This document shows, in pieces, positions 1 to 64,000 of a stretch of DNA of 64,000 nt (positions are counted from its first letter, which is position 1; every line of letters begins with the position of its first letter). Source of the DNA: Candidatus Levyibacteriota bacterium (GTDB lineage Bacteria; Patescibacteriota; Microgenomatia; Levybacterales; GWA1-39-11). The position numbers and the translations under genes were made by a program. The notes below the pieces were generated by a model that was not told where the DNA came from, did no database searches, and saw only the letters and a list, made by a program, of their open reading frames with translations. The stretch covers positions 9,792 through 73,791 of the forward strand of contig JBCLLY010000002.1 in assembly GCA_039738415.1 (NCBI GenBank). Direction: 5' to 3'.

Positions 1-1726
1 GTTCAGAAAATGGTTCAGTCGGATGCGAGTGGCGTAATATTTACAATTGACCCTATAACAAACAATAAGCAAAGGATTGTTATAGAGGCGATATTTGGGT
101 TAGGTGAATATATAGTTCAAGGCAGACTTACTCCGGATCACTACGAAGTAAATAAGGGGGACTTAAAGATTGTCAGTAAGAATATTGTCGAGCAACCGAT
201 AAGACTTGTGTATAAAAAAGGGGAAAATGTCCGTGATTTTGTACCTGAAAAAGCCAGAAAACTTCAGAAAATTTCAGATCCGCAAATAGAGAAATTAGCA
301 CGTATTGCAAGAGAAATTGAAGCTCATTATTATTTTCCTCAAGACATAGAATGGGCAATTGAAAAGGAGAAGATATATATTGTCCAGACAAGACCTATTA
401 CAACAATTCATAAAAGAGTTGAAAAAGCAGATGATGGAGTAAAAAAGATTAGTATTAGCACTGCCAAAAAAATTCTAGTGGGAGATCCTGCATGTCCGGG
501 AATAGGAATTGGTAGGGTAAAAATTATCCGTACGGTCAAGGATATTTCAAAAGTTGAACAGGGCGATGTAATGGTTGCACCGATGACAAATCCTGACTAT
601 GTTCCCGCTATGAAAAAAGCGGCTGCAATTGTGACCGAGCGGGGGGGGGAGAACATCTCATGCGGCAATTGTTTCAAGAGAATTCGGAATTCCGGCAATA
701 GTAGGTGCGGCAGGTGCAACTAGACGTTTGGTAGAAAATCAAATAGTAACCGTGGATGGGGGCAAGGGTGAAGTTTACCGCGGAAGTGTAGCTATAAAAA
801 GTGCTGAAGAAAGTAAGGGTTCTGAGAATCTAAAGACAGCAACAAGTCTAATGGTAAATATTTCAGAGCCTGAAATTGCAAAAACAGTTGCTTCCCTTCC
901 TGTTGATGGCGTAGGGCTTTTAAGAGCAGAGTTTATGATTGCACAAATCGGTATTCACCCTAAAAAACTAATTGAGGATAAACGCGAGAAGATATTTGTG
1001 GAAAAACTCTCTGAGTCACTAGAGAAAATTTGCTCGGCGTTTTACCCCAGACCCGTACTATATAGAGCAACGGATTTTAAGACAAATGAGTATAGAAATT
1101 TGGTAGGTGGAAAGCAATATGAGCCCGTCGAGAGCAATCCTATGCTAGGTTATAGGGGAGCGTATAGATATATGACAGACCCGGGGGTTTTTAATCTAGA
1201 ACTTCAGGCGATTAAAAATGTCCGAGAAAAAAAAGAATTTACAAATCTCAACTTGATGCTTCCTTTCGTAAGAACTGTTAATGAGCTAAGACAGGTAAAA
1301 AGCATTATTTACAACAGCGGTTTGCGCAGGTCTACGTTATTTAAGCTTTACATGATGGTTGAAATACCTTCAAACGTAATTTTAATTGACGATTTTATAG
1401 AAGAGGGAATAGATGGTGTGTCAATTGGCTCAAATGATTTAACAATGCTAATGCTTGGAATTGACCGCGACAATGAAGAGGTAGCACGTGAATTTGATGA
1501 GCGCGACAAGGCTCTTCTATGGGCTTATGAAAAAGTGATAAAAAGCGCTAACAAACATAAAATTAGCGTTGGAATTTGCGGACAAGCACCATCAAGCTTT
1601 CCCGATTTAGTACAAAAACTTGTTGATTTTGGAATAACTAGCATTTCGGTGTCTCCTGACGCAGTACATCATACCCGTGAAATTATTTATAGAGCAGAGC
1701 ATAATATAATAAAAAGAAATGGCTAA
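1..1726 (+). pseudogene. ppsA: PEP synthase / pyruvate,water dikinase (5' end outside window), frame broken by a 1-nt frameshift in a G9 run
   Basis: ORF 10..723 ends TERGGENISC. Shifting frame after the G run at 641-649 reads [26 protein letters not shown], the phosphohistidine motif. That reading continues into ORF 728..1726, the PEP-utilizing C-terminal domain. Confidence 0.8.
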
Positions 1727-2984
1727 GATAGAGAAAGTACATGCACGCGAAATATTAGATTCTAGGGCAAAGCCGACTGTCGAAGTAACGGTAATTTTAT
1801 CAGACGGAACAAATGCGAGCTCCTCAGTTCCATCTGGCGTGAGTCGTGGAACATATGAAGCGCATGAACTTCGGGATGATGACCAAAATAGATTTAAGGG
1901 AAATGGCGTCTTAAAAGCTGTTGAAGGGGTCAATTCTGTTATCGCCCCCGCAATAGTAGGAATGGAATCAACTGACCAGCAAAAGATAGATAAAAAAATG
2001 ATTGAAATGGATGGGACGCAAAATAAAAGTTCATTGGGTGGTAATGCAATCCTTGCCGTTTCGCAAGCTGTTGCCAAGGCTGCTGCAAAAAGCTCTCTTT
2101 TACCCCTGAGTGTATATTTGAGACAATTTCTTTCTATTCGCTTTGAGGGACACAAGATTCCTACCCCACTATTTAATGTAGTTGAGGGCGGAAAGCATGC
2201 CTATAACGGTGTCGATTTTCAAGAATTTTTAGTAATTCCAGCAAGCTCTTTTGATTATTCTGCAAGTCTTCAAATAGGAATAGGGATATATAATGCTTTA
2301 AGAGAGTATTTAAAAAGTTCAAATTTTTCTACAGGCGTTGCTGACGAAGGTGGCTTTGCACCGGATTTCTCATCAAATTTAGAGGCATTAAGAACGATAA
2401 GGACTGCAATAGAGACAACTTCATATAGTTTTTCAAAAGATGTTTTTCTGGGGCTAGATGTTGCCGCGAATAGTCTAGTCAATAACCGAAAATATACAAT
2501 TAAAGATAAGAGTGGACAAATAGATCATTCAGACCTTCAGGCTTTCTATAAAACAATTATTACAGATTTTTCAATTATTTACTTAGAAGACCCATTTGCG
2601 GAGGACGACTGGGAAGCATGGAAGGATCTTTATAACGATGTAGGTGGAAATACTTTAATAGTTGGAGATGATTTAACCAGCACTAATCCATATAGACTTC
2701 AAATGGCTATTAACAATAATGTAATAAACGCATTAATTGTTAAACCAAACCAAATAGGAACAATCACTGAAGCGTTGGCTGTTGTTGAAATTGCAAAATA
2801 TAAAAATTTGAAAATAATTGTTTCACACAGAAGCGGTGAAACTAGTGATGATTTCATAGCGGACTTTGCAGTTGCAGTTGGAGCCGACTATGTAAAATTT
2901 GGAGCTCCAGCACACGAAAGGATTATAAAATATAACCGCTTGCTTGTAATAGAGCAGGAACTTTTAGAACTTAATTCTCTTTAA
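1719..2984 (+). CDS. eno: enolase
   Basis: 421 aa. N-terminus MAKIEKVHAREILDSRAKPTVEV and the C-terminal SHRSGET motif are typical of enolase. Confidence 0.95.
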   Translation: MAKIEKVHAREILDSRAKPTVEVTVILSDGTNASSSVPSGVSRGTYEAHELRDDDQNRFKGNGVLKAVEGVNSVIAPAIVGMESTDQQKIDKKMIEMDGTQNKSSLGGNAILAVSQAVAKAAAKSSLLPLSVYLRQFLSIRFEGHKIPTPLFNVVEGGKHAYNGVDFQEFLVIPASSFDYSASLQIGIGIYNALREYLKSSNFSTGVADEGGFAPDFSSNLEALRTIRTAIETTSYSFSKDVFLGLDVAANSLVNNRKYTIKDKSGQIDHSDLQAFYKTIITDFSIIYLEDPFAEDDWEAWKDLYNDVGGNTLIVGDDLTSTNPYRLQMAINNNVINALIVKPNQIGTITEALAVVEIAKYKNLKIIVSHRSGETSDDFIADFAVAVGADYVKFGAPAHERIIKYNRLLVIEQELLELNSL

Positions 2985-3651
2985 CTACCGGATTTATTAC
3001 TAGAGTAAATTCACCTTTAGGGTTTTTAAAACTATAAATTTCTATTTGCTTTGTTATTGGTAGAGTATTTATCTCCTCAAATTTCTTAGTTAGTTCGCGG
3101 GAAATAGAAATATTTATATCTCCAAATATGTCCAGTAACGTTTTCAAAGTTTTTAAAACCCTGTGAGGAGATTCAAATAAAATTATTGTTTGGTTTTTAT
3201 TCCTGTAATTTTCAAGCATTTTAGTTTGTTTGGTAGATGATTTAGGAAGAAAACCTAAAAATAAAAATGAATTTGTGGGTAAGTTTGAGCTAACCAAGGC
3301 AGCCAAAATAGAAGATGCCCCAGGAATGGGAATAATTCTATGTCCAAGTTTGATTGCCGCTCTTATAAATTTGTAACCCGGATCTGACAAAAGAGGAGTT
3401 CCGGCGTCAGAAATCAGCGAAACATTCCCTAGATCTTTTATCAAATTAAGAATTTCATACGTCTTTAACTCTTCGTTAAATTCATTGAGGGCAATAAGCT
3501 TTGAGTCAATTTTATAAGTGTCAAAAAGCCTTTTGCTAACTCTGGTATCCTCACAAATAATGACTTCTGAATTTTTTAAAGTCTCAACAGCGCGATAAGT
3601 TATGTCTTTTAGATTGCCAATCGGCGTTGAAACAATGTAAATATTTGCCAT
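2971..3651 (-). CDS. rsmI: 16S rRNA (cytidine1402-2'-O)-methyltransferase
   Basis: 226 aa. IYIVSTPIGNLKDITYRAVETLK...ICEDTR and SDAGTPLLSDPG are tetrapyrrole-methylase-fold RsmI signatures. Confidence 0.85.
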   Translation of the reverse strand: MANIYIVSTPIGNLKDITYRAVETLKNSEVIICEDTRVSKRLFDTYKIDSKLIALNEFNEELKTYEILNLIKDLGNVSLISDAGTPLLSDPGYKFIRAAIKLGHRIIPIPGASSILAALVSSNLPTNSFLFLGFLPKSSTKQTKMLENYRNKNQTIILFESPHRVLKTLKTLLDIFGDINISISRELTKKFEEINTLPITKQIEIYSFKNPKGEFTLVINPVVKEN

Positions 3652-3699
3652 ATGCTATATTATACCCTAGAGTAAGAAGAGATTGAAGCTTTGGGGTTT

Positions 3700-4344
3700 T
3701 TAATTGAAGCGGCGTATGAGTCCTACAACTTTTCCCTGAATTTTAAGGTCATTTGGATAAATAGGTTCCATATCGCGGTTTGCCGGCATAAGTACAATAC
3801 GCCCATTCTCTTTCATATATCTTTTAAGTGTTGCTAAATTATCGTCTACCAAAGCAACAACTATATCTCCTTCATCAGCTATATCGGATTTTTCGATTAC
3901 CACATAATCTCCATCCAGTATTCCGTCTTCAATCATCGAATTTCCCTTCACTTGAAGCGCATAGGAAGTTTTTTTACCAGCTAACATGGTTGAAGCTATT
4001 TCAAGAGTTGCTTCAGGGTCTGTATGAGGCTCTAGCGGACTACCTGCTGCAATATATCCCATTAGAGGCAATGCAATAGTAGGTCCAACAGCTCTTGTAA
4101 TATTTCCCAGTATAGCCCCCAATTTATCCTTATTAAGTACCTTAAGAGTCCTGTTATTTCCGTCTACTTTTTGGATATATCCCTTGTCAACGAGTGAACG
4201 GATTAAATTGTGAATCGTAGCGGGGCTTCGCCTATTCATGGCTTTTGCCATTACACGTAGAGTAGGTGAATATCCGTTTCCTTCCTGAAATTGGATTATA
4301 TATTGAAGCAAATCGCGTTCTCTTCTGTATAGCACTGCAGTCAT
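3700..4344 (-). CDS. lexA: LexA repressor (S24 peptidase)
   Basis: It has an N-terminal winged-helix region (GYSPTLRVMAKAM). The C-terminal region carries VKGNSMIEDGILDGDYVVI and LKRY, the Ser/Lys dyad context. It is divergent from uvrB. Confidence 0.9.
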   Translation of the reverse strand: MTAVLYRRERDLLQYIIQFQEGNGYSPTLRVMAKAMNRRSPATIHNLIRSLVDKGYIQKVDGNNRTLKVLNKDKLGAILGNITRAVGPTIALPLMGYIAAGSPLEPHTDPEATLEIASTMLAGKKTSYALQVKGNSMIEDGILDGDYVVIEKSDIADEGDIVVALVDDNLATLKRYMKENGRIVLMPANRDMEPIYPNDLKIQGKVVGLIRRFN

Positions 4345-4379
4345 AAATTTAGGTAATAGATAATAGTGAATAGAAAATA
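4345..4379. repeat. tandem heptamer array abutting the lexA start codon
   Basis: The + strand reads AAATTTA GGTAATA GATAATA GTGAATA GAAAATA. On the lexA strand this is TATTTTC TATTCAC TATTATC TATTACC TAAATTT followed directly by ATG. Confidence 0.6.
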
Positions 4380-4554
4380 TTATTCATAATATTTGAATAT
4401 TATTGATAAAAACTATACTAAAAATATACGAAAAAAAGGCGAACATTGTCAACGGGACAAAACGCAACAAACTATGTCAATTTTACTACAGTTAGTATCT
4501 TTTTATTCCTTTTATGAACTTTATAATTTCAATCTTTGCTATAATAGAAGACTT

Positions 4555-6534
4555 ATGAAATTTAGACTTGAGTCCAAATATAAACCTACCGGTGATCAGC
4601 CGGAGGCAATAGAAAATCTAACTAAAGGTTTTAAAAGTGGTAAAAAAAATCAGGTTCTTCTGGGAGTAACGGGTAGTGGAAAGACTTTTACAATTGCTAA
4701 TGTAATTCAAAATATCCAAAAGCCAACGCTGGTTATTTCACACAATAAAACTCTTGCAGCCCAACTCTATCAAGAACTTAGGGACTTTTTTCCTGAAAAT
4801 GCAGTTAGTTATTTTGTATCATATTACGATTTTTATCAGCCCGAAGCATATATGCCGACAACTGATACTTATATCGCAAAAGAAACTGAAGTAAACGACG
4901 AAATTGATAGATTAAGGCTTAGCGCAACCACGAATATTCTAACCCGTCCTGACACGATAGTCGTCGCCTCGGTTAGTGCTATTTACAATTTAGGTTCTCC
5001 TGACGAGTACGGAAAAGTCGTATTGGAAGTTGCCCAAGGAATGAAAATAGGCAGGCACTCAATTTTAGACCGCTTACTTGACTTAATGTATGCGCGAAAT
5101 GACTACGACTTTAAAAGGAGCACGTTTAGAGTTCGCGGAGATACTATTGAAGTACTTCCCGGTTATGAAAATCGCGGGGTGAGAATTACTCTAGCGGGAG
5201 ATTTTGTGGAAAAAATTGAACGTTTCAATCCCTTGAACGGGGAGCTTTTTGAAAGTATAAAAAACATAGTTATTTATCCGGCAAAACACTATATAACAGA
5301 CCCTACTAGCTATGATAGGGTGTTTGTTCAAATAAGAGCTGATATGGAAGAGCAAGTGAATTTTTTTCTTAAAAAAGGAAAACTGCTGGAGGCAAGGCGA
5401 TTAAAGCAAAGAACTGAATACGATTTAAAAATGATAAAAGAGTTGGGATATGTAAATGGGATTGAAAATTATTCCAGATATTTTGATGGAAGAGCGCCTG
5501 GCGACCCGCCATATTCTTTACTCGAATTTTTTAATAAAGTATCTGATGACTGGCTTCTTGTAATAGATGAATCTCATATGACAGTTCCACAAATTAGAGG
5601 GATGTATAACGGAGATCGTTCCCGTAAAGAAACTTTAGTAAATTATGGATTCCGTCTTCCGGCAGCATATGATAACAGACCGCTTAAATTTGAAGAATTT
5701 GAGCAAAAGATTAAAAAAACAATTTTTATGAGTGCTACACCCAGTGAGTGGGAGAAGGAAAAGTCAGGGAGGAAAAATATAGTTGAGCAATTGGTTCGTC
5801 CTACGGGAATTATAGATCCTGAGATAGAAATAAGAAAAACCGAAGGGCAAATATCGGATTTGATAGAAGAAATAAAAAAGACAGCTGAAAAAAAAGAGAG
5901 AGTTTTGGTTACAACACTTACAAAGAGGATGGCTGAGGATTTGACTACCTTTATGGAAGAGAGAGAAATTAAGGTAAATTATTTGCATAGTGGTGTAGAC
6001 ACTCTAGCACGCCAGGACGTGCTGGATGATTTGCGAAGCGGAGTCTATGATGTAGTCGTGGGAATAAACTTGCTCAGGGAAGGACTCGATTTACCCGAAG
6101 TATCACTTGTTGCAATACTTGATGCAGATAGAGAGGGGTTTTTGAGAAGCAAAACGTCACTCGTTCAAATCATGGGTCGTGCTGCACGCAGAGTTGGCGC
6201 TAGAGTTATACTTTATGCTGATAAAAATACAAGATCGATGAATGAAGCGATTGAAGAGGTAGATAGGCGTCGGCAATATCAAATGGAATACAATAAAAAA
6301 AACGGTATTACACCGGAAACAATTGAAAAAGCAATCCGCGCGAAGTTAATTGAGCTAAAGGAGAAAACAATTGAGGATTTAAAACCGCTTATGGATAGGG
6401 AAGTTTTACTGCCTGATGATAGGGAGAAATTAATCAAGCGCTTGCGCAGTGAAATGAAAGCCGCAGCAAAGGATTTGGATTTTGAAACCGCTGCGCAGCT
6501 GAGAGATAAAGTCCGCTATTTACAACAGCGCTAG
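4555..6534 (+). CDS. uvrB: excinuclease ABC subunit B
   Basis: From M55 of ORF 4393..6534 the protein reads MKFRLESKYKPTGDQPEAI...GVTGSGKTF, the canonical UvrB N-terminus. A C-terminal UVR motif is present. TGCTATAAT lies at 4537-4545. Confidence 0.95.
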   Translation: MKFRLESKYKPTGDQPEAIENLTKGFKSGKKNQVLLGVTGSGKTFTIANVIQNIQKPTLVISHNKTLAAQLYQELRDFFPENAVSYFVSYYDFYQPEAYMPTTDTYIAKETEVNDEIDRLRLSATTNILTRPDTIVVASVSAIYNLGSPDEYGKVVLEVAQGMKIGRHSILDRLLDLMYARNDYDFKRSTFRVRGDTIEVLPGYENRGVRITLAGDFVEKIERFNPLNGELFESIKNIVIYPAKHYITDPTSYDRVFVQIRADMEEQVNFFLKKGKLLEARRLKQRTEYDLKMIKELGYVNGIENYSRYFDGRAPGDPPYSLLEFFNKVSDDWLLVIDESHMTVPQIRGMYNGDRSRKETLVNYGFRLPAAYDNRPLKFEEFEQKIKKTIFMSATPSEWEKEKSGRKNIVEQLVRPTGIIDPEIEIRKTEGQISDLIEEIKKTAEKKERVLVTTLTKRMAEDLTTFMEEREIKVNYLHSGVDTLARQDVLDDLRSGVYDVVVGINLLREGLDLPEVSLVAILDADREGFLRSKTSLVQIMGRAARRVGARVILYADKNTRSMNEAIEEVDRRRQYQMEYNKKNGITPETIEKAIRAKLIELKEKTIEDLKPLMDREVLLPDDREKLIKRLRSEMKAAAKDLDFETAAQLRDKVRYLQQR

Positions 6535-6626
6535 TATGGTTGATTAAAGTCTTAAGGATAGGCTATAATAGATGACTTTCCCTCCTTTCCCAAGGCTACG
6601 GAAGGGCAGGATCCCCAAAAATAAAT

Positions 6627-9503
6627 ATGTTGGATAAAATAGTCATTAAAGGTGCTCGCGAACACAATTTAAAAAATATAGATTTAGAGATCCCAAAGAA
6701 TAAACTCGTGGTCTTCACTGGATTGTCAGGAAGCGGAAAAAGTTCTCTCGCCTTTGACACAATTTACGCTGAGGGGCAAAGGCGGTATGTTGAGAGTTTG
6801 TCCTCTTATGCCAGACAATTTTTGGGAGTGATGAAAAAGCCTGACGTTGAATTTATCGACGGGCTTTCTCCCAGTATTTCGATAGACCAAAAAACAACCT
6901 CTCACAATCCACGTTCAACGGTTGGAACAGTTACTGAAATTTACGATTATCTCCGTCTTTTATTTGCCCGCGTAGGACATCCTCATTGTCCCGAGTGCGG
7001 ACGGGAAATAACTAGAACCACAAAGGAAAAAATAGTAGACGAGATAGCCCAAAAGTATGTAACAGGAAATCCTACAAAAATTATGATTTTAGCGCCACTT
7101 GTTAGAGGTAGAAAGGGTGAATATCAGGATTTATTCAAAGATTTACGAAAAAGAGGCTTTCAACAGGTGAGAATTGATAGTCAAGTATTTGATTTAACTG
7201 ATGATATAGCACTTATTAAAACCAACTCTCATACGATTGATGCAATAGTGGACAGGATGATAATTGATAAAAATTATGAAAGGCAGCGGCTTACAGATTC
7301 TGTTGAGCAGGCACTGACACTAGGCAGTGGGGAAATTATAGTGTCGTTGGTAAAAGATAAAAGTTTTACATTCCCGCAAAAGCCAACCGAAATGGAAGAC
7401 CTTCTTTATTCGGAAAAATTTGCGTGTCCTGTGGATGGAACATCTGTTTCTGAAATTGAACCGCGCCTTTTCTCATTCAATTCCCCATATGGGGCATGTC
7501 CTGTATGCAATGGTTTAGGTGAAATTTTAAAAGTAAATGAAGAATTAGTCTTGAATGGAAATTTAACGATTTTAGAGGGTGGGATAATGCCTTTTTCAAA
7601 TCTGGAAGAGAGGGATACATGGCTTACACGCACAATAAAACATGTACTTGAGGAAAATGATATTCCGCTTGATGTGTACATAAGCAGTCTAAAGCCAGAG
7701 CAGAGAAAAATAATTCTTCATGGAACGGGAGATAAAATTTATCAGATAAAAGGAAAAAATAGATTTGGAGAAGATACAAAAATTTATGAACCATATCCCG
7801 GAGTAATTAAGTACTTGGTGGATAGGTATCACGAGACTGATTCAGAAATGATAAAAAATGAAGTTGGTAAGTTCATGCGTCCTACGAAATGCCCGGACTG
7901 CAATGGTACAAGACTTAAAAAGGAAGCGGTTGCTGTAACTATTGCCGGTAAATCAATTGTAGATTTGACAGATCTACCGATAGACGAAGCTTTTAATTTT
8001 TTTGAGAAAATTGCGGTAAGTTTGAGCTCAAAGGAAAAAGAAATTGCACAAATGGTTCTAAAGGAAATTTCTACAAGACTTAAATTTTTAAACGATGTAG
8101 GGCTTTCGTATCTTACTCTAGCGCGTAGTGCAGGGAGTCTTGCAGGCGGAGAAGCACAAAGAATAAGACTAGCATCTCAAATTGGAAGCGGTCTTTCGGG
8201 GGTTTTGTATGTTCTTGACGAGCCTTCTATCGGGCTTCATCCCATAGACAATGCAAAACTTATAGCAACGCTAAAGCACCTTAGAGATATAGGAAATACT
8301 GTAATAGTCGTAGAACATGATCAGGAAATAATGGAGGAGAGCGATTATATTTTTGACATCGGACCCGGTGCTGGGGAACAGGGAGGAAGAGTTATTGCGC
8401 AAGGAACTCCTGAGGAAATTAAAAAAGACAAAAATTCGCTAACGGGTCAGTATATTTCCGGAAAAAAGAAAATTAAAATTCCAAATAACACTAAAATTGA
8501 AGTTGAACAGGAGTATCTGGAAATTAAAGGAGTTAACGAGCATAATTTAAAAAAAATTGATGTTTCCTTTCCTCTGAATAAATTTATTTGCATAACGGGA
8601 GTGTCAGGAAGCGGTAAGTCAACTCTTATAAATGATGTTTTATACCACGCCCTTGCCCGTGAAAAAAATCCTTTTCATAGGGAGGAACCCGGAGAATTTG
8701 AGGAGCTTATAAATGACGCTTTGATAAAAAGAGTATTTATGATAGATCAGAGTCCAATCGGACGCACACCACGTTCAAATCCTGCAACATATACAGGCGC
8801 GTTTACATTTATCCGCCAAATTTTTGCAAATTGCCGGGAGGCCCGAATGCGCGGATACACACAGGGAAGATTTTCGTTTAATGTAAAGGGGGGCAGATGT
8901 GAGACTTGCGAAGGTGATGGTCAAATAAAAATAGAAATGCAATTTTTGCCAGATGTGTATGTCACTTGTGAAGCTTGTAATGGAGCACGTTATACGAAGG
9001 ATACACTGGAAATAGAATTTGAGGGCAAAAACATTTCAGATGTTTTGAATATGAGTGTCAGTGAGGCCTTAAAATTCTTTTCCTTTCACGAGGGTTTATC
9101 TAATAAATTGAAGACGCTTGATGAGGTAGGGTTGTCATATGTAAAATTGGGTCAATTTGCAACAACTCTTTCAGGAGGAGAAGCACAGCGCATAAAGCTT
9201 TCAGCGGAGTTATCAAAAAAAGGAAATGGAAGAAGTATTTATCTTCTTGATGAACCTACAACAGGGCTTCATTTTGCGGATTTGGAAAAGTTAATTTTAG
9301 TCTTAAGAAAATTAGTTGAAAAAGGGAATACGGTAATTGTAATAGAGCATAATCTTGATTTAATAAAAAATTCAGACTATATAATAGATTTAGGTCCTGA
9401 TGGTGGAGATAAGGGGGGAGAAATCGTCGCGGTCGGTTCACCCAAGGAGATTGCGGCAAATGTCTCTTCCTATACCGGCCGGTATCTAAAAAAATATTTA
9501 TAG
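6627..9503 (+). CDS. uvrA: excinuclease ABC subunit A
   Basis: 958 aa with two ABC ATPase modules (GLSGSGKSS, GVSGSGKST), zinc-finger Cys clusters and two LSGGE signatures. Confidence 0.97.
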   Translation: MLDKIVIKGAREHNLKNIDLEIPKNKLVVFTGLSGSGKSSLAFDTIYAEGQRRYVESLSSYARQFLGVMKKPDVEFIDGLSPSISIDQKTTSHNPRSTVGTVTEIYDYLRLLFARVGHPHCPECGREITRTTKEKIVDEIAQKYVTGNPTKIMILAPLVRGRKGEYQDLFKDLRKRGFQQVRIDSQVFDLTDDIALIKTNSHTIDAIVDRMIIDKNYERQRLTDSVEQALTLGSGEIIVSLVKDKSFTFPQKPTEMEDLLYSEKFACPVDGTSVSEIEPRLFSFNSPYGACPVCNGLGEILKVNEELVLNGNLTILEGGIMPFSNLEERDTWLTRTIKHVLEENDIPLDVYISSLKPEQRKIILHGTGDKIYQIKGKNRFGEDTKIYEPYPGVIKYLVDRYHETDSEMIKNEVGKFMRPTKCPDCNGTRLKKEAVAVTIAGKSIVDLTDLPIDEAFNFFEKIAVSLSSKEKEIAQMVLKEISTRLKFLNDVGLSYLTLARSAGSLAGGEAQRIRLASQIGSGLSGVLYVLDEPSIGLHPIDNAKLIATLKHLRDIGNTVIVVEHDQEIMEESDYIFDIGPGAGEQGGRVIAQGTPEEIKKDKNSLTGQYISGKKKIKIPNNTKIEVEQEYLEIKGVNEHNLKKIDVSFPLNKFICITGVSGSGKSTLINDVLYHALAREKNPFHREEPGEFEELINDALIKRVFMIDQSPIGRTPRSNPATYTGAFTFIRQIFANCREARMRGYTQGRFSFNVKGGRCETCEGDGQIKIEMQFLPDVYVTCEACNGARYTKDTLEIEFEGKNISDVLNMSVSEALKFFSFHEGLSNKLKTLDEVGLSYVKLGQFATTLSGGEAQRIKLSAELSKKGNGRSIYLLDEPTTGLHFADLEKLILVLRKLVEKGNTVIVIEHNLDLIKNSDYIIDLGPDGGDKGGEIVAVGSPKEIAANVSSYTGRYLKKYL

Positions 9504-11318
9504 ATGAGGCTATTTTTTTCTTTCCTAACAATTCTAATTTTCTTGTTTGGTTATAATAAGGTGGTCTTTGCAGATGAGAATTTCGATATTTGGGCAAAAA
9601 CTACTTATAGGGTAAGTTCCGACAATAAAACTTATGTTAATCATAATATTTCCATTCTAAACAAGAAGGAATTTATATTTTCTCCAACCTACAGTATTTC
9701 CTTTGGACTTGAGAATATCGGAAATACCAGAGTATTTAATACGAGTGGGTCAATTCCATATGACCTGAAAAAAGAAAATGGAGTAATTAATTTAACGATT
9801 AATTTCCTAAATCCTCCCAAGGGTATAAATACAGTAAATAATTTTACGCTTAGTTATGAAACAGACGAGTTGTTAGAAAAAAAAGGAAGTATTTACGAAG
9901 TAGACATTCCGGGCATTTCAAATCCTGATAGCTTTACAGAGTATGAAACAGAAATTATTGTTCCAAACGCCTTTCCCCAAATAAAGATTATCAAACCCAA
10001 CTTGCCCGAGAAAAAAAACAACTTGGTCTTTTCAAAGGAAGAAACAAAGGGTGCGGGAGTTGTTTTAATTTTTGGAGATGCACAGTACTATTATTTGGAT
10101 TTAACCTACAATATTTCAAATCCAAATCTTTTTCCAATTGTAACAGAAGTAGCTCTCCCACCGGACACAAATTATCAGAAGGTTTTAATTGAAAGTCTGA
10201 GCCTTAAACCAAGTGGTGTGAAAATTGACACTGATGGAAATTGGTTAGCCCAGTATCCGCTTTTGCCACGTGAGAAAAAGACAATAAATGCGAAAGTTAG
10301 GGTAATGCTTTACTCAATGCCAAGAGAAATCTCCCTGAACAAGGCGCAAATATCCTTATACACTAAGCCAAATAAGTATTGGGAGGTAAATGATTTGCAG
10401 ATTAAAAAACTTGCTGATGAGCTAAAAACTCCCGGGAAAATATATGAATACGTGGTGGAAAAACTTAATTACGATTTTGAGAAAACTTCGTCAGACAATG
10501 AAAGATTTGGTGCAAAAAAGGCACTCGATAACCCGGATAATGCAGTTTGTCTAGAATATGCGGATCTTTTTGTTACTCTTGCAAGAAGCGCAGGGATTCC
10601 CGCCCGGACTGTCGAGGGTTACGCATATACTAGAAATTCAAAACTCCGCCCATTGTCGCTAAATGGTGATGTGCTGCACGCTTGGGCGCAGTATTATGAC
10701 TTTGAAAAAAAAGCGTGGATAATGGTTGACCCTACATGGGGAAGCACAACGAGGGGAATTGATTATTTTAATAATTTGGATTTAGACCATATAGCTTTTG
10801 TAATAAAGGGTGAGGAGAGTACTTACCCAATTCCTGCGGGCGGTTATAAATTTGAAAATGAATCAAAAGACTTAGAGGTTTCGTTTTTGAGCCAGGAGCA
10901 GTTTAAGGTTAAAGAAAATATTGTAATCAGTAATACTTTCTCAAAATTTAGCTTTGCCGGAATTCCTATTTCGGGATTTGTAAATGTAGTAAATAATGGT
11001 AACAGTTTTATTTCATCAAAATCCGTTACTGTTACAAATAGTTCAACCGGTCAGATTAAAGAATACGAGATAAAAAACATTCCTCCTTTTGGTCAAGAGT
11101 CATTTTTGGTGACTTTTGATACCTCATTTTTTACAAATTCAAGCCACAATATTAAAATCCAAATTGATGATTTGGAGGAAAATATTGAAGTTAAAGTTTC
11201 TTTAATTCCGGATTTAAATATAATTTTGATGGGAGGTGGTATTTTTGCTGCAACGGGAATTGTTACTTTCTTTACCTACAAAACCTGGCGTGTATATTTA
11301 CAAAGACGCAGGAAATAA
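9504..11318 (+). CDS. membrane-anchored transglutaminase-like domain protein
   Basis: It has an N-terminal signal/TM segment and a C-terminal TM segment. The core reads AVCLEYADLFVTLARSAGIPARTVEGYAY...HAWAQYYD...WIMVDPTW, matching a Cys-His-Asp transglutaminase-like core. Confidence 0.7.
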   Translation: MRLFFSFLTILIFLFGYNKVVFADENFDIWAKTTYRVSSDNKTYVNHNISILNKKEFIFSPTYSISFGLENIGNTRVFNTSGSIPYDLKKENGVINLTINFLNPPKGINTVNNFTLSYETDELLEKKGSIYEVDIPGISNPDSFTEYETEIIVPNAFPQIKIIKPNLPEKKNNLVFSKEETKGAGVVLIFGDAQYYYLDLTYNISNPNLFPIVTEVALPPDTNYQKVLIESLSLKPSGVKIDTDGNWLAQYPLLPREKKTINAKVRVMLYSMPREISLNKAQISLYTKPNKYWEVNDLQIKKLADELKTPGKIYEYVVEKLNYDFEKTSSDNERFGAKKALDNPDNAVCLEYADLFVTLARSAGIPARTVEGYAYTRNSKLRPLSLNGDVLHAWAQYYDFEKKAWIMVDPTWGSTTRGIDYFNNLDLDHIAFVIKGEESTYPIPAGGYKFENESKDLEVSFLSQEQFKVKENIVISNTFSKFSFAGIPISGFVNVVNNGNSFISSKSVTVTNSSTGQIKEYEIKNIPPFGQESFLVTFDTSFFTNSSHNIKIQIDDLEENIEVKVSLIPDLNIILMGGGIFAATGIVTFFTYKTWRVYLQRRRK

Positions 11319-12540
11319 TGTTATTTATGTTGGTAAGGCAAAGGATTTAAAAAAAAGGGTATCTTCTTATTTCTCAAATAAGCCACTTGATGCAAAAACT
11401 ATAAAGCTGGTAAGTGAGGTTAACTCACTTGATTTTATATTGACCGGATCTGAAATAGAGGCTTTCTTGCTTGAGTCTACGCTTATAAAAAAACATAAAC
11501 CTTTTTATAACATAAAGCTTATGGATGATAAGTCCTATCCATATATAGCAATTACCAAAGGAACAAACCCGGCTGTGCTTCTAGTTAGAAACACAAGTGA
11601 CAAAAATGCCTATTATTTCGGTCCGTATACACAGGCAAAAGCTGTAAAGACAGTTCTCAAACTTATCAGGAAAATATTTCCGTATCAGTCTGTCAAAAAT
11701 CATCCAAAAAAAAAGTGTTTGTATTTTCACTTAGGACTTTGTCCGTGTATTCGTAACGGCCCTGAGGGTTTGGAAATCTATAAAAAAAATCTAAACAGAA
11801 TTCGTAAATTTTTGAAAGGAGAGGTAAATTCTGTAATAAATGATTTAATGCGGGAGCAGAAAAAATTTGTAAAAAAGGAAAATTTTGAACAAGCCGCAGA
11901 GGTTCAACACAAAATGGATTTTATAAAATTAATTACCAGTGAGCAGTATGACCCTTTCCGCTATCTTGAGCAACCGGATTATTATTATCAGAGAATAACT
12001 GATGAAATTAAGTCTTTAGAAAATATTCTGGGAGGTTATTTTGAAAAGTTAAATTTAAAACGAATTGAATGTTATGATATTTCAAACTTTCAGGGAAAAG
12101 AAGCAACAGGCAGTATGGTTGTTTTTATAAACGGTGACAAAAGCGCCAAGGATTATCGCCGGTTTAAAATCCGCAGCAAAGATAGCCCTGATGACTTTTT
12201 AATGATGAAGGAAATGCTAACCAGAAGATTTAAAAATGATTCCTGGCAAGACCCTGATTTGATAGTAATAGATGGCGGTAAAGGACAGGTAAGTACTGCG
12301 CTTACTGCTTTAGTTTATTGCAAGAAAAATATACCATTGATAGGGCTTGCGAAGCGTGAGGAGACAATAGTAATGACGCAGAAGCAACTTGGGAAAAAAC
12401 TGCAATTTATAGAAATTAAACTTCCGAAAGATACGGGCGGAATAAATTTATTACGCGCAATCCGCGACGAGGCGCACAGATTTGCGATAACATATCATAG
12501 ACTACTACGAAAAAAACGCATGTTGTCGGATTTAAAATAA
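11236..12540 (+). CDS. uvrC: excinuclease ABC subunit C, short form lacking the C-terminal (HhH)2 domain
   Basis: It has a GIY-YIG N-terminus (PGVYIYKDAGNNVIYVGKAKDLKKRV), a UVR-like segment and an endonuclease domain ending EAHRFAITYHR. Length is 434 aa. The start is uncertain (GTG 11236, or TTG 11245 or 11260) and overlaps the upstream gene. Confidence 0.85.
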   Translation: MVFLLQRELLLSLPTKPGVYIYKDAGNNVIYVGKAKDLKKRVSSYFSNKPLDAKTIKLVSEVNSLDFILTGSEIEAFLLESTLIKKHKPFYNIKLMDDKSYPYIAITKGTNPAVLLVRNTSDKNAYYFGPYTQAKAVKTVLKLIRKIFPYQSVKNHPKKKCLYFHLGLCPCIRNGPEGLEIYKKNLNRIRKFLKGEVNSVINDLMREQKKFVKKENFEQAAEVQHKMDFIKLITSEQYDPFRYLEQPDYYYQRITDEIKSLENILGGYFEKLNLKRIECYDISNFQGKEATGSMVVFINGDKSAKDYRRFKIRSKDSPDDFLMMKEMLTRRFKNDSWQDPDLIVIDGGKGQVSTALTALVYCKKNIPLIGLAKREETIVMTQKQLGKKLQFIEIKLPKDTGGINLLRAIRDEAHRFAITYHRLLRKKRMLSDLK

Positions 12541-12577
12541 TATTGTTCTTATATTCTTACTGTGGTACGCTTATATT

Positions 12578-12982
12578 ATGAAAGGTTTTTTCCAGGAGAT
12601 TATCATAAATTCTGCTGCACTTTATATAACTTTAAGTATCTTTACAGGACTTGGTGTAAGCGGCGGATTTTGGGGAATTTTTACAGCTGCAGTTCTTATA
12701 ACCATAGGATTTAGAGTTTTAAAGCCGGTTATAAATATTATAACTTTACCTCTCAATGTAATTACATTTGGGCTTTTTCAGGCTTTAGTTGTTGCTTTTA
12801 TCGTATTTCTAATTACACTTATCTATCCCCAAATGCAGATTACTCCATTTCAATTTGTAGGCGCTCAATTTTTCGGAATAATAATTCAGCCATTTTTTGT
12901 AACTTTGTTTTTGTCTTACATAATAATTTCTGGTACAATATACCTCATTAACCGTAGCCTGTTCTGGCTTTTCGATTTATGA
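12578..12982 (+). CDS. small polytopic membrane protein (phage-holin-4/DUF360-like)
   Basis: 134 aa with four hydrophobic segments and an LKPVINIITLPLNVITFGLF pattern. Confidence 0.45.
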   Translation: MKGFFQEIIINSAALYITLSIFTGLGVSGGFWGIFTAAVLITIGFRVLKPVINIITLPLNVITFGLFQALVVAFIVFLITLIYPQMQITPFQFVGAQFFGIIIQPFFVTLFLSYIIISGTIYLINRSLFWLFDL

Positions 12983-13194
12983 GTATATTGACTTTTTTTC
13001 AGATTATAGTATCTCTGCTAATAGTAGCTACTGTAATTTTACAGTCACGTGGAAGTGATGCCGGAATGGCATTCGGAGGGGGAGGGGAGACATTTAGAAG
13101 TAAAAGGGGGCTTGAAAAAGTATTATTTTACGCGACAATTATTTTAGTCGTATTATTTGCTTCAAACTCAATTTTAGCACTTATTTCACGTTAA
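12979..13194 (+). CDS. secG: preprotein translocase subunit SecG
   Basis: 71 aa with two TM segments flanking a Gly-rich loop (GSDAGMAFGGGGETF). Confidence 0.8.
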   Translation: MSILTFFQIIVSLLIVATVILQSRGSDAGMAFGGGGETFRSKRGLEKVLFYATIILVVLFASNSILALISR

Positions 13195-13200
13195 AAAATT

Positions 13201-14550
13201 ATGGCGCTTCAAAACAAACGCTATTATACGTGGCTGGTAAAAGCGTATTTCAAGCGTTGGAAAAAAACAATTATTACTGCTATTGCGATAAGCATCTTCG
13301 TATCACTTGGGCTTATAGGTCTTAGCATTTTCTATATTATTCCTCTTCTTTCAAATGACGAAGTCCGTACGGGATACTGGGGTGCATACCGCGTTGAGGA
13401 CATACCTAACGAAGTTATAGGAGAAATCAGTATGGGGTTAGTTAAGGTTAACGATGACGGTAGTATTTCTCCTGCCGCTGCAAAAAGCTGGGATATAAAA
13501 GACAACAAAGAATACACTTTTTATCTAAGAGACGATTTGAGATTTCACAATAAAGTAAAATTTTCCGCAAAAACCGTTCCCTTTAATTTCGAAAACGTTA
13601 CGCGTGAGATTATTGATGAAAATACAATCCGTTTTACTTTAAAAGATCCTTACTCACCTTTTTTAACTGCGGTGTCCGAACCAATATTGCTAAAAGATTT
13701 ATCAGGGTTGGGGAAGTATAGGATACAAAATATCGAGCTTAACGCCGGGTTTGTTAAATCTCTTAAAATAAAAACTGTTGGAAAACCAAACGATGTTAAA
13801 ATAATAACTTTTTACCCGTCTGAAGAGGCGTTAAAGATCGCCTTTGCTTTGGGGGAAATTGATAGTGCTGAAAATATTTTCAATGTTAAATTACACAAAG
13901 AGTATGATTTGGATAAATGGCCATCTGTAAGAGTTGAAGAAAAAATTGACGAAGACATTGTCGTAACAGTTTTTTTTAATACGAGAGACAGTGTTTTGTC
14001 AGACAAAAGAATAAGACAGGCCTTGCATTACGCATTACCAAAAGAAACTACATTGGGGAAAAGGTCGTATTCTCCTATTAGAGAAAGTTCAATTTATTTT
14101 TCCAAACCGCCAAATTATGGGATAGCGGATAAAGAGCTTGCGCGTGAAATTTTGAAAACTACTGATGGAATTGAGGGTAAATTAAAAATTAAAGTTGCTT
14201 CCGATTTAGAGGAAGCCGGCAAGCTAGTTCAGAAAAGTTGGAGTCAGATAGGTGTAGATTCTGAAATAGAGCTGGTGGACGACTTACTTCAAAATTTTCA
14301 GGTTCTTATTTACGAAATGAGAGTACCTGTAGATCCTGATCAATATATTTTGTGGCATTCCGATCAGATGAACAATATCGTTGGTTACAAGAATCTAAGA
14401 ATAGACAAACTGCTTGAAGACGGACGTTCGATAACTAACGTAAGTGCGCGGAAGGAAATTTACGCGGATTTTCAAAAATACTTGATGGACGATTTACCTG
14501 CGTCATTTTTCTATCAACCTAAGGTCTATAGTCTCTATCGGGAGAGGTAA
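13201..14550 (+). CDS. ABC transporter substrate-binding protein, family 5 (peptide/nickel type), short form
   Basis: It has an N-terminal TM anchor. AAAKSWDIKDNKEYTFYLRDDLRFHN is typical of SBP_bac_5 proteins. Confidence 0.65.
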   Translation: MALQNKRYYTWLVKAYFKRWKKTIITAIAISIFVSLGLIGLSIFYIIPLLSNDEVRTGYWGAYRVEDIPNEVIGEISMGLVKVNDDGSISPAAAKSWDIKDNKEYTFYLRDDLRFHNKVKFSAKTVPFNFENVTREIIDENTIRFTLKDPYSPFLTAVSEPILLKDLSGLGKYRIQNIELNAGFVKSLKIKTVGKPNDVKIITFYPSEEALKIAFALGEIDSAENIFNVKLHKEYDLDKWPSVRVEEKIDEDIVVTVFFNTRDSVLSDKRIRQALHYALPKETTLGKRSYSPIRESSIYFSKPPNYGIADKELAREILKTTDGIEGKLKIKVASDLEEAGKLVQKSWSQIGVDSEIELVDDLLQNFQVLIYEMRVPVDPDQYILWHSDQMNNIVGYKNLRIDKLLEDGRSITNVSARKEIYADFQKYLMDDLPASFFYQPKVYSLYRER

Positions 14551-16912
14551 CTCTTTTAAAAATAACCAAATCTCTTGCATCAACCGTAACGGTAAATTCC
14601 TCGTTATAAAGTTTTAACTCTTCTATTAGGTTTGAATTGTTTTTAAAAAAAACTAAATAATCAGCGATATCTATACCATTTGGAATTATATAAATTCTCT
14701 CTCTTTGAACTAAATGCGCGGCAATATTATTTGTGGCAGTTACTATTGCTTCATTTGGTATTAAATTTATCGCTTTATAGACATCAGTTTTGTTTTTAAA
14801 TGTTTCAAAACCTGCAATATCTGAGTTTTTCAAACCGGGGAGTGGTGAAAATTTCCAAGTGGAGTAAAGTATAAAAAAGAGTAAATAGTAAAAAATAATA
14901 TTTAAAGCTAAATTCCTATTTTTAACTTTTGAAAGTATTTTTTTAACTCCATAAATTGATGATATGTATACAAAAGGAACTATTAAAGCTCCATAATGAT
15001 ACTGAATAGAACGTAAATTTGGATTACTGGAGAAAAGATTTATCATAAAATCCGGAAGAAGAAAAATAGCATAAAGTGGCGAAAACACTGAGAGAAAACC
15101 GACCGGAAGAAAGGTAATATAAATATAGTCAAGAGTCTGGGGACTTATTAACCGCGAAAAAAATGCACTGGGACGCAAAATTGGACTAAGTATAACTTCA
15201 ATAGTTGAATTACCTAAATAAGAGAGGTATTCCAGCGCAAAGTGATCTTCTCCCCGAAAGTTGGGAATTATGTAACTCATTAAAATTAAAAAAAACAGAA
15301 AAGAACCTATAAAAAGCAGTGAACCAAATATTTTTTCACCCTGCACGACAATACCTCGGCTTGCAGCCGCGAGGCGAACGGTAAGGTTGTGGGTACGGGG
15401 TTTACTCTTTATGAATAAAAAACCTCCAAAAATTGCGGAAACAAGATAAACGTTTTCTTTGGTTATAACTGCAAGAAATAGAAACAACGCAAATAACTTG
15501 TAACGTTTTTCTATCATAAAATAAAATGCACCTAGGAGAAAAGTAGTTGCAAGACTTACTGCGTGAAAGTCAAAAATATTTTGTTCCTGGACAAAATAAT
15601 TAAGGTAATATCCTATGCTAAATATTGCTGCAATTTTTTCCGAATTTAATATTTTCTTTGCTATTAGATATACAAATATTCCCCCCAAACCCAGCACGAC
15701 TGTTTGGGATATCAGTAATAAATTAACGCTTGGATAAATCGCGTACAATGGAGCAAATAGCAAAAGGATAAAGTCGGCATGCGCCGATAATCTGGATAAC
15801 TCGTTGGCACCGTCCGGATTTGAGAATATAAAGAAATTTCCATGTACGCTGTTCCATATTGTATTTTCCATATTTCCCAAATCAAACTTTCCGGAGTAGA
15901 AATTAAAGTGCCTTGAAATAGTAAAGAAAGTAAAATATGAAACGTATATAAAACTTGAAAGCAAAACTACAGTAAACCCGGAAAATTTAAAACGTAACCT
16001 TGCTAATTTTAGGAATCTATGACAAGCCCAAGCAAATGAAAGGAATATAATTTCACTTATTACTAAAAAAATACGGGTAAAAATAGCGACTGCGGCGGCG
16101 GCGTAGATAGGTAAAAAGGGGGCAAGCAGAAAGGCAGTTACAGCTTCTCTTACGCCAAGTCCCATCGGGGCGATGAAGGATAGGTACCCAATCAGCCAAC
16201 CTAAGACAAATATTGAAGAAAACAAAATTACCAGATTGGGACTGTTGGGAAATACTGCGGTCGCAAGGAAATAATTTGCAATTCCAAAAAATCCCCAAGC
16301 CAAAGAAGAGATTGAGATTACATTAAGATAGGAGAAAAAGTTTTTTGTTGGAAATAGTTTTTGGAAGTACTCAATTATCAACTTGCCTTTTTTAGGTAAA
16401 ACTTTAACCAATAGTATTACAATTACAAGCATAATTAAAAGAAACAGTATTATAAATTTAAAATATTTAAAATCTAAAATTTGAAGTATTGCGGGAGTAG
16501 AAATTAAAAGCGCTGATATTACCATTACAAACGCCTCGAGAATAATTGCTTTTACAAGTATTGTCTTTGAATAAGCTTTGCCGTTAAATTTGCCAGCTCT
16601 TGAAATAAAGGAAAAAATATTTCCGGGAACGTACCGTTTTGTCTCGGCAAGTGAGTATAAATAAACGCTTTCTGAAATACTTTTTTCTCTTTCTCCAAAT
16701 AATTCAAGAAGCTTTATCCACGAAAGAGACCTGATCAGGAAAAAACCGCTCATAAAAAAAACTCCTATGATAAGCAGGGTTGGATTTGCGGAAAAGATAT
16801 GCTTTTCAATTTCTTGCCAAGAAGTGAATAAAATTTTTCCTATGAAAAAAAATGAAATTAAAGTTAGGGGAATGCCCAATAGCATTTTTGCTATTTTTTT
16901 CATCCGGTTCAT
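14519..16912 (-). CDS. large polytopic membrane protein (flippase-like UPF0104 region fused to a DUF2079-like region)
   Basis: 797 aa with many TM segments and a GKFDLGNMENTIWNSVHGNFF motif. It is translationally coupled to the upstream GT2 gene. Confidence 0.5.
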   Translation of the reverse strand: MNRMKKIAKMLLGIPLTLISFFFIGKILFTSWQEIEKHIFSANPTLLIIGVFFMSGFFLIRSLSWIKLLELFGEREKSISESVYLYSLAETKRYVPGNIFSFISRAGKFNGKAYSKTILVKAIILEAFVMVISALLISTPAILQILDFKYFKFIILFLLIMLVIVILLVKVLPKKGKLIIEYFQKLFPTKNFFSYLNVISISSLAWGFFGIANYFLATAVFPNSPNLVILFSSIFVLGWLIGYLSFIAPMGLGVREAVTAFLLAPFLPIYAAAAVAIFTRIFLVISEIIFLSFAWACHRFLKLARLRFKFSGFTVVLLSSFIYVSYFTFFTISRHFNFYSGKFDLGNMENTIWNSVHGNFFIFSNPDGANELSRLSAHADFILLLFAPLYAIYPSVNLLLISQTVVLGLGGIFVYLIAKKILNSEKIAAIFSIGYYLNYFVQEQNIFDFHAVSLATTFLLGAFYFMIEKRYKLFALFLFLAVITKENVYLVSAIFGGFLFIKSKPRTHNLTVRLAAASRGIVVQGEKIFGSLLFIGSFLFFLILMSYIIPNFRGEDHFALEYLSYLGNSTIEVILSPILRPSAFFSRLISPQTLDYIYITFLPVGFLSVFSPLYAIFLLPDFMINLFSSNPNLRSIQYHYGALIVPFVYISSIYGVKKILSKVKNRNLALNIIFYYLLFFILYSTWKFSPLPGLKNSDIAGFETFKNKTDVYKAINLIPNEAIVTATNNIAAHLVQRERIYIIPNGIDIADYLVFFKNNSNLIEELKLYNEEFTVTVDARDLVIFKRVTSPDRDYRP

Positions 16913-17847
16913 TTGGAGCTTTCAGAGTCAAATTTAATAGGAAAATCAGAAATTTCCTTACGGTTAAAATTAACGATTAAATCAGCAACAAGCCCTGTTA
17001 ACATGACTTGAAATCCGGTAATTACAAAAAGCACACCAAATATTAAAAGTGGTCTTTGTCCTATTTGCGCACCAAAAAGCTTAATGACAAATAAATAGAA
17101 AAGTGCTGCCATTCCTATAAAAGCAATTGGAGCTCCTATTTTTGTAAAAAAATGAAGAGGGCGCTTAGTATATTTTGTAAGAAAATAAATCGTCATAAGA
17201 TCAGGGATGTCTGTTAAAATTTTTGTTGGCTTATATTTCGATACACCATAAAGTCTGGGGTGGTGTTTTATAGAGGCTTCGGAAACTTTAAATCCTAACT
17301 CTTTCGAAATAATAGGAATAAATCTGTGCATTCCGCCATATAGAAATAATTCTTTTGCAACATCATTTTTCATTACTTTTAATCCGCAGTTGAGATCATG
17401 AACCTTTACATTAAATAGAGATGACATTAATGAATTAAAAAACTTCGAAGAAATTACTTTTAGAATTGAGTCTCGTCTTTTTTCTCTCCAGCCGGAGACA
17501 AGATCGTAACCCTCATCAAGCTTGTTGGTAAGTTTTACTATTTCTGCAGGATCGTCTTGGAGATCTGCATCCATCATTACCACCAGTTTGCCTTTGGCTT
17601 TTTGAAAACCCAATGTTAATGCCGGTGACTTGCCCAAATTTCTTCTTAAGGAAATTAGTCTAATGTTGTCATTTTTTTTGCTTATTTCTTTTAAAATCTC
17701 TACTGATTTATCAGTAGACCCGTCGTCAATGAAAATTATCTCAAAAGAATCTTTTTCCAAAGCATTTTCTATTTGCTTTAACAGGACATGTAAGCTTTCT
17801 TCTTCATTTAAAACAGGTATTACCAGAGAGTATTTATAACTTATCAT
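16909..17847 (-). CDS. family 2 glycosyltransferase (polyprenyl-phosphate sugar transferase type)
   Basis: SLVIPVLNEEESL...IFIDDGSTDKS...MDADLQDDP, followed by two C-terminal TM helices. Confidence 0.85.
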   Translation of the reverse strand: MISYKYSLVIPVLNEEESLHVLLKQIENALEKDSFEIIFIDDGSTDKSVEILKEISKKNDNIRLISLRRNLGKSPALTLGFQKAKGKLVVMMDADLQDDPAEIVKLTNKLDEGYDLVSGWREKRRDSILKVISSKFFNSLMSSLFNVKVHDLNCGLKVMKNDVAKELFLYGGMHRFIPIISKELGFKVSEASIKHHPRLYGVSKYKPTKILTDIPDLMTIYFLTKYTKRPLHFFTKIGAPIAFIGMAALFYLFVIKLFGAQIGQRPLLIFGVLFVITGFQVMLTGLVADLIVNFNRKEISDFPIKFDSESSK

Positions 17848-17931
17848 ACGAATATTATAGCAAGAATTGAATTTATTTGTAGCTTAAGGATAAATTCTGT
17901 TAAAATAACAATACTCTCATTTGGGAGAAGG

Positions 17932-18004
17932 GCGCCTGTAGCTTAATGGATAGAGCACCTCGCTTCGGACGAGGCGGTTGGGGGTTCGACTCCCTTCAGG
18001 CGCG
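17932..18004 (+). tRNA. tRNA-Arg(UCG)
   Basis: Hand-folded cloverleaf: acceptor GCGCCTG/CAGGCGC, anticodon arm CCTCG CTTCGGA CGAGG, T loop TTCGACT. No encoded CCA. Confidence 0.85.
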
Positions 18005-18053
18005 CCTCACTTTGTTCGGCGTAAACGCCTTTAATAGTTGAACAGGTTTATAT

Positions 18054-18299
18054 ATGTGGTTCGTTTACATACTCGAGTGTTCCGACAGAACTCTCTTTAC
18101 AGGAATAATAACTAATGTTTTGCGGAGAATTAACGAGCATAATTTAAAAATTGGTGCGAAGTCTTTAAGAGGAAAGTTGCCCGTTAAACTAGTATATAAA
18201 GAATTGTATAATAGTCAAACCAAAGCCGCACAAAGAGAGCGAGAAATTAAAGGGTGGAGGCGAGAAAAGAAATTAAATTTAATTCAGGGTTTACCCTGA
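18054..18299 (+). CDS. GIY-YIG nuclease superfamily protein (UPF0213-like)
   Basis: 81 aa. WFVYILECSDRTLFTGIITNVLRRINEHN...REREIKGWRREKK. It lies between two tRNA genes. Confidence 0.8.
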   Translation: MWFVYILECSDRTLFTGIITNVLRRINEHNLKIGAKSLRGKLPVKLVYKELYNSQTKAAQREREIKGWRREKKLNLIQGLP

Positions 18300-18315
18300 A
18301 TAGCGCAGCTATGAA

Positions 18316-18388
18316 GGGCGACTAGCTCAATTGGTAGAGCAATTCCCTCTTAAGGAATCGGTTCAGGGTCCGAGTCCCTGGTCGCTCA
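18316..18388 (+). tRNA. tRNA-Lys(CUU) with atypical T loop (TCCGAGT, C at position 55)
   Basis: Acceptor GGGCGAC/GTCGCTC, anticodon arm ATTCC CTCTTAA GGAAT, T arm CAGGG TCCGAGT CCCTG. Confidence 0.8.
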
Positions 18389-18504
18389 CACTTTAACAAT
18401 CTCAGTGTTTCACACTGAGATTGTTGGAGATTGGTCGGGACGAGGAGTTTATCCCGCTGAGCAAAGCGAAGGAACTGAAAGCGGGAAGTCCCTGGTCGCT
18501 CACA
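18373..18504 (+). repeat. direct repeat of the tRNA-Lys 3' end flanking a structured 96-nt spacer
   Basis: AGTCCCTGGTCGCTCACA occurs at 18373-18390 and again at 18487-18504. The spacer holds a perfect 14-bp hairpin (18395-18425) and the motif GGGAC GAGGAGTTTAT CCCGC...GCGGG. Confidence 0.85.
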
Positions 18505-18568
18505 AAATTCCGCCGATATGCTTTAATATATTGACAGGAATGTTGAGATCAATGGTATAATATTTTAC

Positions 18569-18976
18569 ATGGTAAAAAACTCTACTTCAAACAAACCACT
18601 CTCAAAAGACGATTTGGATACAGCCCTTAAGGCATATGCAACTAAAGCAGATTTGAACAAAGCAGTTAAGGGCTCTGAAAGAATTTTAAGAGCTGAAATT
18701 CTAAAAGTTGAAGGAAAAGTAGAGAATGTTGAAGTTGTCCTGAAAAGACTTGAAGGAAAAGTAGAGAATGTTGAAGATGGTCTGAAAAGACTTGAAGGAA
18801 AAGTAGACAAAATGGATTCCACAATTGAAAAGATTTCAAATCAATTGGATGGTTTTGTTGGAAGAGTTGACGATTTAACCAACGATAACGAGATTGGCGC
18901 TGACCAAATTCATCGACTGCGTGAAGATGTTAAAGAACGCGGTAAAAGAATCGCAAAACTTGAATCCCCAAATTAA
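18569..18976 (+). CDS. coiled-coil protein with 14-aa (42-nt) tandem repeats
   Basis: Repeats read EGKVENVEVVLKRL / EGKVENVEDGLKRL / EGKVDKMD. TTGACA (18531-18536) and TGGTATAAT (18553-18561) sit 7 nt before the ATG, so the mRNA is apparently leaderless. Confidence 0.6.
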   Translation: MVKNSTSNKPLSKDDLDTALKAYATKADLNKAVKGSERILRAEILKVEGKVENVEVVLKRLEGKVENVEDGLKRLEGKVDKMDSTIEKISNQLDGFVGRVDDLTNDNEIGADQIHRLREDVKERGKRIAKLESPN

Positions 18977-19186
18977 TAAACGTTTTATAACATTTTTTAT
19001 AACTACATTAAGCTCCTGAAAAGTCTCATAAATTCTGTTGAAGATGATCTTCAAGGGTGTTCCACACTAAGAACACTCGCTCACAGATATTGACTCACAA
19101 TATTTGTATTGCAAACAGTTCTTCGATAAAAACTCCTTAGCTAAATTGCTTGACCTTTTATAGCTTTTATGGTTATTATATAAATA

Positions 19187-19735
19187 ATGGTATTATCGAT
19201 GAGAAGAATATTAATTATTGTTTTTGCTTGCGTAACCTTTTTTAGCATTTCTTCAGTTGCAAATGCCCAAGTTCCGGGTATAGTTACGGGAGTACTTGTT
19301 GAATACCCTGAGTGTGTTGGAGAAAGTTGCTCTTTTGTTCAAGCCAGCTGCTCATGGGCAGCAGTAACCGGTGTCGCATCCTATAACTATGTTATTACTG
19401 AGGTAGACACGAGTACACAAATTCAAACAGCAACCGTTGATACCTCAACTCTTAGAGTAGTATTTCCGGTAACACAGGAAAAAACGTATAAATGTGATGT
19501 TTTTGCTACAAATTCCAGCGGACAGTCGGGAGGAATAGGCACTCACTCGTTACTTTGTTCTGCGGAAGGACTTCTAGAACCTACGGTAACAGTAGCACCT
19601 ACTGTGGGTCCGACTTCAACGCGAATCCCTACAAAACCTCCTATAGAAGCTCCGGGAATATTTACAAACACTGTGCTAATTTTAGGAGGGGTTACTCTAA
19701 TCATAATTGCCGGTCTAGCACTAATCCTTCTTTAA
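19187..19735 (+). CDS. secreted, C-terminally membrane-anchored protein with an FN3-like domain
   Basis: It has a signal peptide (MRRILIIVFACVTFFSISSVANA; an alternative start is at 19199), a Cys-containing beta-rich middle, a Pro/Thr linker and a C-terminal TM helix. Confidence 0.55.
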   Translation: MVLSMRRILIIVFACVTFFSISSVANAQVPGIVTGVLVEYPECVGESCSFVQASCSWAAVTGVASYNYVITEVDTSTQIQTATVDTSTLRVVFPVTQEKTYKCDVFATNSSGQSGGIGTHSLLCSAEGLLEPTVTVAPTVGPTSTRIPTKPPIEAPGIFTNTVLILGGVTLIIIAGLALILL

Positions 19736-19739
19736 AATT

Positions 19740-20714
19740 ATGGATGAGAACGATCCTACGCTAACACAGGAAAGCACTCCGAATGCCACGTTGAATAACC
19801 TACCAGAAGAGAGGAAAACTTTTTTTAAAAAGAAAAAAGTAATGATAATTGCAGGAATCCTGCTGGCTCTTATTGTCGGGATTATTGCTTTTCTTCAATT
19901 GAGACAGAGTCCTGATACTGTTGCTAATCTCCCACCACCTGAACCTGAAAATGTGTTGCTCGCTACAGTAGGTGAGAAACAAATTTACTGGCGGGATGTT
20001 AACAATTTAGCCTTAGAGAATTATCTGGCGAGTGCCATTGATAACAACGTTCTGAAGTTGTATTTAAATATAGCAATTGAGCGAGCAATTCTTGATAAGG
20101 AGGCAGAGAGGCTTAAAATTAGTATAACTAGTGCTGAAATCGAATTGCGCAAGAAGTCAGCTGCAGCCAAGAAGACTGATTTACTCATTAAATACGACTT
20201 GCTAAAAGAGAAAGTGATGAAGGCTCAAATAAAAAATGTAGTCGCTTATACCGTTGGTTTTTGGATAGCCTCTTTTGATTACCCTCAATTACCCGAATAT
20301 ACCGTGCAAAGAGAGAAAGGTAAAATTGCACTTGCGGAAATCCAGCTTAAATTTATAGCGAATGAGAAAGCAGTTGACATCGCTAAGTACACGGCAGAAT
20401 CTTACCCAGAGCTAAGCGAGATTGTTGCGATAAATGGTCTAATTTATGTTAAAACAACAGATTTAAATCTATTGGAAAATCCCAGAACGTACACTCTTAA
20501 CCCCACAGATAAGGGTAAACCATATAATGATGATGAGGTGTTTGATGCTCTGTCGAAAATTAAAGCCGGGGAGGTTGTAAAAGTGGAGAGAAAAAATGGC
20601 TCCGGTGGAACTGTCATAAAGGCAGTATCAATAAATAACAGTGGATTTGCATCATATGAAGATTTTTTAACCGCACGTAAGAAAGAAATAGTTAAGATAA
20701 TAAGTAATTTATGA
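19740..20714 (+). CDS. membrane-anchored SurA/PpiD N-terminal-like chaperone-domain protein
   Basis: It has an N-terminal TM segment. VGEKQIYWRDVNNLALENYL...ILDKEAERLKISITSAEIE resembles the SurA N-terminal domain. No clear PPIase motif was seen. Confidence 0.4.
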   Translation: MDENDPTLTQESTPNATLNNLPEERKTFFKKKKVMIIAGILLALIVGIIAFLQLRQSPDTVANLPPPEPENVLLATVGEKQIYWRDVNNLALENYLASAIDNNVLKLYLNIAIERAILDKEAERLKISITSAEIELRKKSAAAKKTDLLIKYDLLKEKVMKAQIKNVVAYTVGFWIASFDYPQLPEYTVQREKGKIALAEIQLKFIANEKAVDIAKYTAESYPELSEIVAINGLIYVKTTDLNLLENPRTYTLNPTDKGKPYNDDEVFDALSKIKAGEVVKVERKNGSGGTVIKAVSINNSGFASYEDFLTARKKEIVKIISNL

Positions 20715-22243
20715 AAAGTGTTTTAATATTTGTATCATTCTTATTCACGGTCTTATCATTTCTAATTTTTCCAGGCGATGCGAATGCACAATGTGCAACT
20801 ATGCAGGGAACTATTGGAGGGTCTAATTTCCCTTCAGGGGGTAAAGTGGTAATAAAATGCGATGGGGACGATCCAGTCGGAGATTCAAATTGTGGTGGAA
20901 ACAGTGAGGCACTCGTACCAGGAGAAACGTATAATTTCCAGAATTGCAGTTGTCGTCTTGGAACTGGAAGATGTATGCAGGTGGTTTCAGTACCGACCGG
21001 ATGTACTTACAGTCTAACAGGTCAGATTTGTGGTACCAATGGTCAGACTAATTATCCTGATATAAGCGTTTCATGCCCTGCGCCTAGTACTCCATGTCCG
21101 AAGGGAAGAGGATATTGTGGCGATCCAAATGGCATTGGTGCCACGGATTGCACTTATGGAGCCGAGCCTGGTAGTTGGTTAAGTTCGCAGGGTTATACGG
21201 ATTGGTGTGCTGCTAATACAGGTGGTAGTACGAGTTATTGTTTCAATACTTGTAAACCTGCTCCAACTGCTACACCCACGCCTACGCCTACGCTTACACC
21301 CACAGCAACAGCCACCCCCACAAGTACACCCACATCATCACCCACCCCCACAAGTACTCCCGGGGCAACAGCCACTCCTACGAGGACACCTACGCCTACA
21401 AGTACGCCTGGTCCTACAAGTACGCCTGGTCCTACAAGCACGCCTAGACCTGTTTGTGGTGATCCATGTGCTATCAAAACTGAGTGTGATGGTGCAGCAT
21501 TAGGTTGTACAGAATGTCTTCTAAGTAGTGGGGGAGGGAAAACTTGCCAACCACTGGCTACGGGTACGCCTGTGCCGACAGCTACACCTCCTCCCGCACC
21601 TACGCCTACGCCTGACTTTAAAGAAGCTATGTGTAAGTGTGACCTAATGAATGTAGGGCAAATAACGATGGGGGAGCCTATTAAAATTGAGGCTTTCGCA
21701 AAAGTAGTAGGCGATGACGTCAAAAAAGCATATGTTAGAAATATGAATTTTAAGATTTACGAAGGCAACCCTTCTGGCGGAAGAAGGGTGCCTTTTATAG
21801 ATGAAGCCACACGGCCAGTAGATGTAGTAGGTAATTCGTCGGCAACCTTGGTGCGCTATAGAGCAGAGTGGACAGTTAGCCCTAATCAGATAAAAATAGG
21901 GGAAGAATATAGAATAGTCGCAACTCCGGATTGTGCTCCTAGAGTTGCGGCAATTCAACGTCAAAATCAGAGCGTAGTGCTTGCCGCAAGAGACGAAAAT
22001 ATTGGATTTTTCGAACAAATCGCAAACTTCTTTGCGGGACTTTTTGGGCAGGGTAGTGAGCCGGAAGATCAGGGTGTTCAGACAGCAGAGGAAGATCAGG
22101 GCCCACTTTCATTTATAACAAATTTCTTCAGACCTCAAACGGAAGTTAGGCGTCAGATTCAGATGCAAACATTTATTCCATCTCAAATGGAGAAAGAGGC
22201 TTGTAATATTGTGAAATTCAAATTTGACTTCATAGCTCAGTAA
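20711..22243 (+). CDS. secreted Cys-rich protein with a long Pro/Thr-rich linker
   Basis: It has a signal peptide, many Cys residues, and a PTATPTPTPTLTPTATATPTSTPTSSPTPTSTPG... low-complexity block (about 21250-21450 and 21555-21615). Confidence 0.6.
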   Translation: MKSVLIFVSFLFTVLSFLIFPGDANAQCATMQGTIGGSNFPSGGKVVIKCDGDDPVGDSNCGGNSEALVPGETYNFQNCSCRLGTGRCMQVVSVPTGCTYSLTGQICGTNGQTNYPDISVSCPAPSTPCPKGRGYCGDPNGIGATDCTYGAEPGSWLSSQGYTDWCAANTGGSTSYCFNTCKPAPTATPTPTPTLTPTATATPTSTPTSSPTPTSTPGATATPTRTPTPTSTPGPTSTPGPTSTPRPVCGDPCAIKTECDGAALGCTECLLSSGGGKTCQPLATGTPVPTATPPPAPTPTPDFKEAMCKCDLMNVGQITMGEPIKIEAFAKVVGDDVKKAYVRNMNFKIYEGNPSGGRRVPFIDEATRPVDVVGNSSATLVRYRAEWTVSPNQIKIGEEYRIVATPDCAPRVAAIQRQNQSVVLAARDENIGFFEQIANFFAGLFGQGSEPEDQGVQTAEEDQGPLSFITNFFRPQTEVRRQIQMQTFIPSQMEKEACNIVKFKFDFIAQ

Positions 22244-22352
22244 TTTCTTTATCCCGAACACAAAAACCCGTTTGCAAGAACGAGTGTGAGGGATTTATAA
22301 AAAAACCTTTTTCTAGTATAATATCCTACAAATCCTAATTTATTTAGGTTAT

Positions 22353-22428
22353 GGTGGTGTTAGCTCAATTTGGTTAGAGCATCAGATTGTGGATCTGAAG
22401 GCTGCCGGTTCAAGTCCGGTACACCACC
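22353..22428 (+). tRNA. tRNA-His(GUG) with encoded G-1
   Basis: G-1 precedes acceptor GTGGTGT/ACACCAC and discriminator C73. Anticodon loop TTGTGGA, T loop TTCAAGT. Confidence 0.85.
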
Positions 22429-22459
22429 CACCGTAATTTATTACACGTATTTAAGCTTA

Positions 22460-23557
22460 TTAAACAAATTCTTTAATACTATCGCATATATATGCAACGT
22501 CTTGTTTTGTCATCCATGGATGACAAGGAAGAGTTAACGTTTCCCTAATCATTTTCCTCGCCTCAGTTAGTTCATAAATCTTATATTTCATATATCTCAT
22601 GAAGGGTTGATCTGGTATTAGCATGGGATAATGAATTCCAGTTTCTATTCCTTTTCGCTTAAGATGATTCTTTAATTGATTACGCTTTTTGGCCCTAATT
22701 ACAAATAGATGAAAATTTGCAAATGTCATTTTATTGTAATCTAAAAAATTTATATACTTAAAACCTGAAAGGTTATTCATGTATTCTCTAGCTAAATTTC
22801 TACGTTTTTCGTTATCAGAGTCCAAATATTTTAATTTTATTAATAAAATACCCGCCTGAATTTCATCCAATCGGCTATTTAAACCATACTCTGTATGCAA
22901 ATTTTTCCTTTTTTGTCCATAATCCCTAAGTTTATAAGCCAAAGTTGCAAGTTTAGCGTTATTTGTAACTATTGCCCCACCATCCCCAATTGCACCTAAA
23001 TTTTTTGTAGGATAAAAACTAAAGCAACCTACATCTCCAAATTTACCCAACTTTTTGTTTATAAAGATAGATCCGTGGCCCTGCGCTGCATCTTCAATTA
23101 AAAATATTTTGTTGACTTTGCAAATTTTTTTAAGTTTAATCAAATCACATGATATTCCATAAAGATCAACGGGAATGATAGCTTTTGTGTGTTTATTTAT
23201 TTTTTTTTCAAGTATATCTAAATTAATTTGTCCATTTTTATCTACGTCAATAAATACCGGTTTAGCAGACACTGCTAAAATTGCGAGAGTAGTGGCAACC
23301 GCTGAGAGAGGAGTTGTAATCACCTCATCGTTTTCACCAATACCTAACACCATTAGGGATATTTGTAGAGCTTCAAGTCCATTTGCCACACCAATGCAAT
23401 ATTTAACATTCAAGTAACTTGCGAATTCTCTTTCAAACTTTTTAACTTCGTTGCCCAAAATATAATAGCCAGATGAGAGTATCCTATCAAAAGCAGTTCT
23501 ATATTCTTCGCCTCTATACTGTACCTCTTTTGTAAAATCGTTTAATTTGATATTCAT
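22460..23557 (-). CDS. DegT/DnrJ/EryC1/StrS-family sugar aminotransferase (PLP-dependent)
   Basis: 365 aa. The N-terminal pattern YYILGNEVKKFEREFASYL and the general family layout fit this family. Confidence 0.85.
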   Translation of the reverse strand: MNIKLNDFTKEVQYRGEEYRTAFDRILSSGYYILGNEVKKFEREFASYLNVKYCIGVANGLEALQISLMVLGIGENDEVITTPLSAVATTLAILAVSAKPVFIDVDKNGQINLDILEKKINKHTKAIIPVDLYGISCDLIKLKKICKVNKIFLIEDAAQGHGSIFINKKLGKFGDVGCFSFYPTKNLGAIGDGGAIVTNNAKLATLAYKLRDYGQKRKNLHTEYGLNSRLDEIQAGILLIKLKYLDSDNEKRRNLAREYMNNLSGFKYINFLDYNKMTFANFHLFVIRAKKRNQLKNHLKRKGIETGIHYPMLIPDQPFMRYMKYKIYELTEARKMIRETLTLPCHPWMTKQDVAYICDSIKEFV

Positions 23558-23949
23558 TTTGTATTTGCTATTTTTAAAAAATCATTGTAATCCCTAATGT
23601 AATCATTCTCATCATAAAATTTTGAAGCAAAGACTAGAAGAATTGTATTTTTATTCATGTCATGCATTTCGTGCCAGATCATTTTATCTAAAAATAAGCC
23701 CACTTCTGACTTATCTAAAACTACTACCTCTTTTTTATTACCGTCATCTATCACCATTTTAACTTTACCTTGAATACAAAAAATTACCTGTTTGTTTTGA
23801 TAGTGAGCATGTTTGCCTCGATATAAATCTGCGTTGGGTTGAGTAATGTAGTAGACCCGTTTCGTTGCAAAGGGAATATGCTTATTATTTTCTACAAAAT
23901 GCAAGAAGCAATCGTCATTTATTTTTGGAATTTTTATCAATTTTATCAT
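23554..23949 (-). CDS. WxcM/FdtA-like sugar 3,4-ketoisomerase (cupin)
   Basis: 131 aa. FATKRVYYI...GKHAHYQNKQVIFCIQGKV. It is coupled to the aminotransferase gene. Confidence 0.75.
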   Translation of the reverse strand: MIKLIKIPKINDDCFLHFVENNKHIPFATKRVYYITQPNADLYRGKHAHYQNKQVIFCIQGKVKMVIDDGNKKEVVVLDKSEVGLFLDKMIWHEMHDMNKNTILLVFASKFYDENDYIRDYNDFLKIANTK

Positions 23950-23980
23950 TGTTTCTTTTAAGATGATGATTAATCAGGAT

Positions 23981-25051
23981 TCATTTTGATGTCCTCGTGC
24001 CAACATCTGTTCGTTGTCGATATTTGCCTAATGGTTGAATTGATGTTACTTGTTGATCTGGAGTCATTGCCAAAAACGTCTCGTATTGTCTTTTATTCTC
24101 ATCCATCATTGCGAAATAATCTGCTCTATTTGTTGTAGAATGCCAGAGATGAATTATTGGATAATTTGTAGAAACTGATTGATTATCAAAATACATATCT
24201 CCGTCTCTTGCTCGTTTATAATCATATAGGGCTTGAGCTCTTGCCCAAAAACCCAAATCTTCGTATCCCCATCCTACATAGCTTGGCGAACCACCCATTC
24301 TGTCATACTCAGCTGATCTAGTTAAATAAGATGCCTTAGCTCTCCCTCCTGGTCTATATTTCAAAAGAGTTTCACTTGGTTGTACTACTCTAAAGGAGTC
24401 ACCAAAATATGTAAAAGTCCCCTCATTTATTCCCCAAATTTCCTCAGGATTTAATCCCAATAGACTTTCTACCTGTAATTCTGGTGGCAAAGCAAGAACT
24501 AATGGAGATAACTCATCAGGGCTAAAATATTTTCTGTCAACGATACCCACCTGATGCGTATCTAAACGAACGCCTGTGTTAATTGTTTCAAGTGCGGCTA
24601 AAACTTTTGTCCAATCTACTCTGCCCTGTGTGATTGCTTCAGTTAAAGGTTTTGATAAATTTACGGAAGAAAAAAATGGAAAAATAACTGGTGCATTTAA
24701 CTCTTTCATTTTTTCCAATGATCTTTCAACCATTTCGGGAGGTAAAATAAAATCAGCTTGATGAATATAAGTAAACTCAGAGTTCGTTGCTCTAAGAAAT
24801 CCTTCATTTTGAACTATCGCTGGACTATATATACCATTTTGAAGAGGTAAAAAAATATATTCGTCGCAATAGTTTTTTGCATAATTTGCCTGAGTTGGTG
24901 AATTGCTGGATTCTACTAAAATCGTACGAATATTAGGATAAGTTTGGGTATTCACACACTCTTCAACTACAAAATGTAACAAGGTTTCTCTTTCCGGCTG
25001 AGTTTCTGAATAACCGAAAGGAACTATTATATTAACATCTTCTTTGCTCAT
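23981..25051 (-). CDS. GT-A-fold glycosyltransferase-like protein (GT2 / beta-1,4-galactosyltransferase-like C-terminal motif)
   Basis: NIIVPFGY start, an HQADFILP acidic motif, VGWGYEDLGFWARA, and a late IIHLWH motif. Confidence 0.5.
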   Translation of the reverse strand: MSKEDVNIIVPFGYSETQPERETLLHFVVEECVNTQTYPNIRTILVESSNSPTQANYAKNYCDEYIFLPLQNGIYSPAIVQNEGFLRATNSEFTYIHQADFILPPEMVERSLEKMKELNAPVIFPFFSSVNLSKPLTEAITQGRVDWTKVLAALETINTGVRLDTHQVGIVDRKYFSPDELSPLVLALPPELQVESLLGLNPEEIWGINEGTFTYFGDSFRVVQPSETLLKYRPGGRAKASYLTRSAEYDRMGGSPSYVGWGYEDLGFWARAQALYDYKRARDGDMYFDNQSVSTNYPIIHLWHSTTNRADYFAMMDENKRQYETFLAMTPDQQVTSIQPLGKYRQRTDVGTRTSK

Positions 25052-25656
25052 TTTTCTTCTTCCTCCATTTTTGTATAAATTAGATTTCTAATATAATCAG
25101 CCTTACTTATACCACTCTCTCTTGCAATGTCATTTAGAAAATTATCCATATTTTCGCTTATCATTAAATTGAATCTTTTATCCAGGCCTTTCTTTTCAAC
25201 AAAACTTAGGAAGTTTTTAATCGTTTTCCTTAAACTATCTTTTTCTGATGATGAGTATTGTTTGATTCTGAGCAATCTATTATATGAAGCCAGGTATAAT
25301 CCCCTATATTCTTCTTGGATTAAAAAAAGCACAGGGATTCCTCGTTGTAATGCCATCGATAGATAATATCCACCACCAGTGGTAGGTTGTGTTCCTTCAA
25401 AAACAACACAATCGCTTTTTACCATATCTTTTAATAACTCTTTTGCTCTTTTTTCACTGCTTTTTACACTTCTCCTTAATATCTCTCTTGGTTTGATAAG
25501 GGATTGACGTGAATTAACCATGTGACCTTCCGATTCAAGAATCGAAATAATATCTATGTACGAAGACCGCAAATTTTTAGACGCAGCAATGCTTGCTAAG
25601 AAAAATATTTTCATACATTGAATATTGTTGTATAATACATATGTTTTATATGTCAA
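25048..25656 (-). CDS. nucleoside 2-deoxyribosyltransferase-like domain fused to a C-terminal ribbon-helix-helix domain
   Basis: MKIFFLASIAAS...DCVVFEGTQPTTGGGYYLSMALQRGIPVLFL shows the NDT-like pattern. The C-terminus KRFNLMISENMDNFLNDIARESGISKADYIRNLI is CopG/RHH-like. The likely start is M15 at 25614. Confidence 0.5.
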   Translation of the reverse strand: MTYKTYVLYNNIQCMKIFFLASIAASKNLRSSYIDIISILESEGHMVNSRQSLIKPREILRRSVKSSEKRAKELLKDMVKSDCVVFEGTQPTTGGGYYLSMALQRGIPVLFLIQEEYRGLYLASYNRLLRIKQYSSSEKDSLRKTIKNFLSFVEKKGLDKRFNLMISENMDNFLNDIARESGISKADYIRNLIYTKMEEEEK

Positions 25657-25824
25657 ATCGACTGAAATTTGTCAAAAGTATTATATCACTTTTTTGTTTA
25701 GATTTATTAAAAAGCATCAAAAATGCAACTTTAGCAGATTTTGAGCGAGTTTTAATAACTAGAGACGAATTAATTTTGTTATGTTTAACGAATCGCTTTT
25801 TATCAAATCTCGAAAGGAGAAGGA

Positions 25825-26508
25825 ATGATTATAGATAGGTTTGATGCCAAACCAGTTCAGTTACTTCTAGCACGGCATAGAGAGCATCAAGAGTCATATT
25901 TGCAAGATTTTCGGGGAATCCCTTTGATTATATTTCCGGATGTATTTAACCCTGCATACACAAAAGTGTCAAGTTATTTAGCTGATAACTTAGTTATTCA
26001 ACCCGGGTCAACAGTATTAGAAATGTTCAGCGGAAGTGGAGCATTATCCTTTATAGCTGCTGGGAAAGCAAGAGAAGTAACAGGGGTAGATATCTCACCG
26101 AATTCTGTTGACTGCGCAAAGTTAAATGCGGCTAAACTAGGTTTATCTGATAGAACTAAATTTAGAGTAGCTAATTTATGGGAGGGTGTTAGAGAAGGTG
26201 AGAAGTTTGACGTGATAATTGCTAATCCTCCATTACTACCGGCAATACCAGAAAGTTGGCTGGAAATGACCATTGCCGATAGTCCAGACATGCTAACTAC
26301 AATTAAATTTATCCAGGGCTGTTCCTCTCATCTAACTGATTCGGGTCGTGTTTTTATGGCTTTTTCCAATGCTTGTGGGGTATATTTTGCAAATCCTCTT
26401 GGATTAATTAACAAAACAGCAGATGAATCAGGGCTAATAATGCAAGTTAAATCCGAATGGGATGTTGGATATGAAATATATAGAATACTTGAATTTACAA
26501 AAAAATAA
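25825..26508 (+). CDS. class I SAM-dependent methyltransferase (HemK/RsmC-like small-domain type)
   Basis: VLEMFSGSGALS is SAM motif I, and DVIIANPPLLP is an NPPY-like motif. Confidence 0.7.
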   Translation: MIIDRFDAKPVQLLLARHREHQESYLQDFRGIPLIIFPDVFNPAYTKVSSYLADNLVIQPGSTVLEMFSGSGALSFIAAGKAREVTGVDISPNSVDCAKLNAAKLGLSDRTKFRVANLWEGVREGEKFDVIIANPPLLPAIPESWLEMTIADSPDMLTTIKFIQGCSSHLTDSGRVFMAFSNACGVYFANPLGLINKTADESGLIMQVKSEWDVGYEIYRILEFTKK

Positions 26509-26510
26509 AT

Positions 26511-27665
26511 ATGGCAAAAATAATAGCTACAGCTGAAAATTATGCATTTGGGCCTGCAAGCAAATTGGTAACTGTTTGCAAACGTCTTATAGACGAAGGG
26601 CATGAGGTTACGTTTATTGGTGAGGGTACAGCTTATCAACTTGCAAGCAAGCTTAATTTTCAAAAAATTTACAAATTTGATACTGATTCTAAGGAATTTA
26701 TGAATTGGGGTACAGAAATTTTTAAGAGTGCTGATTCCCTACTTTCGAGTGTTGATCGTTCGAGTGTAATCCTTGCTAAAAAGCTTAACTTACCTGTTAT
26801 TTGGCTTGATATGTTATTCTGGTGGTGGGATACGATACCAGATTACCTTTTTGATATTAGTTTATATATACAACAAAACTCTATTAAAAACGAACTTAAC
26901 ATAGAAAGATATAAAAATAAAATAAAGAACATGAAGATAGTCGGCCCAATTATTGACACTTCTTACAAAAATTTACCAATAAAGAAACAGCTTCTTATCG
27001 CATTTGGTGGAACGGAAGCCGCCGGCTGGTACAAAATTGGGAAAGATAGTAATTATCCATATACAATCTCAAAAATGATTATTGAAAAGGTTAATACTAG
27101 TAGATACGACAAAGTTATTTTTGCAGGAAATGAGAAAATAATGGTAGATCTGAATAAAAAATATGGAAATACAAAATTTCAGTTTAAAATACTGTCTCAT
27201 GATGATTGGCTTAGGGAAATGGCATCATCACAGGATTTATTAATTCATCCTGGACTCGAAACCGTATTAGAGATAATCTCGTATGAGAGACCAGCATTTT
27301 TCTTGCCCCCGGACAATAGTAGTGCTTATGTAGAATTGGACGAATTTAGACGTAAAGGTATTGCAACGAAAGAGAATTCTGTTCACTTCGCTGATTATTT
27401 TCCGTGCAAGAATTTTTTAGGTCGTGATTTGCGAGTAATTATGGAAGAATTCATGGGCGAAATGCGAGAATTTGAAGCTTCTAGGGAAATTTTGGATAAT
27501 TGCGCAAAAAGAATTAATTTATTTATCGATATGTCGCAAGAAAGAAAAAATACTCAGATACTAAAACAGAGGGAATATATGCAGGATTTTGGTAAGAATG
27601 GGTTAGAACAAACCATGAAAATAATAAACGAATTTTTAGAAAATATAAATAATAAACATGTCTGA
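26511..27665 (+). CDS. GT-B-fold glycosyltransferase-like protein (GT1/GT28-like)
   Basis: The N-terminus AENYAFGPASKLVTVCKRLIDEGHEVTFIG and the C-terminal LIHPGLETVLEIISYERPAFFLPP resemble the GT1 donor-binding motif. Confidence 0.5.
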   Translation: MAKIIATAENYAFGPASKLVTVCKRLIDEGHEVTFIGEGTAYQLASKLNFQKIYKFDTDSKEFMNWGTEIFKSADSLLSSVDRSSVILAKKLNLPVIWLDMLFWWWDTIPDYLFDISLYIQQNSIKNELNIERYKNKIKNMKIVGPIIDTSYKNLPIKKQLLIAFGGTEAAGWYKIGKDSNYPYTISKMIIEKVNTSRYDKVIFAGNEKIMVDLNKKYGNTKFQFKILSHDDWLREMASSQDLLIHPGLETVLEIISYERPAFFLPPDNSSAYVELDEFRRKGIATKENSVHFADYFPCKNFLGRDLRVIMEEFMGEMREFEASREILDNCAKRINLFIDMSQERKNTQILKQREYMQDFGKNGLEQTMKIINEFLENINNKHV

Positions 27666-28740
27666 ATTCGTAGAGAGAGTTTTAAATAGATCGCTAGGAA
27701 ATCAGGACACAAGTAGTAATTGCTCTAGGCTTTCAAGTGGTATTAGTAACGAAACATATAGGGTTACTAGGCCCATCGATGGACTAACAACTGACTTAGC
27801 AGTAACAATTATTAGAGACCCATCATCTTGGTGGAAAATAGAACAGGAGTATTCTCTTCGAGAGATATTACATGAAGATCAAGAGGTGTCTATTCCTAAG
27901 CTATATAACGCTGGTTTTGATCATTTAGATGATCAAAAATTTGCATTTATCATTAGAGAATTTTTGCCAGGTCAAGACCTTGACGCTATTTTTACTTTAC
28001 TTATGACATCTTCTAGTTCTTCAGAAAGAGATGTAAAATCATTAGCTACCGATTTAGGTAGGCGTTTGGCTACGCTTCATCGCCACCAGTCATCTGCATT
28101 TGGCCTTGTAGGAAGAGCATCTGAAGTTATTTATCCGCAATGGGGAGACTATGTTTTGGGAGAGATTGAAAATAAATCTCGGTTACTCGCTCAACTTCCC
28201 TCTGACCAACAGGTTGGATCCGTGAAAGTCGCAGAAATTTTGAGTATTCTTCCAGCATTAGATGGATTAATCGGATCAAAGCAATGGTCATTGTTTGAAC
28301 AAAACTCTCCATCGTTAAGCCATGGAGATGCTCATTTTCATAATTTTATTGCTAATTCGAACGAAGATGGAATATGGAAAATAAACGGTATGATTGATAC
28401 AGATGAAGCGCTAGGTAGTGATCCAGAAATAGATATAGCTTTTATCGAAAATTGGCTACACTTTGCGTCCTATGGTCAAAGGTTTTACCAACACAAAGGA
28501 GAATTTTTAACGGGTTATGAGTCCGTACGAGAAATTTCAGATCACTATTCAAGTCGTAGATTAATATATCATGTGCTAAGATCCCTATCTTACCTGCAGG
28601 TCGTATCAACTCTTGATCAAAATGAATTTGCAAGTATGAATTCGCAAAATTTAAATTACATTTCAAAACATTTGGGCATATTAAGATCATTAGCAAGAGG
28701 TAATGGCTTAGAAGATCTTGACATATTATCATTAGCATAA
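27658..28740 (+). CDS. aminoglycoside-phosphotransferase/choline-kinase-family small-molecule kinase
   Basis: It carries a Brenner-type motif LSHGDAHFHNFI and a downstream IDTDE motif. It overlaps the upstream gene by 8 nt. Confidence 0.75.
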   Translation: MSEFVERVLNRSLGNQDTSSNCSRLSSGISNETYRVTRPIDGLTTDLAVTIIRDPSSWWKIEQEYSLREILHEDQEVSIPKLYNAGFDHLDDQKFAFIIREFLPGQDLDAIFTLLMTSSSSSERDVKSLATDLGRRLATLHRHQSSAFGLVGRASEVIYPQWGDYVLGEIENKSRLLAQLPSDQQVGSVKVAEILSILPALDGLIGSKQWSLFEQNSPSLSHGDAHFHNFIANSNEDGIWKINGMIDTDEALGSDPEIDIAFIENWLHFASYGQRFYQHKGEFLTGYESVREISDHYSSRRLIYHVLRSLSYLQVVSTLDQNEFASMNSQNLNYISKHLGILRSLARGNGLEDLDILSLA

Positions 28741-28746
28741 TCTAAT

Positions 28747-29172
28747 ATGAAAGTATTTATCGCAGGTATAATGCAGGGAAATAAAAAAGAATATGGAATT
28801 CATTCTCAGGGTTATCGAAGTGAAATTTCGAAACATTTACAACAGATTATTCTTGATATAAAAATAATTGATCCTGACAAAACAGATCCGGAAAGACTCT
28901 CCTATGATCAAAATGAAGAAGCGAATATGTTTTTTAAATACTGTTCTATGGCTGGAAAAGTTGACCTAATGATTTCCTATATTCCTGAAGCAAGTATGGG
29001 CTCAGCAATAGAAATGTGGATAGCGTATAAAGCTAATGTCCCGATAGTCAGCATTTCACCTCTCACGCACAATTGGGTTATTAAGTTACTTTCTAAAAAA
29101 ATATACTCCGACTTGGATAGTTTTAAAAATAAATTTAATTTCCAGATACTTAAGGAGTTAGATCTTATCTAA
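28747..29172 (+). CDS. nucleoside 2-deoxyribosyltransferase-like protein
   Basis: 141 aa. MKVFIAGIMQG...DLMISYIPEASMGSAIEMWIAYKANVPIV. Confidence 0.5.
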   Translation: MKVFIAGIMQGNKKEYGIHSQGYRSEISKHLQQIILDIKIIDPDKTDPERLSYDQNEEANMFFKYCSMAGKVDLMISYIPEASMGSAIEMWIAYKANVPIVSISPLTHNWVIKLLSKKIYSDLDSFKNKFNFQILKELDLI

Positions 29173-29763
29173 ATGCTTTGTTGAAACCAGTTCAATTAGA
29201 GTATATTTATAGGTTTTGGGGTCAAAATCGATAATAGTTATAGAGCACTCAAGAATACTAGAATCTTTTAAATTTGCGAAATTAGGAAACTTAATATTAA
29301 GCTTATCTTCATCAAAAATGTTACATAAAAAATCAGTAATAATTCCACCGTGCGTAACTAGTATTGTGTGTACAAATTCATCGTCTTGCGATGAAATAAA
29401 ACTACTTAATCTTTCTCCAGCTTTTCTTGAAGAATCTCCAATTTGTGGAATCCAATCTCTTTCAATTGAAGCTTTTTTCCACATTACAAGAAAATTCTCA
29501 AATTTTTGATTTGGATCATCACCCCAATTAACTCTTTCCTTTAATAAAGGTTTTATAGCAAATTCAAGTTTTAATGCGTTTGCGATAACTTGAGCAGTTT
29601 GTTTAGATCTCAAAGCTGGACTGGTAATTATTTTTTGAATCGAAAGATTTTTGAAATAATAACCCGTAGATTTTGCTTGAGCTAAACCTTTTTCTGAAAG
29701 AGAAGGATCACCAATTTTTTTGACCGTTTCTCCATGGCGAACTAAATAAAAACGTTTTGTCAT
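29158..29763 (-). CDS. histidine phosphatase family protein (phosphoglycerate-mutase-like)
   Basis: FYLVRHGET carries the RHG motif, and a downstream TILVTHGGII motif is present. Confidence 0.8.
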   Translation of the reverse strand: MTKRFYLVRHGETVKKIGDPSLSEKGLAQAKSTGYYFKNLSIQKIITSPALRSKQTAQVIANALKLEFAIKPLLKERVNWGDDPNQKFENFLVMWKKASIERDWIPQIGDSSRKAGERLSSFISSQDDEFVHTILVTHGGIITDFLCNIFDEDKLNIKFPNFANLKDSSILECSITIIDFDPKTYKYTLIELVSTKHLDKI

Positions 29764-30196
29764 TGTCAGTTATTATAATATAGAATTTGTTGAAAACAAA
29801 CTATACGCAAAATGTAACAGAACTCTTCGTAATAAAATTTAAGGGAAATTCAAGAGAAATTAAAAACGAAAGCGCAATCTAAAATTGTTTATTATCTACG
29901 CATAAATCAGGCTACTACCTTATTCCGAGTATGGTAACATTAGGACTCCCGGAAGGTTTTAAATATACTATCCCCCCAGTGGATAAATAAAGAGTGCAAT
30001 CATTAAATAGTTTACAACGAAGCAAAAAATGTTCTATAAAACTCCCTTTCCTCCAAGGATATTGCGCTGAAGTAAATTCGAACGTCGGTCACCAGCCGAC
30101 CCCAAATATCATTAGGAATAACTATATTTTTTGAACTATTTATAGAAATTTCACCCCCGACATAATCAACTTTATCGATTGTGTTATAATTTCTAT

Positions 30197-30448
30197 ATGA
30201 ACCAATCAATACTAAAATATGATGTTATTTTTGAAGAACAGGAAGTTGGTGGGTATACGGCTACTGTACCATCATTGCCGGGATGCATAAGTGAAGGCGA
30301 TACATTCGAAGAAGCAAAAATAAATATTGCTGAGGCAATAACTGCATACTTAGAAAGTCTTGCTATAGACGGTGAAGAAATTCCCAATCCGGACATGAAT
30401 ATATTTATCGGTAAAATTACTGTTGAGAAACCCATTATTGCTATATAG
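30197..30448 (+). CDS. hicB: HicB-family antitoxin
   Basis: YDVIFEEQEVGGYTATVPSLPGCISEGDTFEEAKINIAEAI. TGTTATAAT (30182-30190) sits 6 nt before the ATG. Confidence 0.8.
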   Translation: MNQSILKYDVIFEEQEVGGYTATVPSLPGCISEGDTFEEAKINIAEAITAYLESLAIDGEEIPNPDMNIFIGKITVEKPIIAI

Positions 30449-30456
30449 CAGATTTT

Positions 30457-30669
30457 ATGCCCTCGACAACCTCAAAGAAACTTCTTAAATTTCTCAAGAA
30501 AAGAGGATTTTACCTTCATCACCAAGTAGGAAGCCATATGGTTTTAAAATCTTCTACTGACGTAGCGAGAAGAGTTACACTTCCAATGCACAATAAAGAC
30601 ATAAAACCCGGAACATTATCTTCGGTTCTTAAACAAGCGGGTATTGATAAGATAGATTTTTTTAAATAG
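30457..30669 (+). CDS. hicA: HicA-family mRNA interferase toxin
   Basis: 70 aa. KKLLKFLKKRGFYLHHQVGSHMVLK. Confidence 0.85.
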   Translation: MPSTTSKKLLKFLKKRGFYLHHQVGSHMVLKSSTDVARRVTLPMHNKDIKPGTLSSVLKQAGIDKIDFFK

Positions 30670-30782
30670 GAAAGTCTGAAATAATGATAAAAACCTAGAA
30701 GATCGGCACAAACTGACCCCAGCCCAACAAAAGAACGCTTAATCATCAATTCTATATTTCTGCCTGTACTTGCTACATACTT

Positions 30783-31463
30783 CTAACCAACAATTTCCCC
30801 CTCTATATAATCTTTTGGGGGTTTGGTCATTAGTTTTGCAAGTAAATATCCCACGCCAAATCCTCCAACGTGGGCAAAGAACGCAACGCCACCTGTTTGG
30901 ATACTCAAAGACGGTAGACTGGCTACTCCTTGAAAAAGCTGCAAGATAAGCCAATAGAATATATAAATTCCTGCAGGAATATTTATTGTTGTTATTGCAA
31001 AAAAAAGTAGGACAATTGACTTTATGTAGTGATGTTTGAATAGTACGAAATAAGCTCCCAGAACGCCCGATACGGCACCTGAAGCACCTAACATGGGGAT
31101 TAGTGACTCGGTACTTAATAAATACTGAAATAACGCGCCAATAGCACCTGCGACTAAATACAAACCTAAGTATTTAATTCTCCCAATTCTTTCCTCCACA
31201 TTATCTCCAAACACCCAGAGAAACCACATATTTGAAAGTATGTGAAAAAATCCCCCGTGTAGAAATTGTGAAGTTATGAAAGGGTAGAGGGTTTTATAAT
31301 CCAAAAAGTCAATTTTATCGGGAGTCAGTGCATATTCAGCAACAAAATTGTCTGTATCGCCGAGTAATAAATATCGAATAAAAATATAAACATTTATCGC
31401 AATGATAATAATTGTGATAAATGGTTTTTTGTTAGTTTTAACACTATCTGAAATAGGAAACAT
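30783..31463 (-). CDS. rhomboid family intramembrane serine protease
   Basis: HGGFFHILSNMWFLWVFGDNVE, GASGAVSGVLGAY and HVGGFGVGY motifs, with six TM segments. Confidence 0.9.
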   Translation of the reverse strand: MFPISDSVKTNKKPFITIIIIAINVYIFIRYLLLGDTDNFVAEYALTPDKIDFLDYKTLYPFITSQFLHGGFFHILSNMWFLWVFGDNVEERIGRIKYLGLYLVAGAIGALFQYLLSTESLIPMLGASGAVSGVLGAYFVLFKHHYIKSIVLLFFAITTINIPAGIYIFYWLILQLFQGVASLPSLSIQTGGVAFFAHVGGFGVGYLLAKLMTKPPKDYIEGEIVG

Positions 31464-31682
31464 GATGATTAAATTGCTATATTGTTAAAATGTTATATTG
31501 CTGATTTTTAAGTTACAAATCATAATTCAAAAATCAAATGTCAAAATTAAAAATTTGCAAAAAAACTTCTCTTTTAAAATTGCGAAGCAATTTATTACAG
31601 TATGCGAAACGTAATGAATCAGCGTTCAGACGTTTGCGCAACGTTGAACGTAATTCTACTTTGTAAAAACGCTCTTACGTTG

Positions 31683-31755
31683 CGCGCCTGGCGGGAGTCG
31701 AACCCACAACCTAATCGTTAGAACCGATGTGCTCTATCCATTGAGCTACAGGCGC
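31683..31755 (-). tRNA. tRNA-Arg(UCU)
   Basis: Acceptor GCGCCTG/CAGGCGC, anticodon loop GTTCTAA, T arm GTGGG TTCGACT CCCGC. It is preceded by the leader TTTGCCCGCTATGTAGAT. Confidence 0.8.
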
Positions 31756-31913
31756 ATCTACATAGCGGGCAAATCTATTCTTGTCAGCCAAGGCTGATCC
31801 GCCTCTGGCGGAAGCTACTAGAGCATATGTTATATTTTACCTAAAAAAAATGTAATTTGAAAGTTTTTAAAGCCTAGCAGTTTTTTTAATATGATGCCAA
31901 GTCGGACTCCTTG

Positions 31914-31984
31914 AGCGGGATAGGAGAATTGAACTCCTTACCTCAGATTGGAAATCTGATGTTTTACCGGTAAACTAATCCCGC
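31914..31984 (-). tRNA. tRNA-Gly(UCC)
   Basis: Acceptor GCGGGAT/ATCCCGC with U73, anticodon arm TCAGA TTTCCAA TCTGA, T loop TTCAATT. TGTATAAT lies 13 nt upstream. Confidence 0.85.
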
Positions 31985-32060
31985 GACTCGTAAGTAATTA
32001 TACAAAAAAAGGTGGCTTTTCACAATTTCAAAAAAATCCAGTATGGTTTAATATAAAGCA

Positions 32061-33488
32061 ATGAAAGGAAAAGTTTTTCCGGTTCTTTTTTGGGGATTTA
32101 TTATTCTACTTCTTTTAAATTTTCATCTCAGAGGAGCAATTCCTCATGATGAAGGACAAATGCTTAATGCAGCGTCAAAACTTTTAGCGGGACAAATTCC
32201 CTACAAAGACTTTCAATTCTTTTATACCCCTTTCTCAATTTTTCTTCTCTCACTTACATTTAAAGTGTTTGGGGAGAGTATTTTAATAGAAAAATTGCTT
32301 GCTTTTGCGATTTCTCTGGGTAGCTCTTATTTAATCTGGGAAATTACGTATCAAACATCGAAGAAAATATTTTGGGGTATTTTGTCTGTCCTGCTTTTTA
32401 TTTTTTGGGGAAGCGCTGTGATAAATTTCGTTTGGCCTGTTATGCTTTGCATTTTTTTGGGACTTTTGAATCTAAAATTTGTTCTTGCATATCAACAGAA
32501 AAGCAAAACTGCTACTATTCTTCTAATTGGTTTTACTGCTGCGCTAGTTCTTTTAACTAAGCAAAATTTTGGTATTGCCATACTGGTTGTAAATTTTTTG
32601 ACTTTAATACTTAACTCAAAATTTCATAGTAAAGAAGTTGTCAAACACTATTTATTTGGGTTCATTCTGCCTATTTTACTATTTTTCTCTTATTTGTTGG
32701 TAAATAATTCGCTTGCAATTTTTTTTAAGGAGATGTACTACATAATGTTTGTAAAAATTGCGGGGGAGGGTATGCTTGCAACTCCCTTTGTTTACACCGA
32801 TGTCTTTTTAAATCAGATTGTTAGAACAGGATTTTATTTGTTGCCACTGTTGGTTGGAATCACCGCACTTTTTGTTTGTAAAGAGAAAAAGACGCTGTAT
32901 CCCATTATTTTACTTCCAACAGCTTACTATCTGCTTGGAATTAGACCGACTACGGATTTTGTTCACTTGGCGCCATTTATAGCAATGCTTTCGCTACCTT
33001 TGTCGGTTTTATTTTTAAAAAAAAAGAAGTTATCAATTGTTTTTTTAATAGCTCTTCTAATTTTAGGAGTACATTCAGTGCTTTTTAGGGGTCTATACAA
33101 ATGGGAAGCTCCAATTCTAATGCATAATAATTACGCCGGCTCTTTTAAAACCAATGTTTTTATAGACGACAAGCATAAAATTGTCTTTGATACGGTTATT
33201 CCTATCATTAGGAACTCAAGCTCGGAATATATATTTATATATCACTACTCGCCAATATTTTACTTTCTTTCTGATAAAAAAAATCCAACAAGGTATGACA
33301 ATCTCCCTCCTGAAATATTTACGGAAAATGTTCAAATTGAGGTGATAAAAGATATTACTAATGCTAGCGTAGACACAATTGTAATTGATAAGAAATTCGG
33401 GGATAAAACTCTCTTTGCTAAATTTATAAATGAAAATTTTACCCCAGTGCTTCAGTTAAGCGAACTGAGTATTTGGAAAAAAAAGTAA
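32061..33488 (+). CDS. polytopic membrane protein, GT-C-like (ArnT/PMT-family-like) glycosyltransferase candidate
   Basis: 475 aa with about 12 TM segments. The N-terminal loop reads IPHDEGQMLNAASKLLAGQIPYKDF. Confidence 0.4.
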   Translation: MKGKVFPVLFWGFIILLLLNFHLRGAIPHDEGQMLNAASKLLAGQIPYKDFQFFYTPFSIFLLSLTFKVFGESILIEKLLAFAISLGSSYLIWEITYQTSKKIFWGILSVLLFIFWGSAVINFVWPVMLCIFLGLLNLKFVLAYQQKSKTATILLIGFTAALVLLTKQNFGIAILVVNFLTLILNSKFHSKEVVKHYLFGFILPILLFFSYLLVNNSLAIFFKEMYYIMFVKIAGEGMLATPFVYTDVFLNQIVRTGFYLLPLLVGITALFVCKEKKTLYPIILLPTAYYLLGIRPTTDFVHLAPFIAMLSLPLSVLFLKKKKLSIVFLIALLILGVHSVLFRGLYKWEAPILMHNNYAGSFKTNVFIDDKHKIVFDTVIPIIRNSSSEYIFIYHYSPIFYFLSDKKNPTRYDNLPPEIFTENVQIEVIKDITNASVDTIVIDKKFGDKTLFAKFINENFTPVLQLSELSIWKKK

Positions 33489-33819
33489 TCAATCTGTTTT
33501 TCTCACAAATAATAAAATATCGTTAAAAAATCTTCAAATCATGCCCTGAAAAAAATGCGGAAAGGACGATAATGCCCAGAATGACAGTTTGTGATCTCGT
33601 GCTTATTTTGCGCTTATTCCAAGCGAATTTATTCGCGATTATTCGGGGCGGGGCGGGAGAGCAATCAATATCGTCTCAATTTTCAAAATATCTAACTTGG
33701 TCGAGATTTACGAAAAAATTAGAACCGAATTCCGCAAAGATTAGCTCGGCCGCTTCGCGGCCTCGCTTCCGTTATTTTTCGCGCGCGCGATTTGCGATTG
33801 CGAAGCAATCGCTACTTGT

Positions 33820-34485
33820 TTAATTCGTAAATTTTATTGTGGAAATAATCCGATCAAATGTTTCACTCATTTGTTTATTTTCACTATTATCATTAAAAAA
33901 TGACGGGATCATGATTGAATAACTTCTCTGATCTGGATATTGGATTAAAACTATATATGTTGTTGTTTTTTCTACTTTATTGTAAAGTTTTGTTTTTTGG
34001 ATCGCTTTACTCTCTATGATTACCTGCTTTCCATCAACCATGAGAGGAACGGTGGTTATTTCAACGTCTGGATTCTCAAATCCAATACCTTGTTGTTCAG
34101 GTCTAATGGTCATTATCTTAATGTTACCATCAAAGAGACCGACTACGAAATTTGATTCGTAGGGATCGGGTCTTTCTTTGAGAATCAGAGTGTCGGGATA
34201 TTTGAATTCTAAAGGGTAACTTGTAAACTTATAAGTTTTCCAACTTTGTGTCTGATCTGTAATAGGGGTAGTGACTGTTGTTTGTTCATTACTAACCGCT
34301 GGAGTAGTTTTTGGAGTATTTGGTAGTATATTTTCGTTTATTTGAGAAAGAAAATTTCCCGACTTTTTGCTACTCAGCACGTAATAAGCACTACTTGAAA
34401 CCAGAAGAATAGATAAAATTATGGTTGAAATCATCCAATAGTTTACTTTTGGTTTTTCCGGAATTTGAACTGGTTGACTATCCAT
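33820..34485 (-). CDS. hypothetical membrane-anchored extracytoplasmic protein
   Basis: 221 aa with a single N-terminal TM helix. No recognisable motif. Confidence 0.4.
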   Translation of the reverse strand: MDSQPVQIPEKPKVNYWMISTIILSILLVSSSAYYVLSSKKSGNFLSQINENILPNTPKTTPAVSNEQTTVTTPITDQTQSWKTYKFTSYPLEFKYPDTLILKERPDPYESNFVVGLFDGNIKIMTIRPEQQGIGFENPDVEITTVPLMVDGKQVIIESKAIQKTKLYNKVEKTTTYIVLIQYPDQRSYSIMIPSFFNDNSENKQMSETFDRIISTIKFTN

Positions 34486-34520
34486 ATGTATTTATATGAA
34501 AAAGTATAGCATATTTTTGA

Positions 34521-35006
34521 AATTCAAGCATTGCGCAATTTAAAATTGTAACTGTCCAGACTCCTGATAGATCCAATCTCTTAATGCTTGACATAGACAA
34601 GAAAACCACGTTTAAGTATGATTTGATCGCCAGGTATAATACAGAAATGAAGAAAATTGACAGTAAGCTAAACGTATTGCTGGAACTTCGGGCAGGGAAA
34701 GAGATTACGCCGGAAGAATATCTTTCAAAGAAGAACAAATATATAGACGCAAGAAGGAGTTATTACGGCAAGATTTCAGACTTGAGGGGTCATTATGACG
34801 AAAAGTTTGAACGCCTTGAAAATTTCGCAGAGATTATCTTACAGGCTCAGGACATAATGGAAAGTGACGATGCTGTCAAAAAGCGTCAGCTTCTACAATC
34901 AATAAGTTTCAACCTCTCAATTTCAGAAGGAAATTTGCAAATTGAGTTCAAAAAACCCTTCAGTTTCTACTTTAAAGAGGAAAAACAGCTCACTCCGTCT
35001 ACTGTG
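34521..35006 (+). pseudogene. C-terminal remnant of a large serine recombinase
   Basis: The open frame has no upstream catalytic or zinc-ribbon domains. LLELRAGKEITPEEYLSKKNKY...KKRQLLQSISFNLSISEGNLQIEFKKPF matches the conserved tail of large serine recombinases. The frame then reads through into tRNA-Pro. Confidence 0.55.
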
Positions 35007-35080
35007 TCGGGGAGAGAGGACTTGAACCTCCGGCCTCACGCTCCCAAAGCGCGCGCTCTAGCCAACTGAGCTACTCCCCG
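35007..35080 (-). tRNA. tRNA-Pro(UGG)
   Basis: Acceptor CGGGGAG/CTCCCCG with A73, anticodon arm CGCGC TTTGGGA GCGTG, T arm GGAGG TTCAAGT CCTCT. Confidence 0.85.
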
Positions 35081-35464
35081 TCGTCGAATGCAGGATAGCG
35101 TTTTCAATCTGATCAGTAAATCAGATATTCAACATTTATCCTCCTTCTCCTTACTTCAAAAAGCTATCGCTTTTTGACAAATTGCTTTGCAATTTAAACT
35201 ATCATTCCTCCTTACTTAATCCCGCTTTGCGGGATTAAGTGAACAAAAGCAGGCTGAAAAACCGAAGTTCGATTATATATCGAACAAAGGTCAAAGGCCT
35301 AAGCTCTTGCGTATATTCTAACGATTTCACCTTAAAAACACAATAAAGAGTTATTATAGGTTCAAAATCATAGGTTTAGTACTTGACAAAATTAATTTGA
35401 ACGTGCATATTAGTATGGTAAGTTCAATTGAACCTATTTGAACTGAAGGGGGGTGAATAACAAT

Positions 35465-35641
35465 ATGAAAATGCAATTTTACGACGTAAAAACAAGAGCA
35501 AAAGTTGACGCAGAAGTAACTGAAAGAACTACTTATCAGGTTAAGGGACAAACAAAATATGCTGTTAAAGCAAAAACTTCAGACGGACGAAACTTAACTA
35601 GATTTGTAAGCAAAGACGCATACGATTCTGTAAACGTATAA
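35465..35641 (+). CDS. small basic protein (58 aa), possibly nucleic-acid binding
   Basis: MKMQFYDVKTRAKVDAEVTERTTYQVKGQTKYAVKAKTSDGRNLTRFV. A strong GGGGGG/GGTG SD is present. The promoter is TTGACA (35383-35388), 17 nt, then TGCATATT. Confidence 0.55.
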   Translation: MKMQFYDVKTRAKVDAEVTERTTYQVKGQTKYAVKAKTSDGRNLTRFVSKDAYDSVNV

Positions 35642-35735
35642 CAGACGTTTTTGCACGCGTTGCTAGCAGACCTCTTTTTGGGGTCTGTTAGTGTTTATTT
35701 GATTAATTTGTTAAGTTTAGAGTAAACTTTAACTA

Positions 35736-36500
35736 ATGAATTTACTGGGCTACATTATTTTATTTACATTAATAGGAAGCGTTTTTTCTCTTATTGGGGG
35801 TATATTCTTATTGCTTAATAAAAAAGTAAATAAGATTACCCACATTCTATCATCATTTGCGGCAGGAGCATTATTAGGAGCAGTCTTCTTTGATTTATTT
35901 CCCGAAGGAATTCACCAGGCAGAAAGCTCCATTGGGATATTTAACTTTTTCTTGTTTGTCCTGGGAGGAATTGTAGTTTTCTACTTACTTGAAAGAGTAT
36001 TACATTGGCAACATAATCACGACGCGATAAGTACGAAAGAACCAGTAGTTCCCATGATAATAATAGGAGATACTATTCATAATTTTGTAGACGGAATTGC
36101 AATTGCTGCTGCATTTTTAGTTAACATTCCTCTGGGAATTGTGACTGCGCTGGCGGTAGGGCTTCATGAAATTCCACAGGAAATTGGAGATTTTGGAGTT
36201 TTACTCAAAAAAGGCTTGTCAAGAAAAAAAATATTGCTTGTTAACTTGTTCAGCGCCTCGGTTTCTTTATTGGGTGCACTTTTAGCTTTTTACTTAGGAG
36301 TTTCTTTCGGGGACATTTCCATAATCTTTGTAGCAATAGCGGCGGGCTTTTTTCTATATATTTCGTTGTCAAACCTCATTCCTGAAATTCATCATGAAAA
36401 TAGACGCGGCTTTGCAATTGCCGAAACGACAGCTTTAATAACAGGAATATTAATTACCTTTATAGCGATACAGACTCTTCATTCATTCCTTCCCTCCTGA
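35736..36500 (+). CDS. ZIP family metal (zinc) transporter
   Basis: HNFVDGIAIA and GLHEIPQEIGDFGVLL motifs, with 8 TM segments. Confidence 0.85.
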   Translation: MNLLGYIILFTLIGSVFSLIGGIFLLLNKKVNKITHILSSFAAGALLGAVFFDLFPEGIHQAESSIGIFNFFLFVLGGIVVFYLLERVLHWQHNHDAISTKEPVVPMIIIGDTIHNFVDGIAIAAAFLVNIPLGIVTALAVGLHEIPQEIGDFGVLLKKGLSRKKILLVNLFSASVSLLGALLAFYLGVSFGDISIIFVAIAAGFFLYISLSNLIPEIHHENRRGFAIAETTALITGILITFIAIQTLHSFLPS

Positions 36501-36717
36501 ATGCGTAGAAAAGCGGGAAAGTGAACATTGTCCAAGGTTATTTACAAACAGAACAAAACTAGAAAGAGTTCGTGATTTATAGATTGAAGCTCACATGACC
36601 TTACGATCGGGGAATCGGTCAAACGCTTCGTCGAGCGCAAATCCGCCGAAGCGGAAAATCGCTCTGCATCCCACGGACTTACGTCCAGGGAATTCCGCGA
36701 AGGAGGATTAGAAAGAT

Positions 36718-37158
36718 TTACTGCGTAACTGTAAGAGTTCCTACCATTCCCATTTTTCTGTGGTTACCGATACTACAGTAGTATTCAAATTCTCCAACCT
36801 TATCTGCTACAAATGTAACAGAAGAGCTGTCTCCGGTATTTACCTGACTGGTTGCCGCATTAAAATCATCAAGCGTCCAATCATGAAGACCATCCTCGCT
36901 AGTAAAATTTATTGTCACTGTTTGACCTTTTTTTACTTCAATAGTGTCTTGGGAGAATTCAAAATTCTTACCAGTAATATTAAAAACTGCTACATTCTCA
37001 TCTATTTTTTCCTCTTCAACTACTGTTTCTTGTACGCCATCAACTCCAGGCACAGGCATTCCGGAAGTAGGTTGAGCAGATGGTCTCGTTAGTAAATAGG
37101 CAGCACCCCCTAAAACTATTATTACTACTGCTATGATAGTGATTTTAGTTCCGTTCAT
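36718..37158 (-). CDS. membrane-anchored cupredoxin-like (type-1 copper site) protein
   Basis: It has an N-terminal TM helix, an upstream GLHDW motif, and a C-terminal YYCSIGNHRKMGM (Cys-x4-His-x4-Met) motif. Confidence 0.7.
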   Translation of the reverse strand: MNGTKITIIAVVIIVLGGAAYLLTRPSAQPTSGMPVPGVDGVQETVVEEEKIDENVAVFNITGKNFEFSQDTIEVKKGQTVTINFTSEDGLHDWTLDDFNAATSQVNTGDSSSVTFVADKVGEFEYYCSIGNHRKMGMVGTLTVTQ

Positions 37159-37223
37159 ATTTACTATTATTAAAGCATTATCAATATTTTGTCAACCCCC
37201 TGTTTACCCCGTATATTTGAGTG

Positions 37224-37281
37224 TGGACTCGAGGGGATTCGAACCCCTAATCTGTCCGACGTACATCGGGCCGCTCTATAC
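37224..37281 (-). pseudogene. 3' tRNA fragment (D-arm 3' strand to discriminator), degenerate anticodon arm
   Basis: The minus strand reads TATAGAGCG GCCCGATGTACGTCGGAC AGATT AGGGG TTCGAAT CCCCT CGAGTCC A. No matching 5' acceptor strand is present nearby. Confidence 0.5.
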
Positions 37282-37341
37282 TGTGGACCGGATCCCGCTT
37301 AGCGGGACAACCCCTCCATTTTCGCCCCCTAGATTTAACTG

Positions 37342-37414
37342 TGGACCTTAGGGGATTCGAACCCCTCACCTTTTCTATGCCATAGAAACGCTCTACCAAA
37401 TGAGCTAAAGGCCC
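37342..37414 (-). tRNA. tRNA-Ala(GGC)
   Basis: Acceptor GGGCCTT/AAGGTCC (with G3:U70), anticodon arm TTTCT ATGGCAT AGAAA, T arm AGGGG TTCGAAT CCCCT. TACAAT lies 12 nt upstream. Confidence 0.85.
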
Positions 37415-37479
37415 TCTGGTCAAATTGTATCAAAACTGAAAACTTATTCCTAGACAAGCAGTGGTAAAATATAGTTCAG

Positions 37480-38682
37480 ATGCACATACCACTAGCAAAA
37501 AAATTAAGGCCTCAAAATTTGGACGAATTTGTAGGGCAGGAACATTTGGTCGGAAAAGGAAAACCTATTCAGAGAATGATTCAGACTGGAAATGTAACCA
37601 GTATGATTCTGTGGGGCCCTCCCGGTTGTGGCAAAACAACACTTGCGACAATTATCGCAAATTCAATTGATGCGAATTTTGAATTCTTTTCAGCCGTAAC
37701 CAGCGGAGTAGACCACGTTAGAAAAATTATTAAAGAAGCTGAAAGTATAATAAAGGAAAAAGAACGGAAAACAATTCTTTTTGTAGATGAAATTCATAGA
37801 TTTAATAAGGCACAGCAGGATGCATTTTTACCCCACGTTGAAAATGGAACGATAATACTCATTGGTGCGACAACTGAAAATCCTGGCTTTAGAATTAACG
37901 CGCCTCTACTCTCACGCAGCCAGCTATTTGTACTTAAAGAACTTACAAAGGAAGATATAGAAAAAGTGGTCAAAAGAGCTATTTCATTTTATCCAAAGGC
38001 AACAATTGACAGAGAAGCGCTCAGCCACATCGTGCATTTTTCAAATGGTGATGCCCGCTTTGCAATAAATGCAGTTGAAACGGCTGTTACTCTAAAGAAC
38101 AAAATTAACTTAAAAGTGGCTGAGGAGGCAATGCAGAAAAGGGCAGTATATTATGATAAGAAAGGGGACTATCACTACGATACAATTTCAGCATTTATAA
38201 AATCTATGCGTGGCGGAGACCCTGATGCAACACTTCATTATCTTGCTAGGATGATAAAAGCGGGCGAGGACCCGATTTTTATAGCACGAAGAATGGTTAT
38301 ATTTGCATCTGAAGATATTGGAAATGCTCAACCGACAGCACTAGTTCTTGCTACAAGCTCTATGCAGGCAGTTCATATGATAGGACTTCCCGAGGCGCAG
38401 CTAATTTTAGCCCAGACCGCAACCTATCTGGCAACAGCTAAAAAATCCATAGCATCCACTGTCGGAATAGGAGCAGCAATGAATGACGTGGAGATGGAAA
38501 ATCTTCCGCAAATTCCTATGCATCTTCGAAATGCTGCAAATAAAGTTATGAAAAATCTAGGATATGGAAAAGGACACGAGCGCTACGCTTGGAAAACTGA
38601 GCGCGAAACAGGAAAAAAAGTAGAACAGGAATATCTACCCGAAAAGTTAAGGGGCAAGAAGTACTATAGGAAAGACTGGTAA
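37480..38682 (+). CDS. rarA: replication-associated recombination protein A (AAA+ ATPase)
   Basis: LRPQNLDEFVGQEHLVG...WGPPGCGKTTLA, with a C-terminal MgsA domain. Confidence 0.9.
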   Translation: MHIPLAKKLRPQNLDEFVGQEHLVGKGKPIQRMIQTGNVTSMILWGPPGCGKTTLATIIANSIDANFEFFSAVTSGVDHVRKIIKEAESIIKEKERKTILFVDEIHRFNKAQQDAFLPHVENGTIILIGATTENPGFRINAPLLSRSQLFVLKELTKEDIEKVVKRAISFYPKATIDREALSHIVHFSNGDARFAINAVETAVTLKNKINLKVAEEAMQKRAVYYDKKGDYHYDTISAFIKSMRGGDPDATLHYLARMIKAGEDPIFIARRMVIFASEDIGNAQPTALVLATSSMQAVHMIGLPEAQLILAQTATYLATAKKSIASTVGIGAAMNDVEMENLPQIPMHLRNAANKVMKNLGYGKGHERYAWKTERETGKKVEQEYLPEKLRGKKYYRKDW

Positions 38683-38693
38683 CAAAAAAAGAC

Positions 38694-38885
38694 AAACTCT
38701 TAATATTTCATGGAGATGCGGATACTTTTATTACACCTGATAATAGTAGAAGGATTTTGGAGGCATCCTCAAGCGAAAGCAGACTGGTTCTTTTCCCCGG
38801 CTCAAAGCACGTCAAAACCTTTATAGACCATCCCAAGCTCTATACAGATGAGGTTCTACGGTACATGGAGCAGGAATTGAAGTAA
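38694..38885 (+). pseudogene. C-terminal remnant of an alpha/beta hydrolase
   Basis: The frame reads ...LLIFHGDADTFITPDNSRRILEASSSESRLVLFPGSKHVKTFIDHPKLYTDEVLRYMEQELK*. There is no start codon and no nucleophile-elbow region upstream. Confidence 0.5.
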
Positions 38886-38945
38886 GCAAAAAACAAATAG
38901 TATTGAAGCCTGATTTGAATTCGAGTAAAATACATAGACACCCAT

Positions 38946-39026
38946 GCCTGGGTGGTGGAATGGTATACACGCACGCCTTAAGAGCGTGTGGGGCAACTCA
39001 TGCGGGTTCGAGTCCCGCCCCAGGCA
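38946..39026 (+). tRNA. tRNA-Leu(UAA)
   Basis: Acceptor GCCTGGG/CCCAGGC, anticodon arm CACGC CTTAAGA GCGTG, long variable arm, T arm GCGGG TTCGAGT CCCGC. Confidence 0.85.
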
Positions 39027-39112
39027 CTTGAAATTCAATTGGGACGAGAAGTTTATCCTGCTGTGCCCGCCTCTGGAGGGAACGAAGTTGAAGGAAGTCC
39101 CGCCCCAGGCAC
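39011..39112 (+). repeat. direct repeat of the tRNA-Leu(UAA) 3' end flanking a 68-nt spacer with the GAGAAGTTTAT motif
   Basis: AGTCCCGCCCCAGGCAC occurs at 39011-39027 and again at 39096-39112. The spacer contains GGGAC GAGAAGTTTAT CCTGC (39041-39061). Confidence 0.85.
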
Positions 39113-39163
39113 ATGTCTATTTACTATTACCTACTACCTAATGTCTAATACCTATTCTCTAAA

Positions 39164-40105
39164 TTACTCGTGTTCGGGAGGTGTTTGCCCAAGTTCGATT
39201 AATGTATAGTCCAGCAAATCCTTCATTTCCTGCCGCCTGTTTTGACTATTTAAAAGAACTGCGATAACTTTTCTGTCATTGTACTCCAAGTATGTAATCA
39301 GACAAAAACCTGCTTCCCAAGTGAACCCTGTTTTGACACCTTTCACCCCCGGATAAGAAGTTAATAAATTTGTATCGTTGAATAATCTAAAATATTTGTG
39401 ATTATTTGAATAAGGCAATTCCTTTTCATAAGTTCCAACTACTTCTCTGAATGTAGGATTTTCCATAGCAATTCTTGTAAGCTTTAATAGGTCAACCGCT
39501 GTAGAGTATTGCTCTCCGTCTCCCTCAAGTCCGCTTGGATTTGTAAAATTAGTATCGGTTAAACCAAGTTGCTTGCCGCGTTTATTCATTTCATTAACAA
39601 ATCCGTCTCTTCCATAACGGCTTCCCTCGGCAATTACTTCAGCTGCATCATTTCCTGAAGGTAATAGCAGACCATACAATAATTCTTCCAAAGTAAACAC
39701 TTCACCTTCAGTTGCCCTCATCGCATTCTCACCAACCGCAGTTGCGCTTTTGCTTACTCTGTAACGTTTATCTACCCCTTCCTCAAGCGCAATTACCGCA
39801 GTCATAATTTTTGTAAGAGACGCCATGGGAAGTTTTTCTACAGAATTTTTTTCAAAAATTAACGTGTCGGTCGAAATATCGTAAGAAAGAGCAGCCTTTG
39901 CTGAAAGAATAATCTTTTTAGTAGAAGCACCTTCAACCTGAGCAACATTTGGAGTCCAAAGAGGGTAAAGAGGCGAGAGTTCTTCTTTAGTATCGGGCAC
40001 CGGTGAAATTATTGAGCTCAGCGATAAATTATTTTTGTTTAAAAAGAATTGAAGTAAGAATAATCCAACTGCCAATACAAATGCTGCAAATAGTCCTTTT
40101 GCCAT
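39164..40105 (-). CDS. D-alanyl-D-alanine carboxypeptidase (peptidase S11, PBP5-like)
   Basis: MASLTKIMT (SxxK), LPSGNDAA (SxN) and GVKTGFT (KTG) motifs, with an N-terminal anchor. Confidence 0.85.
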   Translation of the reverse strand: MAKGLFAAFVLAVGLFLLQFFLNKNNLSLSSIISPVPDTKEELSPLYPLWTPNVAQVEGASTKKIILSAKAALSYDISTDTLIFEKNSVEKLPMASLTKIMTAVIALEEGVDKRYRVSKSATAVGENAMRATEGEVFTLEELLYGLLLPSGNDAAEVIAEGSRYGRDGFVNEMNKRGKQLGLTDTNFTNPSGLEGDGEQYSTAVDLLKLTRIAMENPTFREVVGTYEKELPYSNNHKYFRLFNDTNLLTSYPGVKGVKTGFTWEAGFCLITYLEYNDRKVIAVLLNSQNRRQEMKDLLDYTLIELGQTPPEHE

Positions 40106-40174
40106 TTAAATATTATAGAAAGATTAGATTAGTGTTGCAACAAAATATAGCAATATGTAATATAAATATACAAG

Positions 40175-41461
40175 ATGTCAAAACACGAGGAAGTTTTCAG
40201 GGAGACAACGGACCTACTTAGGATTGTTGGAAAAAAGTATAAATATTCCACAGACGTTCTAGAAAGCTTTTTATCACCTGATAGAATTGTGCAAATATCT
40301 ATTCCTCTTAGGATAAACAACAAAATTAAGATTTTTAGCGGTTTTAGAGTACAACACAACAATAAAAGAGGTCCTTATAAGGGTGGAATTCGCTTCCACG
40401 AGGACGTTACGCGAGATGAAGTAATGGCTTTGTCTTTGTGGATGAGCCTAAAGACAGCTTTGGTTGACATTCCATTCGGTGGAGGAAAGGGCGGGATAAC
40501 TGTAAATCCAAAAGAACTAACCGAGGCGCAACTGGAAGAATTATCACGTGAATACGTTAGGCGTCTTTATGATGTCATAGGACCGGATAAGGACGTGCCC
40601 GCACCAGACGTTAATACAAACCCGAAAATAATAAGCTGGATGGTAGACGAGTATATAAGGATTGCAAAAGAAAGAGGTACTAGTTTTTCCGAGGAAGCAC
40701 TTTACGGTGCATTTACCGGTAAGTCTTTAAAAAGCCATGGACTGGATGGCCGTGAAGATGCAACAGGCTTTGGAGGCGCTGTAATTTTAAAGGAGCTTTT
40801 TAAAAAGTTAGGCAAAAATCCAAATGAAATTACTGTTGCAATTCAAGGATTTGGAAATGTAGGATACTTTTTCGCTAAATTTGCCTCTGATTTTGGATTT
40901 AGGGTTGTAACAGTTAGTGATTCAAAAGGTGGAATAACCGGGAGAAAAGCAACGCTTCAAAATGGACTTGATGTTGAAAAAGTTCTTGCTTGCAAGCTTG
41001 AAAAAGGAGTTCTTGCCGGTTGTTATTGCGTGGGAGGGGTCTGTGATATTAATGAGGGTAGAAATTTATCAAACGAGCAGCTTTTAAGTCTTGACGTTGA
41101 CGTTCTAGTGCCCGCAGCGCTGGGAAATGTAATTACAAAAGAAAATATGAAAAATATTAAAGCAAAAGCAATTATAGAAATGGCAAACGGTCCAACAAGT
41201 CCTGAAGCTCATAAATATTTATCTGAAAAGGGCGTAATTATTATTCCCGATATACTTGCAAATGCAGCAGGAGTAACTGCTTCATATCTTGAGTGGAGAC
41301 AAAATATAGAGGGAGTAAAGATGCAAAAGAAAGAGGTTTTTAATGAACTTGAGAAAATTATGGCAAAAGCTTTTTCCAGCGTTTGGAAAGAGTCTGAGAA
41401 AAGCAAAGTTGATTTGAGATACGCCTCTTACGCAATTTCACTCAAAAGACTTCTGGAATAA
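40175..41461 (+). CDS. gdhA: glutamate dehydrogenase (Glu/Leu/Phe/Val dehydrogenase family)
   Basis: YKGGIRFH...DIPFGGGKGG, with a GFGNVG NAD(P)-binding motif. Confidence 0.9.
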   Translation: MSKHEEVFRETTDLLRIVGKKYKYSTDVLESFLSPDRIVQISIPLRINNKIKIFSGFRVQHNNKRGPYKGGIRFHEDVTRDEVMALSLWMSLKTALVDIPFGGGKGGITVNPKELTEAQLEELSREYVRRLYDVIGPDKDVPAPDVNTNPKIISWMVDEYIRIAKERGTSFSEEALYGAFTGKSLKSHGLDGREDATGFGGAVILKELFKKLGKNPNEITVAIQGFGNVGYFFAKFASDFGFRVVTVSDSKGGITGRKATLQNGLDVEKVLACKLEKGVLAGCYCVGGVCDINEGRNLSNEQLLSLDVDVLVPAALGNVITKENMKNIKAKAIIEMANGPTSPEAHKYLSEKGVIIIPDILANAAGVTASYLEWRQNIEGVKMQKKEVFNELEKIMAKAFSSVWKESEKSKVDLRYASYAISLKRLLE

Positions 41462-41470
41462 ACTTTTATT

Positions 41471-42064
41471 ATGAGCAGCACAACAAACTACAATAAGCAC
41501 ATCTCCCAAAATCCTATTCAAAAAGCATTAATAGAGAATTTTTATAAAAATTTAATTCAGATAATAAAGCCGTTAAAAGTAAAAAAAATATTAGATGTAG
41601 GATGTGGCGAGGGATTTACTTTAGATAAGTTCAAAAAGGAGCGCATAGGTTACGAATTGGTAGGCATTGACTATTCAGACGATGCGCTAAAACTGGGTAA
41701 AAAAGCGTATCCTGGCCTAAATTTGAAAAAAGGAGATATTTATAAAATAAAAGAGCCCGACAATGCTTATGATTTGGTTCTTGCAACAGAAGTTTTGGAA
41801 CATCTTGAAGACCCTTCGAAAGCCTTGGAGGAGCTTATTCGTGTGAGTAATAAATATATAGTTCTCTCAGTACCAAATGAACCTTTTTTTATAATTGCAA
41901 ATTTTCTCAGGGGCAAATATGTTAAAAGGTTTGGAAATCATCCTGAGCATATTAACCATTGGACATTTATAAGTTTCGAGAGTTTTTTAAAAAAACACGG
42001 TTTAAGAATTGTTAAAAGTGTTCACCCCTTTGCTTGGACCTTAATTTTGGCTCAAAAAAAATAA
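41471..42064 (+). CDS. class I SAM-dependent methyltransferase
   Basis: ILDVGCGEGF is motif I, and ATEVLEHLEDP is also present. Confidence 0.8.
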   Translation: MSSTTNYNKHISQNPIQKALIENFYKNLIQIIKPLKVKKILDVGCGEGFTLDKFKKERIGYELVGIDYSDDALKLGKKAYPGLNLKKGDIYKIKEPDNAYDLVLATEVLEHLEDPSKALEELIRVSNKYIVLSVPNEPFFIIANFLRGKYVKRFGNHPEHINHWTFISFESFLKKHGLRIVKSVHPFAWTLILAQKK

Positions 42065-42083
42065 TCCAAACGGAAATTTCAAG

Positions 42084-42116
42084 AAAAAAACCCATCGGTT
42101 TTACGATGGGTTTTTA
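42084..42116. terminator. intrinsic terminator hairpin between convergent genes
   Basis: AAAAAAA CCCATCG GTTTTA CGATGGG TTTTT. The flanking A and T runs allow function on both strands. Confidence 0.7.
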
Positions 42117-42246
42117 TCATTAAGGTAGCCCACATATTTTCTAAAAAACTACTTCAGAAAATATGACTACCCTAATATTATTTCTGAAAACCGCTTATGT
42201 CAAGAAGTAAAAAAACAATCCGACAATTTACATTAAAAAAGCTTAA

Positions 42247-43191
42247 CTACAGCCATTTTTTGTAGTAGAAGATTAAAAATGCTGCAGTGCAAATTATAAT
42301 AGTAATCCAAATTAAGTAAGCAAATATTAACGGATTTTCCTGGAAGGGGAGTGCTATGTTCATCCCATAAAGTCCTCCTATCATTGTGGGAATGGATAAA
42401 AGAATTGTCATAACTGTCAAAATCTTAATAATTTTATTCAAATTATTAGTAAAAATAACCTGATATGAGTCTCTTATTCCCCGAATGCTTTTTATACTCA
42501 TGTCACAAAGATCAGCAGATTGTCTAAAGCCAATCATTAGGTCTTCAAAAATATCCTTGTCTTCTTCATAGATACTGATATATTTTTTAGAAATAACAGT
42601 CTCAAGTGAGTTATTCATAAGAACAAGTGCTGAGATATACTGATTTAGTATTTCCTCACTCTCAGCAAGTACTATAAAGTCCTTGCTGTCAATTCTCTTA
42701 AGCTCGCGTCTACCTCTAGGAACCCTATTACTTACTTGTTTTGTTTTGAGAGTATAGTCCTGTGCAACTTTTAGGAGAAGCTTTAAAACTAGCTTTATTT
42801 TCTGAGTCGTTGCGATTTTTGTAGCCTGCTCAATCATTTTATCGATAAGGGGGTTTTTGGTGGGAGAAATAGTGATCAAATACTTATCGGTAAGTATTAT
42901 GGCCATAAGCTGTGTATAGAGCTCTTCGTTTTCCTCAGTAGGATAACGCGTATAAATAATAAGACCCTCTTCTTGTCTTTCTACACGAGGCAGCTCGTAG
43001 CGGTCAAGTGTATCTCTAAGATCCGCAACCTGGAAGCCTGTTATCTGCGCAATCCGCTCAATGTCTTCATTTGTTGCTTCTTCGACATTTATCCAGCTTC
43101 CGGGTCTTACTTGTGCTGATTTCTTAAATTTTTTATCTTTTAGAGTTTTATAAAGTATTGATATCATAGGCAATCGTACCAAAAAAACCAA
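42247..43191 (-). CDS. corA: CorA-family magnesium/cobalt transporter
   Basis: A C-terminal YGMNIALPF (GMN) motif lies between two TM helices. The true start may be M9 at 43167. Confidence 0.85.
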   Translation of the reverse strand: MVFLVRLPMISILYKTLKDKKFKKSAQVRPGSWINVEEATNEDIERIAQITGFQVADLRDTLDRYELPRVERQEEGLIIYTRYPTEENEELYTQLMAIILTDKYLITISPTKNPLIDKMIEQATKIATTQKIKLVLKLLLKVAQDYTLKTKQVSNRVPRGRRELKRIDSKDFIVLAESEEILNQYISALVLMNNSLETVISKKYISIYEEDKDIFEDLMIGFRQSADLCDMSIKSIRGIRDSYQVIFTNNLNKIIKILTVMTILLSIPTMIGGLYGMNIALPFQENPLIFAYLIWITIIICTAAFLIFYYKKWL

Positions 43192-43213
43192 AGGGTCAAT
43201 AAATGTAGAAAAT

Positions 43214-43675
43214 CTAGGAGCGCTTAACGAGCTTTGCCGTATAAATTATTTCCTGAACTTGACCTTCTGCTGTTTCGAATTGTCTTTGTCCTGTAAGTCT
43301 ACCATATTCCTGTAGATATTCCGACAAGGACTCTTTTGCCTCTTTAATATTTATTCTTTTATCCTTTACCTTACTATACACGTTGGAAACATCAGGTCTT
43401 TTTATTATTTCTGTTTTTGTTGCCTGTTTTTTCTTACTTGCAATCTTTGCCTCTTCTGCATGATTTTTGTAAACCTCATCGTTTTCAAGAACGCTATTTA
43501 TCATCTCGTCGAGCGGTTTTACCTCCTCTGTAATAGTATCAATACGCATAAGAGTTTCGTTAATTAAGCTTCGGAGGTTCGTTATAACAATTACATCTGA
43601 ACCTCCAGCTGACATAGATTCGTCCACAACTTCTCCTTCCTGTATTTGCTCCTGTGTATTGTTAGAATCATCCAT
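43214..43675 (-). CDS. hypothetical acidic / coiled-coil protein
   Basis: 153-aa ORF with no recognisable motif. Confidence 0.35.
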   Translation of the reverse strand: MDDSNNTQEQIQEGEVVDESMSAGGSDVIVITNLRSLINETLMRIDTITEEVKPLDEMINSVLENDEVYKNHAEEAKIASKKKQATKTEIIKRPDVSNVYSKVKDKRINIKEAKESLSEYLQEYGRLTGQRQFETAEGQVQEIIYTAKLVKRS

Positions 43676-43758
43676 AGATTAATACTTTAAATGAAATTAA
43701 ATATAAAAATCAACCCCTAAAATATTTTTTTGATGCATTAGGGTATAATATAAAGATT

Positions 43759-45126
43759 GTGAAGCGTTATTTGGTTTTATTTGTTCTATCTTTCTTACGG
43801 TTTTTCGCAAAAAGAGCTTTAGTGAAAAACCGTCCGGTTGTTATCGGAATTGCTGGTTCAGTAGGAAAATCTTCGTTGAAAAACGCGCTTTATGCAATAC
43901 TACAAAAAGAGGGAAGCAAAACTAAATCACTGGAGGGAAATTCAGAGACAGGCATTCCTTTAGGAATTTTAAACCTTGATGCTCAGGATTACTCGTACAA
44001 AAACTGGTTTTTAATCTTAATTAAGGCGCCATTTAGAACAAACTCGCTTGCAGGAGTAAAGTATCTGATTGCTGAGATGGGAATTGACGATCCGTATCCT
44101 CCGAAAAATATGGATTATCTCCTAAGTATAATCAAGCCCGATATCGCAATAAATTTGAATGTTTCAGCAACCCACACCATGCAATTTGAAAAAGCAATTC
44201 CCCAAAATAAGAAAAAAACTTTACAGAATTTAGTCGATGCTATAGCTTACGAGGATACAAAAATTATTACAAAGTCTAACTGCAAAGTCGGGATTTATAA
44301 TTCGAACAACTCCCATATCGTAAAATATATTAATATATTTAGAAAAGAGCGCACCGATACTGATTTAAGATCATTTGGAAATGCAAGAACTGACTCTATC
44401 AGGCTTACTTCCTACGAAGTTGGAATTAAAAAGACTAAGTTTACTTTTAAATTGAATGAGAAAAATTCTAAGGAACTTACAATTACTCTTCGCGGATTTT
44501 GCCTTCCAAAAGCTTATTCCCAGACTTTTGAAGCAGCAATTTTAGCGGCAAGAAGTCTTAAAATTCCATTAAAGACTATTGCTGAGGGGCTTGAGGAGAA
44601 ATTTTTTCTCCCAAGAGGAAGAGCTAGTGTATTTGAGGGAATTAAGAAAAGCACTATTATTGATAGCACCTATAACGCCTCTAAAGAATCTATGCTAACC
44701 TTTCTCGAGCTGCTAAGCAATCTAAAAAAACAAACCAAAAGGCCTGCGGTATTTGTTTTTGGAGATATGCGGGAGTTGGGACCAGCTGCAAAAGAAGAAC
44801 ACGCGCAGGTAGCAGAATACGCAAAAGAGGTTGCTAATTATGTATATTGTGTAGGACCGCAAACTGAGGAATTCGTACTACCTATTTTAAAATCTTCAAA
44901 CAAAAGAATTTATAAAGACTCTTCAAAAAATTCTGTTCAGCTGGGACTTCATCTTAAAGAAAGTTTACCTGAAAACGCCATAATTTTATTCAAAGGGTCT
45001 CAGAATGAAATCTTTCTTGAGGAGGCTGTAAAATTTATCTTGACAAATCAAAGTGATGAAAAAAAACTTTGCAGGCAATCAGAATACTGGATAAATACTA
45101 AAGCTCAATTTTTTAATCTAATCTAA
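43759..45126 (+). CDS. Mur ligase family protein (MurF-like)
   Basis: VIGIAGSVGKSS is a P-loop, and the ORF has the Mur ligase middle and C-terminal layout. TATAAT (43744-43749) sits 9 nt before the GTG. Confidence 0.7.
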   Translation: MKRYLVLFVLSFLRFFAKRALVKNRPVVIGIAGSVGKSSLKNALYAILQKEGSKTKSLEGNSETGIPLGILNLDAQDYSYKNWFLILIKAPFRTNSLAGVKYLIAEMGIDDPYPPKNMDYLLSIIKPDIAINLNVSATHTMQFEKAIPQNKKKTLQNLVDAIAYEDTKIITKSNCKVGIYNSNNSHIVKYINIFRKERTDTDLRSFGNARTDSIRLTSYEVGIKKTKFTFKLNEKNSKELTITLRGFCLPKAYSQTFEAAILAARSLKIPLKTIAEGLEEKFFLPRGRASVFEGIKKSTIIDSTYNASKESMLTFLELLSNLKKQTKRPAVFVFGDMRELGPAAKEEHAQVAEYAKEVANYVYCVGPQTEEFVLPILKSSNKRIYKDSSKNSVQLGLHLKESLPENAIILFKGSQNEIFLEEAVKFILTNQSDEKKLCRQSEYWINTKAQFFNLI

Positions 45127-45128
45127 TG

Positions 45129-45509
45129 TTATTTTTTGGGCTTGAAATCAAGTGCTAATGAATTGATACAGTATCTTAACCCCGTAGGTCTTGGTCCGTC
45201 AGTAAAAACGTGTCCCAAGTGGGCGTTGCAGTTTTTGCATAAAACTTCTGTGCGACTCATTCCCAAAGCATCTTCTTGTTCAAGTTTAATATTCGCCTTT
45301 TGCGTATCCCAAAAACTAGGCCAGCCAGTACTACTATCAAATTTAGTATCAGACTTGAACAACTTTCTCCCGCAATTCACGCATACATAAGTACCTTCTC
45401 TCTTATTATCAGTATATTTTCCGCTAAATGGCGGCTCTGTGCCTTTTAGAAAACAAATATTATACTGCTCGGGCGTTAGTTTGGTTATGGGAGTAGGGGA
45501 ATTATTCAT
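45129..45509 (-). CDS. msrB: peptide-methionine (R)-S-oxide reductase
   Basis: [11 protein letters not shown]...GWPSF...[12 protein letters not shown]. Confidence 0.9.
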
Positions 45510-45861
45510 TCGTCTTCATCTTTACATAGACAGGACGAAGCAATTGCGTACCCAAAGAAGCAATTTTTCCTCCCGCGATTATTATAATCGACATAAGCAT
45601 GGCATTAAGCGCCAGATTAAGTACGGTATTAACTAATTCTGCGGGAAATATTTCTACTTTCAAATCCTTAGTTAAATTACTTGGAAGTTGTGGAAAAAGA
45701 GAAGCACCACTAATCGCAAAATCACTATTGCTAAATGAAAACAATCCTACGGGTGAAATATTGCCCGAAAATACCAGCAACATTTGAATAACTGCACCTA
45801 GAATCATTATCAAACCTAGAGCCAAAAGCGCATATCCCGTTCTTTTTAAATCACTATCCAT
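45502..45861 (-). CDS. hypothetical small membrane protein
   Basis: 119 aa with two to three hydrophobic segments. It overlaps the msrB start by 8 nt. Confidence 0.4.
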
Positions 45862-45943
45862 TTATCATAAAGTATAACAAAAAAATGTCTGATAGAATAT
45901 TTATACTAAATAAAAAACTAAAACTGTTGGACGATTATAAAAA

Positions 45944-47461
45944 ATGATAAGAATAGTTGACAATTTTTTAAACTCTATAACGATGTACAGACTGGTTCTG
46001 TACGCGCTTATGGTGCTTTTTATTATATCGATAACTTTTGGCTTATTTGGATTGATAATTTACAATCCGTTAAGCCAAATTATCTCGCTCATGGTGTTTG
46101 TTGCCACCTGTTATGTAGCAAACAAAATATTTGCTCATCTTTTTAAAGCACCTACAAATATAGAATCTTTTGCGATAACTTCGCTAATTCTTTTTTTCAT
46201 AGTGCCTCCCATAAAAGATATACAAAATATTATTCCGATTATTATAATTTCCATAATTGCGATGGCCTCAAAATATATTCTTGCTATTAACGGTAAGCAT
46301 ATTTTCAACCCTGCTGCGTTTGCTGTGTTTGCAATAGCACTTACAGGATTGACCGGTGCCAGTTGGTGGGTCGCTTTACCTGCTTTTACTATTCCGACAC
46401 TTATCATGGGCTTATTAGTAGTAAGAAAGTTAAGGCGATTTTCTATGTTCTTTGCATTTTTTATAACTGCGCTTTTACAGATGCTTATTTATGGACACTT
46501 ATCGAATACTCCGGTTTTTCAAACTCTAAATCTTGCCCTAACGGCGTATCCGCTTCTTTTTTTAGGAACAATAGTGCTTACCGAACCGCTAACAACCCCT
46601 CCAAAAAGAAAACTGCAGATAATTTATGGAATAATTGTAGGTTTTATCTTTACAACAAGACAAAACTTTGGTTTTTTGTATCCGTCAGCAGAACTTGCCC
46701 TAATAATTGGAAATGTTTTTTCATACATTGTTAGTTCAAAGCAAAGAATTATTTTAACTTTGGAAGAAGTGGAGAAGCTTTCCCCAACGATTTATAACTA
46801 CGTTTTTAAACCCAGTCAAAAGCTAAATTTTACAGCTGGACAATACATAGAGTGGACGCTCCCGCACAAAAAGGCGGATAGTAGGGGGAATAGAAGATAT
46901 TTCACTATTACATCGTCTCCTACTGAGGAAAAAATTATGCTAGGCGTAAGAATTGAAGAGAATGGGAGTAGTTTTAAAAAAGCCCTTCGTAAATTGCAGG
47001 CAAATGACAAGCTTTCCGCAGGAAGCCTTGGAGGAGACTTTGTATTAGCTAAAAACACACGAGAAAAATTGGTTTTTCTAGCAGGGGGGATAGGGATAAC
47101 TCCTTTTCGAAGTATGATTAGGTATCTTCTAGATACAAACGATAAAAGGGACATAGTTTTATTTCATTCATGCGCAACTGTAAATGATTTTGTCTATGGT
47201 GATGTATTTAGTGAAGCACAAAGAAAAATGGGGCTTAAAATAGTTCATATGCTAAGAAATAAGGAGAATGCACCTGCAGATCTTAGGGGGGAATTTGGTC
47301 ATTTGACACATGAGCTGCTGAAAAAAAGAGTGCCTGATTACAAAGATAGAAGATTTTATATTTCAGGGTCTAATATTTTGGTTGACGAATATAAAGATAC
47401 TCTCAAAAAGAGTGGAGTAGAGAAGAAAAAAATCATGACTGATTATTTTCCAGGTTATTAA
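45944..47461 (+). CDS. polytopic membrane domain fused to a ferredoxin-reductase-like FAD/NAD(P)-binding domain
   Basis: The N-terminal half has about 8 TM segments. The C-terminal half carries RRYFTITSSP (RxYS/T FAD motif) and LAGGIGITPF (NAD motif). Confidence 0.7.
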   Translation: MIRIVDNFLNSITMYRLVLYALMVLFIISITFGLFGLIIYNPLSQIISLMVFVATCYVANKIFAHLFKAPTNIESFAITSLILFFIVPPIKDIQNIIPIIIISIIAMASKYILAINGKHIFNPAAFAVFAIALTGLTGASWWVALPAFTIPTLIMGLLVVRKLRRFSMFFAFFITALLQMLIYGHLSNTPVFQTLNLALTAYPLLFLGTIVLTEPLTTPPKRKLQIIYGIIVGFIFTTRQNFGFLYPSAELALIIGNVFSYIVSSKQRIILTLEEVEKLSPTIYNYVFKPSQKLNFTAGQYIEWTLPHKKADSRGNRRYFTITSSPTEEKIMLGVRIEENGSSFKKALRKLQANDKLSAGSLGGDFVLAKNTREKLVFLAGGIGITPFRSMIRYLLDTNDKRDIVLFHSCATVNDFVYGDVFSEAQRKMGLKIVHMLRNKENAPADLRGEFGHLTHELLKKRVPDYKDRRFYISGSNILVDEYKDTLKKSGVEKKKIMTDYFPGY

Positions 47462-47524
47462 TTTAACAAAAAAAACATACTGCTATAAACACAGGTTACA
47501 ACATTCAAGCTAAAGGCTTAGGAA

Positions 47525-47860
47525 TTATTTCTTTACAGCTTTTTTAACAGCTTTTGCCTTAACTTTGGTTTTGACTTTCAACTGCTTTTTTGCAATCTTT
47601 AGGACTTTCTTTTTTGTTTTATTGCCTTCCTTTCTGGCTCCATCCGCAGCTTTTTTTGCTTGAATCCTTACTTCTGCTATTAACTTACTTCCTTCTTTTT
47701 TGACATCATTTAGCAACTTTTCAGCTTTCTTACGATTCTTTTTATTTGAAAGCGCTGCTGCTGCTGCACCCATTACGACTGCTGCTCCTGCAACTCCTGC
47801 TGCAAGCGCGACTTTTCCAACCGATTGATTTTTCTTTTTCTTTAATTTCATGTTATTCAC
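47525..47860 (-). CDS. Lys/Ala-rich small protein with one hydrophobic segment (YtxH-like or histone-H1-like tail)
   Basis: 111 aa. It contains VALAAGVAGAAVVMGAAAAAL followed by KK-rich repeats. A GAGGAGG SD lies upstream. Confidence 0.45.
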   Translation of the reverse strand: MNNMKLKKKKNQSVGKVALAAGVAGAAVVMGAAAAALSNKKNRKKAEKLLNDVKKEGSKLIAEVRIQAKKAADGARKEGNKTKKKVLKIAKKQLKVKTKVKAKAVKKAVKK

Positions 47861-47998
47861 CTCCTCTCACTTTTCTATAAACACTATTATATTAACAAAA
47901 ATTGAAAAATATGAAAGAGGTATTACTATTTATGTAAAACTACAGCAATAAGTAAGTTACGTCAAAAGAGAAACGGAGAATACTGTATAATATAGGAT

Positions 47999-48982
47999 AT
48001 GGCATTAATTGATGACATCGTAATAAAAGTAAAAGCAGGCAGAGGTGGAAATGGCGGGAGGTCTCACAAAGTCTACTACGGTAGTACAAATATCCACCCT
48101 GACGGAGGAAATGGGGGTAATGGTGGAAATGTATACTTTGAAGGAACAGCAAATCTGAATGATCTAAGTGAATTTCGATATAAAAAAGAAATTAAGGCGG
48201 GAGACGGTGAGAAGGGGATGAACAAAGATCTTGACGGAAAATACGGAGAAGACGTTACGGTTCTGGTGCCGCTTGGTACTACAATTATAGATACTGAAAC
48301 ACGAGTTGCCGTAGAAATTCTAGATGAGGAAAGAGCGGTAAAAATTGCCGGAGGAGGACGTGGTGGAGTAGGGAACCATGATCAAAAAATTACACCTGGA
48401 AGAATTACAAAAACCCAAACAGAAGGAGCACCTGGTGAGGTAAAACAGCTACATTTAATTTTAAATTTGATAGCGGACATTGGTCTAATTGGTCTTCCAA
48501 ACGCAGGTAAAAGTTCTCTTTTAAAAAAATTAACCCGTGCCACTCCAAAAATCGGGGACTATCCGTTCACAACACTCGAGCCAAATTTGGGAACAATGTT
48601 ACAGGAGGGTAGCACGGACAAACAAAATATAGTGCTTGCAGATATTCCGGGTCTAGTCGAAGGTGCTTCAAGGGGAAAAGGGCTAGGTATTCAATTTCTC
48701 AAGCATATTCAAAAAACCAAAGTGCTCCTCCACTGCATAGATATAACAGGTGAAAATCTGCTGCAAACCTACGATACGGTGCGTAAAGAATTTGAGGAGT
48801 ATGATCCAACACTGCTTGAAAAGAAGGAAATAATTTTACTTACAAAAATTGATTTAGTAGATAATTTGCAAATTAAAAATGCCCTAAAAAAACTTAAAAA
48901 AACTAAAAAGGAAGTAATTACTGTTTCTATTTATAACGAAGAGAGTATAAATGCTTTAAGAGATTTTTTAACCAATAGTTAG
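47999..48982 (+). CDS. obg: GTPase Obg/CgtA
   Basis: It has a Gly-rich Obg fold (KAGRGGNGG...GGNGGNGGNV) and G motifs GLPNAGKSS and DIPGLV. Confidence 0.9.
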   Translation: MALIDDIVIKVKAGRGGNGGRSHKVYYGSTNIHPDGGNGGNGGNVYFEGTANLNDLSEFRYKKEIKAGDGEKGMNKDLDGKYGEDVTVLVPLGTTIIDTETRVAVEILDEERAVKIAGGGRGGVGNHDQKITPGRITKTQTEGAPGEVKQLHLILNLIADIGLIGLPNAGKSSLLKKLTRATPKIGDYPFTTLEPNLGTMLQEGSTDKQNIVLADIPGLVEGASRGKGLGIQFLKHIQKTKVLLHCIDITGENLLQTYDTVRKEFEEYDPTLLEKKEIILLTKIDLVDNLQIKNALKKLKKTKKEVITVSIYNEESINALRDFLTNS

Positions 48983-49048
48983 CTAAAAACAAAGCAAACG
49001 TAGCCTCTCTTTGTTTTAGTTGACTTAATAATATAGAATAGAACTAAT

Positions 49049-49393
49049 ATGGAAAAGCATAATAAAAAACCAAGAATGACCACGCCATTTGGAAAATATT
49101 TCCGTAAGCTTGATGAAATTGATTCTGAGCTTAAAAGCTCCAAAGAATTCGGTTCAATTCTAATTTTGTCGCTAGTGGAAGAGATTGGGGAAATGGCACG
49201 GGCATACCTGTCAGAGCATGGACGCAAAAAAACAAATATTGCGGCTCAGAAAGATGAAAGTTATGAACAAGAGCTAGGAGATGTTCTAGTAACCATAATC
49301 CGCTTTGCTAGAATTAAAAATATAGATTTGGATAAAAGAATTCAATATACGCTAGACAAAATTAAAAAAAGAAAAATATCCCCGAAGATATAA
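49049..49393 (+). CDS. MazG-like nucleotide pyrophosphohydrolase domain protein
   Basis: 114 aa. LVEEIGEMARAY...ELGDVLVTIIRFA shows an EExxE/ExxD-type pattern. Confidence 0.55.
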   Translation: MEKHNKKPRMTTPFGKYFRKLDEIDSELKSSKEFGSILILSLVEEIGEMARAYLSEHGRKKTNIAAQKDESYEQELGDVLVTIIRFARIKNIDLDKRIQYTLDKIKKRKISPKI

Positions 49394-49522
49394 CGACTGA
49401 TTTAACAAAATCTTAAATTTCTCCGCCTGCTGCTGGACATGGATCCCCTTCGATTCGCTCAGGGTAAACGAACCGAGATAAACAGCTCCAAAGGCTATCC
49501 CGCCAATTTGTCTTTACCAGAG

Positions 49523-49593
49523 CTACCGGACTTGGATTCGAACCAAGATAAACAGCTCCAAAGGCTGTTGTCCTACCATTAGACGATCCGGTA
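49523..49593 (-). tRNA. tRNA-Gln(UUG)
   Basis: Acceptor TACCGGA/TCCGGTA gives U1:A72, with G73. Anticodon arm ACAGC CTTTGGA GCTGT, T arm CTTGG TTCGAAT CCAAG. Confidence 0.85.
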
Positions 49594-49793
49594 GCCCCAA
49601 CAAAGACAATCTTTAATTGGCGGGACCATTAGACCTGCCCGTAATGCCAACCATTGTTCTTACGTGGCGGGCGGGCGACATCCCAATATCAATTAATCAA
49701 GCGAGTATTAATTGAACTCAAATATTATATCAGCTAACGACTAATTTACCAAAAGTAGCTAACGCCTATAGATAACACCTACGAGGCGATAGT

Positions 49794-50393
49794 TTACTTC
49801 TTCCCTTTATTCTTTCTATAAAAAATTCCAATTAAAACAGAAATTATTACAATATATAACAACTGGTGCGTGGCTCCCTGATATAGATAATTATAACCAA
49901 ATAGATTTAGCTCCAACGGCTTTTGAATTACGTGAATTGAGTATTCTTGAAGCATCTTGGGAAGTGTCACTATTAGAATAAAAATTAAAGCGCCCAGATA
50001 ACGGATTTTTGGTTCATACGAGGCTACAGTTTTTAGGATGTAGTAAAAAAAGAAAAAGTTCTCAAAAATATTTGGGAAGAAAAAAAGAAAAACTCTAACA
50101 TGTGTTACCTCGAATAGCAAAACTCCAATTAATCGAAATGCGAATAAACCCAATGCAACATTTCTTATTAGCTTATTCCCAAATTTGAAAGCAATTATAG
50201 CAAGTAGTGCTAAATAATAAGTATCAAGTATTTTATCAATCGCCTGATATTCAAAAATCGGTTGTATTCCAAACAGCTCCTTTGTGTGCCAATCAATATT
50301 GTCAAGCCATATAGATATTCCTCCACCTATAAGCGGAAATTTAAGAATTGAAAGAGGAAGTATTAGACGAAAAAGTATTATGACGGGATTCAT
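49794..50393 (-). CDS. hypothetical polytopic membrane protein
   Basis: 199 aa with 5-6 TM segments. Confidence 0.4.
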   Translation of the reverse strand: MNPVIILFRLILPLSILKFPLIGGGISIWLDNIDWHTKELFGIQPIFEYQAIDKILDTYYLALLAIIAFKFGNKLIRNVALGLFAFRLIGVLLFEVTHVRVFLFFFPNIFENFFFFYYILKTVASYEPKIRYLGALIFILIVTLPKMLQEYSIHVIQKPLELNLFGYNYLYQGATHQLLYIVIISVLIGIFYRKNKGKK

Positions 50394-50497
50394 CTTTAAC
50401 TCCCATTATATATAATTTCATCTGCATAATTAAGTTTGAGGAGAAATTTTTTTCTATTATCCCCCATATCACTATAATATTCGTGGTATAATGGGTT

Positions 50498-50902
50498 GTG
50501 ACTGATTTCACTTCAATTCTTCTTACCTACAAGGGAAAAGTATTATTAACTTTCCGTGAGAGCACTCCAAATATAATAAATAACGCCATCTGGCATTTTA
50601 TCGGGGGAATAAAGCAAAAAAATAAGTCGGAAAAGGAAACAATCACAAAAATTATTGAAAAAGAGACGGGTATAAAACTTACTTCAGTAGAATTTTTACT
50701 AAAACAAGATATTGAAAATATTACTGAACATTTTTATGGAGCAAAACTAACTGACCAGGATGTTAATAATATGCAGCGCGGAGAAGGGCAGTTAATAAAT
50801 TTCTATTCTATTTCAGAGCTTAAAAATCTTTCACTTGCACCTTCCACAAAACATTTTATTTCAAAGTATCCTGAGCTACTGGAAGACTTCCACAGAAACT
50901 AA
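50498..50902 (+). CDS. NUDIX-fold protein with degenerate Nudix box
   Basis: GGIKQKNKSEKETITKIIEKETGI resembles GX5EX7REUXEEXGU but lacks the RE..EE residues. Confidence 0.35.
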   Translation: MTDFTSILLTYKGKVLLTFRESTPNIINNAIWHFIGGIKQKNKSEKETITKIIEKETGIKLTSVEFLLKQDIENITEHFYGAKLTDQDVNNMQRGEGQLINFYSISELKNLSLAPSTKHFISKYPELLEDFHRN

Positions 50903-51143
50903 AAGCATTTAGAGGTTTAAGTCCCTATGTTATAACGCCCTATAGTTAATAGCTATTATTTTAATTATGTGCTATAATACTTTTAGTTACAGATAGTGCA
51001 CGAGCACATCTGCTTATATTTTGATTTAGTTTATTAAAGATAAAGAAAGCTTAATTTCTACTTTGCATCTTCATATATCTAAAACCACTTCATCTTTGAG
51101 CAGACGTTCTTGTGTATTCAGACAAAATTAAATAAAATAAAAT

Positions 51144-52346
51144 ATGTACAATTACAAAAGAAATAACCGTAGTCATAAAAGAAATGATTCACATTCCTAT
51201 GATTCCAGGTCAAACTCTAGAAATAGACCTCGCGGAGCTGCAAAAAAGCTTAATTCAAGCCTTTTCATAAATAAATCTAATGGGCAAAGCGCTGGAGAGG
51301 CTTTTGTCTCAACAGTGAAATTTTCCGACTACAATATCGTGGATAAACTAAAACGCAATATTACTGATCACGGATATGTACTTCCTACGGAAATTCAGGT
51401 AAAAACAATTCCTGAGATACTAGCAGGTCGTGACGTAATTGGGATTGCAAATACCGGTACTGGAAAAACGGCTGCATTTTTAATAACTTTAATAAATAAG
51501 TGCTTTTTAGACCGCAACCAGAGAGTCCTAATCGTCGTTCCTACCCGCGAACTTGCGATACAAATTTGCGATGAATTCCGTATATTTGCAAAAGGAATGG
51601 ATTTGGAAGCAGTTGCAACCATAGGTGGCGCAAATATAAGGAAACAAACATATGAATTAAGACACAGACCCCATTTTGTCATAGGAACACCCGGAAGACT
51701 TAAAGATTTAATTCAAAGAAGAGAACTAAATCTAGCGCTATTTCAAAATATTGTCCTAGATGAGGTAGACCGCATGGTAGATATCGGATTTATAAATGAT
51801 ATAAAGCAGATAATTGCGCTTTTACCTAAAGTCCGCCAGTCGCTATTTTTCTCAGCAACTGTTGATGGAAAAACAAAAGAAATTCTTCAGGGATTTGTTA
51901 AAAATCCGGTAACTGTTTCTGTTAAAAAACAGGATACTGCGGAAAATGTGCAGCAGGATATCGTAGAGCTTACGGGCAATAGACAAAAAATTGACGTCCT
52001 TCACGATCTGATTATTCAACCGGGATTTGAAAAAGTTTTGGTTTTCGGGAGAACTAAATGGGGAATGGAAAAATTGGCTCGTGCGCTAGTAGACCGCGGA
52101 TTTAGAGCAGCGGCAATTCACGGAAATAAGTCTCAAAACCAACGTCAAAAAGCCCTACAAGACTTTAAAAATAATCATTTACAAATTCTAATTGCAACAG
52201 ACGTCGCATCACGTGGACTTGATATAGAGAATGTCACTCACGTAATAAATTATGACGCACCGACCTCATATGATGACTATGTACATAGAATAGGTAGAAC
52301 AGGTAGAGCTGGTAAGCGTGGGGTTGCTTTAACTTTCGTAGAGTAA
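51144..52346 (+). CDS. DEAD-box ATP-dependent RNA helicase
   Basis: It has a Q-motif region and the motifs NTGTGKTAAF, DEVD, SAT and HRIGRTGRAG. The N-terminal tail is Arg/Ser/Asn-rich. Confidence 0.9.
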   Translation: MYNYKRNNRSHKRNDSHSYDSRSNSRNRPRGAAKKLNSSLFINKSNGQSAGEAFVSTVKFSDYNIVDKLKRNITDHGYVLPTEIQVKTIPEILAGRDVIGIANTGTGKTAAFLITLINKCFLDRNQRVLIVVPTRELAIQICDEFRIFAKGMDLEAVATIGGANIRKQTYELRHRPHFVIGTPGRLKDLIQRRELNLALFQNIVLDEVDRMVDIGFINDIKQIIALLPKVRQSLFFSATVDGKTKEILQGFVKNPVTVSVKKQDTAENVQQDIVELTGNRQKIDVLHDLIIQPGFEKVLVFGRTKWGMEKLARALVDRGFRAAAIHGNKSQNQRQKALQDFKNNHLQILIATDVASRGLDIENVTHVINYDAPTSYDDYVHRIGRTGRAGKRGVALTFVE

Positions 52347-52418
52347 GACAAATCGTCAATTAGTTCTAGAATGTCCTTAAAAGAATCATAATTTGGAATA
52401 AAATCGCAGAGTATGGGA

Positions 52419-52859
52419 TTACTCTCTGGTATAAAGTCCAACCAAAGTCGCTTCATCAATAACATGAGGCTTTATAGCTTCTTCTATTTCATCAGTAGTC
52501 ATATCTTCCTCAAGGCCAGGTTCGCCGTCGAGCGCAAATAGTCTGAAACGATATCTATGAGTACCTCTAGGGGGGCAAGGACCTCCCCATTGGGCATGTC
52601 CGAAGTCATTCATGGTTAAAATTGCATCATCAGGTACCGAATCCTCGTAAATTTCCTCAGTTTCAGGCGGAATATTTAGAACCACCCAGTGAGTCCATGT
52701 TTTTCCTACCGCATCAGGATCGTCAACTATTAACGCGAGGGACTTAATATCCTCAGGTACGTCGATAAACTTTAACGGCGGATTTACATCTGCGCCGTCA
52801 CAAGTATATTCTGCAGGAATCATTTCATTGTTTCCGAATGCACTACTAGTTATCTTCAT
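52419..52859 (-). CDS. YbhB/YbcL-family phosphatidylethanolamine-binding (Raf kinase inhibitor-like) protein
   Basis: DDPDA...HWVVLNIP...GGPCPPRGTHRYRFRLFALD. Confidence 0.85.
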   Translation of the reverse strand: MKITSSAFGNNEMIPAEYTCDGADVNPPLKFIDVPEDIKSLALIVDDPDAVGKTWTHWVVLNIPPETEEIYEDSVPDDAILTMNDFGHAQWGGPCPPRGTHRYRFRLFALDGEPGLEEDMTTDEIEEAIKPHVIDEATLVGLYTRE

Positions 52860-53106
52860 AATTTATTTATACATTATTTCGTATGTCTTTTACAAAAAAG
52901 ACCCGAATTATCCATTGTAACCAAAAATGATTAATTGTCAACCCGTTCGGCCCGCTTCGACTCAGCGAGGCGAGCAGGCTCAGGGCAAGCAGGGTTGATA
53001 CTGAATGAACGTAGTGAACCGAATGTATCAACCCAAAGGTATCAAGTCTTATAGGATATAGATTGTAATATCTTTAATATTTGCTACAATATGAAGGTGT
53101 AATTTT

Positions 53107-53187
53107 GCCGAGGTGGTGAAATGGTATACACGCAGCCTTGAGGTGGCTGTGCCGCAAGGCGTGCAGGTTCAAGTCCTGTTCTCGGCA
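53107..53187 (+). tRNA. tRNA-Leu(GAG)
   Basis: Acceptor GCCGAGG/TCTCGGC, anticodon arm CAGCC TTGAGGT GGCTG, long variable arm, T loop TTCAAGT. A TTGTAA-N16-TACAAT promoter lies upstream. Confidence 0.85.
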
Positions 53188-53381
53188 CACTTCGCTTCGT
53201 TCAGTGTAAACTGATTGAGTGAAAGCTTTGGTTTGTAAACTAAAGAATAATGAAGCTTGCTACTTTTAAAATTGCAACGCAATTTGTCATCCCTCCTAGG
53301 CGGGATGAAATGAGGAGAAATGACGAAGCGTAAAGGTTTTAAGCTCTGCTTAAAACCGCTAAGCGGAGTCCACTAGGACAC

Positions 53382-53456
53382 GCGGGGGTAGTTCAGCGGT
53401 AGAACGCTTCCTTGCCAAGGAAGAGGTCGCCGGTTCGAATCCGGTTCCCCGCTCCA
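53382..53456 (+). tRNA. tRNA-Gly(GCC), with encoded CCA
   Basis: Acceptor GCGGGGG/TCCCCGC with U73, followed by CCA (53454-53456). Anticodon arm CTTCC TTGCCAA GGAAG. Confidence 0.85.
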
Positions 53457-53593
53457 GAATTAGAGGTGGGGAATTGGCTTATTGGACATCTTATGACGAT
53501 GGATCAGAAATATGTGCAGTGCTTCCATTGATTAGGAATTTTCGAAAAAGTAGGTTCGAGCCATTATTTTCTACGCACGATAAAAAAATATTT

Positions 53594-53640
53594 TCCTGGT
53601 GATGGGATTCGAACCCATTTGTAAACTGAGACTGAGCTAA
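53594..53640 (-). pseudogene. internally deleted tRNA-like remnant
   Basis: The minus strand reads TTAGCTCAGT CTCAGTTTACAA ATGGG TTCGAAT CCCAT CACCAGG A. The D-arm start, a TAC-containing loop and the T arm are present, but no 5' acceptor strand. Confidence 0.4.
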
Positions 53641-53662
53641 ACAATTTTGGTATACTGCTAAT

Positions 53663-54301
53663 GTGGTAATTGATATACATATTCTTCTTGGTTCGGGACG
53701 CCTTCTTCCATACCAGAGTCAAATTAAAAATCGATTTGATAAATTAATCACAATAGTAAAAAAACAACTGTCGTTAGGCAATGTTGACGTAGTAGTTTAC
53801 GATAACCCTGAAGGTGCTATTCCTGAAATAGGGGTTGGAGGGTATTCGCCTAACGCACATTTAATTTTTATATCTCTTGATCCACAGTTTCCCAATTTTC
53901 AACAGACTATTGATGAAGAATTAAAACGAACAATAGCGCATGAATTACATCACACATTAAGGTGGAGAGATCCAGGATATGGAGAAACCTTATTTGAGGC
54001 GTTAATTACTGAAGGATTAGCTGACCATTTTGATATGGAAGTGAATAATATAGATAATCCTGAGCCTTGGGATACAGCTTTAAGCGACAAACAGCTAGTT
54101 GAGATTAAAGCTAAGGCGCAAAAAGAGTTTGATAATAAGAACTATAATCACAATGAATGGTTTTTTGGATACAAAGAAAAAAATATTCCAAGATGGGCCG
54201 GATATACATTAGGATTTAAACTCGTAGAAGATTATTTGAAAAGGAATCCACATAAAAAACCGTCACAACTCTATAGTGCTCACCCGGAAGATTTTAGATA
54301 A
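53663..54301 (+). CDS. predicted Zn-dependent peptidase (DUF2268/YjaZ-like, HExxH)
   Basis: IAHELHHTLRW...ALITEGLADHF. It has a GTG start 6 nt after TATACT. Confidence 0.55.
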   Translation: MVIDIHILLGSGRLLPYQSQIKNRFDKLITIVKKQLSLGNVDVVVYDNPEGAIPEIGVGGYSPNAHLIFISLDPQFPNFQQTIDEELKRTIAHELHHTLRWRDPGYGETLFEALITEGLADHFDMEVNNIDNPEPWDTALSDKQLVEIKAKAQKEFDNKNYNHNEWFFGYKEKNIPRWAGYTLGFKLVEDYLKRNPHKKPSQLYSAHPEDFR

Positions 54302-54331
54302 TTAGTTTCTAATAAATAAAAGTCGATCCCT

Positions 54332-54498
54332 ACTTCTCGCCCTGCGCTATGTAGGGTGCAACAGCAAACACTAAGTTTATCGAAGTGTGGGCGCTAGAGG
54401 GCTCCCCGATGTTCATCGGGATAAACTTCTCGCCCTCAACTATGTAGGTTGCAACAGCAAACACTGAGTTTATCTAAAGTGTGGGCGCTAGAGGGCTC
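54332..54498 (-). repeat. two-copy tandem repeat (period about 93-94 nt) of the tRNA-Val(UAC) 3' end plus trailer
   Basis: Units 54332-54404 and 54425-54498 differ at about 7 positions. Each ends (tRNA sense: begins) with GAGCCCTCTAGCGCCCACACTT. They are separated by the hairpin CCCGATGAACATCGGG. Confidence 0.85.
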
Positions 54499-54554
54499 GA
54501 ACCCCTGACATTTTCGGTGTAAACGAAACGCTCTACCAGCTGAGCTAAGCGCCC
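54482..54554 (-). tRNA. tRNA-Val(UAC)
   Basis: Acceptor GGGCGCT/AGCGCCC, anticodon arm TTTCG TTTACAC CGAAA, T arm AGGGG TTCGAGC CCTCT. Confidence 0.85.
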
Positions 54555-54639
54555 GACGTCAAAATTAATTTCGCACGTTCGTTTATCGCAAAGCAATAAA
54601 CTTTTCACTCAATCAGTTTACACTGAACGAAGTGAAGTG

Positions 54640-54712
54640 TGCTGAGACCAGGAATCGAACCCGGATAACTTGTTCTTCAGACAAGCGCCTTGACCAACTT
54701 GGCAATCTCAGC
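54640..54712 (-). tRNA. tRNA-Phe(GAA)
   Basis: Acceptor GCTGAGA/TCTCAGC, anticodon arm CTTGT CTGAAGA ACAAG, T arm CCGGG TTCGATT CCTGG. The D arm is atypical (GCCAAGTTGGTCAAGGC). Confidence 0.75.
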
Positions 54713-54824
54713 ATGACTATTGGTTTTTATCAAAAAACTACTTTTAGAATTATACAAAAAGTTAAGCTCAATATCCATATGAACTAATGCATGATGCTAA
54801 AATTGAGGCTATTTGTAAAGGTGT

Positions 54825-55187
54825 TCAGGATAGTTTTCGGGCTCTTCTATAATGAAATATGAACAGAACTGTTCCTACGACTATAAAAGTAATTGCACTC
54901 GCAACATCCGTAACTTTTTTAACTTCTCGCTCGCGGACGAGGTCTTCCTCGCATCTTTTTAATAGGTCGATATTGGATGGAGTTTCTGAACCCTCAACCT
55001 TAACGGGAGCGGGTTCTAAGTAGCTACATCTTCCAGCCTCATAATCAAGATAATAATTATCCAGGAAAAAATTTCTAACCGCAAAATCCGAAAGTTTGAA
55101 TATCCCCATGACCAAAAGGATTATCCCAATTGCTGAAAAAACGTAAAAATAAGCAGTCTTTATAGAATGTCCGAAATCTTTTGCCAT
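54825..55187 (-). CDS. hypothetical two-TM membrane protein
   Basis: 120 aa with N- and C-terminal hydrophobic helices. Confidence 0.4.
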   Translation of the reverse strand: MAKDFGHSIKTAYFYVFSAIGIILLVMGIFKLSDFAVRNFFLDNYYLDYEAGRCSYLEPAPVKVEGSETPSNIDLLKRCEEDLVREREVKKVTDVASAITFIVVGTVLFIFHYRRARKLS

Positions 55188-55244
55188 AAATTAATAATAG
55201 TAAATTCAAACACCAACCGCAATAGCTTTGTTGCCTTTGCGCTG

Positions 55245-55327
55245 TGCTCGAGGGGAGAGTTGAACTCCCACATCATTACTGACACTGGCTCCTGAAGCCA
55301 GCGCGTCTACCATTTCGCCACTCGAGC
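55245..55327 (-). tRNA. tRNA-Leu(CAG)
   Basis: Acceptor GCTCGAG/CTCGAGC, anticodon arm CTGGC TTCAGGA GCCAG, long variable arm, T arm GGGAG TTCAACT CTCCC. Confidence 0.85.
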
Positions 55328-55471
55328 ATTGCGGGCAAGCCATTTAAGCTTATATCAAATTGTATCAATCAAATGCAGTCGAAACAAATCTGAATTTATG
55401 GCTTTATTTTAGTGTTTATCGCGCCCTATCAAGCTAATTTTTTCTTGATTTTCTGTCCTCAATGTGCAACT

Positions 55472-56074
55472 ATGGAAGTTATGGGTAAGAAAATAGCATT
55501 TATAGCCGGGTATTTTTTTAGCTCACTTGTTCTTTTTCTAATTTTAACTTTTGCGCTTTTATCTACTTTATTTAATTCTGGGCAGCTTCACAAAACTCTT
55601 ATTTACGAAAGCACCGCTCAAAAACCCAGATATCAAGCCTTGCCCGACAAAACACGCGAAGTTCTTTCCGAAACTACAATTGAAGATGGAAGAGTAACAG
55701 CGCTACAAAAGTTTTTTGCCCAATACGAATCGCCATTAGAACCCCATGCCCAACTAATAGTGGAGCAAGCTGATAACTACGGACTGGATTATAGACTTTT
55801 ACCGGCAATTGCAATGAAGGAGAGTACCTTGTGTCATAAAATTCCAGAGAATTCATATAACTGCTGGGGGTATGGGATTTACGGCGATAAGGTAACTCGC
55901 TTTGAAAATTTCGAAGAAGCAATTTCTACCGTGTCAAAGGGACTAGGGGAGAGATATATAGACATAGGACTTGTTGATCCATTCGAAATAATGACTAAGT
56001 ATAATCCAGTAAGCACTGGTTCTTGGGCTGAAACGGTAAGTTATGTGATGGATAGGATATCCACACGTCTATAA
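55472..56074 (+). CDS. membrane-anchored SLT-like (lytic transglycosylase-like) domain protein, paralog 1
   Basis: ADNYGLDYRLLPAIAMKESTLC...CWGYGIYG. It is a paralog of 56358..56900. The start was chosen at M21 of ORF 55412. Confidence 0.5.
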   Translation: MEVMGKKIAFIAGYFFSSLVLFLILTFALLSTLFNSGQLHKTLIYESTAQKPRYQALPDKTREVLSETTIEDGRVTALQKFFAQYESPLEPHAQLIVEQADNYGLDYRLLPAIAMKESTLCHKIPENSYNCWGYGIYGDKVTRFENFEEAISTVSKGLGERYIDIGLVDPFEIMTKYNPVSTGSWAETVSYVMDRISTRL

Positions 56075-56114
56075 TTAGCCTCAAAACAGTCCCAACAGCC
56101 TGTAGTTTTACCCC

Positions 56115-56143
56115 TTGACAAACCTATAGTCACGTGCTATACT
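56115..56143 (+). promoter_or_regulatory. near-consensus sigma70-type promoter
   Basis: TTGACA (56115-56120), 17 nt, then TGCTATACT (56135-56143). Confidence 0.6.
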
Positions 56144-56357
56144 TCGCAATAGGTCCTAAGGTAGCCCAAAACTACTTTAGGATTTTTTAAAGGCGAAAGC
56201 CTAACCCTGAGCTTGCTCGCGGTGAGTTTGCGCAATCCGTCGAAGGGTATAACCAATTAGTCTCCACTTCCCCACAAGTTTTAGTAATCCTCAAGTTTCG
56301 TTTTAAAAACGCAGCTTGAACAATTACAAAAACTTTCGCCTCATCGGCGAACTATTT

Positions 56358-56900
56358 ATGAATAAACTAATAATCATAGCAGTGATAATTATTGCTGCAT
56401 TAGTATTACCCAATAAAATTGAGGCTTATCAGAATGAACAAACTTCATCTGCAAAGCTTGCGTTTAACGTGGAAAGAATAAGCTCCGAAGATATCCGTGT
56501 TCAGGCTCTGCGGAGGATGTTTGAAAAGTACAGCTCTCCTCTTGCAGACATGGCTGGTTCTTATGTGGAGTTTGCCGACAAAAATGGAGTAGACTGGAAA
56601 TTACTTCCTGCGATTTCAGGTCTTGAATCATCTTTTGGTAAAAGACTTATGCCTAACTCGCACAATGCGTACGGTTGGGGTGGCGGATATATTTACTTTG
56701 ATTCGTGGGAACATGGAATTGACACGATTACTAAAGCGCTTTCTGCAAAGTATTATGCTAGGGGTGCTGATACAGTGTGGACCATTGGTCCAATTTACGC
56801 TGAATCTCCCACATGGGCTATTCGTGTTAATAGCTTTATGCAGAAAATTGAACAGGAATATGTAACATTACTTCGTGATGAAGTAAAGATAACTATCTAA
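56358..56900 (+). CDS. membrane-anchored SLT-like domain protein, paralog 2
   Basis: ADKNGVDWKLLPAISGLESSFG...AYGWGGGYIYF. The start was chosen at ATG 56358 (MNKLIIIAVIII). Confidence 0.5.
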   Translation: MNKLIIIAVIIIAALVLPNKIEAYQNEQTSSAKLAFNVERISSEDIRVQALRRMFEKYSSPLADMAGSYVEFADKNGVDWKLLPAISGLESSFGKRLMPNSHNAYGWGGGYIYFDSWEHGIDTITKALSAKYYARGADTVWTIGPIYAESPTWAIRVNSFMQKIEQEYVTLLRDEVKITI

Positions 56901-57003
56901 TCCCTGTGGAAATCATGCCCTCACGCATTGTATAATACCACTAAAGATAACTTTGAAGTTTGATTTTCATAATTCTTGCTTCATAATTCATGATTCTTTT
57001 TTT

Positions 57004-57086
57004 GCCCGGGTGGTGAAATGGTATACGCGCTGGTTTTAGGAACCAGTGTCCGTAAGGACGTGGAGGTTCAAGTCCTCTCCCGGGCA
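57004..57086 (+). tRNA. tRNA-Leu(UAG)
   Basis: Acceptor GCCCGGG/CCCGGGC, anticodon arm CTGGT TTTAGGA ACCAG, long variable arm, T arm GGAGG TTCAAGT CCTCT. Confidence 0.85.
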
Positions 57087-57288
57087 CAAATAGTCTTACC
57101 CATAAAAAAGCACATATATGTCAGCTGAGTCTACAATGTCATTAATAAATCTGGAAACCGAACGCGGAGCCAAATATTTTAAAGTGGAATAGTCAATGCT
57201 GCTCAAGTTGAGCCCAATAAGTGAAATAAAAAGTTGAAATATTTGCTGACAAATTTAAACTACAGGAAATTTCAGTTATAATAGCCAA

Positions 57289-58161
57289 ATGGTAAAAAAA
57301 GGAGAGACTCAAACACAAAAAACCACTTCTCCAAAAAGGGAAATATTACGACACCTTGACGGAACAATTGAACTCAATATAACTGTTTCTTCTCAAGATG
57401 TTGAAAAACAACGCGCTAGAATAGAGGAAAAGCTAATAGAAAACGTTGTTATTTCCGGTTTTAGAAAAGGCAAAGCACCGAAAGAACTTGCAAAAAAAGC
57501 AATTTCTGAGGAAAAAGTACGAGAAGAACTACTTAGAGTTGTTATCACCCGAGAGTACGGCAAGGCGGTAGAGAAGCATAAGCTTAAGCCTATTTTAACC
57601 CCACAGGTCCACATCGAAGCATTTGAAAATGGACAGGATCTTAAATTTAGCGCTGAAGTTGCTGAGGAACCTAAAGTAAAGCTGGGAGACTACAAGAAAG
57701 CTATAAAGGATTTGAAAGTAAAATCTAAAATCGTTACTGAAAAAGGGAAGGATTCGCAAGAACCTTCAATTGATGCGATAATTACTGCAGGCATATCACA
57801 AGCAAGGATTGTAATTCCAAATGTAATAATTGAAAGAGAAGTCGCAAGACTTTTATCCCAACTAATAGATGAAATAAAAGCACTTGGAATGACTCTCGAG
57901 CAATACCTAGAATCTAAAAAAATAACCGCCGAACTACTACGCGATGAGTATAAAATACGGGCACAGCGTGATATAAAACTGGAATTTTTCTTGAGAAAAG
58001 TTGCTGATGAACAAAATTTGACAGTAACAGCAGGGGAAATTACTGCGTCTATTGCAAAGATAGAAAACGTTACCCAAAAAGAGGAAGTAAAGAAAAATCC
58101 ATATTTGGTTGCAAGTATCATAAGACAACAAAAAACCATAGACTTTCTGACTCAAATTTGA
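57289..58161 (+). CDS. tig: trigger factor lacking the central FKBP/PPIase domain
   Basis: The N-terminal domain carries the GFRKGKAP signature. A short linker joins it directly to a C-terminal-domain-like region, for 290 aa total. TATAAT (57277-57282) sits 6 nt before the ATG. Confidence 0.75.
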   Translation: MVKKGETQTQKTTSPKREILRHLDGTIELNITVSSQDVEKQRARIEEKLIENVVISGFRKGKAPKELAKKAISEEKVREELLRVVITREYGKAVEKHKLKPILTPQVHIEAFENGQDLKFSAEVAEEPKVKLGDYKKAIKDLKVKSKIVTEKGKDSQEPSIDAIITAGISQARIVIPNVIIEREVARLLSQLIDEIKALGMTLEQYLESKKITAELLRDEYKIRAQRDIKLEFFLRKVADEQNLTVTAGEITASIAKIENVTQKEEVKKNPYLVASIIRQQKTIDFLTQI

Positions 58162-58192
58162 AAAAATAGCCTCAATATGCTATAATCGCAAC

Positions 58193-58801
58193 ATGAAACC
58201 AAATACCAACATAGTAGGCTCAAGCCTTGCTGAAGCAGGCGCCGGACTTTCAAGCAGCATTAGGGGACTATTTGAACAAACCAATAAAACTGCAAAGGGT
58301 CAGCTAAGCGAAGCGTTAAAAAACGCCCAATCTCAAGTTTTTGGACTTGAAACAGAACTTTCTGAAGGTGACGAAATGACATTGGGCGAAAAAAAGGAAC
58401 AGTCAAAGGGAATAAGCGCAGAACACCAAGCATATTTCAGGGAAATAATCACTGCACCAGTTAGATCTGAAAATGAAGACAGACAGCAACTAAAGGCTCA
58501 AATCGAGGAAATTAGAATAGAAATTAAAAAACTTAAAGACGCATCCTCTGAAATGGAGGTTATTTTTAAGCAAGTTTCCATCCAACAAGCACCTGAAAAA
58601 CCAGGCAAGTATCACTTAAATTTTTATGAGTGGGTATTTCTAACTATTCAAAACGTGCACAAAAAAATGGAAGAAGTTAACACTCTTGGTTCTATTTTTC
58701 AAAATAGACGCCAAGAGAAGCAGTATCTTGCTATGAGTAAAAAACACGGAACAAGTTTTTCAATGCATCATGATAGGGCAATAGCTCGTCAAACCGGTTA
58801 A
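58193..58801 (+). CDS. hypothetical protein
   Basis: 202-aa ORF. TGCTATAAT (58178-58186) sits 6 nt before the ATG. Confidence 0.4.
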   Translation: MKPNTNIVGSSLAEAGAGLSSSIRGLFEQTNKTAKGQLSEALKNAQSQVFGLETELSEGDEMTLGEKKEQSKGISAEHQAYFREIITAPVRSENEDRQQLKAQIEEIRIEIKKLKDASSEMEVIFKQVSIQQAPEKPGKYHLNFYEWVFLTIQNVHKKMEEVNTLGSIFQNRRQEKQYLAMSKKHGTSFSMHHDRAIARQTG

Positions 58802-58926
58802 TTTTTTCCTCAGGGCAAGTCAAAACTTATTGACATATATTCTATAAAATGCTATTCTAGCCTTAATGCAAAGAATACTTTCTAACAAGCTGTTACAAAG
58901 AGTCCTGCTGGGACTCTAGTTAAGCT

Positions 58927-58980
58927 TGGGAGGAAAGTATTTTTCTTTAAATTTAAACCTCCCACAGGGGAGGTTTTTTT
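58927..58980 (+). promoter_or_regulatory. terminator/antiterminator-like element in a 5' leader
   Basis: TGGGAGG (58927-58933) and GGGAGG (58968-58973) can each pair with CCTCCC(A) (58958-58964). The second pairing is followed by T7 (58974-58980). Confidence 0.5.
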
Positions 58981-59023
58981 ATGGTGTAATCCCGCCTGGC
59001 GGGGAAGAAAGGAGGTGTTAAAT

Positions 59024-59257
59024 ATGATTGAAAGAAGTAATTTACCAAACTCTGAAGGAGAAATTGCAGTAAGTATTGATAGTGATACTATCGGAGAAGA
59101 AGAGTTTAGACAAAAACCAAAAGTTTCATATGAGACCAGATTGGAAGAGGCTGGTGGCGATCCAAGAGTTCTAGCAGCAAGAGCTGCTGAAATCGAACGG
59201 GCGAGTTTCGACATGAATGCCCAACGGGAGTATCGAGTTGGAGACGTCACAGAATAA
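59024..59257 (+). CDS. hypothetical small acidic protein (77 aa)
   Basis: A strong SD (AAAGGAGGTG, 59008-59017) sits 6 nt before the ATG. No motif was recognised. Confidence 0.5.
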   Translation: MIERSNLPNSEGEIAVSIDSDTIGEEEFRQKPKVSYETRLEEAGGDPRVLAARAAEIERASFDMNAQREYRVGDVTE

Positions 59258-59302
59258 TATTGAATTGTTACATATTCTTTATTCTGTTAAAATTACCTCG
59301 TT

Positions 59303-59483
59303 GCGCGCATAGCTCAGTGGTAGAGTACTTCATTGACACCTGCCCGCTATGTACTTGGATCTATAGCTCAGTTGGTTAGAGCGTTGCATTGACATTGCAA
59401 AGGTCAGTGGTTCGAGTCCACTTAGATCCACAAGCAAGGCAGGCGGGTCGAAGGGGTCCATGGTTCAAACCCATGTGCGCGCA
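59303..59483 (+). tRNA. tRNA-Val(GAC) interrupted after the anticodon loop by a 109-nt insert (outer gene)
   Basis: The 5' half 59303-59339 and 3' half 59449-59483 share a 7/7 acceptor stem (GCGCGCA/TGCGCGC), an anticodon loop TTGACAC and a T arm CATGG TTCAAAC CCATG. Joined, they give 72 nt. Confidence 0.65.
59357..59430 (+). tRNA. tRNA-Val(GAC) (inner gene, complete)
   Basis: Acceptor GGATCTA/TAGATCC, anticodon arm TTGCA TTGACAT TGCAA, T arm AGTGG TTCGAGT CCACT. Confidence 0.85.
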
Positions 59484-59547
59484 CTACTCCAAGGTCATCC
59501 CGCTAAGGGGGATCAGGCGAGCATTTTTAATTTTTAATTATTCTTCA

Positions 59548-59582
59548 TACTTTATACTTACTACTTTATACTTTATACTTAT
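59548..59582 (+). repeat. five tandem heptamers (TACTTTA-like) abutting a start codon
   Basis: TACTTTA TACTTAC TACTTTA TACTTTA TACTTAT, then TCT and ATG (59586). Unit junctions create repeated TATACT hexamers. Confidence 0.7.
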
Positions 59583-59585
59583 TCT

Positions 59586-60161
59586 ATGACTCGAGACGGG
59601 GCATACCAAACTCTTACTGTTTATACACAGTCGCAAAATCTAATAAGACATAATTTGGCAGTAGAAGCTGCAATGAGGACTCTTGCGAAATATTTGTCAA
59701 CTGTAAAAAATCAATATTTTGATACTGAGCAGTGGGGAATAACAGGACTTTTGCACGATGCGGATTACGAGCTAACCCGTAAAACTCCGGAGCAACACAC
59801 TTTGTATCTGGAGGAAAAACTCGGCGAACAAATCCCACCCGAAATTATGTACGCCATAAAAGCCCATAATTTTGCTTATACGAAAGTTGAACCGATATCT
59901 CTTATGGATTGGTCATTATATACTTGTGACGAGACAACGGGTTTTATCGTCGCCTGTGCTTTAGTCCTACCCGATAAAAAACTAAAAAGCGTAACGGTCG
60001 AGTTTGTTATAAAGAAAATGGAGGATTTATCATTTGCAAGCAATGTTAACCGCGATCAAATAAAATTATGCGAAAAAAGCTTGAATATTCCTCTTCCTGA
60101 GTTTACCAAAATTGTACTTACTTCTATGCAAAGTATTGATAGTGAACTCGGACTCGCGTAA
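59586..60161 (+). CDS. HD-domain metal-dependent phosphohydrolase
   Basis: GLLHDADYE and KAHN motifs. Confidence 0.7.
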   Translation: MTRDGAYQTLTVYTQSQNLIRHNLAVEAAMRTLAKYLSTVKNQYFDTEQWGITGLLHDADYELTRKTPEQHTLYLEEKLGEQIPPEIMYAIKAHNFAYTKVEPISLMDWSLYTCDETTGFIVACALVLPDKKLKSVTVEFVIKKMEDLSFASNVNRDQIKLCEKSLNIPLPEFTKIVLTSMQSIDSELGLA

Positions 60162-60170
60162 AATAAAGTT

Positions 60171-60431
60171 ATGGACAAAAAGAAATCTGCAAATGAAGGG
60201 GCTCTTGATGTAATTGGGACAGATTATAGAAGTGCCTACAAACCGCTCAAAAAGATTATTTTTAATAATTTTATAGGTGGAATAGCATGGACACTAGGTG
60301 TTGCGACCGGTTCAACGATAATTATTGCTCTTTTGTCTTACTTTCTAGGTCAAATTAATCTTGTGCCTTTTGTTGGAAATTTTGTACTGAAAGTGGTGGA
60401 ATTTGTGCAGCAAAATAACCCCAACTTGTGA
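60171..60431 (+). CDS. hypothetical small membrane protein
   Basis: 86 aa with two hydrophobic helices. Confidence 0.4.
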   Translation: MDKKKSANEGALDVIGTDYRSAYKPLKKIIFNNFIGGIAWTLGVATGSTIIIALLSYFLGQINLVPFVGNFVLKVVEFVQQNNPNL

Positions 60432-60448
60432 TATAATACCAACCTCAA

Positions 60449-61693
60449 ATGGATTCAAATAATTTAAAAGATCACAAACAAATAGGACTAGAACAGGAGT
60501 TGTTCTTTACTGATGAGATTGCCCCCGGTGCCCCTTTCTGGCTTCCAAATGGAATGATTATTTTTAAAGAGCTTGAAAAGTATATCCGCGAGATAACTCT
60601 TCAAAACGGTTATCTGGAAACTTCAACCCCAATAATGGTTAAAAGCGATTTGTTCAAGCAGTCTGGGCATTGGAGCAAATTTGGCGAACATAATATGTAC
60701 AATTTGGAACTAAAAGATGATGAAAACGATGAACATCCGCAAAGCTATACGCTAAAACCCATGAATTGTCCGGAATCAACAGTATTGTACCGTTTCCGCC
60801 CAAGAAGCTATAAAGAACTACCTCTAAGGTTTTCAGAAATAGGCAGACTTCACAGACGCGAAAAGTCGGGCGAAGTAAATGGACTTTTGAGAGCTAGGCA
60901 AATTACTATGGATGATGCGCATATATATGCCACTGAGGAGCAAATTTTTGATGAAATAGACCGAATTCTTAAGATGATGATGGAATTTTATGACAAACTA
61001 GGATTCGAATATGATTTTAGACTCGCAACACGCCCCCAAGTCTATGCGGGTAATGAAGAGAATTGGAAAAGAGCGGAAAAAGATTTAGAAAAAGCGCTTA
61101 CGAAAAACAATCTTAAATTCAGCATAAAAGATCAAGATGGCGCCTTTTATGGTCCTAAAATCGACGTTCATATCAAAGATTCACTCGGACGCGAATGGCA
61201 ACTGGCAACAGTCCAACTGGACTTTCACCAACCCGAGGCATTTAACCTAACATATATTGATAGTGACGGCAGGCAAAAGCGCCCCGTTATGATACACCGC
61301 GCGATAATTGGTTCATTTGAAAGATTCATCGGAATTCTTACCGAACACTTCCAAGGAGCATTTCCTGTATTCTTATCACCAATTCAGGTAGTAATAGTGC
61401 CAATTAGCGAAAAACAAAACGACTACGCTAAAAAAATTGAGACTGAGCTCAAAAAAGCTAATATACGGGTAAAACTAGACGATAGAAATGAAACAATGCA
61501 GGGTAAAATTAGAGATGCGACTTTACAAAAAGCACCTGTAATCTGTATAATAGGCGGTCAGGAAGAAAAAGAGGCTGATGAGAAGAAAGAATTAATAGTT
61601 ACGGCAAGGCACAGAAATGGAGAACAAGAGAAGGAAGTTAAGCTTAAAACTCTAATTGAAAAAATAATAAAAGACATTGAGAAAAAAAAGTAA
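60449..61693 (+). CDS. thrS: threonyl-tRNA synthetase, catalytic plus anticodon-binding domains only
   Basis: It begins at HKQIGLEQELFFTDEIAPGAPFWLPNG, the start of the class II core. Length is 414 aa, with no TGS or editing domains. Confidence 0.85.
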   Translation: MDSNNLKDHKQIGLEQELFFTDEIAPGAPFWLPNGMIIFKELEKYIREITLQNGYLETSTPIMVKSDLFKQSGHWSKFGEHNMYNLELKDDENDEHPQSYTLKPMNCPESTVLYRFRPRSYKELPLRFSEIGRLHRREKSGEVNGLLRARQITMDDAHIYATEEQIFDEIDRILKMMMEFYDKLGFEYDFRLATRPQVYAGNEENWKRAEKDLEKALTKNNLKFSIKDQDGAFYGPKIDVHIKDSLGREWQLATVQLDFHQPEAFNLTYIDSDGRQKRPVMIHRAIIGSFERFIGILTEHFQGAFPVFLSPIQVVIVPISEKQNDYAKKIETELKKANIRVKLDDRNETMQGKIRDATLQKAPVICIIGGQEEKEADEKKELIVTARHRNGEQEKEVKLKTLIEKIIKDIEKKK

Positions 61694-62210
61694 CACACAG
61701 AACAAACTGCCCTTCTACAAAAGGAATCAACAGATTAGGGCAAATGAGGTAAGGCTTATCGACAACGAAGATAAGCAGATTGGAATAATGAGCTTAAGTG
61801 AGGCATTCTCAATGGCACGCGAGAAAGAACTTGATTTAGTTGAAATCGCACCGCAGGCAAAACCACCTGTTGTAAAAATTATAGACTTCAGCAAGTTTCT
61901 TTACTATCTAAACAAGAAAAAGAAAGAAGAGAAAAAGAATACAAAAACGTCGCAGACAAAGCAGATTAGATTTGGACCATTTATCGGAGAACACGATTTA
62001 GAAATAAAGCTAAAGAAGGCAAGGGCGTTTTTAGAAGACGGAGATAAGGTAAAATTTGCAGTAAGATTTGCAGGACGTCAGATTACTAAAAAAGAGCTGG
62101 GCGGACAAGTACTTAAAAAAGTACTTTTAAACCTTGACGATATAGCAAAACAGGAAAAAGAGATGAGAATGGAAGGAAGACAATTAGTCGTGATATTAAC
62201 AAAAAAATGA
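61677..62210 (+). CDS. infC: translation initiation factor IF-3
   Basis: IRANEVRLIDNEDKQIGIMSLSEAFSMAREKELDLVEIAPQAKPPVVKIIDF. The start codon is uncertain; IF-3 genes often use atypical starts. Confidence 0.85.
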   Translation: MRKKSNTQNKLPFYKRNQQIRANEVRLIDNEDKQIGIMSLSEAFSMAREKELDLVEIAPQAKPPVVKIIDFSKFLYYLNKKKKEEKKNTKTSQTKQIRFGPFIGEHDLEIKLKKARAFLEDGDKVKFAVRFAGRQITKKELGGQVLKKVLLNLDDIAKQEKEMRMEGRQLVVILTKK

Positions 62211-62416
62211 ATATGTCAAAAAATAAGATAAAAATTAAAAAATCAGTTAGAAACCGTTTTAGGGTAACTAAAAACGGAAAGGTGCTTCGTGGAAGCCAAA
62301 ATCTTTCACATTTACGTTCAAAACACTCAAAAAGAACTTTGAGACGCATGAAGGAGCCAAAGCAACTTGAAGGCAAATTCGCAAAAAAAATAAAACAAAT
62401 GCTCGCAATGGCATAG
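62207..62416 (+). CDS. rpmI: 50S ribosomal protein L35
   Basis: KIKIKKSVRNRFRVTKNGKVLRGSQNLSHLRSKHSKR. It has an ATGA overlap with the infC stop. Confidence 0.9.
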   Translation: MNMSKNKIKIKKSVRNRFRVTKNGKVLRGSQNLSHLRSKHSKRTLRRMKEPKQLEGKFAKKIKQMLAMA

Positions 62417-62493
62417 CTAGAAACTAGATGCTAGAAGCTAGATACTAGAAACTAGAAACTGGATACTGAATACTGAATACTGAATACTGAATA
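62417..62493 (+). repeat. eleven tandem heptamers filling the rpmI-rplT spacer
   Basis: CTAGAAA CTAGATG CTAGAAG CTAGATA CTAGAAA CTAGAAA CTGGATA CTGAATA x4, then T and ATG (62495). Confidence 0.85.
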
Positions 62494-62494
62494 T

Positions 62495-62845
62495 ATGACA
62501 AGAATAAAAAGAGGGACAATATCCCGACAAAAACACAAAAAAATACTGGTTCTTGCAAAAGGCTATAGAGGAACACGAAGCAAACTTATAAAAACTGCTC
62601 ATGAGGCGGTTTTACATGCTGACCAATATTCTTTTCATGGCAGAAAAAGAAAAAAACGCGATATTAGACGCCTTTGGATTACCAGAATTAACGGCGCACT
62701 TGACGAAAAGGGGCACTCATACAGTAAATTTATAAACGTTTTAAAGAAGAAGAATATATTGCTTGATAGAAAAATTATGGCAAATATTATTGTTGACGAT
62801 CCGAAAACATTTGAAACAATTATAGACAAAGCCTTCGGAAAATAA
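62495..62845 (+). CDS. rplT: 50S ribosomal protein L20
   Basis: MTRIKRGTISRQKHKKILVLAKGYRGTRSKL. Confidence 0.95.
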   Translation: MTRIKRGTISRQKHKKILVLAKGYRGTRSKLIKTAHEAVLHADQYSFHGRKRKKRDIRRLWITRINGALDEKGHSYSKFINVLKKKNILLDRKIMANIIVDDPKTFETIIDKAFGK

Positions 62846-62891
62846 CCTCCTTATCCTTTTTTTTCACTCATTCACGTGTATAATATAAAAC

Positions 62892-63950
62892 GTGGAAGAA
62901 GAATTACTGAATATAAAAAATAACGCGATGGCGCTTCTCATGGAGGCAGAAAGTCTCCCTGAGGTAAATCAGATTTATATTCAATTTCTAGGAAAAAACG
63001 GAAATTTGACCAAAGAATTGAAAAATCTTAAAAAAGTTCCTGAGCAAAAGCGTCCCGAAGTGGGAAAGCTTGCAAACGAAATAAAACTTACTCTGGAAAA
63101 TATCATTAACGATAAAAAAAATGACTTAAAACAAGGCAAGAACGATGAAAGGGCAAAAAAAATGGATATAACCCGTCCCGGTGTAAAACAGGAATTAGGC
63201 TCACTGCATTTGGTAACTCAAGCAATAAGAGAAATTTCACAAATTTTTGAAAGTATAGGATTTGAGCGTGTCCGTTATCCCGAAGTCGAATGGGACTGGT
63301 ATGCATTTGAGGCTCTAAATTTTCCCGAAAATCACCCGGCAAGAGACGCGTGGGAAACGTTTTTTATCGATGTAAAAGCAGATGCAAAAATGGGACCAAT
63401 GATACTTACTCCACACACCTCATCAGGTCAAGTGAGGGAGATGTTAAGTAGTGCAAAATCCCGCCCAGCGGGACATAAAACATCAATCCGGATGCTTAAC
63501 CTTGCAAAATGTTACAGAAGGCAAAGTGACGTTTCACATACTGAGATGTTCCACCAGTTTGAGGGATTAGTGGTTGATGAGGATATCACAATCGGACACT
63601 TAAAGGGAGTTCTGGAATACTTTGTGAAATCCTACTTTGGGCAAAACAGAACTTCAAGAATTAGACCTTATCAATTTCAATTTACCGAGCCGTCCTTTGA
63701 GGTTGATATAAGCTGTGGAATTTGCAATGGCAAAGGATGCAAGTTGTGCAAGGAGGGCTGGGTAGAGCTAGGAGGCGCAGGAATGGTTCACCCAAATGTT
63801 TTACGTGCAGGAAAAATCGACCCTGGAAAATACACCGGATTTGCTTTTGGCTGGGGAGTAGAACGCGTTCTTATGATGAAAGAGGGGCTGAGTTTGCCTG
63901 ATTTAAGGCTCATTTATTCAAACAGAATAGAGTTTTTAAAACAGTTTTAG
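62892..63950 (+). CDS. pheS: phenylalanyl-tRNA synthetase alpha subunit
   Basis: FPENHPARDAWETFFI, HTSSGQVR and GFAFGWGVERV motifs. It has a GTG start 7 nt after TATAAT (62879-62884). Confidence 0.9.
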   Translation: MEEELLNIKNNAMALLMEAESLPEVNQIYIQFLGKNGNLTKELKNLKKVPEQKRPEVGKLANEIKLTLENIINDKKNDLKQGKNDERAKKMDITRPGVKQELGSLHLVTQAIREISQIFESIGFERVRYPEVEWDWYAFEALNFPENHPARDAWETFFIDVKADAKMGPMILTPHTSSGQVREMLSSAKSRPAGHKTSIRMLNLAKCYRRQSDVSHTEMFHQFEGLVVDEDITIGHLKGVLEYFVKSYFGQNRTSRIRPYQFQFTEPSFEVDISCGICNGKGCKLCKEGWVELGGAGMVHPNVLRAGKIDPGKYTGFAFGWGVERVLMMKEGLSLPDLRLIYSNRIEFLKQF

Positions 63951-63972
63951 TTTTATGAAAAATAATAATTTT

Positions 63973-64000
63973 TATCATTTACCATATACCATTTATCATT
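63973..64000 (+). repeat. tandem heptamers at the window edge
   Basis: TATCATT TACCATA TACCATT TATCATT. The array is truncated by the window end. Confidence 0.55.

What the first reader, a model, noticed from the sequence alone, without database searches (positions are those of the whole stretch)
18316..18504. tRNA-Lys(CUU) followed by a structured 96-nt spacer and an exact 18-nt repeat of its own 3' end
AGTCCCTGGTCGCTCACA covers the end of the T loop, the T-stem 3' strand, the acceptor 3' strand, the discriminator and CA. It occurs at 18373-18390 and again at 18487-18504.

The spacer has a perfect 14-bp hairpin (AACAATCTCAGTGT TTC ACACTGAGATTGTT, 18395-18425). It is followed by GGGAC GAGGAGTTTAT CCCGC[23 nt]GCGGG A, which leads into the second copy. 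GGGAC (18437-18441) is complementary to GTCCC inside the repeated tRNA end.

The same architecture and the same GAGRAGTTTAT core recur at tRNA-Leu(UAA) and tRNA-Val(UAC), and more loosely at tRNA-Ala. This looks like a family of small elements tied to tRNA 3' ends, not a one-off duplication.

Candidate explanations are a miniature integrative element with att-like repeats, an RNA processing or regulatory module, or footprints of tRNA-targeted insertion.
Basis: seen in the sequence. Interest (0 to 1): 0.78.

Follow-up and report, generated by a model that had tools for sequence, protein, structure and literature searches.

The report
Guide-bearing mini-element at tRNA 3′ ends
Just downstream of tRNA-Lys sits one copy of an apparently undescribed, widespread 55-110-nt element that is complementary to the tRNA's own T-loop region and carries a spare copy of the tRNA's 3′ end, which suggests a protein-less, base-pairing-guided way of inserting next to tRNA genes.

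Summary
tRNA-Lys(CUU) is followed by a perfect 14-bp hairpin, a structured block and an exact 18-nt repeat of its 3′ end. The same block follows tRNA-Leu(UAA) and tRNA-Val(UAC), and a decayed copy follows tRNA-Gln.

It belongs to a large family. I found 67 copies in 52 genome loci (Bacteroidota, Cyanobacteria, Chlorobiota, Armatimonadota, Gammaproteobacteria, CPR), none in viral contigs, none in Rfam, and none in the papers searched.

The anatomy is: an antisense "guide" to tRNA nt 54-6x with a G·A/A·G bubble at 57/58, then G-UUUAU, a variable hairpin P2, R-A, and a sense copy of nt 58 to 74/75. P1 and P2 covary. Wobble pairs favour the tRNA-sense strand.

All 50 host tRNAs have the T-loop CGAG. 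The guide also matches three bases that lie outside the duplicated part.

The Leu and Lys copies are present in 97-98 % relatives and absent at 79-89 %, so they are recent insertions. No recombinase lies nearby.

Best reading, at moderate confidence: a non-autonomous, base-pairing-guided insertion module. Its chemistry (ssDNA or RNA) is unresolved.

The parts
18316..18389 (+). tRNA-Lys(CUU), the host tRNA, with the unusual T-loop UCCGAGU (C55). Nt 58-75 (18373-18390) are 'copy 1' of the repeat.
18391..18436 (+). Spacer, including the perfect 14-bp hairpin at 18395-18425. It is lineage-specific and not part of the conserved element. The hairpin is imperfect in the 97 % relative L277.
18437..18447 (+). 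Guide. GGGAC (P1 5' strand) pairs with nt 59-63. GA is the bubble opposite G57 A58. GGA is antisense to U54 C55 C56 of the tRNA. The following G is conserved.
18448..18452 (+). UUUAU linker, near-invariant in the 67 aligned copies.
18453..18485 (+). P2 hairpin CCCGC[23 nt]GCGGG. The base pairs covary across the family and the interior is free to vary. It is completely replaced in relative L277.
18486..18504 (+). Junction A, then copy 2: A58 through A73, then C and A of tRNA-Lys. GTCCC is the P1 3' strand.
38946..39027 (+). tRNA-Leu(UAA), host of the second intact element. T-loop UUCGAGU.
39041..39112 (+). Second intact element: guide GGGAC, core GAGAAGTTTAT, P2 at 39057-39094, A, and copy AGTCCCGCCCCAGGCAC at 39096-39112. 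Comparison with an element-free relative suggests this 72-nt block is the inserted DNA.
54481..54554 (-). tRNA-Val(UAC), host of the third intact element. T-loop UUCGAGC.
54383..54437 (-). Third intact element: guide GAGGGC at 54437-54432, core at 54431-54421, P2 CCCGATGAACATCGGG at 54420-54405, and copy GAGCCCTCTAGCGCCCACACTT at 54404-54383.
54332..54382 (-). Older partial unit. The spacer is repeated at about 85 % identity, followed by a guide and a core that breaks off after GAGAAGT.
49429..49491 (-). Decayed element downstream of tRNA-Gln(UUG): TTGGA-GCTGTTTAT…CCCTGAGCGAATCGAAGGG-GA-TCCATGTCCAGCAGC.

Best explanation
The Lys locus is one copy of a new family of non-autonomous, protein-less insertion modules specific for tRNA 3' regions.

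Each module reads, 5' to 3' on the tRNA-sense strand:
- an antisense guide to the tRNA's T-stem 3' strand and T-loop (nt 6x to 54), perfectly complementary except for a 2-nt G·A/A·G bubble opposite G57-A58;
- G-UUUAU;
- a variable hairpin (P2);
- R-A;
- a sense copy of the tRNA from nt 58 to its 3' end.

Inferred mechanism. The module acts as a folded single strand. The guide selects a tRNA whose 3' region contains C-G-A-G by base pairing. A strand-joining event at the bubble (57/58) links the module's P2-R end to the tRNA's A58-to-3'-end segment. Because the 3' end is duplicated, the tRNA gene stays intact and the insertion is tolerated. Direct repeats then allow tandem amplification and loss.

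My pick for the chemistry is DNA-level, on single-stranded DNA, by an enzyme supplied in trans. The analogies are IS200/IS605 guide-plus-hairpin ends and integron attC. I put about 0.25 on DNA-level and about 0.15 on an RNA-level reaction, out of 0.4 for the guided-insertion reading as a whole.

Shown: the anatomy, the family, the covariation, the target rule and the recent gain. Inferred: that pairing directs insertion, the site of joining, and the catalyst.
For: Anatomy and exact repeat.

Three intact copies are the only strong model hits in the window.

The family has 67 hits at E<1e-3 in 52 genome loci of several phyla. None of 103 pattern hits in viral contigs is real.

Covariation:
- 83.8 % of cells are paired.
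- 121 double-change cells are seen against 55 in shuffles, with 0 of 500 shuffles reaching that number.
- The P1 pair next to the junction is A-U 33 / G-C 21.
- One P2 pair is C-G 43 / U-A 21.

P1 is 4-14 bp long. Within it there are 36 G·U/U·G pairs against 4 A·C/C·A, so the tRNA-sense strand is the one that folds.

Target rule:
- 50 of 50 host tRNAs have T-loop C56-G57-A58-G59, against 8 of 43 neighbouring tRNAs without an element.
- CAAG T-loops are never used.

Core G12-A13-A14 is antisense to C56-U55-U54, bases that copy 2 lacks. Where the base facing core position 13 (x55, the U55 position in T-loop targets) is C, the core has G13 in three lineages: window Lys, L226 and L234. G13 opposite U occurs three times, and A13 opposite U about 55 times.

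The junction can lie in the T-stem (L234) or the acceptor stem (L226), wherever CGAG occurs. The copy still runs to the tRNA 3' end.

In at least 12 independent loci, identity between the copies stops exactly after C74.

Recent gain:
- The Leu element is present in the window and in the 98 % relative L263.
- It is absent from five relatives at 82-89 %.
- The Lys element is present in L277 (97 %) and absent in L279/L280 (79 %).

The empty site L268 matches the window's spacer plus post-copy flank at 11 of 12 bases (AAAYTCAATTAT) across the insertion point.

Decay and arrays: the Gln remnant, the truncated Val unit, and tandem arrays in L101, L105, L082, L063 and others.

No integrase or transposase lies next to the window copies, and none is enriched in the 52 loci.

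No Rfam family matches.

In the predicted MFE of the tRNA+element transcripts, the tRNA 5' acceptor strand pairs with copy 2 in all three. In the Lys and Val folds the guide pairs with copy 1.
Against: No catalyst is identified. No HUH enzyme, recombinase or reverse transcriptase was found nearby, and genome-wide co-occurrence could not be tested.

It is unresolved which repeat copy is resident. The Leu empty-site comparison favours 'tRNA + spacer resident, guide-to-copy-2 block inserted'. In Flavobacterium tRNA-Trp loci, and in arrays, the spacer and the post-copy flank are paralogous. Arrays usually end in a 3'-truncated unit. No single model explains all three.

If the inserted block already contains a copy of the neighbouring tRNA's end, simple transposition from another tRNA cannot have produced it.

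The close relative L277 has core A13 opposite C55, an A·C exception.

CGAG pairs with itself, so conservation of the tetranucleotide could reflect identity (a shared crossover core) rather than pairing.

My collection patterns fixed the core and the C that pairs with G59. Core conservation and the G59 requirement are therefore partly circular. G57 and P1 are not.

P1 covariation would also arise from any process that copies the tRNA.

Many Bacteroidota spacers contain an intrinsic terminator between the tRNA and the guide.
Confidence: 0.4

Rival explanations
1. A host-useful cis-acting RNA module in the tRNA 3' trailer. The transcript can switch between a normal tRNA fold (with the element folded on itself through P1/P2) and a swapped fold. 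In the swapped fold the guide sequesters the T-loop and T-stem 3' strand, and the tRNA 5' half pairs with copy 2. This could control maturation, provide a spare 3' end, or act as a processing signal, like the tRNA-like t-elements of plant mitochondria.
For: - The element always has the same orientation as a tRNA and lies directly downstream of it.
- Sense-strand wobble pairs are tolerated.
- Copy 2 stays identical to the tRNA through C74 although only 4-6 nt of it are in P1. It differs between Flavobacteriaceae genera in step with each genus's own tRNA-Thr acceptor stem.
- At the Val locus, copy 2 shows 0 changes in 22 nt while the adjacent repeated spacer is about 15 % diverged.
- The swapped fold is the predicted MFE for the Lys and Val transcripts; in the Leu MFE only the acceptor 5' strand pairs with copy 2.
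Against: - Distribution is patchy. The element is absent from orthologous tRNAs of 79-89 % relatives and present on only 3 of 16 tRNAs here.
- Decayed copies and truncated units exist.
- P2 is swapped wholesale between 97 % relatives.
- Strong terminators often separate the tRNA from the guide.
- Tandem arrays are hard to reconcile with a tuned regulatory role.
Confidence: 0.2
2. An RNA-level mobile or catalytic element. The guide-UUUAU-P2 RNA pairs with a (pre-)tRNA and, ribozyme-like, transesterifies at G57/A58. It thereby becomes joined to the tRNA's 3' fragment, which ends at the processed 3' terminus. The chimeric RNA is occasionally copied back into DNA beside the gene.
For: - The copy always ends at the tRNA's 3' end, wherever the junction lies: T-loop, T-stem or acceptor stem. 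This is a landmark of the RNA molecule, not of the DNA.
- The block inferred as inserted at tRNA-Leu starts at the first guide base and ends at C74.
- Pairing flanks a 2-nt bubble at the junction, much as small ribozymes hold their substrates.
- Sense-strand G·U pairs are tolerated.
Against: - It needs reverse transcription and targeted integration, for which there is no evidence.
- The copy ends N73-C(-A) as in the gene, not CCA.
- There is no resemblance to any known ribozyme core, and there are no Rfam hits.
- A two-helix, 35-nt minimal motif (L068) would be unusually small.
- Terminators lie upstream of the guide in many loci.
Confidence: 0.15
3. Ordinary scars of tyrosine-integrase integrative elements of the T-loop sublocation class. 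Under this reading the repeats are attL and attR, and the conserved core is an integrase arm or core site left after the cargo was lost.
For: - A direct repeat runs from the T-loop to the tRNA 3' end, with each copy often followed by its own terminator.
- tRNA 3' regions in this genome are littered with displaced 3' ends (tRNA-Ala, Val-GAC).
- Two elements have no tRNA in the upstream sequence held (7.9 kb in L074, 2.9 kb in L077), which carries restriction or defence-like genes, so they may be distal ends of islands.
- L226 carries a 3-kb segment between repeated tRNA-Phe ends.
Against: - More than 50 loci have 9-80 nt of spacer between tRNA and guide, no cargo and no integrase.
- The repeat starts at 57/58 and does not include the 7-nt T-loop overlap expected for that class.
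- The guide covaries with each tRNA and tolerates G·U, which double-stranded protein sites would not require.
- The core is the same across phyla and across 15 or more tRNA species.
Confidence: 0.08
4. A by-product of replication template switching and slippage at the T-arm, propagated by homologous recombination, with no activity of its own.
For: - The window's perfect 14-bp spacer hairpin is an imperfect, shorter palindrome in the 97 % relative, which is typical of quasi-palindrome correction.
- Arrays can arise by unequal exchange between the repeats.
Against: It cannot explain any of the following:
- an identical G-UUUAU-P2 core in at least six phyla;
- the strict CGAG target;
- the conserved non-complementary GA bubble;
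- the compensatory changes.
Confidence: 0.05

Closest known systems
tRNA-gene integrative elements of the 'T-loop' sublocation class (tyrosine integrases; described by K. Williams, 2002; cited from my own knowledge)
   Same: They insert at a tRNA gene, with a direct repeat from the T-loop to the 3' end, so the tRNA stays functional. Tandem arrays and displaced 3' fragments also occur.
   Different: This element has no integrase and no cargo (55-110 nt). Its repeat starts at 57/58 rather than covering the T-loop overlap. It carries an antisense guide that covaries with the target, and its core is the same for many different tRNAs.
IS200/IS605-type ends and their non-autonomous derivatives (PATEs, REP/RAYT)
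   Same: They act as single strands in a strand-specific way. A short guide lies 5' of a hairpin and recognises the cleavage or target site by base pairing, so targets are reprogrammable. Non-autonomous copies are served in trans.
   Different: The guide here is 10-20 nt, not 4 nt. There is one hairpin, not two. The element is flanked by a duplicated target segment. No TnpA/RAYT gene is seen nearby. It is exclusive to tRNA 3' regions.
Integron attC sites and cassette arrays
   Same: Both have a folded single-strand site with a conserved unpaired part, a variable terminal hairpin and covarying stems. Units occur in tandem next to a fixed site.
   Different: There are no R/L boxes (GTTRRRY), no IntI, and the units carry no ORFs. 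The stem is made from the target gene's own sequence.
Ribozymes in tRNA trailers (HDV-like 'theta' ribozymes of phages; hammerheads near tRNAs)
   Same: Both are small structured RNAs directly downstream of tRNA genes and co-oriented with them.
   Different: There is no double-pseudoknot or hammerhead core and no Rfam hit. The element is absent from viral contigs. It contains a duplicated tRNA end and an antisense guide.
Internal guide sequences of group I introns / EBS-IBS pairing of group II introns
   Same: In both, an antisense segment spans both sides of a junction.
   Different: This element is tens of nucleotides long, not hundreds. No intron core is present, and the tRNA is not interrupted.

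Membership tests
Any Rfam 15 family | Covariance-model score at or near the gathering threshold | tested here: not met
   Only tRNAs reach threshold in the window and in 5 related loci. At E≤10, region 18250-18600 gives only spurious miRNA/snoRNA hits of 21 bits or less.
Tyrosine-integrase tRNA integrative element (T-loop class) | Integrase gene and cargo between the repeats | tested here: not met
   The distance from tRNA end to guide is 9-80 nt in almost all loci. Neighbouring ORFs in the window are a coiled-coil protein, a D-Ala-D-Ala carboxypeptidase and a DUF2268 protein. No recombinase family is enriched in the 52 loci apart from a syntenic Xer-like gene beside Flavobacteriaceae tRNA-Thr.
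Tyrosine-integrase tRNA integrative element (T-loop class) | Identity block covering the crossover (7-nt T-loop) through the 3' end | tested here: not met
   Identity starts at G57 or A58. Positions 54-56 are replaced by the P2 3' strand.
Integron attC | R''/L''-L'/R' boxes with the GTTRRRY consensus, and IntI-linked cassette arrays | tested here: not met
   The consensus is RC-GAGAAG-UUUAU-CCY…RGG-RA-GY. The units have no ORFs.
IS200/IS605 / REP-RAYT type ends | Y1 HUH transposase in cis or in the genome | not testable with these tools
   None lies within the 8-kb loci. Whole genomes could not be scanned.
IS200/IS605 / REP-RAYT type ends | Insertion without target duplication, with subterminal hairpins at both ends | tested here: not met
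   The element is flanked by a 17-22-nt repeat of the tRNA end. Only P2 is conserved, and the spacer hairpins are lineage-specific.
Known small self-cleaving ribozymes (hammerhead, hairpin, HDV-like/theta, twister, twister-sister, pistol, hatchet) | Class-specific conserved core and helix topology | tested here: not met
   No cmscan hits. The motif has two helices and an 11-nt/2-nt internal loop. No CUGANGA/GAAA core and no nested pseudoknot partner was found by inspection.
Known small self-cleaving ribozymes | Self-cleavage activity | not testable with these tools
   This needs an in-vitro transcription assay.
IS110-family bridge/seek RNA | A 150-250-nt RNA with two guide loops, encoded beside a DEDD recombinase gene | tested here: not met
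   The minimal element is about 35 nt plus flanks, and no recombinase gene is adjacent.
The new family defined here (model R1) | P1 complementary to the adjacent tRNA, GAGRAG-UUUAU core, P2, RA, and a copy of the tRNA 3' end | tested here: met
   Window hits at 18433-18507 (48.1 bits), 39037-39116 (48.8 bits) and 54383-54440 (56 bits).

The most novel reading that the evidence does not exclude
The conserved guide-GUUUAU-P2 unit is a very small catalytic or catalysis-directing RNA. It recognises a tRNA by pairing on both sides of G57-A58 and exchanges or captures the tRNA's 3' segment. That would make it a programmable, protein-less RNA strand-transfer element: a new ribozyme or mobile-RNA class that targets the T-loop. 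Its genomic copies would be retro-fixed products.
Probability: 0.15. Interest if true: 0.95.

Novelty: categorically new. Interest (0 to 1): 0.8.

Why it matters
If the reading holds, bacteria from CPR to Bacteroidota and Cyanobacteria carry a tiny element that finds tRNA genes by base pairing rather than through its own protein, and that protects its host gene by duplicating the 3' end.

That would add a new kind of guided insertion (or RNA strand exchange) to the few known. It is potentially reprogrammable: the guide and target differ between tRNAs and even between positions within a tRNA.

Practical consequences:
- It explains many 'partial tRNA' fragments and tandem repeats next to tRNA genes that confuse annotation and island-finding tools.
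- It marks tRNA trailers as fast-evolving sites even in very small genomes.
- It gives a compact motif (covariance model R1) that can be searched genome-wide.

Tried and rejected
- Rfam, at gathering and permissive thresholds: nothing but tRNAs.
- Viral contigs: 103 pattern hits, all inside ORFs, none real.
- Literature: no exact core sequence, and six keyword searches found no description. The MRSC-65-2 motif (PMC11109978) is a single long stem, not this element. The Patescibacteria tRNA introns (bioRxiv 2025.07.03.662931) are group I introns at 35/36. The paper on tRNA gene fragments (PMC9897764) concerns integrase and CRISPR remnants.
- By inspection I considered and dropped a k-turn (the bulge is on the wrong strand), the 11-nt tetraloop receptor, hairpin-ribozyme loop A (position 60 is Watson-Crick paired and covaries), the HDV-like fold (no P2 partner downstream), and a hammerhead (arm order wrong).
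- Pairing of the acceptor 3' strand of copy 2 with sequence upstream of the guide is absent in most copies.
- Neighbour-gene enrichment found only housekeeping synteny, plus a Xer-like gene that is syntenic with Flavobacteriaceae tRNA-Thr.
- Terminal-loop census of P2, to separate RNA from ssDNA: mixed GNA triloops and GNRA-like tetraloops, not decisive.
- An attempt to decide which repeat copy is resident: the Leu locus favours 'block inserted 13 nt downstream of the tRNA', while other loci and arrays do not fit cleanly.
- Strain-level variants of the window contig: none on record.

Full report
**Observation**

- tRNA-Lys(CUU) lies at 18316-18389.
- The 18-mer AGTCCCTGGTCGCTCACA is exact at 18373-18390 and 18487-18504, and the 14-bp hairpin at 18395-18425 is perfect.
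- The order GGGAC / GAGGAGTTTAT / CCCGC[23]GCGGG / A / repeat is as stated.
- tRNA-Leu(UAA) and tRNA-Val(UAC) carry the same architecture.

All 16 tRNAs were screened for a downstream repeat of their own 3′ end.
- Only Lys, Leu(UAA) and Val(UAC) have an intact element.
- tRNA-Gln has a decayed one.
- tRNA-Ala(GGC) and Val(GAC) are followed by other tRNA-end debris.

**A large, undescribed family**

Rfam has no match.

About half are chance hits inside genes. The rest show the full architecture next to a tRNA.

A covariance model built from 29 copies (27 from other genomes plus the window's Lys and Val elements) (R1) gave two results.
- In the window it finds exactly the three elements, at 48-56 bits.
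- In 52 loci it finds 64 more copies.

The host genomes span:
- Bacteroidota (many Flavobacteriia, Chitinophagia, Saprospiria, Cytophagia);
- Cyanobacteria, Chlorobiota, Fimbriimonadales and Gammaproteobacteria;
- CPR lineages (Curtiss-, Magasanikbacteria).

The host tRNAs are Thr, Trp, Leu, Met, Arg, Lys, Gln, Asn, Ile, Asp, His, Ala, Gly and Val.

None of 103 pattern hits in viral contigs is real. I found no description in the literature.

**Anatomy**

- P1 is formed by 4-14 nt upstream of the core pairing with tRNA nt 59 onwards in the repeat.
- P2 is a hairpin closed by CCY/RGG, with a free interior that ranges from a GAAA loop to more than 40 nt.
- Between them lie 11 nt (GAGAAGUUUAU) on one strand and R-A on the other.

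Both stems covary.
- 121 double-change cells are seen against 55 in shuffles, with 0 of 500 shuffles reaching that number.
- The P1 pair next to the junction is A-U 33 / G-C 21.
- One P2 pair is C-G 43 / U-A 21.
- In relative L277 the P2 base is even flipped to GGU/ACC.

Within P1 there are 36 G·U/U·G pairs against 4 A·C/C·A. The strand that folds is therefore the tRNA-sense strand, as RNA or as ssDNA.

**The core is a guide**

All 50 tRNAs with an element have T-loop C56-G57-A58-G59. Neighbouring tRNAs without one have it in only 8 of 43 cases. CAAG loops, common among G59 tRNAs, are never used. My pattern forced only the partner of G59, not G57.

The bases C-GA-GAA of the core read as the antisense of U54-U55-C56-G57-A58-G59, except for a G·A/A·G bubble at 57/58. 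That is exactly where the repeat begins. Bases 54-56 are absent from copy 2, so this complementarity can only concern the tRNA itself.

The window's tRNA-Lys has the rare T-loop UCCGAGU. Its element is the only one of the 67 with GAGGAG, which gives G13-C55.

A metagenome scan for GAGGAG cores found five further independent real cases.
- In L226 the CGAG target lies in the acceptor stem of tRNA-Phe (CCCGAGCC).
- In L234 the CGAG target lies in the T-stem (CCCGAG).
- In both, C faces G13.
- Three others face U (G·U).

About 55 GAGAAG cores face U. The exception is L277, a 97 % relative of the window, with A13 opposite C55.

Variants with other guide sequences (ATGGAG-UUUAU, with the copy starting TCCCGAG) exist in L226 and L259. 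The near-constant part (in copies collected with this core fixed) is therefore G-UUUAU, then the base of P2, then R-A.

Wherever the junction lies, the copy runs to the tRNA 3′ end. In at least 12 independent loci, identity stops exactly after C74.

**It is inserted DNA, recently gained**

The window comes from GCA_039731645.1, a Levybacteria-like CPR genome.

Orthologous loci were recovered through RarA and a glycosyltransferase.
- The Leu element is present in a 98 % relative (L263). It is absent from five relatives at 82-89 %, four of which have the CGAG T-loop.
- The Lys element is present in the 97 % relative L277 and absent in L279/L280 at 79 %.

Between the window and L277 the guide is kept. 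P2 is entirely different, one core base differs, and the spacer hairpin is only a quasi-palindrome.

The element-free L268 trailer (AAACTCAATTAT…) matches the window's spacer end plus the first bases after copy 2 (AAATTCAATT|AT…) at 11 of 12. This suggests that the 72-nt block from the first guide base to C74 is what was added, 13 nt downstream of an intact tRNA.

Other loci fit less well. In Flavobacterium tRNA-Trp and in arrays, the spacer and the post-copy flank are paralogous. Arrays usually end in a 3′-truncated unit. I could not find one model that explains all cases.

**No protein**

Neighbouring ORFs in the window are unrelated. Among 376 ORFs from the 52 loci, nothing recombinase-like is enriched except a Xer-like gene that is simply syntenic with Flavobacteriaceae tRNA-Thr. 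L063 shows an array interrupted by an IS3 element, which is not cargo. L074 and L077 may be distal ends of larger islands. This is unverified.

**Interpretation**

The data fit a selfish, non-autonomous module that recognises CGAG-containing tRNA 3′ regions through a 10-20-nt guide and is joined to the tRNA segment at 57/58.

Supporting a selfish module:
- patchy, recent and decaying distribution;
- tandem amplification;
- intragenomic diversity of P2.

Supporting nucleic-acid recognition, as against a duplex protein site:
- covariation in the stems;
- wobble tolerance on the sense strand;
- complementarity to bases outside the repeat.

Whether the active form is ssDNA with an enzyme in trans, or RNA, cannot be decided here.
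- For ssDNA: it is the more parsimonious route to a heritable insertion, it has precedents in IS200/IS605 and attC, and terminators often precede the guide.
- For RNA: the copy ends at the tRNA's 3′ terminus, the element is co-oriented with the tRNA, and the predicted MFE folds of all three tRNA+element transcripts pair the tRNA 5′ acceptor strand with copy 2, with the guide pairing to copy 1 in the Lys and Val folds.

A host function for the swapped fold remains possible. The strongest argument for it is the strict identity of copy 2 to its own tRNA.

Classical integrase scars and pure slippage are poor fits.

**Caveats**

- The collection scans fixed the core, so its conservation is overstated.
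- The guide/T-loop covariation rests on a few independent events and has one exception.
- No experiment supports any chemistry.

Noticed in passing
window 18054-18299 (+): An 81-aa GIY-YIG ORF sits between tRNA-Arg(UCG) and tRNA-Lys(CUU). In relatives L277 and L279 the two tRNAs abut (0-1 nt), so the GIY-YIG gene is itself a recent insertion between tRNA genes.
   Followed up: partly
window ~17870-18504, compared with L277:1026-1360: The block tRNA-Arg, tRNA-Lys and element is inverted in the 97 % relative with respect to the flanking glycosyltransferase and 182-aa genes. Window 18505-19142 (a 135-aa coiled-coil ORF with LKRLEGKVENVE repeats) is absent there.
   Followed up: partly
window 18395-18425: The perfect 14-bp hairpin is shorter and imperfect in L277. 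There, 30 unrelated nt stand in place of AACAAT, and the arm reads ACATTGAG rather than ACACTGAG. It looks like a quasi-palindrome made perfect by template switching.
   Followed up: partly
window 18316-18389: tRNA-Lys(CUU) has C55 (T-loop UCCGAGU) in place of the near-universal U55. The 79 % relative has UUCGAGC.
   Followed up: partly
window 37215-37340 (-), downstream of tRNA-Ala(GGC) at 37341-37414: This is a graveyard of displaced tRNA-Ala ends. It holds a second-type element (GGAGGGG-TTGT-CCCGCTAAGCGGG-A-TCCGGTCCAC) whose copy matches the tRNA-Ala allele of relative L263. It also holds a full T-arm plus CGAGTCCAC that matches the allele of L264. Four different tRNA-Ala(GGC) alleles occupy this locus among close relatives.
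   Followed up: partly
window 59432-59530 (+), downstream of tRNA-Val(GAC): A T-arm plus acceptor fragment of a different tRNA (CCATGGTTCAAACCCATGTGCGCGCAC) is followed by a hairpin TCCCGCTAAGGGGGA that resembles the one in the tRNA-Ala debris.
   Followed up: no
window: 3' flanks of most tRNA genes (e.g. 18389-18395, 54475-54481, 54633-54639, 53188-53195): Most tRNA genes end N73-C-A rather than CCA. Several trailers (Lys, Val-UAC, Phe, Leu-GAG) share CACTT…CAGTGT, which can pair with the discriminator region. The Phe and Leu(GAG) trailers share about 40 nt. This may be a lineage-specific 3'-processing signal.
   Followed up: no
L226:2405-5800: tRNA-Phe carries nested layers: the CGAG-type element, then a 3-kb segment, two partial tRNA-Phe 3' halves starting in the anticodon loop, and a variant element (ATGGAG core). 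Each copy is followed by the same terminator.
   Followed up: partly
L012, L033, L046, L047, L049, L056, L099 (Flavobacteriaceae): A Xer-like tyrosine recombinase gene lies a few kb from tRNA-Thr/Trp elements in seven loci. It is most simply conserved synteny near the tuf cluster, but it was not excluded as a partner.
   Followed up: no

Follow-up and report, generated by a model that had tools for sequence, protein, structure and literature searches.

Cytosylglucuronate (CGA) synthase, the BlsD/MilC enzyme modelled by TIGR04467, belongs to a family that includes a purine-using member, MihI (PMC11188666), and in MilB the phosphate-binding and nucleophile residues (Ser, Gly, and Glu) have been defined (PMC4081090). 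Recruitment of hisG and priA has been described for purine-nucleoside antibiotic clusters (PMC13055916; PMC12648386). Here we describe an 8-kb insertion in an ultra-small bacterium of the CPR/Patescibacteria type that shares features with these systems; a reference arginomycin/blasticidin-like cluster has the same adjacency, in which a small NDT protein is followed by a glycosyltransferase and then by DegT. A first-pass annotation had likened the island to the enzyme logic of hexopyranosyl-nucleoside pathways, and this idea is supported by a CGA-synthase-like GT-B glycosyltransferase and by the fold and motif of a 141-amino acid NDT-like protein. On balance, we favour reading the island as a compact cluster, acquired horizontally, that makes a small glycosylated-nucleobase metabolite of the hexopyranosyl-nucleoside type. 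As a set, the matches were not those of ordinary glycan genes, the NDT-like assignments did not fall below threshold, and the cluster was not syntenic as core genome.

The island beside tRNA-His

The window (the whole stretch of 64,000 nucleotides that was analysed) contains the island immediately next to its left border, a tRNA-His(gtg) gene (22354–22429, + strand; ARAGORN; Rfam, 68 bits). All 11 ORFs and the tRNA were found where the first-pass annotation had placed them, and its domain calls were verified throughout, including that of the GT-A-like ORF, which falls below the Pfam cutoff and is backed by AF2 and Foldseek. The island had been described as more AT-rich than its flanks, which is real but modest: its GC content is 0.334 compared with 0.371 for the rest of the window, and no other 8.3-kb segment has a value as low. 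Its tetranucleotide deviation is also the largest, at 0.162 compared with a typical 0.09–0.13. No integrase was found in the island, and a direct-repeat search of its border revealed neither an att-like repeat nor a duplicate of tRNA-His. The rightmost genes, hicB (30179–30448, + strand; PF15919, 2.8e-13) and hicA (30457–30669, + strand; PF07927, 2.6e-18), form a toxin-antitoxin pair that neighbours the island and is not co-conserved, being absent from the other loci compared.

The family is rare, with GT-B found in 20 of ∼185,000 species representatives, about half of these loci having the full partner set. Six core genes, encoding a methyltransferase, GT-B, the 141-amino acid NDT protein, a GT-A glycosyltransferase, an APH kinase, and a histidine phosphatase, recur in ∼12 Patescibacteria islands and are collinear in Streptomyces, Catenulispora, and Kribbella. 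The accessory genes (HisG/HisI, carbamoyltransferase, dehydratase plus DegT) vary across islands; typical tailoring enzymes are further encoded in the actinomycete clusters, namely a NodU-like O-carbamoyltransferase, a PhyH dioxygenase, an SGNH-like protein, and a second kinase. The flanking genes differ in each genome, two loci with rearranged gene order sit amid conjugation and integrase genes, and a relative with the same tRNA-Arg, rhomboid, and tRNA-His backbone lacks the island. Together with the atypical composition, these observations support the accessory status claimed for it.

Putative base exchange by the GT-B and NDT-fold proteins

GT-B (26511–27665, + strand) matched TIGR04467 at 4.7e-13 with 49 bits against an equivalog cutoff of 300 bits, so that it could use a different acceptor and donor from CGA synthase. 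TIGR04467 was nevertheless the best NCBIfam match for 26 of 26 family members tested and for all 10 sampled members of the wider superfamily. The GT-B family profile aligned with the PGAP-annotated CGA synthase of the arginomycin/blasticidin-like cluster (hhalign, 98.7%, E 2.9e-16), and tblastn with GT-B against the same gene gave an E of 7e-10. By these matches GT-B belongs to a large sister family of CGA synthase, and we regard this signature core gene as encoding a putative nucleobase N-glycosyltransferase. Within the superfamily, Rosetta-stone evidence comes from two fusions with DegT domains and from others with a SAM methyltransferase and a radical-SAM/SPASM domain.

The 141-amino acid protein (28747–29172, + strand; AF2 pLDDT 90.3), also a core gene product, matched NDTs, MilB, and DNPH1 in Foldseek with a probability of 1.0 and TM scores of 0.6–0.7. 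Its invariant Ser-83, Gly-85, and Glu-89 correspond to Ser-97, Gly-99, and Glu-103 of MilB, and the S-x-G-x-x-x-E catalytic motif of MilB/DNPH1 is kept. Some homologues carry PF15891 or PF05014. The likeness to BlsM and MilB is one of fold and motif, with no significant sequence match to either, and the protein is predicted to be a nucleoside-5'-monophosphate N-glycosidase that releases the free base. Profile and Foldseek searches bore out the NDT fold of this protein, the CGA-synthase-like character of GT-B, and the GT-A fold of the ORF at 23981–25051.

Given its fold and conserved motif, the 141-amino acid enzyme would split a nucleoside 5'-monophosphate into free base and ribose-5-phosphate, and GT-B, by homology, would then attach this base to the sugar of an NDP-hexose or NDP-hexuronate, forming a new N-glycosidic bond. 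The aglycone may derive from a purine. Bona fide HisG and HisI are encoded in some sister islands (HisG above the equivalog cutoff in two, HisI above cutoff in one), as in pentostatin-, coformycin-, and adechlorin-type clusters, which parallels the hisG and priA recruitment cited above.

Predicted tailoring of sugar and base

The remaining enzymes could modify the product of these two steps. The last gene of the leftward operon encodes a DegT/PseC-like PLP sugar aminotransferase (22460–23557, - strand; PF01041, 2.6e-101), which shares 38–44% identity with its counterparts in sister islands and whose best NCBIfam matches, of the PseC, LegC, and WecE type, are all under their equivalog cutoffs. 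It belongs to a variable module with an FdtA/WxcM-C-like cupin (23554–23949, - strand; PF05523, 2e-42), a putative sugar 3,4-ketoisomerase that is present in this island only among the loci examined. The adjacent core gene encodes a GT-A-fold glycosyltransferase (23981–25051, - strand) of GT2/GT7-like type. Its AF2 model (pLDDT 91.1) matched RmlT, TarP, TarS, K4CP, and GalNAc-T in Foldseek at E 1e-7, and its family profile matched beta4GalT7 at the HxxD(F/L)LP and GWGxED motifs. Orthologues with 29–62% identity were found at L001, L004, L008, L009, L013, L016–L018, L020, and L021, the actinomycete clusters included. The isomerase and aminotransferase would tailor the sugar, and GT-A would add a second one.

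These genes bear on the suggestion that a cell-surface glycan is as likely a product, made by an O-antigen, S-layer, or teichoic-type cluster. DegT and FdtA would then supply a dTDP-3-amino-3,6-dideoxyhexose for transfer onto an envelope polymer by the two glycosyltransferases. DegT, FdtA, and GT2-like GT-A proteins are indeed typical of glycan clusters, GT-A resembles teichoic-acid and polysaccharide transferases in structure, and positions 14519–17847 of the window, outside the island, encode a GT2 plus DUF2079 pair. However, DegT and FdtA are variable and outside the core, which instead comprises NDT-fold proteins, a CGA-synthase-like glycosyltransferase, a kinase, a phosphatase, and an N-methyltransferase, accompanied by a dedicated nucleotide-fold repressor. 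Because the island also contains no flippase, polymerase, chain-length regulator, priming transferase, or any membrane protein, the surface glycan is not an equal option. RmlA and RmlB had been noted earlier as missing; neither they nor UDP-glucose dehydrogenase were found among the island ORFs and 20 of the larger ORFs elsewhere in the window, which are housekeeping genes. The island position is not conserved as core genome, and we judge a surface-glycan role decidedly unlikely.

Some of the same observations also count against the nucleoside-metabolite reading that we prefer. The closest matches of DegT are ordinary NDP-sugar aminotransferases. FdtA-type isomerases normally require the product of a 4,6-dehydratase, and no dehydratase was found here alongside the isomerase. 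No sugar-nucleotide precursor genes were found among the scanned ORFs, and the island has no exporter or transporter. Furthermore, to our knowledge Patescibacteria generally lack nucleotide synthesis, so a nucleotide-consuming secondary metabolite would be costly.

The rightward operon comprises, as proposed, a tightly coupled unit in which the methyltransferase and GT-B genes lie 2 bp apart, the GT-B and kinase genes overlap by 8 bp, and the kinase and NDT genes lie 6 bp apart. Its first product is a HemK/MTQ2-like SAM methyltransferase (25825–26508, + strand; Pfam MTS and Methyltransf_31) with the motif IIANPPLLP, the NPPL of amino- or amide-N-methylating enzymes; matches to NCBIfam PRK14968 and HemK2 are under cutoff, and orthologues occur in all full islands, including those of actinomycetes. 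It would methylate an exocyclic amino or amide nitrogen. The kinase (27658–28740, + strand), of the APH/fructosamine-kinase small-molecule family, matched PF01636 (4.6e-17) and PF03881 (1.9e-10), both above cutoffs, carries HGDxxxxN (HGDAHFHN) and DxD motifs, and has orthologues in sister islands. The convergent gene encodes a branch 1 histidine phosphatase (29158–29763, - strand; PF00300, 1e-23) that is CobC/alpha-ribazole-phosphatase-like, with a putative CobC as its nearest solved structure (3hjg, 2.9e-7). It overlaps the end of the rightward unit by 15 bp, and an overlap of 13–15 bp is conserved among orthologous loci. The kinase would add phosphate to the product or to an intermediate and the phosphatase would remove it, possibly for self-protection, for activation, or to give a nucleotide-like end product. 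The metabolite of this predicted mobile cluster would, somewhat more probably than not, be a glycosylated, methylated, and phospho-cycled nucleobase.

Such activities would also suit the uptake, salvage, or detoxification of an exogenous nucleoside-type compound, for example from an actinomycete host or neighbour, with phosphorylation, glycosylation, methylation, and N-glycosidic cleavage serving resistance or the scavenging of base or sugar. Enzymes that inactivate antibiotics classically include APH-family kinases, glycosyltransferases, and methyltransferases, a CobC-like phosphatase and an NDT hydrolase suit nucleotide salvage, Patescibacteria rely on scavenged nucleotides, and the gene set is also found in actinomycetes, hosts of some CPR lineages. 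We nevertheless consider this explanation improbable. Resistance takes one or two genes, whereas here modules for amino sugars, carbamoylation, and HisG/HisI are co-conserved with six core genes; a transporter is missing from the island; the actinomycete clusters resemble those of producers in having a carbamoyltransferase, a dioxygenase, and two kinases; and in the GT-B tree the phyla are separated by an old split rather than linked by a recent acquisition from a host.

Defence-related neighbours and a predicted repressor

The first-pass annotation also raised a nucleotide-centred conflict system. In this anti-phage role, the enzymes would produce or alter a nucleotide analogue inside the cell, such as a chain terminator or decoy, or else deplete or mark a nucleotide pool on infection. 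The kinase would turn a nucleoside analogue into a nucleotide, and the repressor would keep the genes silent in the absence of a nucleotide signal. It overlaps the biosynthetic reading, the chemistry being the same and the purpose different. The lack of an exporter and the presence of kinase and phosphatase suit an intracellular nucleotide-like product. Defence or mobile neighbours are frequent, namely hicBA here, restriction-modification, Fic, HNH, and GIY-YIG genes at L002/L003, PDDEXK nucleases beside L004, and, beside the Streptomyces locus L001, DUF1156 plus SNF2, which we take to be as in DISARM-type defence systems. In addition, NDT-fold "CMP hydrolase" domains act as Thoeris type VIII effectors (bioRxiv 10.64898/2025.12.03.692087). 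The methyltransferase matched PADLOC mad2 at 1e-25 and the kinase weakly matched MAD6, but the mad2 match covers only the generic methyltransferase domain, the DegT matches to DndA and SspA reflect a generic PLP fold, and eight of ten proteins had no match, so that PADLOC lent the proposal no support. A sensor of the TIR, CBASS, or STAND kind is lacking, and homologues were absent from 50,697 phage records. Tailoring by seven to eleven enzymes with modular carbamoylation, hydroxylation, and amination typifies secondary metabolism, and we know of no defence system with a multi-step modular tailoring pathway. Overall, a conflict role is conceivable but doubtful.

Under the biosynthetic reading, expression would be governed by the product of the first gene of the leftward operon, an NDT-like protein fused, as had been claimed, to an RHH domain (25048–25614, - strand, with the ORF extending to 25656). 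Its true start is probably ATG 25614 (188 amino acids) rather than TTG 25656, because it is so annotated in an identical GenBank contig and orthologues start there. The profile matched Rcl/DNPH1 at E 8.8e-8, and CopG and Arc were the top PDB matches of the C-terminal domain, which also had weak Pfam RepB-RCR_reg and NCBIfam RelB/RepA matches. The RHH prediction draws on weak sequence scores and a candidate operator, which we count as a point against our interpretation. Both proteins called NDT-like are so, but they are not equivalent: the 141-amino acid protein is a predicted enzyme, whereas the RHH fusion has Tyr, Phe, or Leu in place of the nucleophile Glu of GYELG in eight of eight orthologues, and its NDT domain is predicted to be catalytically dead. 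It is most likely a ligand-sensing repressor, whose degenerate active-site pocket would sense a nucleotide-like precursor or product.

The candidate operator is an imperfect palindrome, GTTGTATAATACATATG (25627–25643; consensus GTTATRYA-W1-2-TRYATAAC), which precedes the repressor start codon by 13 bp within the divergent promoter region. By binding this 17-bp site the repressor is predicted to control island expression. The conserved 17- to 18-bp palindrome occurs nowhere else in the window, where 0.00 matches would be expected, and in 1.25 Mb of sequence searched it is confined to the island promoter regions of 12 loci. Together with the loss of Glu in the repressor orthologues, this distribution points to a predicted dedicated regulon; at L009 and L010, where the APH-methyltransferase unit is split off, an additional copy of the palindrome lies upstream of that unit.

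Setting and composition of the island

The window has a GC content of 0.366 and is dense in housekeeping genes and tRNAs: outside the ~8-kb gene cluster beside tRNA-His (hereafter the island), it encodes enolase, UvrC, Obg, trigger factor, PheS, a Mur ligase, and 16 tRNA genes, the latter scattered over the 64 kb as singles or pairs. The first-pass annotation had placed the island directly after tRNA-His(gtg), which indeed lies at 22354-22429, and every ORF that it listed was found in its place. The island genes are compact and tightly coupled. Their GC content is 0.334 compared with 0.371 for the rest of the window, which is below that of any other equal-sized window, and the tetranucleotide deviation is greatest in the island. 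The impression by eye of an AT-richer region was therefore correct, the effect being modest, and the proposed k-mer comparison likewise singled out the island as the outlier of the window. An identical copy of the island is present on GenBank contig JBCLLX010000001.1 (assembly GCA_039731645.1).

Two other compositional features were seen in the window. A secreted-looking protein of 510 aa at 20711-22243(+), which has no Pfam match, contains a long Pro/Thr-rich linker (PTPTPT...) that causes a local GC spike (0.483 at 21-22 kb) and is overlapped by spurious antisense ORFs. The second-strongest tetranucleotide deviation (0.155) was found at ~9000-18000, where a transglutaminase-like protein, a UvrC-like GIY-YIG protein, an SBP_bac_5 solute-binding protein, and a pair consisting of a DUF2079 membrane protein and a GT2 are encoded; this may be another acquired or envelope-related segment.

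To provide presence/absence evidence, as the first-pass annotation had proposed, relatives were compared through the rhomboid gene that flanks the island. Of 80 metagenomic relatives, 79 no longer show synteny at this flank, and none of the 80 was found to have a signature island gene close to the rhomboid gene. In the one informative locus, L033 (metagenomic, with 53% identity in the rhomboid protein), the backbone still reads tRNA-Gly(tcc), tRNA-Arg(tct), rhomboid, tRNA-His(gtg), and the island is missing: the gap between the rhomboid gene and tRNA-His is 1.3 kb with a PaaX-like gene in L033, compared with 8.35 kb with the island and hicBA in the window. Atypical composition thus goes together with absence from a backbone-sharing relative, L033 being a single distant one in which tRNA-His is inverted. 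Directly after its tRNA-His, L033 carries a split (frameshifted?) APH-type phosphotransferase gene at 12116-13043(-), for which no match to the island kinase was obtained with thresholds of E ≤ 1e-8 and 50% coverage; the surroundings of tRNA-His may have taken up accessory genes more than once.

No integrase gene is present in the island, and no tRNA-His-derived att direct repeat was found at its borders; because both are absent, tRNA-targeted integration was rejected, and we do not claim that the island integrated at tRNA-His. A phage origin was also rejected, as tblastn gave no match in a phage collection. The sole match in a search of plasmids was a true cytosylglucuronate (CGA) synthase.

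Five of the listed ORFs were confirmed outright by profile searches, namely those for the DegT aminotransferase (Pfam, E 2.6e-101), the FdtA-like cupin (E 2e-42), the histidine phosphatase (29158-29763; E 1e-23), HicB (HicB_lk_antitox, PF15919, 2.8e-13), and HicA (HicA_toxin, PF07927, 2.6e-18). The adjacency of the last two domains is that of a type II HicAB toxin-antitoxin pair, as had been annotated. Single-sequence searches left three ORFs unassigned (GT-A and the 141-aa and 202-aa ORFs), which were resolved with profiles and structure prediction; PDB searches with the single sequences of GT-B, the 141-aa protein, and the kinase were uninformative. The GT-A-like call held: the AlphaFold model (pLDDT 91) matched RmlT, TarP/TarS, K4CP, and GalNAc-T in Foldseek (E ~1e-7), and the family profile aligned to beta4GalT7 exactly at the HxxD(F/L)LP and GWGxED motifs. 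In Pfam, the kinase passed the threshold of APH as well as that of fructosamine kinase, the methyltransferase is HemK/MTQ2-like with an NPPL motif, and the sole solved relative of the histidine phosphatase at E ≤ 1e-5 is the putative alpha-ribazole-5'-phosphate phosphatase CobC. Membership in the MADS systems was considered and rejected, because only the mad2 methyltransferase domain matched (profile positions 275-398 of 492); the kinase scored 24 bits (E 1e-5) against the 460-bit cutoff for MAD6, and no other MADS components were found.

A CGA-synthase-like glycosyltransferase and its NDT-fold partner

The GT-B protein matched TIGR04467, the model for (hydroxymethyl)cytosylglucuronate synthase (BlsD/MilC), with E 4.7e-13, a sub-threshold but specific match that reaches 49 bits compared with the whole-protein equivalog cutoff of 300 bits. 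TIGR04467 was the best NCBIfam match for all 26 aligned members of the GT-B family (top E 4.1e-20) and for all 10 representatives of the wider superfamily (top score 102 bits), which were spread through the results of a profile search of 1.84 billion cluster representatives; this search returned 1,203 GT-B relatives at E ≤ 1e-3, of which 188 reached E ≤ 1e-30. By tblastn, GT-B matched a protein that PGAP annotates as CGA synthase (E 7e-10), encoded by a Streptomyces plasmid within an arginomycin/blasticidin-like cluster, and hhalign aligned the GT-B family profile with this protein over 269 columns (98.7% probability, E 2.9e-16). Consistent with a common fold, motifs in both the N- and C-terminal parts (N[YF]x[FW]GxxxKL, PGL[ET]TxLE, and LPPxNxSQ) are common to the GT-B family and CGA synthase. 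Because the link to TIGR04467 is robust and the score lies below the cutoff, GT-B is regarded as a homologue, not an orthologue, of CGA synthase; as judged from sequence, it belongs to a large uncharacterised sister family and is itself distant from the characterised enzymes, so that its donor and acceptor may be different ones. With about 1,200 cluster representatives, this sister family could be mined for nucleoside natural products.

Fusions within the GT-B superfamily join the transferase to a DegT aminotransferase (twice), a SAM methyltransferase, and a radical-SAM/SPASM domain, indicating that such enzymes share a pathway with it, in the manner of BlsD, BlsE, and BlsH of the blasticidin pathway. 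CGA-synthase-like GT-B proteins of a second Patescibacterial clade (loci L019 and L023-L027; 35-40% identity) occur without the NDT, methyltransferase, APH, and phosphatase partners, their genes sometimes adjoining an SDR and a DegT gene; the superfamily evidently serves several different pathways.

The 141-aa protein encoded at 28747-29172 (NDT141) had been annotated as NDT-like, and its AlphaFold model (pLDDT 90.3) bears this out: Foldseek returned nucleoside 2-deoxyribosyltransferases, the MilB CMP N-glycosidase, and DNPH1 with probability 1.0 and TM 0.6-0.7 (matches including 6evs, 7m5h, 4jem, and 4ohr), as expected for the flavodoxin-like NDT fold. Ser83, Gly85, and Glu89 are invariant in 44 NDT141-family sequences, forming an S-x-G-x-x-x-E motif with the spacing of Ser97, Gly99, and Glu103 in MilB, of which Ser97 and Gly99 bind the 5'-phosphate and Glu103 is the nucleophile (PMC4081090). 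This motif also aligns with SPGVMVE in the BlsM-like protein encoded beside the reference CGA synthase. Because the hhalign comparison of the NDT141 family with this BlsM-like reference was not significant (E 0.05), only the catalytic motif aligning, we claim membership for NDT141 at the level of fold and motif only. NDT141 itself has no Pfam match, neither PF05014 nor PF15891 reaching its gathering score, and some of its homologues carry one or the other domain. The genuine BlsM-like reference also falls just under the Pfam NDT threshold (27.2 compared with 28.8 bits); sub-threshold scores are therefore normal for the NDT fold, and the Pfam test is insensitive and not counter-evidence.

Two architectural observations concern the same protein. 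Distant NDT141 homologues (38-45% identity; P0112, P0118, P0119, P0123, and P0131-P0136) carry an N-terminal ThiS or Ub-Mut7C ubiquitin-like domain, an architecture found in many metagenomic contigs. Further, the NDT141 gene and the convergent phosphatase gene (28747-29172 and 29158-29763) overlap at their 3' ends by 13-15 bp, and this overlap is kept in at least six islands (the window, L002, L008, L011, L012, and L013), the proteins of which are 45-63% identical; the operon and the phosphatase gene may be coupled in antisense or interfere with each other's transcription.

The homology of GT-B to CGA synthase, together with the fold and motif of NDT141, supports the enzyme logic of hexopyranosyl-nucleoside pathways that had been noted for the island. 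In the blasticidin S, mildiomycin, arginomycin, and gougerotin type of pathway, a CMP N-glycosidase (BlsM or MilB) and a CGA synthase (BlsD or MilC) are followed by BlsE and the BlsH aminotransferase. Like these clusters, the island is compact and tightly coupled, has an NDT-fold S-x-G-x-x-x-E protein in the same operon as a homologous GT-B, and contains a DegT-family aminotransferase and a methyltransferase. In contrast, its GT-B forms a separate subfamily (22% identity; 49 versus 300 bits), its NDT141 has no detectable sequence similarity to BlsM, its host is a Patescibacterium, and it lacks an MFS exporter. The radical-SAM CGA decarboxylase BlsE, BlsF, and an ATP-grasp or other peptide-forming ligase, all present in the reference CGA synthase cluster (L111), were found among none of the 11 island ORFs. 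Conversely, the island adds GT-A, the APH kinase, the histidine phosphatase, the NPPL N-methyltransferase, and a predicted repressor in which a dead NDT domain is joined to a ribbon-helix-helix (RHH) domain. Therefore, as GT-B falls short of the CGA synthase equivalog cutoff and BlsE, BlsF, and the peptide ligases are absent, the island is not a member of the blasticidin-type clusters; on the strength of its protein homologies, it would act like the early part of pathways of the blasticidin, mildiomycin, or miharamycin type.

The CGA-synthase family includes a purine-using member, the guanylglucuronic-acid synthase MihI/ApmI of miharamycin and amipurimycin biosynthesis, and MihI exemplifies release of the base from an NMP and its re-glycosylation with a pyranose on purines too (PMC11188666). 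N6-glycosylated adenine is indicated for SepE/SepF of septacidin biosynthesis by the title of a reference cited in PMC9978623. The island is likened to MihI and to SepE/SepF by their described chemistry, not by sequence; unlike the island, which has no PKS or heptose genes, MihI is a single bifunctional protein in a PKS-dependent pathway.

A putative sensor-repressor and its candidate operator

The 202-aa ORF that is transcribed divergently from the operon probably starts at the ATG at 25614, giving a protein of 188 aa (NDT-RHH, 25048..25614(-)). The first-pass annotation had called it an NDT-like protein fused to an RHH domain, and a profile built from orthologues of the N-terminal domain gave a significant match to DNPH1/Rcl (E 8.8e-8) as well as a weak one to ThsA. 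The catalytic residues are not kept: at the position of the DNPH1 nucleophile (the Glu in 'GYELG'), all eight orthologues have Tyr, Phe, or Leu, and in the HMMER alignment the position of the catalytic Asp69 of rat Rcl is Leu in the window protein. Because both residues are lost, the domain should bind a ligand without cleaving it. The C-terminal 47 residues have a strand-helix-helix pattern, the top PDB matches being CopG (E 0.26) and Arc (E 1.3). These are individually weak but agree with weak matches to RHH-type families, namely Pfam RepB-RCR_reg (0.0023, below cutoff) and the NCBIfam RelB antitoxin and RepA-type regulators.

As may be expected of an RHH repressor acting at its own promoter, a palindrome of 17-18 bp with the consensus GTTATRYA-W(1-2)-TRYATAAC lies directly upstream of each NDT-RHH gene. 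In the window, this candidate operator is GTTGTATAATACATATG at 25627-25643, 13 bp from the start codon, and is unique, with 0.00 chance matches expected. In 1.25 Mb of sequence, the palindrome is confined to the island promoter regions of 12 loci, a test that is partly circular because the pattern was derived from the same promoters. The operon falls into two units in L009 and L010, and in each of these loci a second copy of the palindrome, left out of the pattern definition, is found upstream of the separated APH-methyltransferase unit. Taken together, the palindrome copies provide good evidence for a dedicated regulon, for which we infer both operator binding and a ligand. An Rfam search of the 180-bp leader for a riboswitch gave no match.

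In bacteria, folds of the NDT/SLOG type bind nucleotide-derived ligands, as in the SLOG domain of ThsA and the 'CMP hydrolase' effector ThsI of Thoeris VIII (bioRxiv 10.64898/2025.12.03.692087). NDT-RHH resembles DNPH1/Rcl in that its N-terminal domain is a DNPH1 homologue; it differs from DNPH1 and the SLOG sensors in having lost the nucleophile and in being fused to a putative RHH DNA-binding domain, and from ThsA and ThsI in being associated with a biosynthetic-type operon instead of a TIR or Sir2 partner. In the literature, we found no description of a dead-NDT/RHH regulator, of its operator, or of such an architecture. The combination would represent a new sensor-repressor design that comes with a candidate operator and could serve as a nucleotide-responsive switch.

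Distribution of the core gene set and its predicted product

Close GT-B homologues fell into 58 clusters, nearly all from Microgenomates-type Patescibacteria, with one from Streptomyces. The host of the island was placed in Patescibacteria/Microgenomates from homologue taxonomy and genome style. A scan of 185,579 species genomes revealed 20 GT-B loci in Patescibacteria and Actinomycetota, the latter comprising five Streptomyces, Catenulispora pinistramenti, and a Kribbella. Gene-order tables define a core of six genes (the methyltransferase, GT-B, the small NDT enzyme, GT-A, the APH kinase, and the histidine phosphatase), to which the divergently transcribed NDT-RHH gene is added in Patescibacteria only. 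The actinomycete clusters are collinear (carbamoyltransferase, SGNH/AlgX-like protein, methyltransferase, GT-B, NDT, an unassigned 203-aa protein, GT-A, APH, PhyH dioxygenase, and a second APH) and contain neither an NRPS nor an ATP-grasp ligase. In a neighbour-joining GT-B tree rooted with true CGA synthase, the actinomycete proteins form a single clade (100/100), which is the sister group of all Patescibacteria sequences. These reciprocal clades indicate that the shared gene set is old and carry no direction of transfer between the phyla.

The remaining genes form variable modules: FdtA with DegT, as in the window; a 4,6-dehydratase-like SDR with DegT; a NodU-like carbamoyltransferase; or HisG, either alone or accompanied by a HisI/HisA-like fusion and an ITPase-like NTPase. 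In the sister islands L004, L008, and L011, hisG lies directly upstream of the methyltransferase gene, scoring above the equivalog cutoff in L004 and L008, the two tested; L004 also encodes an ITPase-like NTPase and a fusion of HisI with a HisA-like barrel, and the HisI score exceeds its cutoff in one locus. The window island has no his genes. Recruitment of histidine-branch genes likens the sister islands to the pentostatin, coformycin, and adechlorin clusters, which recruit hisG and priA/hisA homologues (PMC13055916; PMC12648386). Those pathways keep the ribose, whereas the island has a CGA-synthase-like transferase, and unlike the pentostatin and coformycin clusters it has no SAICAR-synthetase-like PenC/CofA and no PenB-type reductase.

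The most likely role of the island is a route of base release, re-glycosylation, tailoring, methylation, and phosphorylation. NDT141 would hydrolyse an NMP to the free base, and GT-B would join this base to an NDP-hexose or NDP-hexuronate as a pyranosyl N-glycoside. Tailoring of the sugar would consist of keto-isomerisation and amination, here by the FdtA-like protein and DegT, and GT-A would attach a second sugar. The NPPL methyltransferase would methylate an amino or amide nitrogen, and the APH/fructosamine-kinase-like enzyme and the CobC-like phosphatase would phosphorylate and dephosphorylate the product or an intermediate. By analogy, the aglycone of at least some variants may derive from a purine or from the histidine branch, as hinted by the HisG/HisI modules of the sister islands. 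The absence of RmlA and RmlB, as had been remarked, extends to all island ORFs and to 20 of the larger ORFs elsewhere in the window, among which no UDP-glucose dehydrogenase was found either; neither sugar-nucleotide precursor genes nor a dehydratase were found in the scanned window ORFs. These gaps, like the missing exporter, are weak points of the proposed route.

The first-pass annotation had held that the product could equally be a cell-surface glycan. Sugar-modifying genes such as DegT and FdtA would fit an ordinary surface glycan cluster, but they are the variable part of the island, its core is built around nucleotide-related proteins, and it contains no flippase, polymerase, priming transferase, or other membrane machinery, so that this reading is unlikely. 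Detoxification or salvage is possible but fails to explain six co-conserved core genes with modular tailoring modules. The same chemistry is compatible with a conflict or antiviral role, in keeping with the lack of an exporter in the island, the kinase-phosphatase pair, the frequency of defence or mobile genes among the neighbours, and the known NDT-fold effectors of type VIII Thoeris; however, there is no sensor module and no homologue in phage genomes, and PADLOC, which had been proposed as a check for a conflict system, detected only a generic methyltransferase domain and the generic PLP fold of DegT.

We found no description of the six-gene core set in the literature. A wider reading that goes beyond this route is tentative, and we regard it as possible but short of probable: the core would stand for a hitherto undescribed family of nucleobase metabolites that are glycosylated, N-methylated, and phospho-cycled, possibly of purine or histidine-branch origin, and that are made by ultra-small Patescibacteria as well as actinomycetes, under an RHH repressor that uses a dead nucleotide-hydrolase fold as its ligand sensor, and would serve episymbiotic Patescibacteria as a chemical weapon or as an antiviral or host-manipulating agent. 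The genomes of Patescibacteria (CPR) are tiny; their nucleotides are believed to come from hosts, and their secondary metabolism is considered sparse. An 8-kb pathway, conserved and self-regulated, that apparently puts nucleotides into a decorated nucleobase glycoside would therefore be a notable investment. If true, the pathway offers a possible handle on the interaction of Patescibacteria with hosts, competitors, or phages. Its interest lies mainly in the reduced Patescibacterial genome, in the sharing with actinomycetes, and in the culturable actinomycete carriers; the orthologous cluster in culturable Streptomyces, Catenulispora, and Kribbella makes the product experimentally reachable. 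Such carriers are Streptomyces sp. NPDC050636, S.PB5, and NPDC047081, Catenulispora pinistramenti NL8, and Kribbella sp. NPDC058245.

The genes that flank the island differ in every genome. In L009 (1-6200) and L010 (9787-13009), the island is rearranged and lies among genes for TraG-like/DUF87 conjugation ATPases, an M23 peptidase, TniB, a tyrosine integrase, and a second histidine phosphatase, which suggests that it can be carried on an integrative or conjugative element in a Patescibacterium. In the Roizmanbacteria version (L002/L003), genes for an ATP-grasp protein (444 aa), a C-terminal fragment of D-Ala-D-Ala ligase (94 aa), and a C39-type peptidase are found at 5419-7570(-), immediately upstream of the island; these could extend the pathway to a peptidyl nucleoside or form a separate bacteriocin-like unit.

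Follow-up and report, generated by a model that had tools for sequence, protein, structure and literature searches.

Probable remnants of serially replaced tRNA-Ala(GGC) genes behind a live tRNA gene in Levybacteria

The live tRNA-Ala(GGC) gene of this uncultured, Levybacteria-like member of the Patescibacteria is followed, at 37224–37340 of the window (the whole stretch of DNA analysed, 64 kb), by what is probably a stack of dead 3' ends left by serial replacement of that gene, yielding no working RNA. The locus appears to be a hot spot of tRNA gene replacement, and the dead ends of two earlier versions behind the live gene point to an unusually rapid turnover of tRNA genes in this lineage. 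The original prediction had envisaged repeated tRNA-targeted insertion or replacement, a general idea that is supported by a mosaic between sister genomes, a live allele that differs between these two and equals that of a more distant relative, the match of the relics to other alleles, and a nested tRNA-Val(GAC) gene.

Structure of the tRNA-Ala locus

The intact tRNA-Ala(GGC) that had been predicted is borne out by both ARAGORN and the Rfam tRNA model (Table 1). Its sequence, allele A, has the ends GGGCCTT...AAGGTCC-A with G3:U70 present, and CCA is not encoded. A consensus promoter scan did not detect the candidate extended −10 element TGATACAAT; relatives have TTTGATAAAAT or TTTGGTACAAT at its position.

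Table 1. Features of the tRNA-Ala(GGC) locus, in window coordinates
Feature	Position	Strand	Basis or remark
Small membrane-anchored cupredoxin gene, downstream	36718-37158	(-)	Pfam Cupredoxin_1, Copper-bind
Promoter-like site of cupredoxin gene: TTGACA, 18 nt, AATAAT	37166-37195	(-)	11/12 match
Trailer 2, CACTCAAATATACGGGGTAAACAGGGGG	37196-37223	(-)	identical in sister genome
Relic 2, 3' end of tRNA-Ala allele C	37224-37252	(-)	blastn 28/29, E = 7e-9
Middle segment, ATAGAGCGGCCCGATGTACGTCGGAC	37254-37279	(-)	no recognisable tRNA origin
Second copy of GGTCCACAGT: relic 1 end and 4 nt of relic 1 trailer	37280-37289	(-)	
Relic 1, 3' third of tRNA-Ala allele D	37284-37319	(-)	flanks match live L082 gene
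GC-rich hairpin TCCCGC-TAA-GCGGGA, at T-arm-core position	37293-37307	(-)	
Trailer 1, CAGTTAAATCTAGGGGGCGAAA, homologous to trailer 2	37320-37341	(-)	repeat family D7
First copy of GGTCCACAGT: live tRNA end and 4 nt of trailer	37338-37347	(-)	
tRNA-Ala(GGC), ARAGORN limits	37341-37414	(-)	ARAGORN
Live tRNA-Ala(GGC), allele A	37342-37414	(-)	Rfam tRNA, 62.8 bits
TGATACAAT, candidate extended −10 of tRNA-Ala gene	37424-37432	(-)	putative, read from sequence
rarA/mgsA, divergent, upstream	37480-38682	(+)	gene context

Relic 1 consists of the 3' strand of the anticodon stem with the variable region (ATGGAGGGGTTG), a hairpin (TCCCGCTAAGCGGGA), the acceptor 3' strand CCGGTCC, and the discriminator A. 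The hairpin stands where allele D, which is live in the sister locus L082, has its 15-nt T-arm core: relic 1 reads ATGGAGGGGTTG, 15 nt, TCCGGTCCACAGT, and L082 reads ATGGAGGGGGTTG, 15-nt T-arm core, TCCGGTCCACAGT, the last element being the 3' end of L082 allele D and its trailer. The 3' flanks agree at 13 of 13 positions and the 5' flanks at 12 of 13, the latter with a single 1-nt gap, and in both sequences the two flanks lie exactly 15 nt apart. The same hairpin-for-T-arm construction is found in the allele C background of L083 and L154. In the original prediction this region was a spacer related to the tRNA, with a hairpin and a 10-nt repeat. Both of these are there, and GGTCCACAGT has exactly two exact copies in the 64 kb, as against 0.02 expected by chance; the spacer itself, however, is the allele D relic. 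Because it mirrors L082 allele D, the second copy of GGTCCACAGT is part of relic 1 and, judged by its sequence, is not a duplicate of the live gene's end.

Relic 2 comprises the variable loop GATT, a perfect T-arm (AGGGG-TTCGAAT-CCCCT), the acceptor 3' strand CGAGTCC and the discriminator A, and it is identical at 28 of 29 nt to the live tRNA-Ala of L083, L154, L155, and L156, all with allele C. Its local score against allele C is 27, while shuffled sequences reach at most 12. A T-arm and acceptor 3' strand without a usable 5' half had been predicted, and they are indeed found at 37224–37248. The wider claim of a single 5'-truncated second tRNA holds for its last 29–30 nt, which are tRNA-derived, but not for the whole, as comparison of ten loci shows two stacked relics. 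The 26–28 nt on its 5' side (ATAGAGCG..., 37254–37279), formerly read as half of a D-arm and a 6-nt anticodon loop, have as their best tRNA match the 7-nt word TAGAGCG, which scores below the shuffles' median best. Likewise, the join at 37279/37280, seen in one assembly only, had been taken to lead into the interior of another tRNA, and the adjoining sequence is not recognisably tRNA. A search for the parent, as the original prediction had proposed, gave allele C for the last 29 nt and none for the middle segment, either among the relatives or among 20 tRNAs and alleles. This segment holds a small palindrome (CCGA-TGTACG-TCGG) and has no counterpart in any relative compared; L082 carries a different, unalignable 52-nt segment at its position. 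The palindrome resembles the hairpin of the tRNA-Val(TAC) trailer (CCCGATG.AC.TCGG), a likeness that is not significant.

The two trailers belong to a longer repeat, family D7 (37316–37371 and 37198–37253, 56 nt, 77% identity, period 118 nt), which covers the T-arm, the acceptor strand, and a 26-nt trailer; its two copies are in register, and this extends to their flanks. Trailer 1 is approximately 79% identical to its counterpart in L082.

Comparison with orthologous loci

Using rarA/mgsA as an anchor for retrieval, we compared 10 orthologous rarA/cupredoxin intergenic loci, all of them from metagenome assemblies. The simple state is found in L085, L086, L088, and L157, where a single tRNA-Ala(GGC) ends 4–5 nt upstream of the cupredoxin TTGACA and relics are absent; L158 and L159 lack the relic stretch as well. 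In a scan of GTDB species representatives, the nearest (L001 and L002) had no tRNA upstream of rarA and were therefore uninformative. Four tRNA-Ala alleles occur, with mutual identities of 65–75%, and their distribution does not track RarA similarity. For example, the window's allele A is identical to the tRNA-Ala of L159 (73/73, RarA 83%) and nearly so to that of L157 (72/73), and by reading of the alignment L088 and L158 also have allele A; the sister L082 (RarA 98%) shares only 51 of 74 positions.

The window and L082 are approximately 99% identical in their flanks and form a mosaic precisely at the tRNA-Ala locus. Mismatches number 0–2 per 50 nt in the flanking genes and 13–25 across 37200–37449, where identical blocks, one of 30 nt around the hairpin and one of 50 nt that runs from CCCCT up to the promoter, are interspersed with unalignable ones. 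Relic 2 of L082 has neither a T-loop nor the 5' half of a T-arm.

Since the source is a metagenome-assembled genome (MAG), it might be asked whether two strain variants of the locus were joined serially during assembly. Several tRNA-Ala alleles circulate in related populations, and the join at 37279/37280 is present only in the window's assembly. We nevertheless hold such an artefact to be extremely improbable: the joins share words of 10 and 17 nt, below the k-mer sizes usual for such assemblers (a general figure, not this assembly's own), a second MAG (L082) has both the hairpin-and-repeat arrangement and relic 2 followed by its trailer, the allele C version is found in two separate assemblies (L083, ENA; L154, JGI), and the flanks are collinear with those of the relatives.

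Parallel events at other tRNA genes

The original prediction had named, as a point that would count against it, that the repeat might be common around tRNA genes. In another sense it is common: exact tRNA 3'-end repeats stand behind at least 4 of the window's 16 tRNA genes, far above chance, and are therefore a systematic phenomenon and no accident. Exact copies of 17–22 nt lie 68–97 nt behind tRNA-Lys, tRNA-Leu(TAA), and tRNA-Val(TAC), all beginning in the T-loop, and tRNA-Leu(TAA) of L085 and L158 has no such copy. A conserved motif, GGGnCGAGRAGTTTATCC, stands ahead of the repeats at three other tRNAs; it tells against the replacement reading preferred here, as it suggests a defined element over random illegitimate joins. 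At tRNA-Gln, the live alleles differ between sister genomes and the old 3' relic is the same. The clearest case is the tRNA-Val(GAC) gene, which is intact in a sister genome (L161) and is split in the window at positions 38/39 by a 111-nt insert (59339–59449) that carries a complete second tRNA-Val(GAC), with complementary flanks GCCCGC/GCGGGT. Altogether, two strains that are approximately 99% identical differ in structure at 4 of 11 comparable tRNA loci (Ala, Gln, Val(GAC), and the Pro leader). Rfam searches of the whole window and of the Lys, Leu(GAG)/Gly/Val(TAC)/Phe, and Ala regions returned tRNAs only, without ribozyme or intron.

A quite unlikely alternative is that the repeats are scars of site-specific integration, in which small elements with a copy of the tRNA 3' end were inserted by a tyrosine integrase crossing over in the T-loop or 3' end, the gene was regenerated, and the old 3' end was displaced as an attR-like repeat. 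Under such an alternative the element bodies were deleted later, or were always miniature with the integrase encoded elsewhere, as in cis-mobilizable elements. A same-sense repeat of the 3' end is in fact present downstream of the intact tRNA-Ala (10 nt in the window), and agrees with the resident allele over 11 nt in L082 and 12 nt in L083, the repeats at Lys, Leu, and Val start where integration could, in the T-loop, and empty sites exist in relatives (L085, L086, L088, and L157 for Ala; L085 and L158 for Leu(TAA)). The T-loop is said to be among the known sublocations in a classification of integrase sites within tRNA genes, reportedly by Williams in 2002. Displaced tRNA fragments are, moreover, accepted marks of island ends (PMC4383910; PMC9897764). 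The loci point both ways as to whether the fragment equals the 3' part of the regenerated gene: relic 1 does so in L082 and L083, while in the window relic 1 matches allele D, not the live allele A, and relic 2 matches allele C. However, only 48–97 nt separate the tRNA end from the repeat, and an integrase-bearing island between repeats is absent. Integration at the 3' end also leaves unexplained both the differences between whole alleles, 5' acceptor strand included, and the entry of a complete tRNA gene at positions 38/39.

Searches for an enzyme or donor were likewise negative within their scope. Pfam detected no integrase, transposase, or reverse transcriptase in 10 ORFs beside the affected tRNAs, the called genes of the fetched related loci included no integrase or transposase, and two viral scans gave no true match. 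The pattern of hairpin plus Ala end had no match in viral contigs; in a metagenome scan it had four, of which three were chance occurrences in GC-rich contigs and one was the L083 locus itself. The 60 matches of GACGAGRAGTTTATCC in viral contigs had contexts unrelated to tRNA trailers, apparently coding (D-E-E-F-I), and were taken as chance. Neither a donor nor a circular form nor an enzyme was found in the contigs and loci searched, which counts against the preferred reading too. The literature searched held no relevant account of bacterial tRNA genes that are nested or have been replaced, and the window's arrangement is not described in PMC13011429, PMC9897764, or PMC4383910.

The tandem arrangement of family D7 raises an explanation of a more local kind, which we consider unlikely: an old tandem duplication of tRNA-Ala with its trailer (118-nt period), followed by decay of one or more downstream copies and then a swap of the live allele by homologous recombination, so that the relics would need no insertion of a foreign cassette. 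The 56-nt duplicate does take in the trailer, tRNA-Val(TAC) has its end and trailer in the same tandem form (family D6, 53 nt at 89%), and a tandem duplication that has one end inside the gene directly leaves the gene whole with a partial 3' copy behind it. The relics, however, are of other allele lineages than the live gene and than each other, the hairpin lies exactly at the junctions, and the events at other loci fit poorly: the tRNA-Val(GAC) insert is no tandem duplication, and a 5' fragment of tRNA-Gln in L161 is parted from the live gene by sequence that does not copy the upstream flank.

Proposed course of replacement

Under serial replacement, the reading that we prefer, incoming DNA would place a whole tRNA-Ala gene, along with short flanks of its own, next to or into the resident gene, and the downstream joint would fall in the T-arm or acceptor strand, where the 3' part of the tRNA is conserved. 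Selection would retain one intact copy, the upstream one; the resident copy would lose its 5' part and have its 3' end displaced toward the cupredoxin promoter. This would have happened at least twice, leaving first the copy of allele C and next that of allele D, and in the window's lineage a further swap of the live gene, to allele A, may have come later. The dead copies would have gained GC-rich hairpin modules, or had their T-arm replaced by them, and many tRNA genes of this AT-rich genome (36% GC) may have leaders and trailers made of the same modules. We infer this order of events, and entry was probably by recombination with imported DNA and not through an enzyme-driven mobile element.

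It is possible, though we think it doubtful, that the relics are footprints of a small, protein-less mobile "tRNA cassette" in Levybacteria, and reflect a selfish or homing-like turnover of essential tRNA genes. Such a cassette would carry a complete tRNA between a hairpin-bearing leader and a trailer, with the resident gene for the same anticodon as its target, and because it brings its own working copy, its insertion would not be lethal. Seen this way, the Val(GAC) insert would be fresh, and the Ala, Gln, Lys, Leu, and Val(TAC) cases older and eroded. Other conceivable readings are a CRISPR-like one, with the hairpin as handle and the tRNA end as guide, a target duplication of casposon or spacer type, and reverse transcription that halts in the T-loop.

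In Patescibacteria, genomes are tiny and most tRNA genes are single-copy and essential. If a defined element or recombination route drives the turnover, this would be a new way to exchange essential RNA genes horizontally, would explain the tRNA-like debris that confuses the annotation of such genomes, and would provide natural markers of strain history. If only decay after duplication is at work, the locus is a caution that a perfect T-arm and acceptor strand here are a fossil and no gene.

Tests for a functional RNA

The relics are probably without function. That the stretch instead gives a functional tRNA-like RNA, whether a 91-nt tRNA-Ala-like molecule, a t-element or mascRNA-like signal, or the acceptor piece of a permuted tmRNA, appears very improbable to us. 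The first of these would have the acceptor GGGGUUG/CGAGUCC with G3:U70, the hairpin as D arm, and an insertion in the anticodon loop, and the second would be a cleavage signal for RNase P/Z on a read-through transcript. A scan of the locus found no terminator between the live tRNA-Ala and the relics, which would allow for such an RNA, as would the perfect T-arm and an end-to-end alignment to the tRNA model. This alignment (91 nt, 37224–37314) was forced by applying the model with a lax filter to 131 nt, and its 22.9 bits fall short of the gathering score of 29; its acceptor stem is broken by a G-G mismatch, the hairpin is taken as "D arm", and 30 nt stand in place of a 7-nt anticodon loop. ARAGORN made no tRNA call in 37224–37340, no tRNA match to the relic stretch was listed in an Rfam search of 901 nt, and the 117-nt stretch itself matched no Rfam family above threshold.

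Two candidates for the missing 5' strand were tried and rejected, GGATCCG (37289–37295) with a C-A mismatch and GGGGTTG (37307–37313, also 37193–37199) with a G-G mismatch, the model staying below threshold in both cases. The scores for mascRNA-menRNA (RF01684; 18.7 bits against 42.5) and permuted tmRNA (17.9 bits against 47) could be cited in favour of a functional RNA and, like that of the tRNA model, are under the gathering threshold. Neither the mascRNA-like nor the permuted tmRNA form is conserved; for tmRNA, ARAGORN gave no call, and downstream of the supposed piece are the promoter and protein-coding gene of the cupredoxin. Group I and II introns were rejected too, with no match to a covariance model in Rfam and intervening stretches of 15–60 nt.

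Judged by the 7-bp acceptor stem, the GG of the D-loop, and the 7-nt anticodon loop with U33, the relic stretch does not qualify as a functional tRNA, since its "D arm" is a hairpin with a 3-nt loop and the anticodon position holds a loop of either 4–6 or approximately 30 nt. The minimum free energy of the 117 nt is no better than that of shuffles (z = 0.18). Conservation in close relatives also speaks against function: L082 has lost part of the T-arm and has another middle segment, and six relatives are without the stretch altogether.

Comparison with known systems

The attR fragments of tyrosine-integrase islands and prophages resemble the window in that a copy of the 3' end stands in the same sense behind an intact tRNA, repeats begin in the T-loop or acceptor strand, several may stack at one tRNA, and empty sites exist in relatives (Islander, PMC4383910; PMC9897764). 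They differ in lying kilobases from the gene, with no equivalent in the window of their integrase or cargo; here the relics are of other alleles than the live gene, whole genes are exchanged with their 5' strand, and a GC hairpin interrupts the relic's T-arm or takes its place. CIMEs, reportedly described by Pavlovic in 2004 and Bellanger in 2011 as att-flanked remnants of integrative elements without recombination genes, are alike in their attL- and attR-like repeats at a tRNA gene, the absence of an integrase, and tandem accretion at one site. They measure kilobases and derive from identifiable ICEs, whereas the window's units measure 50–110 nt and have no known parent element.

Homology-facilitated illegitimate recombination after DNA uptake, said to have been reported by de Vries and Wackernagel in 2002, is alike in that foreign DNA is added through a single homologous anchor, while its other joint falls at a short word common to both partners, for instance GGTCCACAGT. 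It is also additive, leaving part of the resident sequence in place, and fits the allele mosaic between sister genomes. However, it predicts neither a recurring hairpin or motif at the joints nor insertion within a tRNA without flanking homology.

In Archaea, disrupted tRNA genes take the form of introns at odd positions and of split and permuted tRNAs. Group I introns occur in tRNA genes of Patescibacteria (PMC13011429). Both are alike in having intervening sequence in tRNA genes, as does the nested tRNA-Val(GAC), but the window's inserts (24–111 nt) match no group I or II model, and an intact copy always stands beside the interrupted one. We know of no bacterial splicing endonuclease. The t-elements of plant mitochondria and mascRNA (RF01684) share with relic 2 a T-arm and an acceptor-like helix without a working anticodon arm; they differ in that the window's version scores below their threshold, has a mismatched 5' strand, is not conserved in L082, and does not occur in most relatives.

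Small GC-rich palindromic modules are known from AT-rich genomes as Rickettsia palindromic elements, yeast mitochondrial GC clusters, and REP/BIME. The window's short GC hairpins are similarly over-represented, with seven GC-rich 6-bp hairpins observed against approximately one expected (TCCCGC-NNN-GCGGGA alone occurs three times), and they are dispersed in tRNA leaders and trailers and inside copies of RNA genes. The family is common to the leaders of different tRNA genes and genomes, and TCCCGC-TAA-GCGGGA also occurs in tRNA leaders and a pseudo-tRNA-His of L154. Sister strains differ in whether they have leader sequence that bears such modules and, separately, in a 118-nt GC-rich insert. 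Unlike the known modules, these candidate mobile hairpins are tied to tRNA genes and copies of tRNA ends, and no enzyme or target rule emerged for them. The identical 15-mer takes the place of the T-arm core in two allele backgrounds, with only about 13 nt on each side matching the live gene. This is hard to square with decay plus gene conversion and so tells against the preferred reading; it may reflect a process that is templated or targeted, or else some function.

Two relics behind the tRNA-Ala gene

The window comes from the Patescibacteria metagenome-assembled genome GCA_039731645.1; it has a G+C content of ~36%, and its RarA protein clusters with Levybacteria sequences. Between rarA and a small cupredoxin gene lies one normal tRNA-Ala(GGC), and the 118 nt behind it hold all the features listed in the original prediction, namely a hairpin, an exact 10-mer repeat, and a perfect T-arm followed by CGAGTCC-A. 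GGTCCACAGT has two exact copies in 64 kb, the second within these 118 nt, where 0.02 are expected, and the tRNA end with its 26-nt trailer is repeated at a period of 118 nt (56 nt, 77% identity).

Window features discussed in the text
Feature	Position	Strand	Remark
tRNA-Arg(TCT), TGCCCGCTATGTA upstream	31756-31830	-	
Leaders before tRNA genes	35081-35335; 53260-53381	-; +	
Hairpin-rich insert	36586-36705	+	between Zip and cupredoxin 3′ ends
Small cupredoxin gene	37158-36718	-	intergenic boundary
Relic 2	37224-37252	-	
T-arm, then CGAGTCC-A	37224-37248	-	
Relic 1	37284-37319	-	
Hairpin TCCCGC-TAA-GCGGGA	37293-37307	-	
tRNA-Ala(GGC)	37342-37414	-	ARAGORN; Rfam 62.8 bits
rarA	37480-38682		divergent from tRNA-Ala side; other boundary
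tRNA-Lys(CTT), own 3′-end copy	18390-18506	+	
tRNA-Leu(TAA), own 3′-end copy	39028-39112	+	
tRNA-Val(TAC), own 3′-end copy	54383-54480	-	
tRNA-Gln(TTG) and partial copy	49420-49521	-	
Orphan tRNA 3′ end	~53590-53640	-	
ACTTCaCTTCGTTCAGTGTAAACTGATTGAGTGAAA trailers (tRNA-Phe; tRNA-Leu(GAG))	54603-54661; 53166-53224	-; +	
tRNA-Val(GAC), split	59303-59484	+	
TGCCCGCTATGTA upstream of inner tRNA-Val(GAC)	59339-59356	+	
Inner tRNA-Val(GAC)	59357-59431		

At normal settings, ARAGORN and Rfam call no second tRNA behind tRNA-Ala, and lax filters yield a forced alignment over 91 nt, in which the hairpin serves as D arm and 30 nt remain in the anticodon loop; its 22.9 bits fall short of the curated 29. 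The 117 nt behind the gene show no more stable folding than shuffled sequence does (z = 0.18). They are unlikely to yield a functional tRNA-like RNA, because the T-arm is broken in the sister genome and the stretch is missing from most relatives.

The window and the orthologous intergenic regions of relatives, retrieved via their RarA proteins, carry four versions of tRNA-Ala(GGC) with a mutual identity of 65–75%, whose 5′ acceptor strands are GGGCCTT (allele A; window, L088, L157, L158, L159), GGGCCCG (allele B; L085, L086), GGGCTCG (allele C; L083/L154, L155/L156), and GGGCCGG (allele D; the sister locus L082). Of the final 29 nt of the supposed second tRNA, 28 agree with the 3′ end of allele C (local score 27, against a maximum of 12 in shuffles). 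The stretch before the 10-mer repeat, previously taken for a spacer, reproduces the 3′ third of that gene in allele D: both ATGGAGGGGTTG and TCCGGTCCACAGT agree with L082, with a gap of exactly 15 nt in both, filled by the T-arm core AGAGTTCGAATCTCT in allele D and by the hairpin in the window. The locus thus holds two relics, and the second 10-mer is just the end of relic 1. The proposed 5′-truncated tRNA is thus tRNA-derived at its 3′ end, but not a single truncated gene. Nor do the 26 nt between the relics bear out the proposed half D-arm and 6-nt-loop anticodon arm: they match nothing in the relatives, and their longest stretch in common with any tRNA is 7 nt, shorter than for shuffled sequences.

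Probable turnover of tRNA-Ala alleles

In L085, L086, L088, and L157 the state is simple: 4–5 nt separate the end of a single tRNA-Ala from the TTGACA of the downstream cupredoxin promoter, with nothing more. The L082 flanks are 95–99.8% identical to the window, and mismatches per 50 nt number 0–2 in genes against 13–25 across 37200-37449, where identical blocks (30 nt round the hairpin; 50 nt from CCCCT to the promoter) alternate with unalignable ones (the live, intact gene plus the flank upstream of it; the central part of relic 2). In the window, the live gene is identical (73/73) to the allele of L159, a relative with only 83% RarA identity, and matches the sister allele at 51 of 74 positions. 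L083/L154 have the same kind of relic, with the hairpin in place of the T-arm, but its flanks there are those of allele C and agree with the live gene of these loci. Since the shared words are 10–17 nt long and the arrangement is also found in other assemblies, misassembly is unlikely.

The best-supported explanation is that the region behind tRNA-Ala is a graveyard of replaced tRNA-Ala genes at a hot spot. A new gene would enter, the old one would lose its 5′ part while its 3′ end stays downstream, and the process would be repeated; the dead copies may afterwards gather hairpin modules. There are three candidate routes of entry. If imported DNA was added by recombination, with the joint in the conserved tRNA 3′ part, the mosaic would be accounted for. 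A site-specific integrase would account for the repeats, but searches turned up neither an integrase nor cargo nor a viral relative. A tandem duplication of purely local origin agrees with the 118-nt period and does not account for the differing allele origins. The replacement would be of greater interest if a defined “tRNA cassette” element underlies it.

Small genes are also gained or lost between relatives in the rarA–cupredoxin intergenic region. In L083 (200-2500) it holds a NUDIX gene plus two unknown ORFs; in L155/L156, ~950 nt that include an unknown ORF follow directly on tRNA-Ala; and L158 has additional non-coding sequence.

Similar arrangements at other tRNA genes

The clearest parallel case is tRNA-Val(GAC), which is intact (73 nt) in the sister genome (L161 10053-10125), whereas in the window 111 nt interrupt it at positions 38/39. 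The insert holds a complete, different tRNA-Val(GAC) with 17–18-nt flanks, of which GCCCGC and GCGGGT are mutually complementary, and joining the outer halves restores a tRNA (ARAGORN). The papers found on introns in tRNA genes of Patescibacteria (PMC13011429) deal with group I introns and do not describe arrangements of the present kind. Both the inner gene and tRNA-Arg(TCT) have the motif TGCCCGCTATGTA 17 nt upstream; upstream of the latter there is also GCTCTAGTAGCT, resembling the gene’s own 5′ end, and then a hairpin, TCCGCC-AGA-GGCGGA.

Exact 17–22-nt copies of their own 3′ ends, starting in the T-loop, lie 68–97 nt behind tRNA-Lys(CTT), tRNA-Leu(TAA), and tRNA-Val(TAC), in the order trailer, motif GGGnCGAGRAGTTTATCC, hairpin, 3′-end copy. 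At tRNA-Val(TAC) the trailer is present once more (53 nt at 89%), and the tRNA-Leu(TAA) copy is missing at the orthologous L085 and L158 sites. Two features argue for a process more specific than random joins: the joints of these three tRNAs all have this conserved motif, and at tRNA-Ala an identical 15-mer stands in place of the T-arm in two different allele backgrounds.

Behind tRNA-Gln(TTG) follows a copy of its 3′ two-thirds, identical at 27 of 28 positions from anticodon arm to T-loop, then interrupted by a 24-nt T-loop insert and continued by an older 3′ end. In the sister genome (L161 1-460) the live tRNA-Gln allele is different and the old 3′ end is shared; 161 nt upstream, directly after the promoter-like TGATATAAT, the 5′ end of the gene is present in a second copy of 15 nt.

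Among known systems, the closest are the displaced tRNA fragments that mark where integrated islands end (PMC4383910, PMC9897764), together with integrase-less island remnants (CIMEs) and the small GC-rich palindromic modules of AT-rich genomes. Unlike these, the present case is miniature and without an enzyme gene, swaps whole alleles, and includes a tRNA gene that lies within the gene of its own isoacceptor.

An orphan tRNA 3′ end (ATGGG-TTCGAAT-CCCAT-CACCAGG-A), which no tool calls as a tRNA, lies downstream of tRNA-Gly(GCC), just before a DUF2268 gene. L154 has three further tRNA-copy features (2370-2452, 6273-6360, 7120-7201): a full-length pseudo-tRNA-His just upstream of the live tRNA-His, with TCCCGCTTGGCGGGA replacing the T-arm; a 10–13-nt copy of the tRNA-Arg(TCT) 5′ end 80 nt upstream of the gene; and an 11-nt 3′-end repeat behind tRNA-Gly(TCC), preceded by GAGAAGTTTAC and absent from tRNA-Gly(TCC) of the window.

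Leaders, trailers, and hairpin modules

GC-rich 6-bp hairpins are seven-fold enriched in the window. Many tRNA genes, here and in L085, L086, L154, and L158, are preceded by leaders of ~100 nt, built as GTC-hairpin-GAAATAAGGAGG...-second hairpin, whose hairpins vary in sequence while pairing is kept. Different tRNA genes in different genomes have leader modules in common, and their leaders are 79–91% alike. The tRNA-Pro leader (~225 nt, two tandem modules) is absent from the sister L082, as is a 118-nt GC-rich, hairpin-rich insert, which has no further copy among the window and the fetched relatives. Finally, tRNA-Phe and tRNA-Leu(GAG) have a near-identical 36-nt trailer, ACTTCaCTTCGTTCAGTGTAAACTGATTGAGTGAAA, which at its start is similar to the trailers behind tRNA-Lys and tRNA-Val(TAC).
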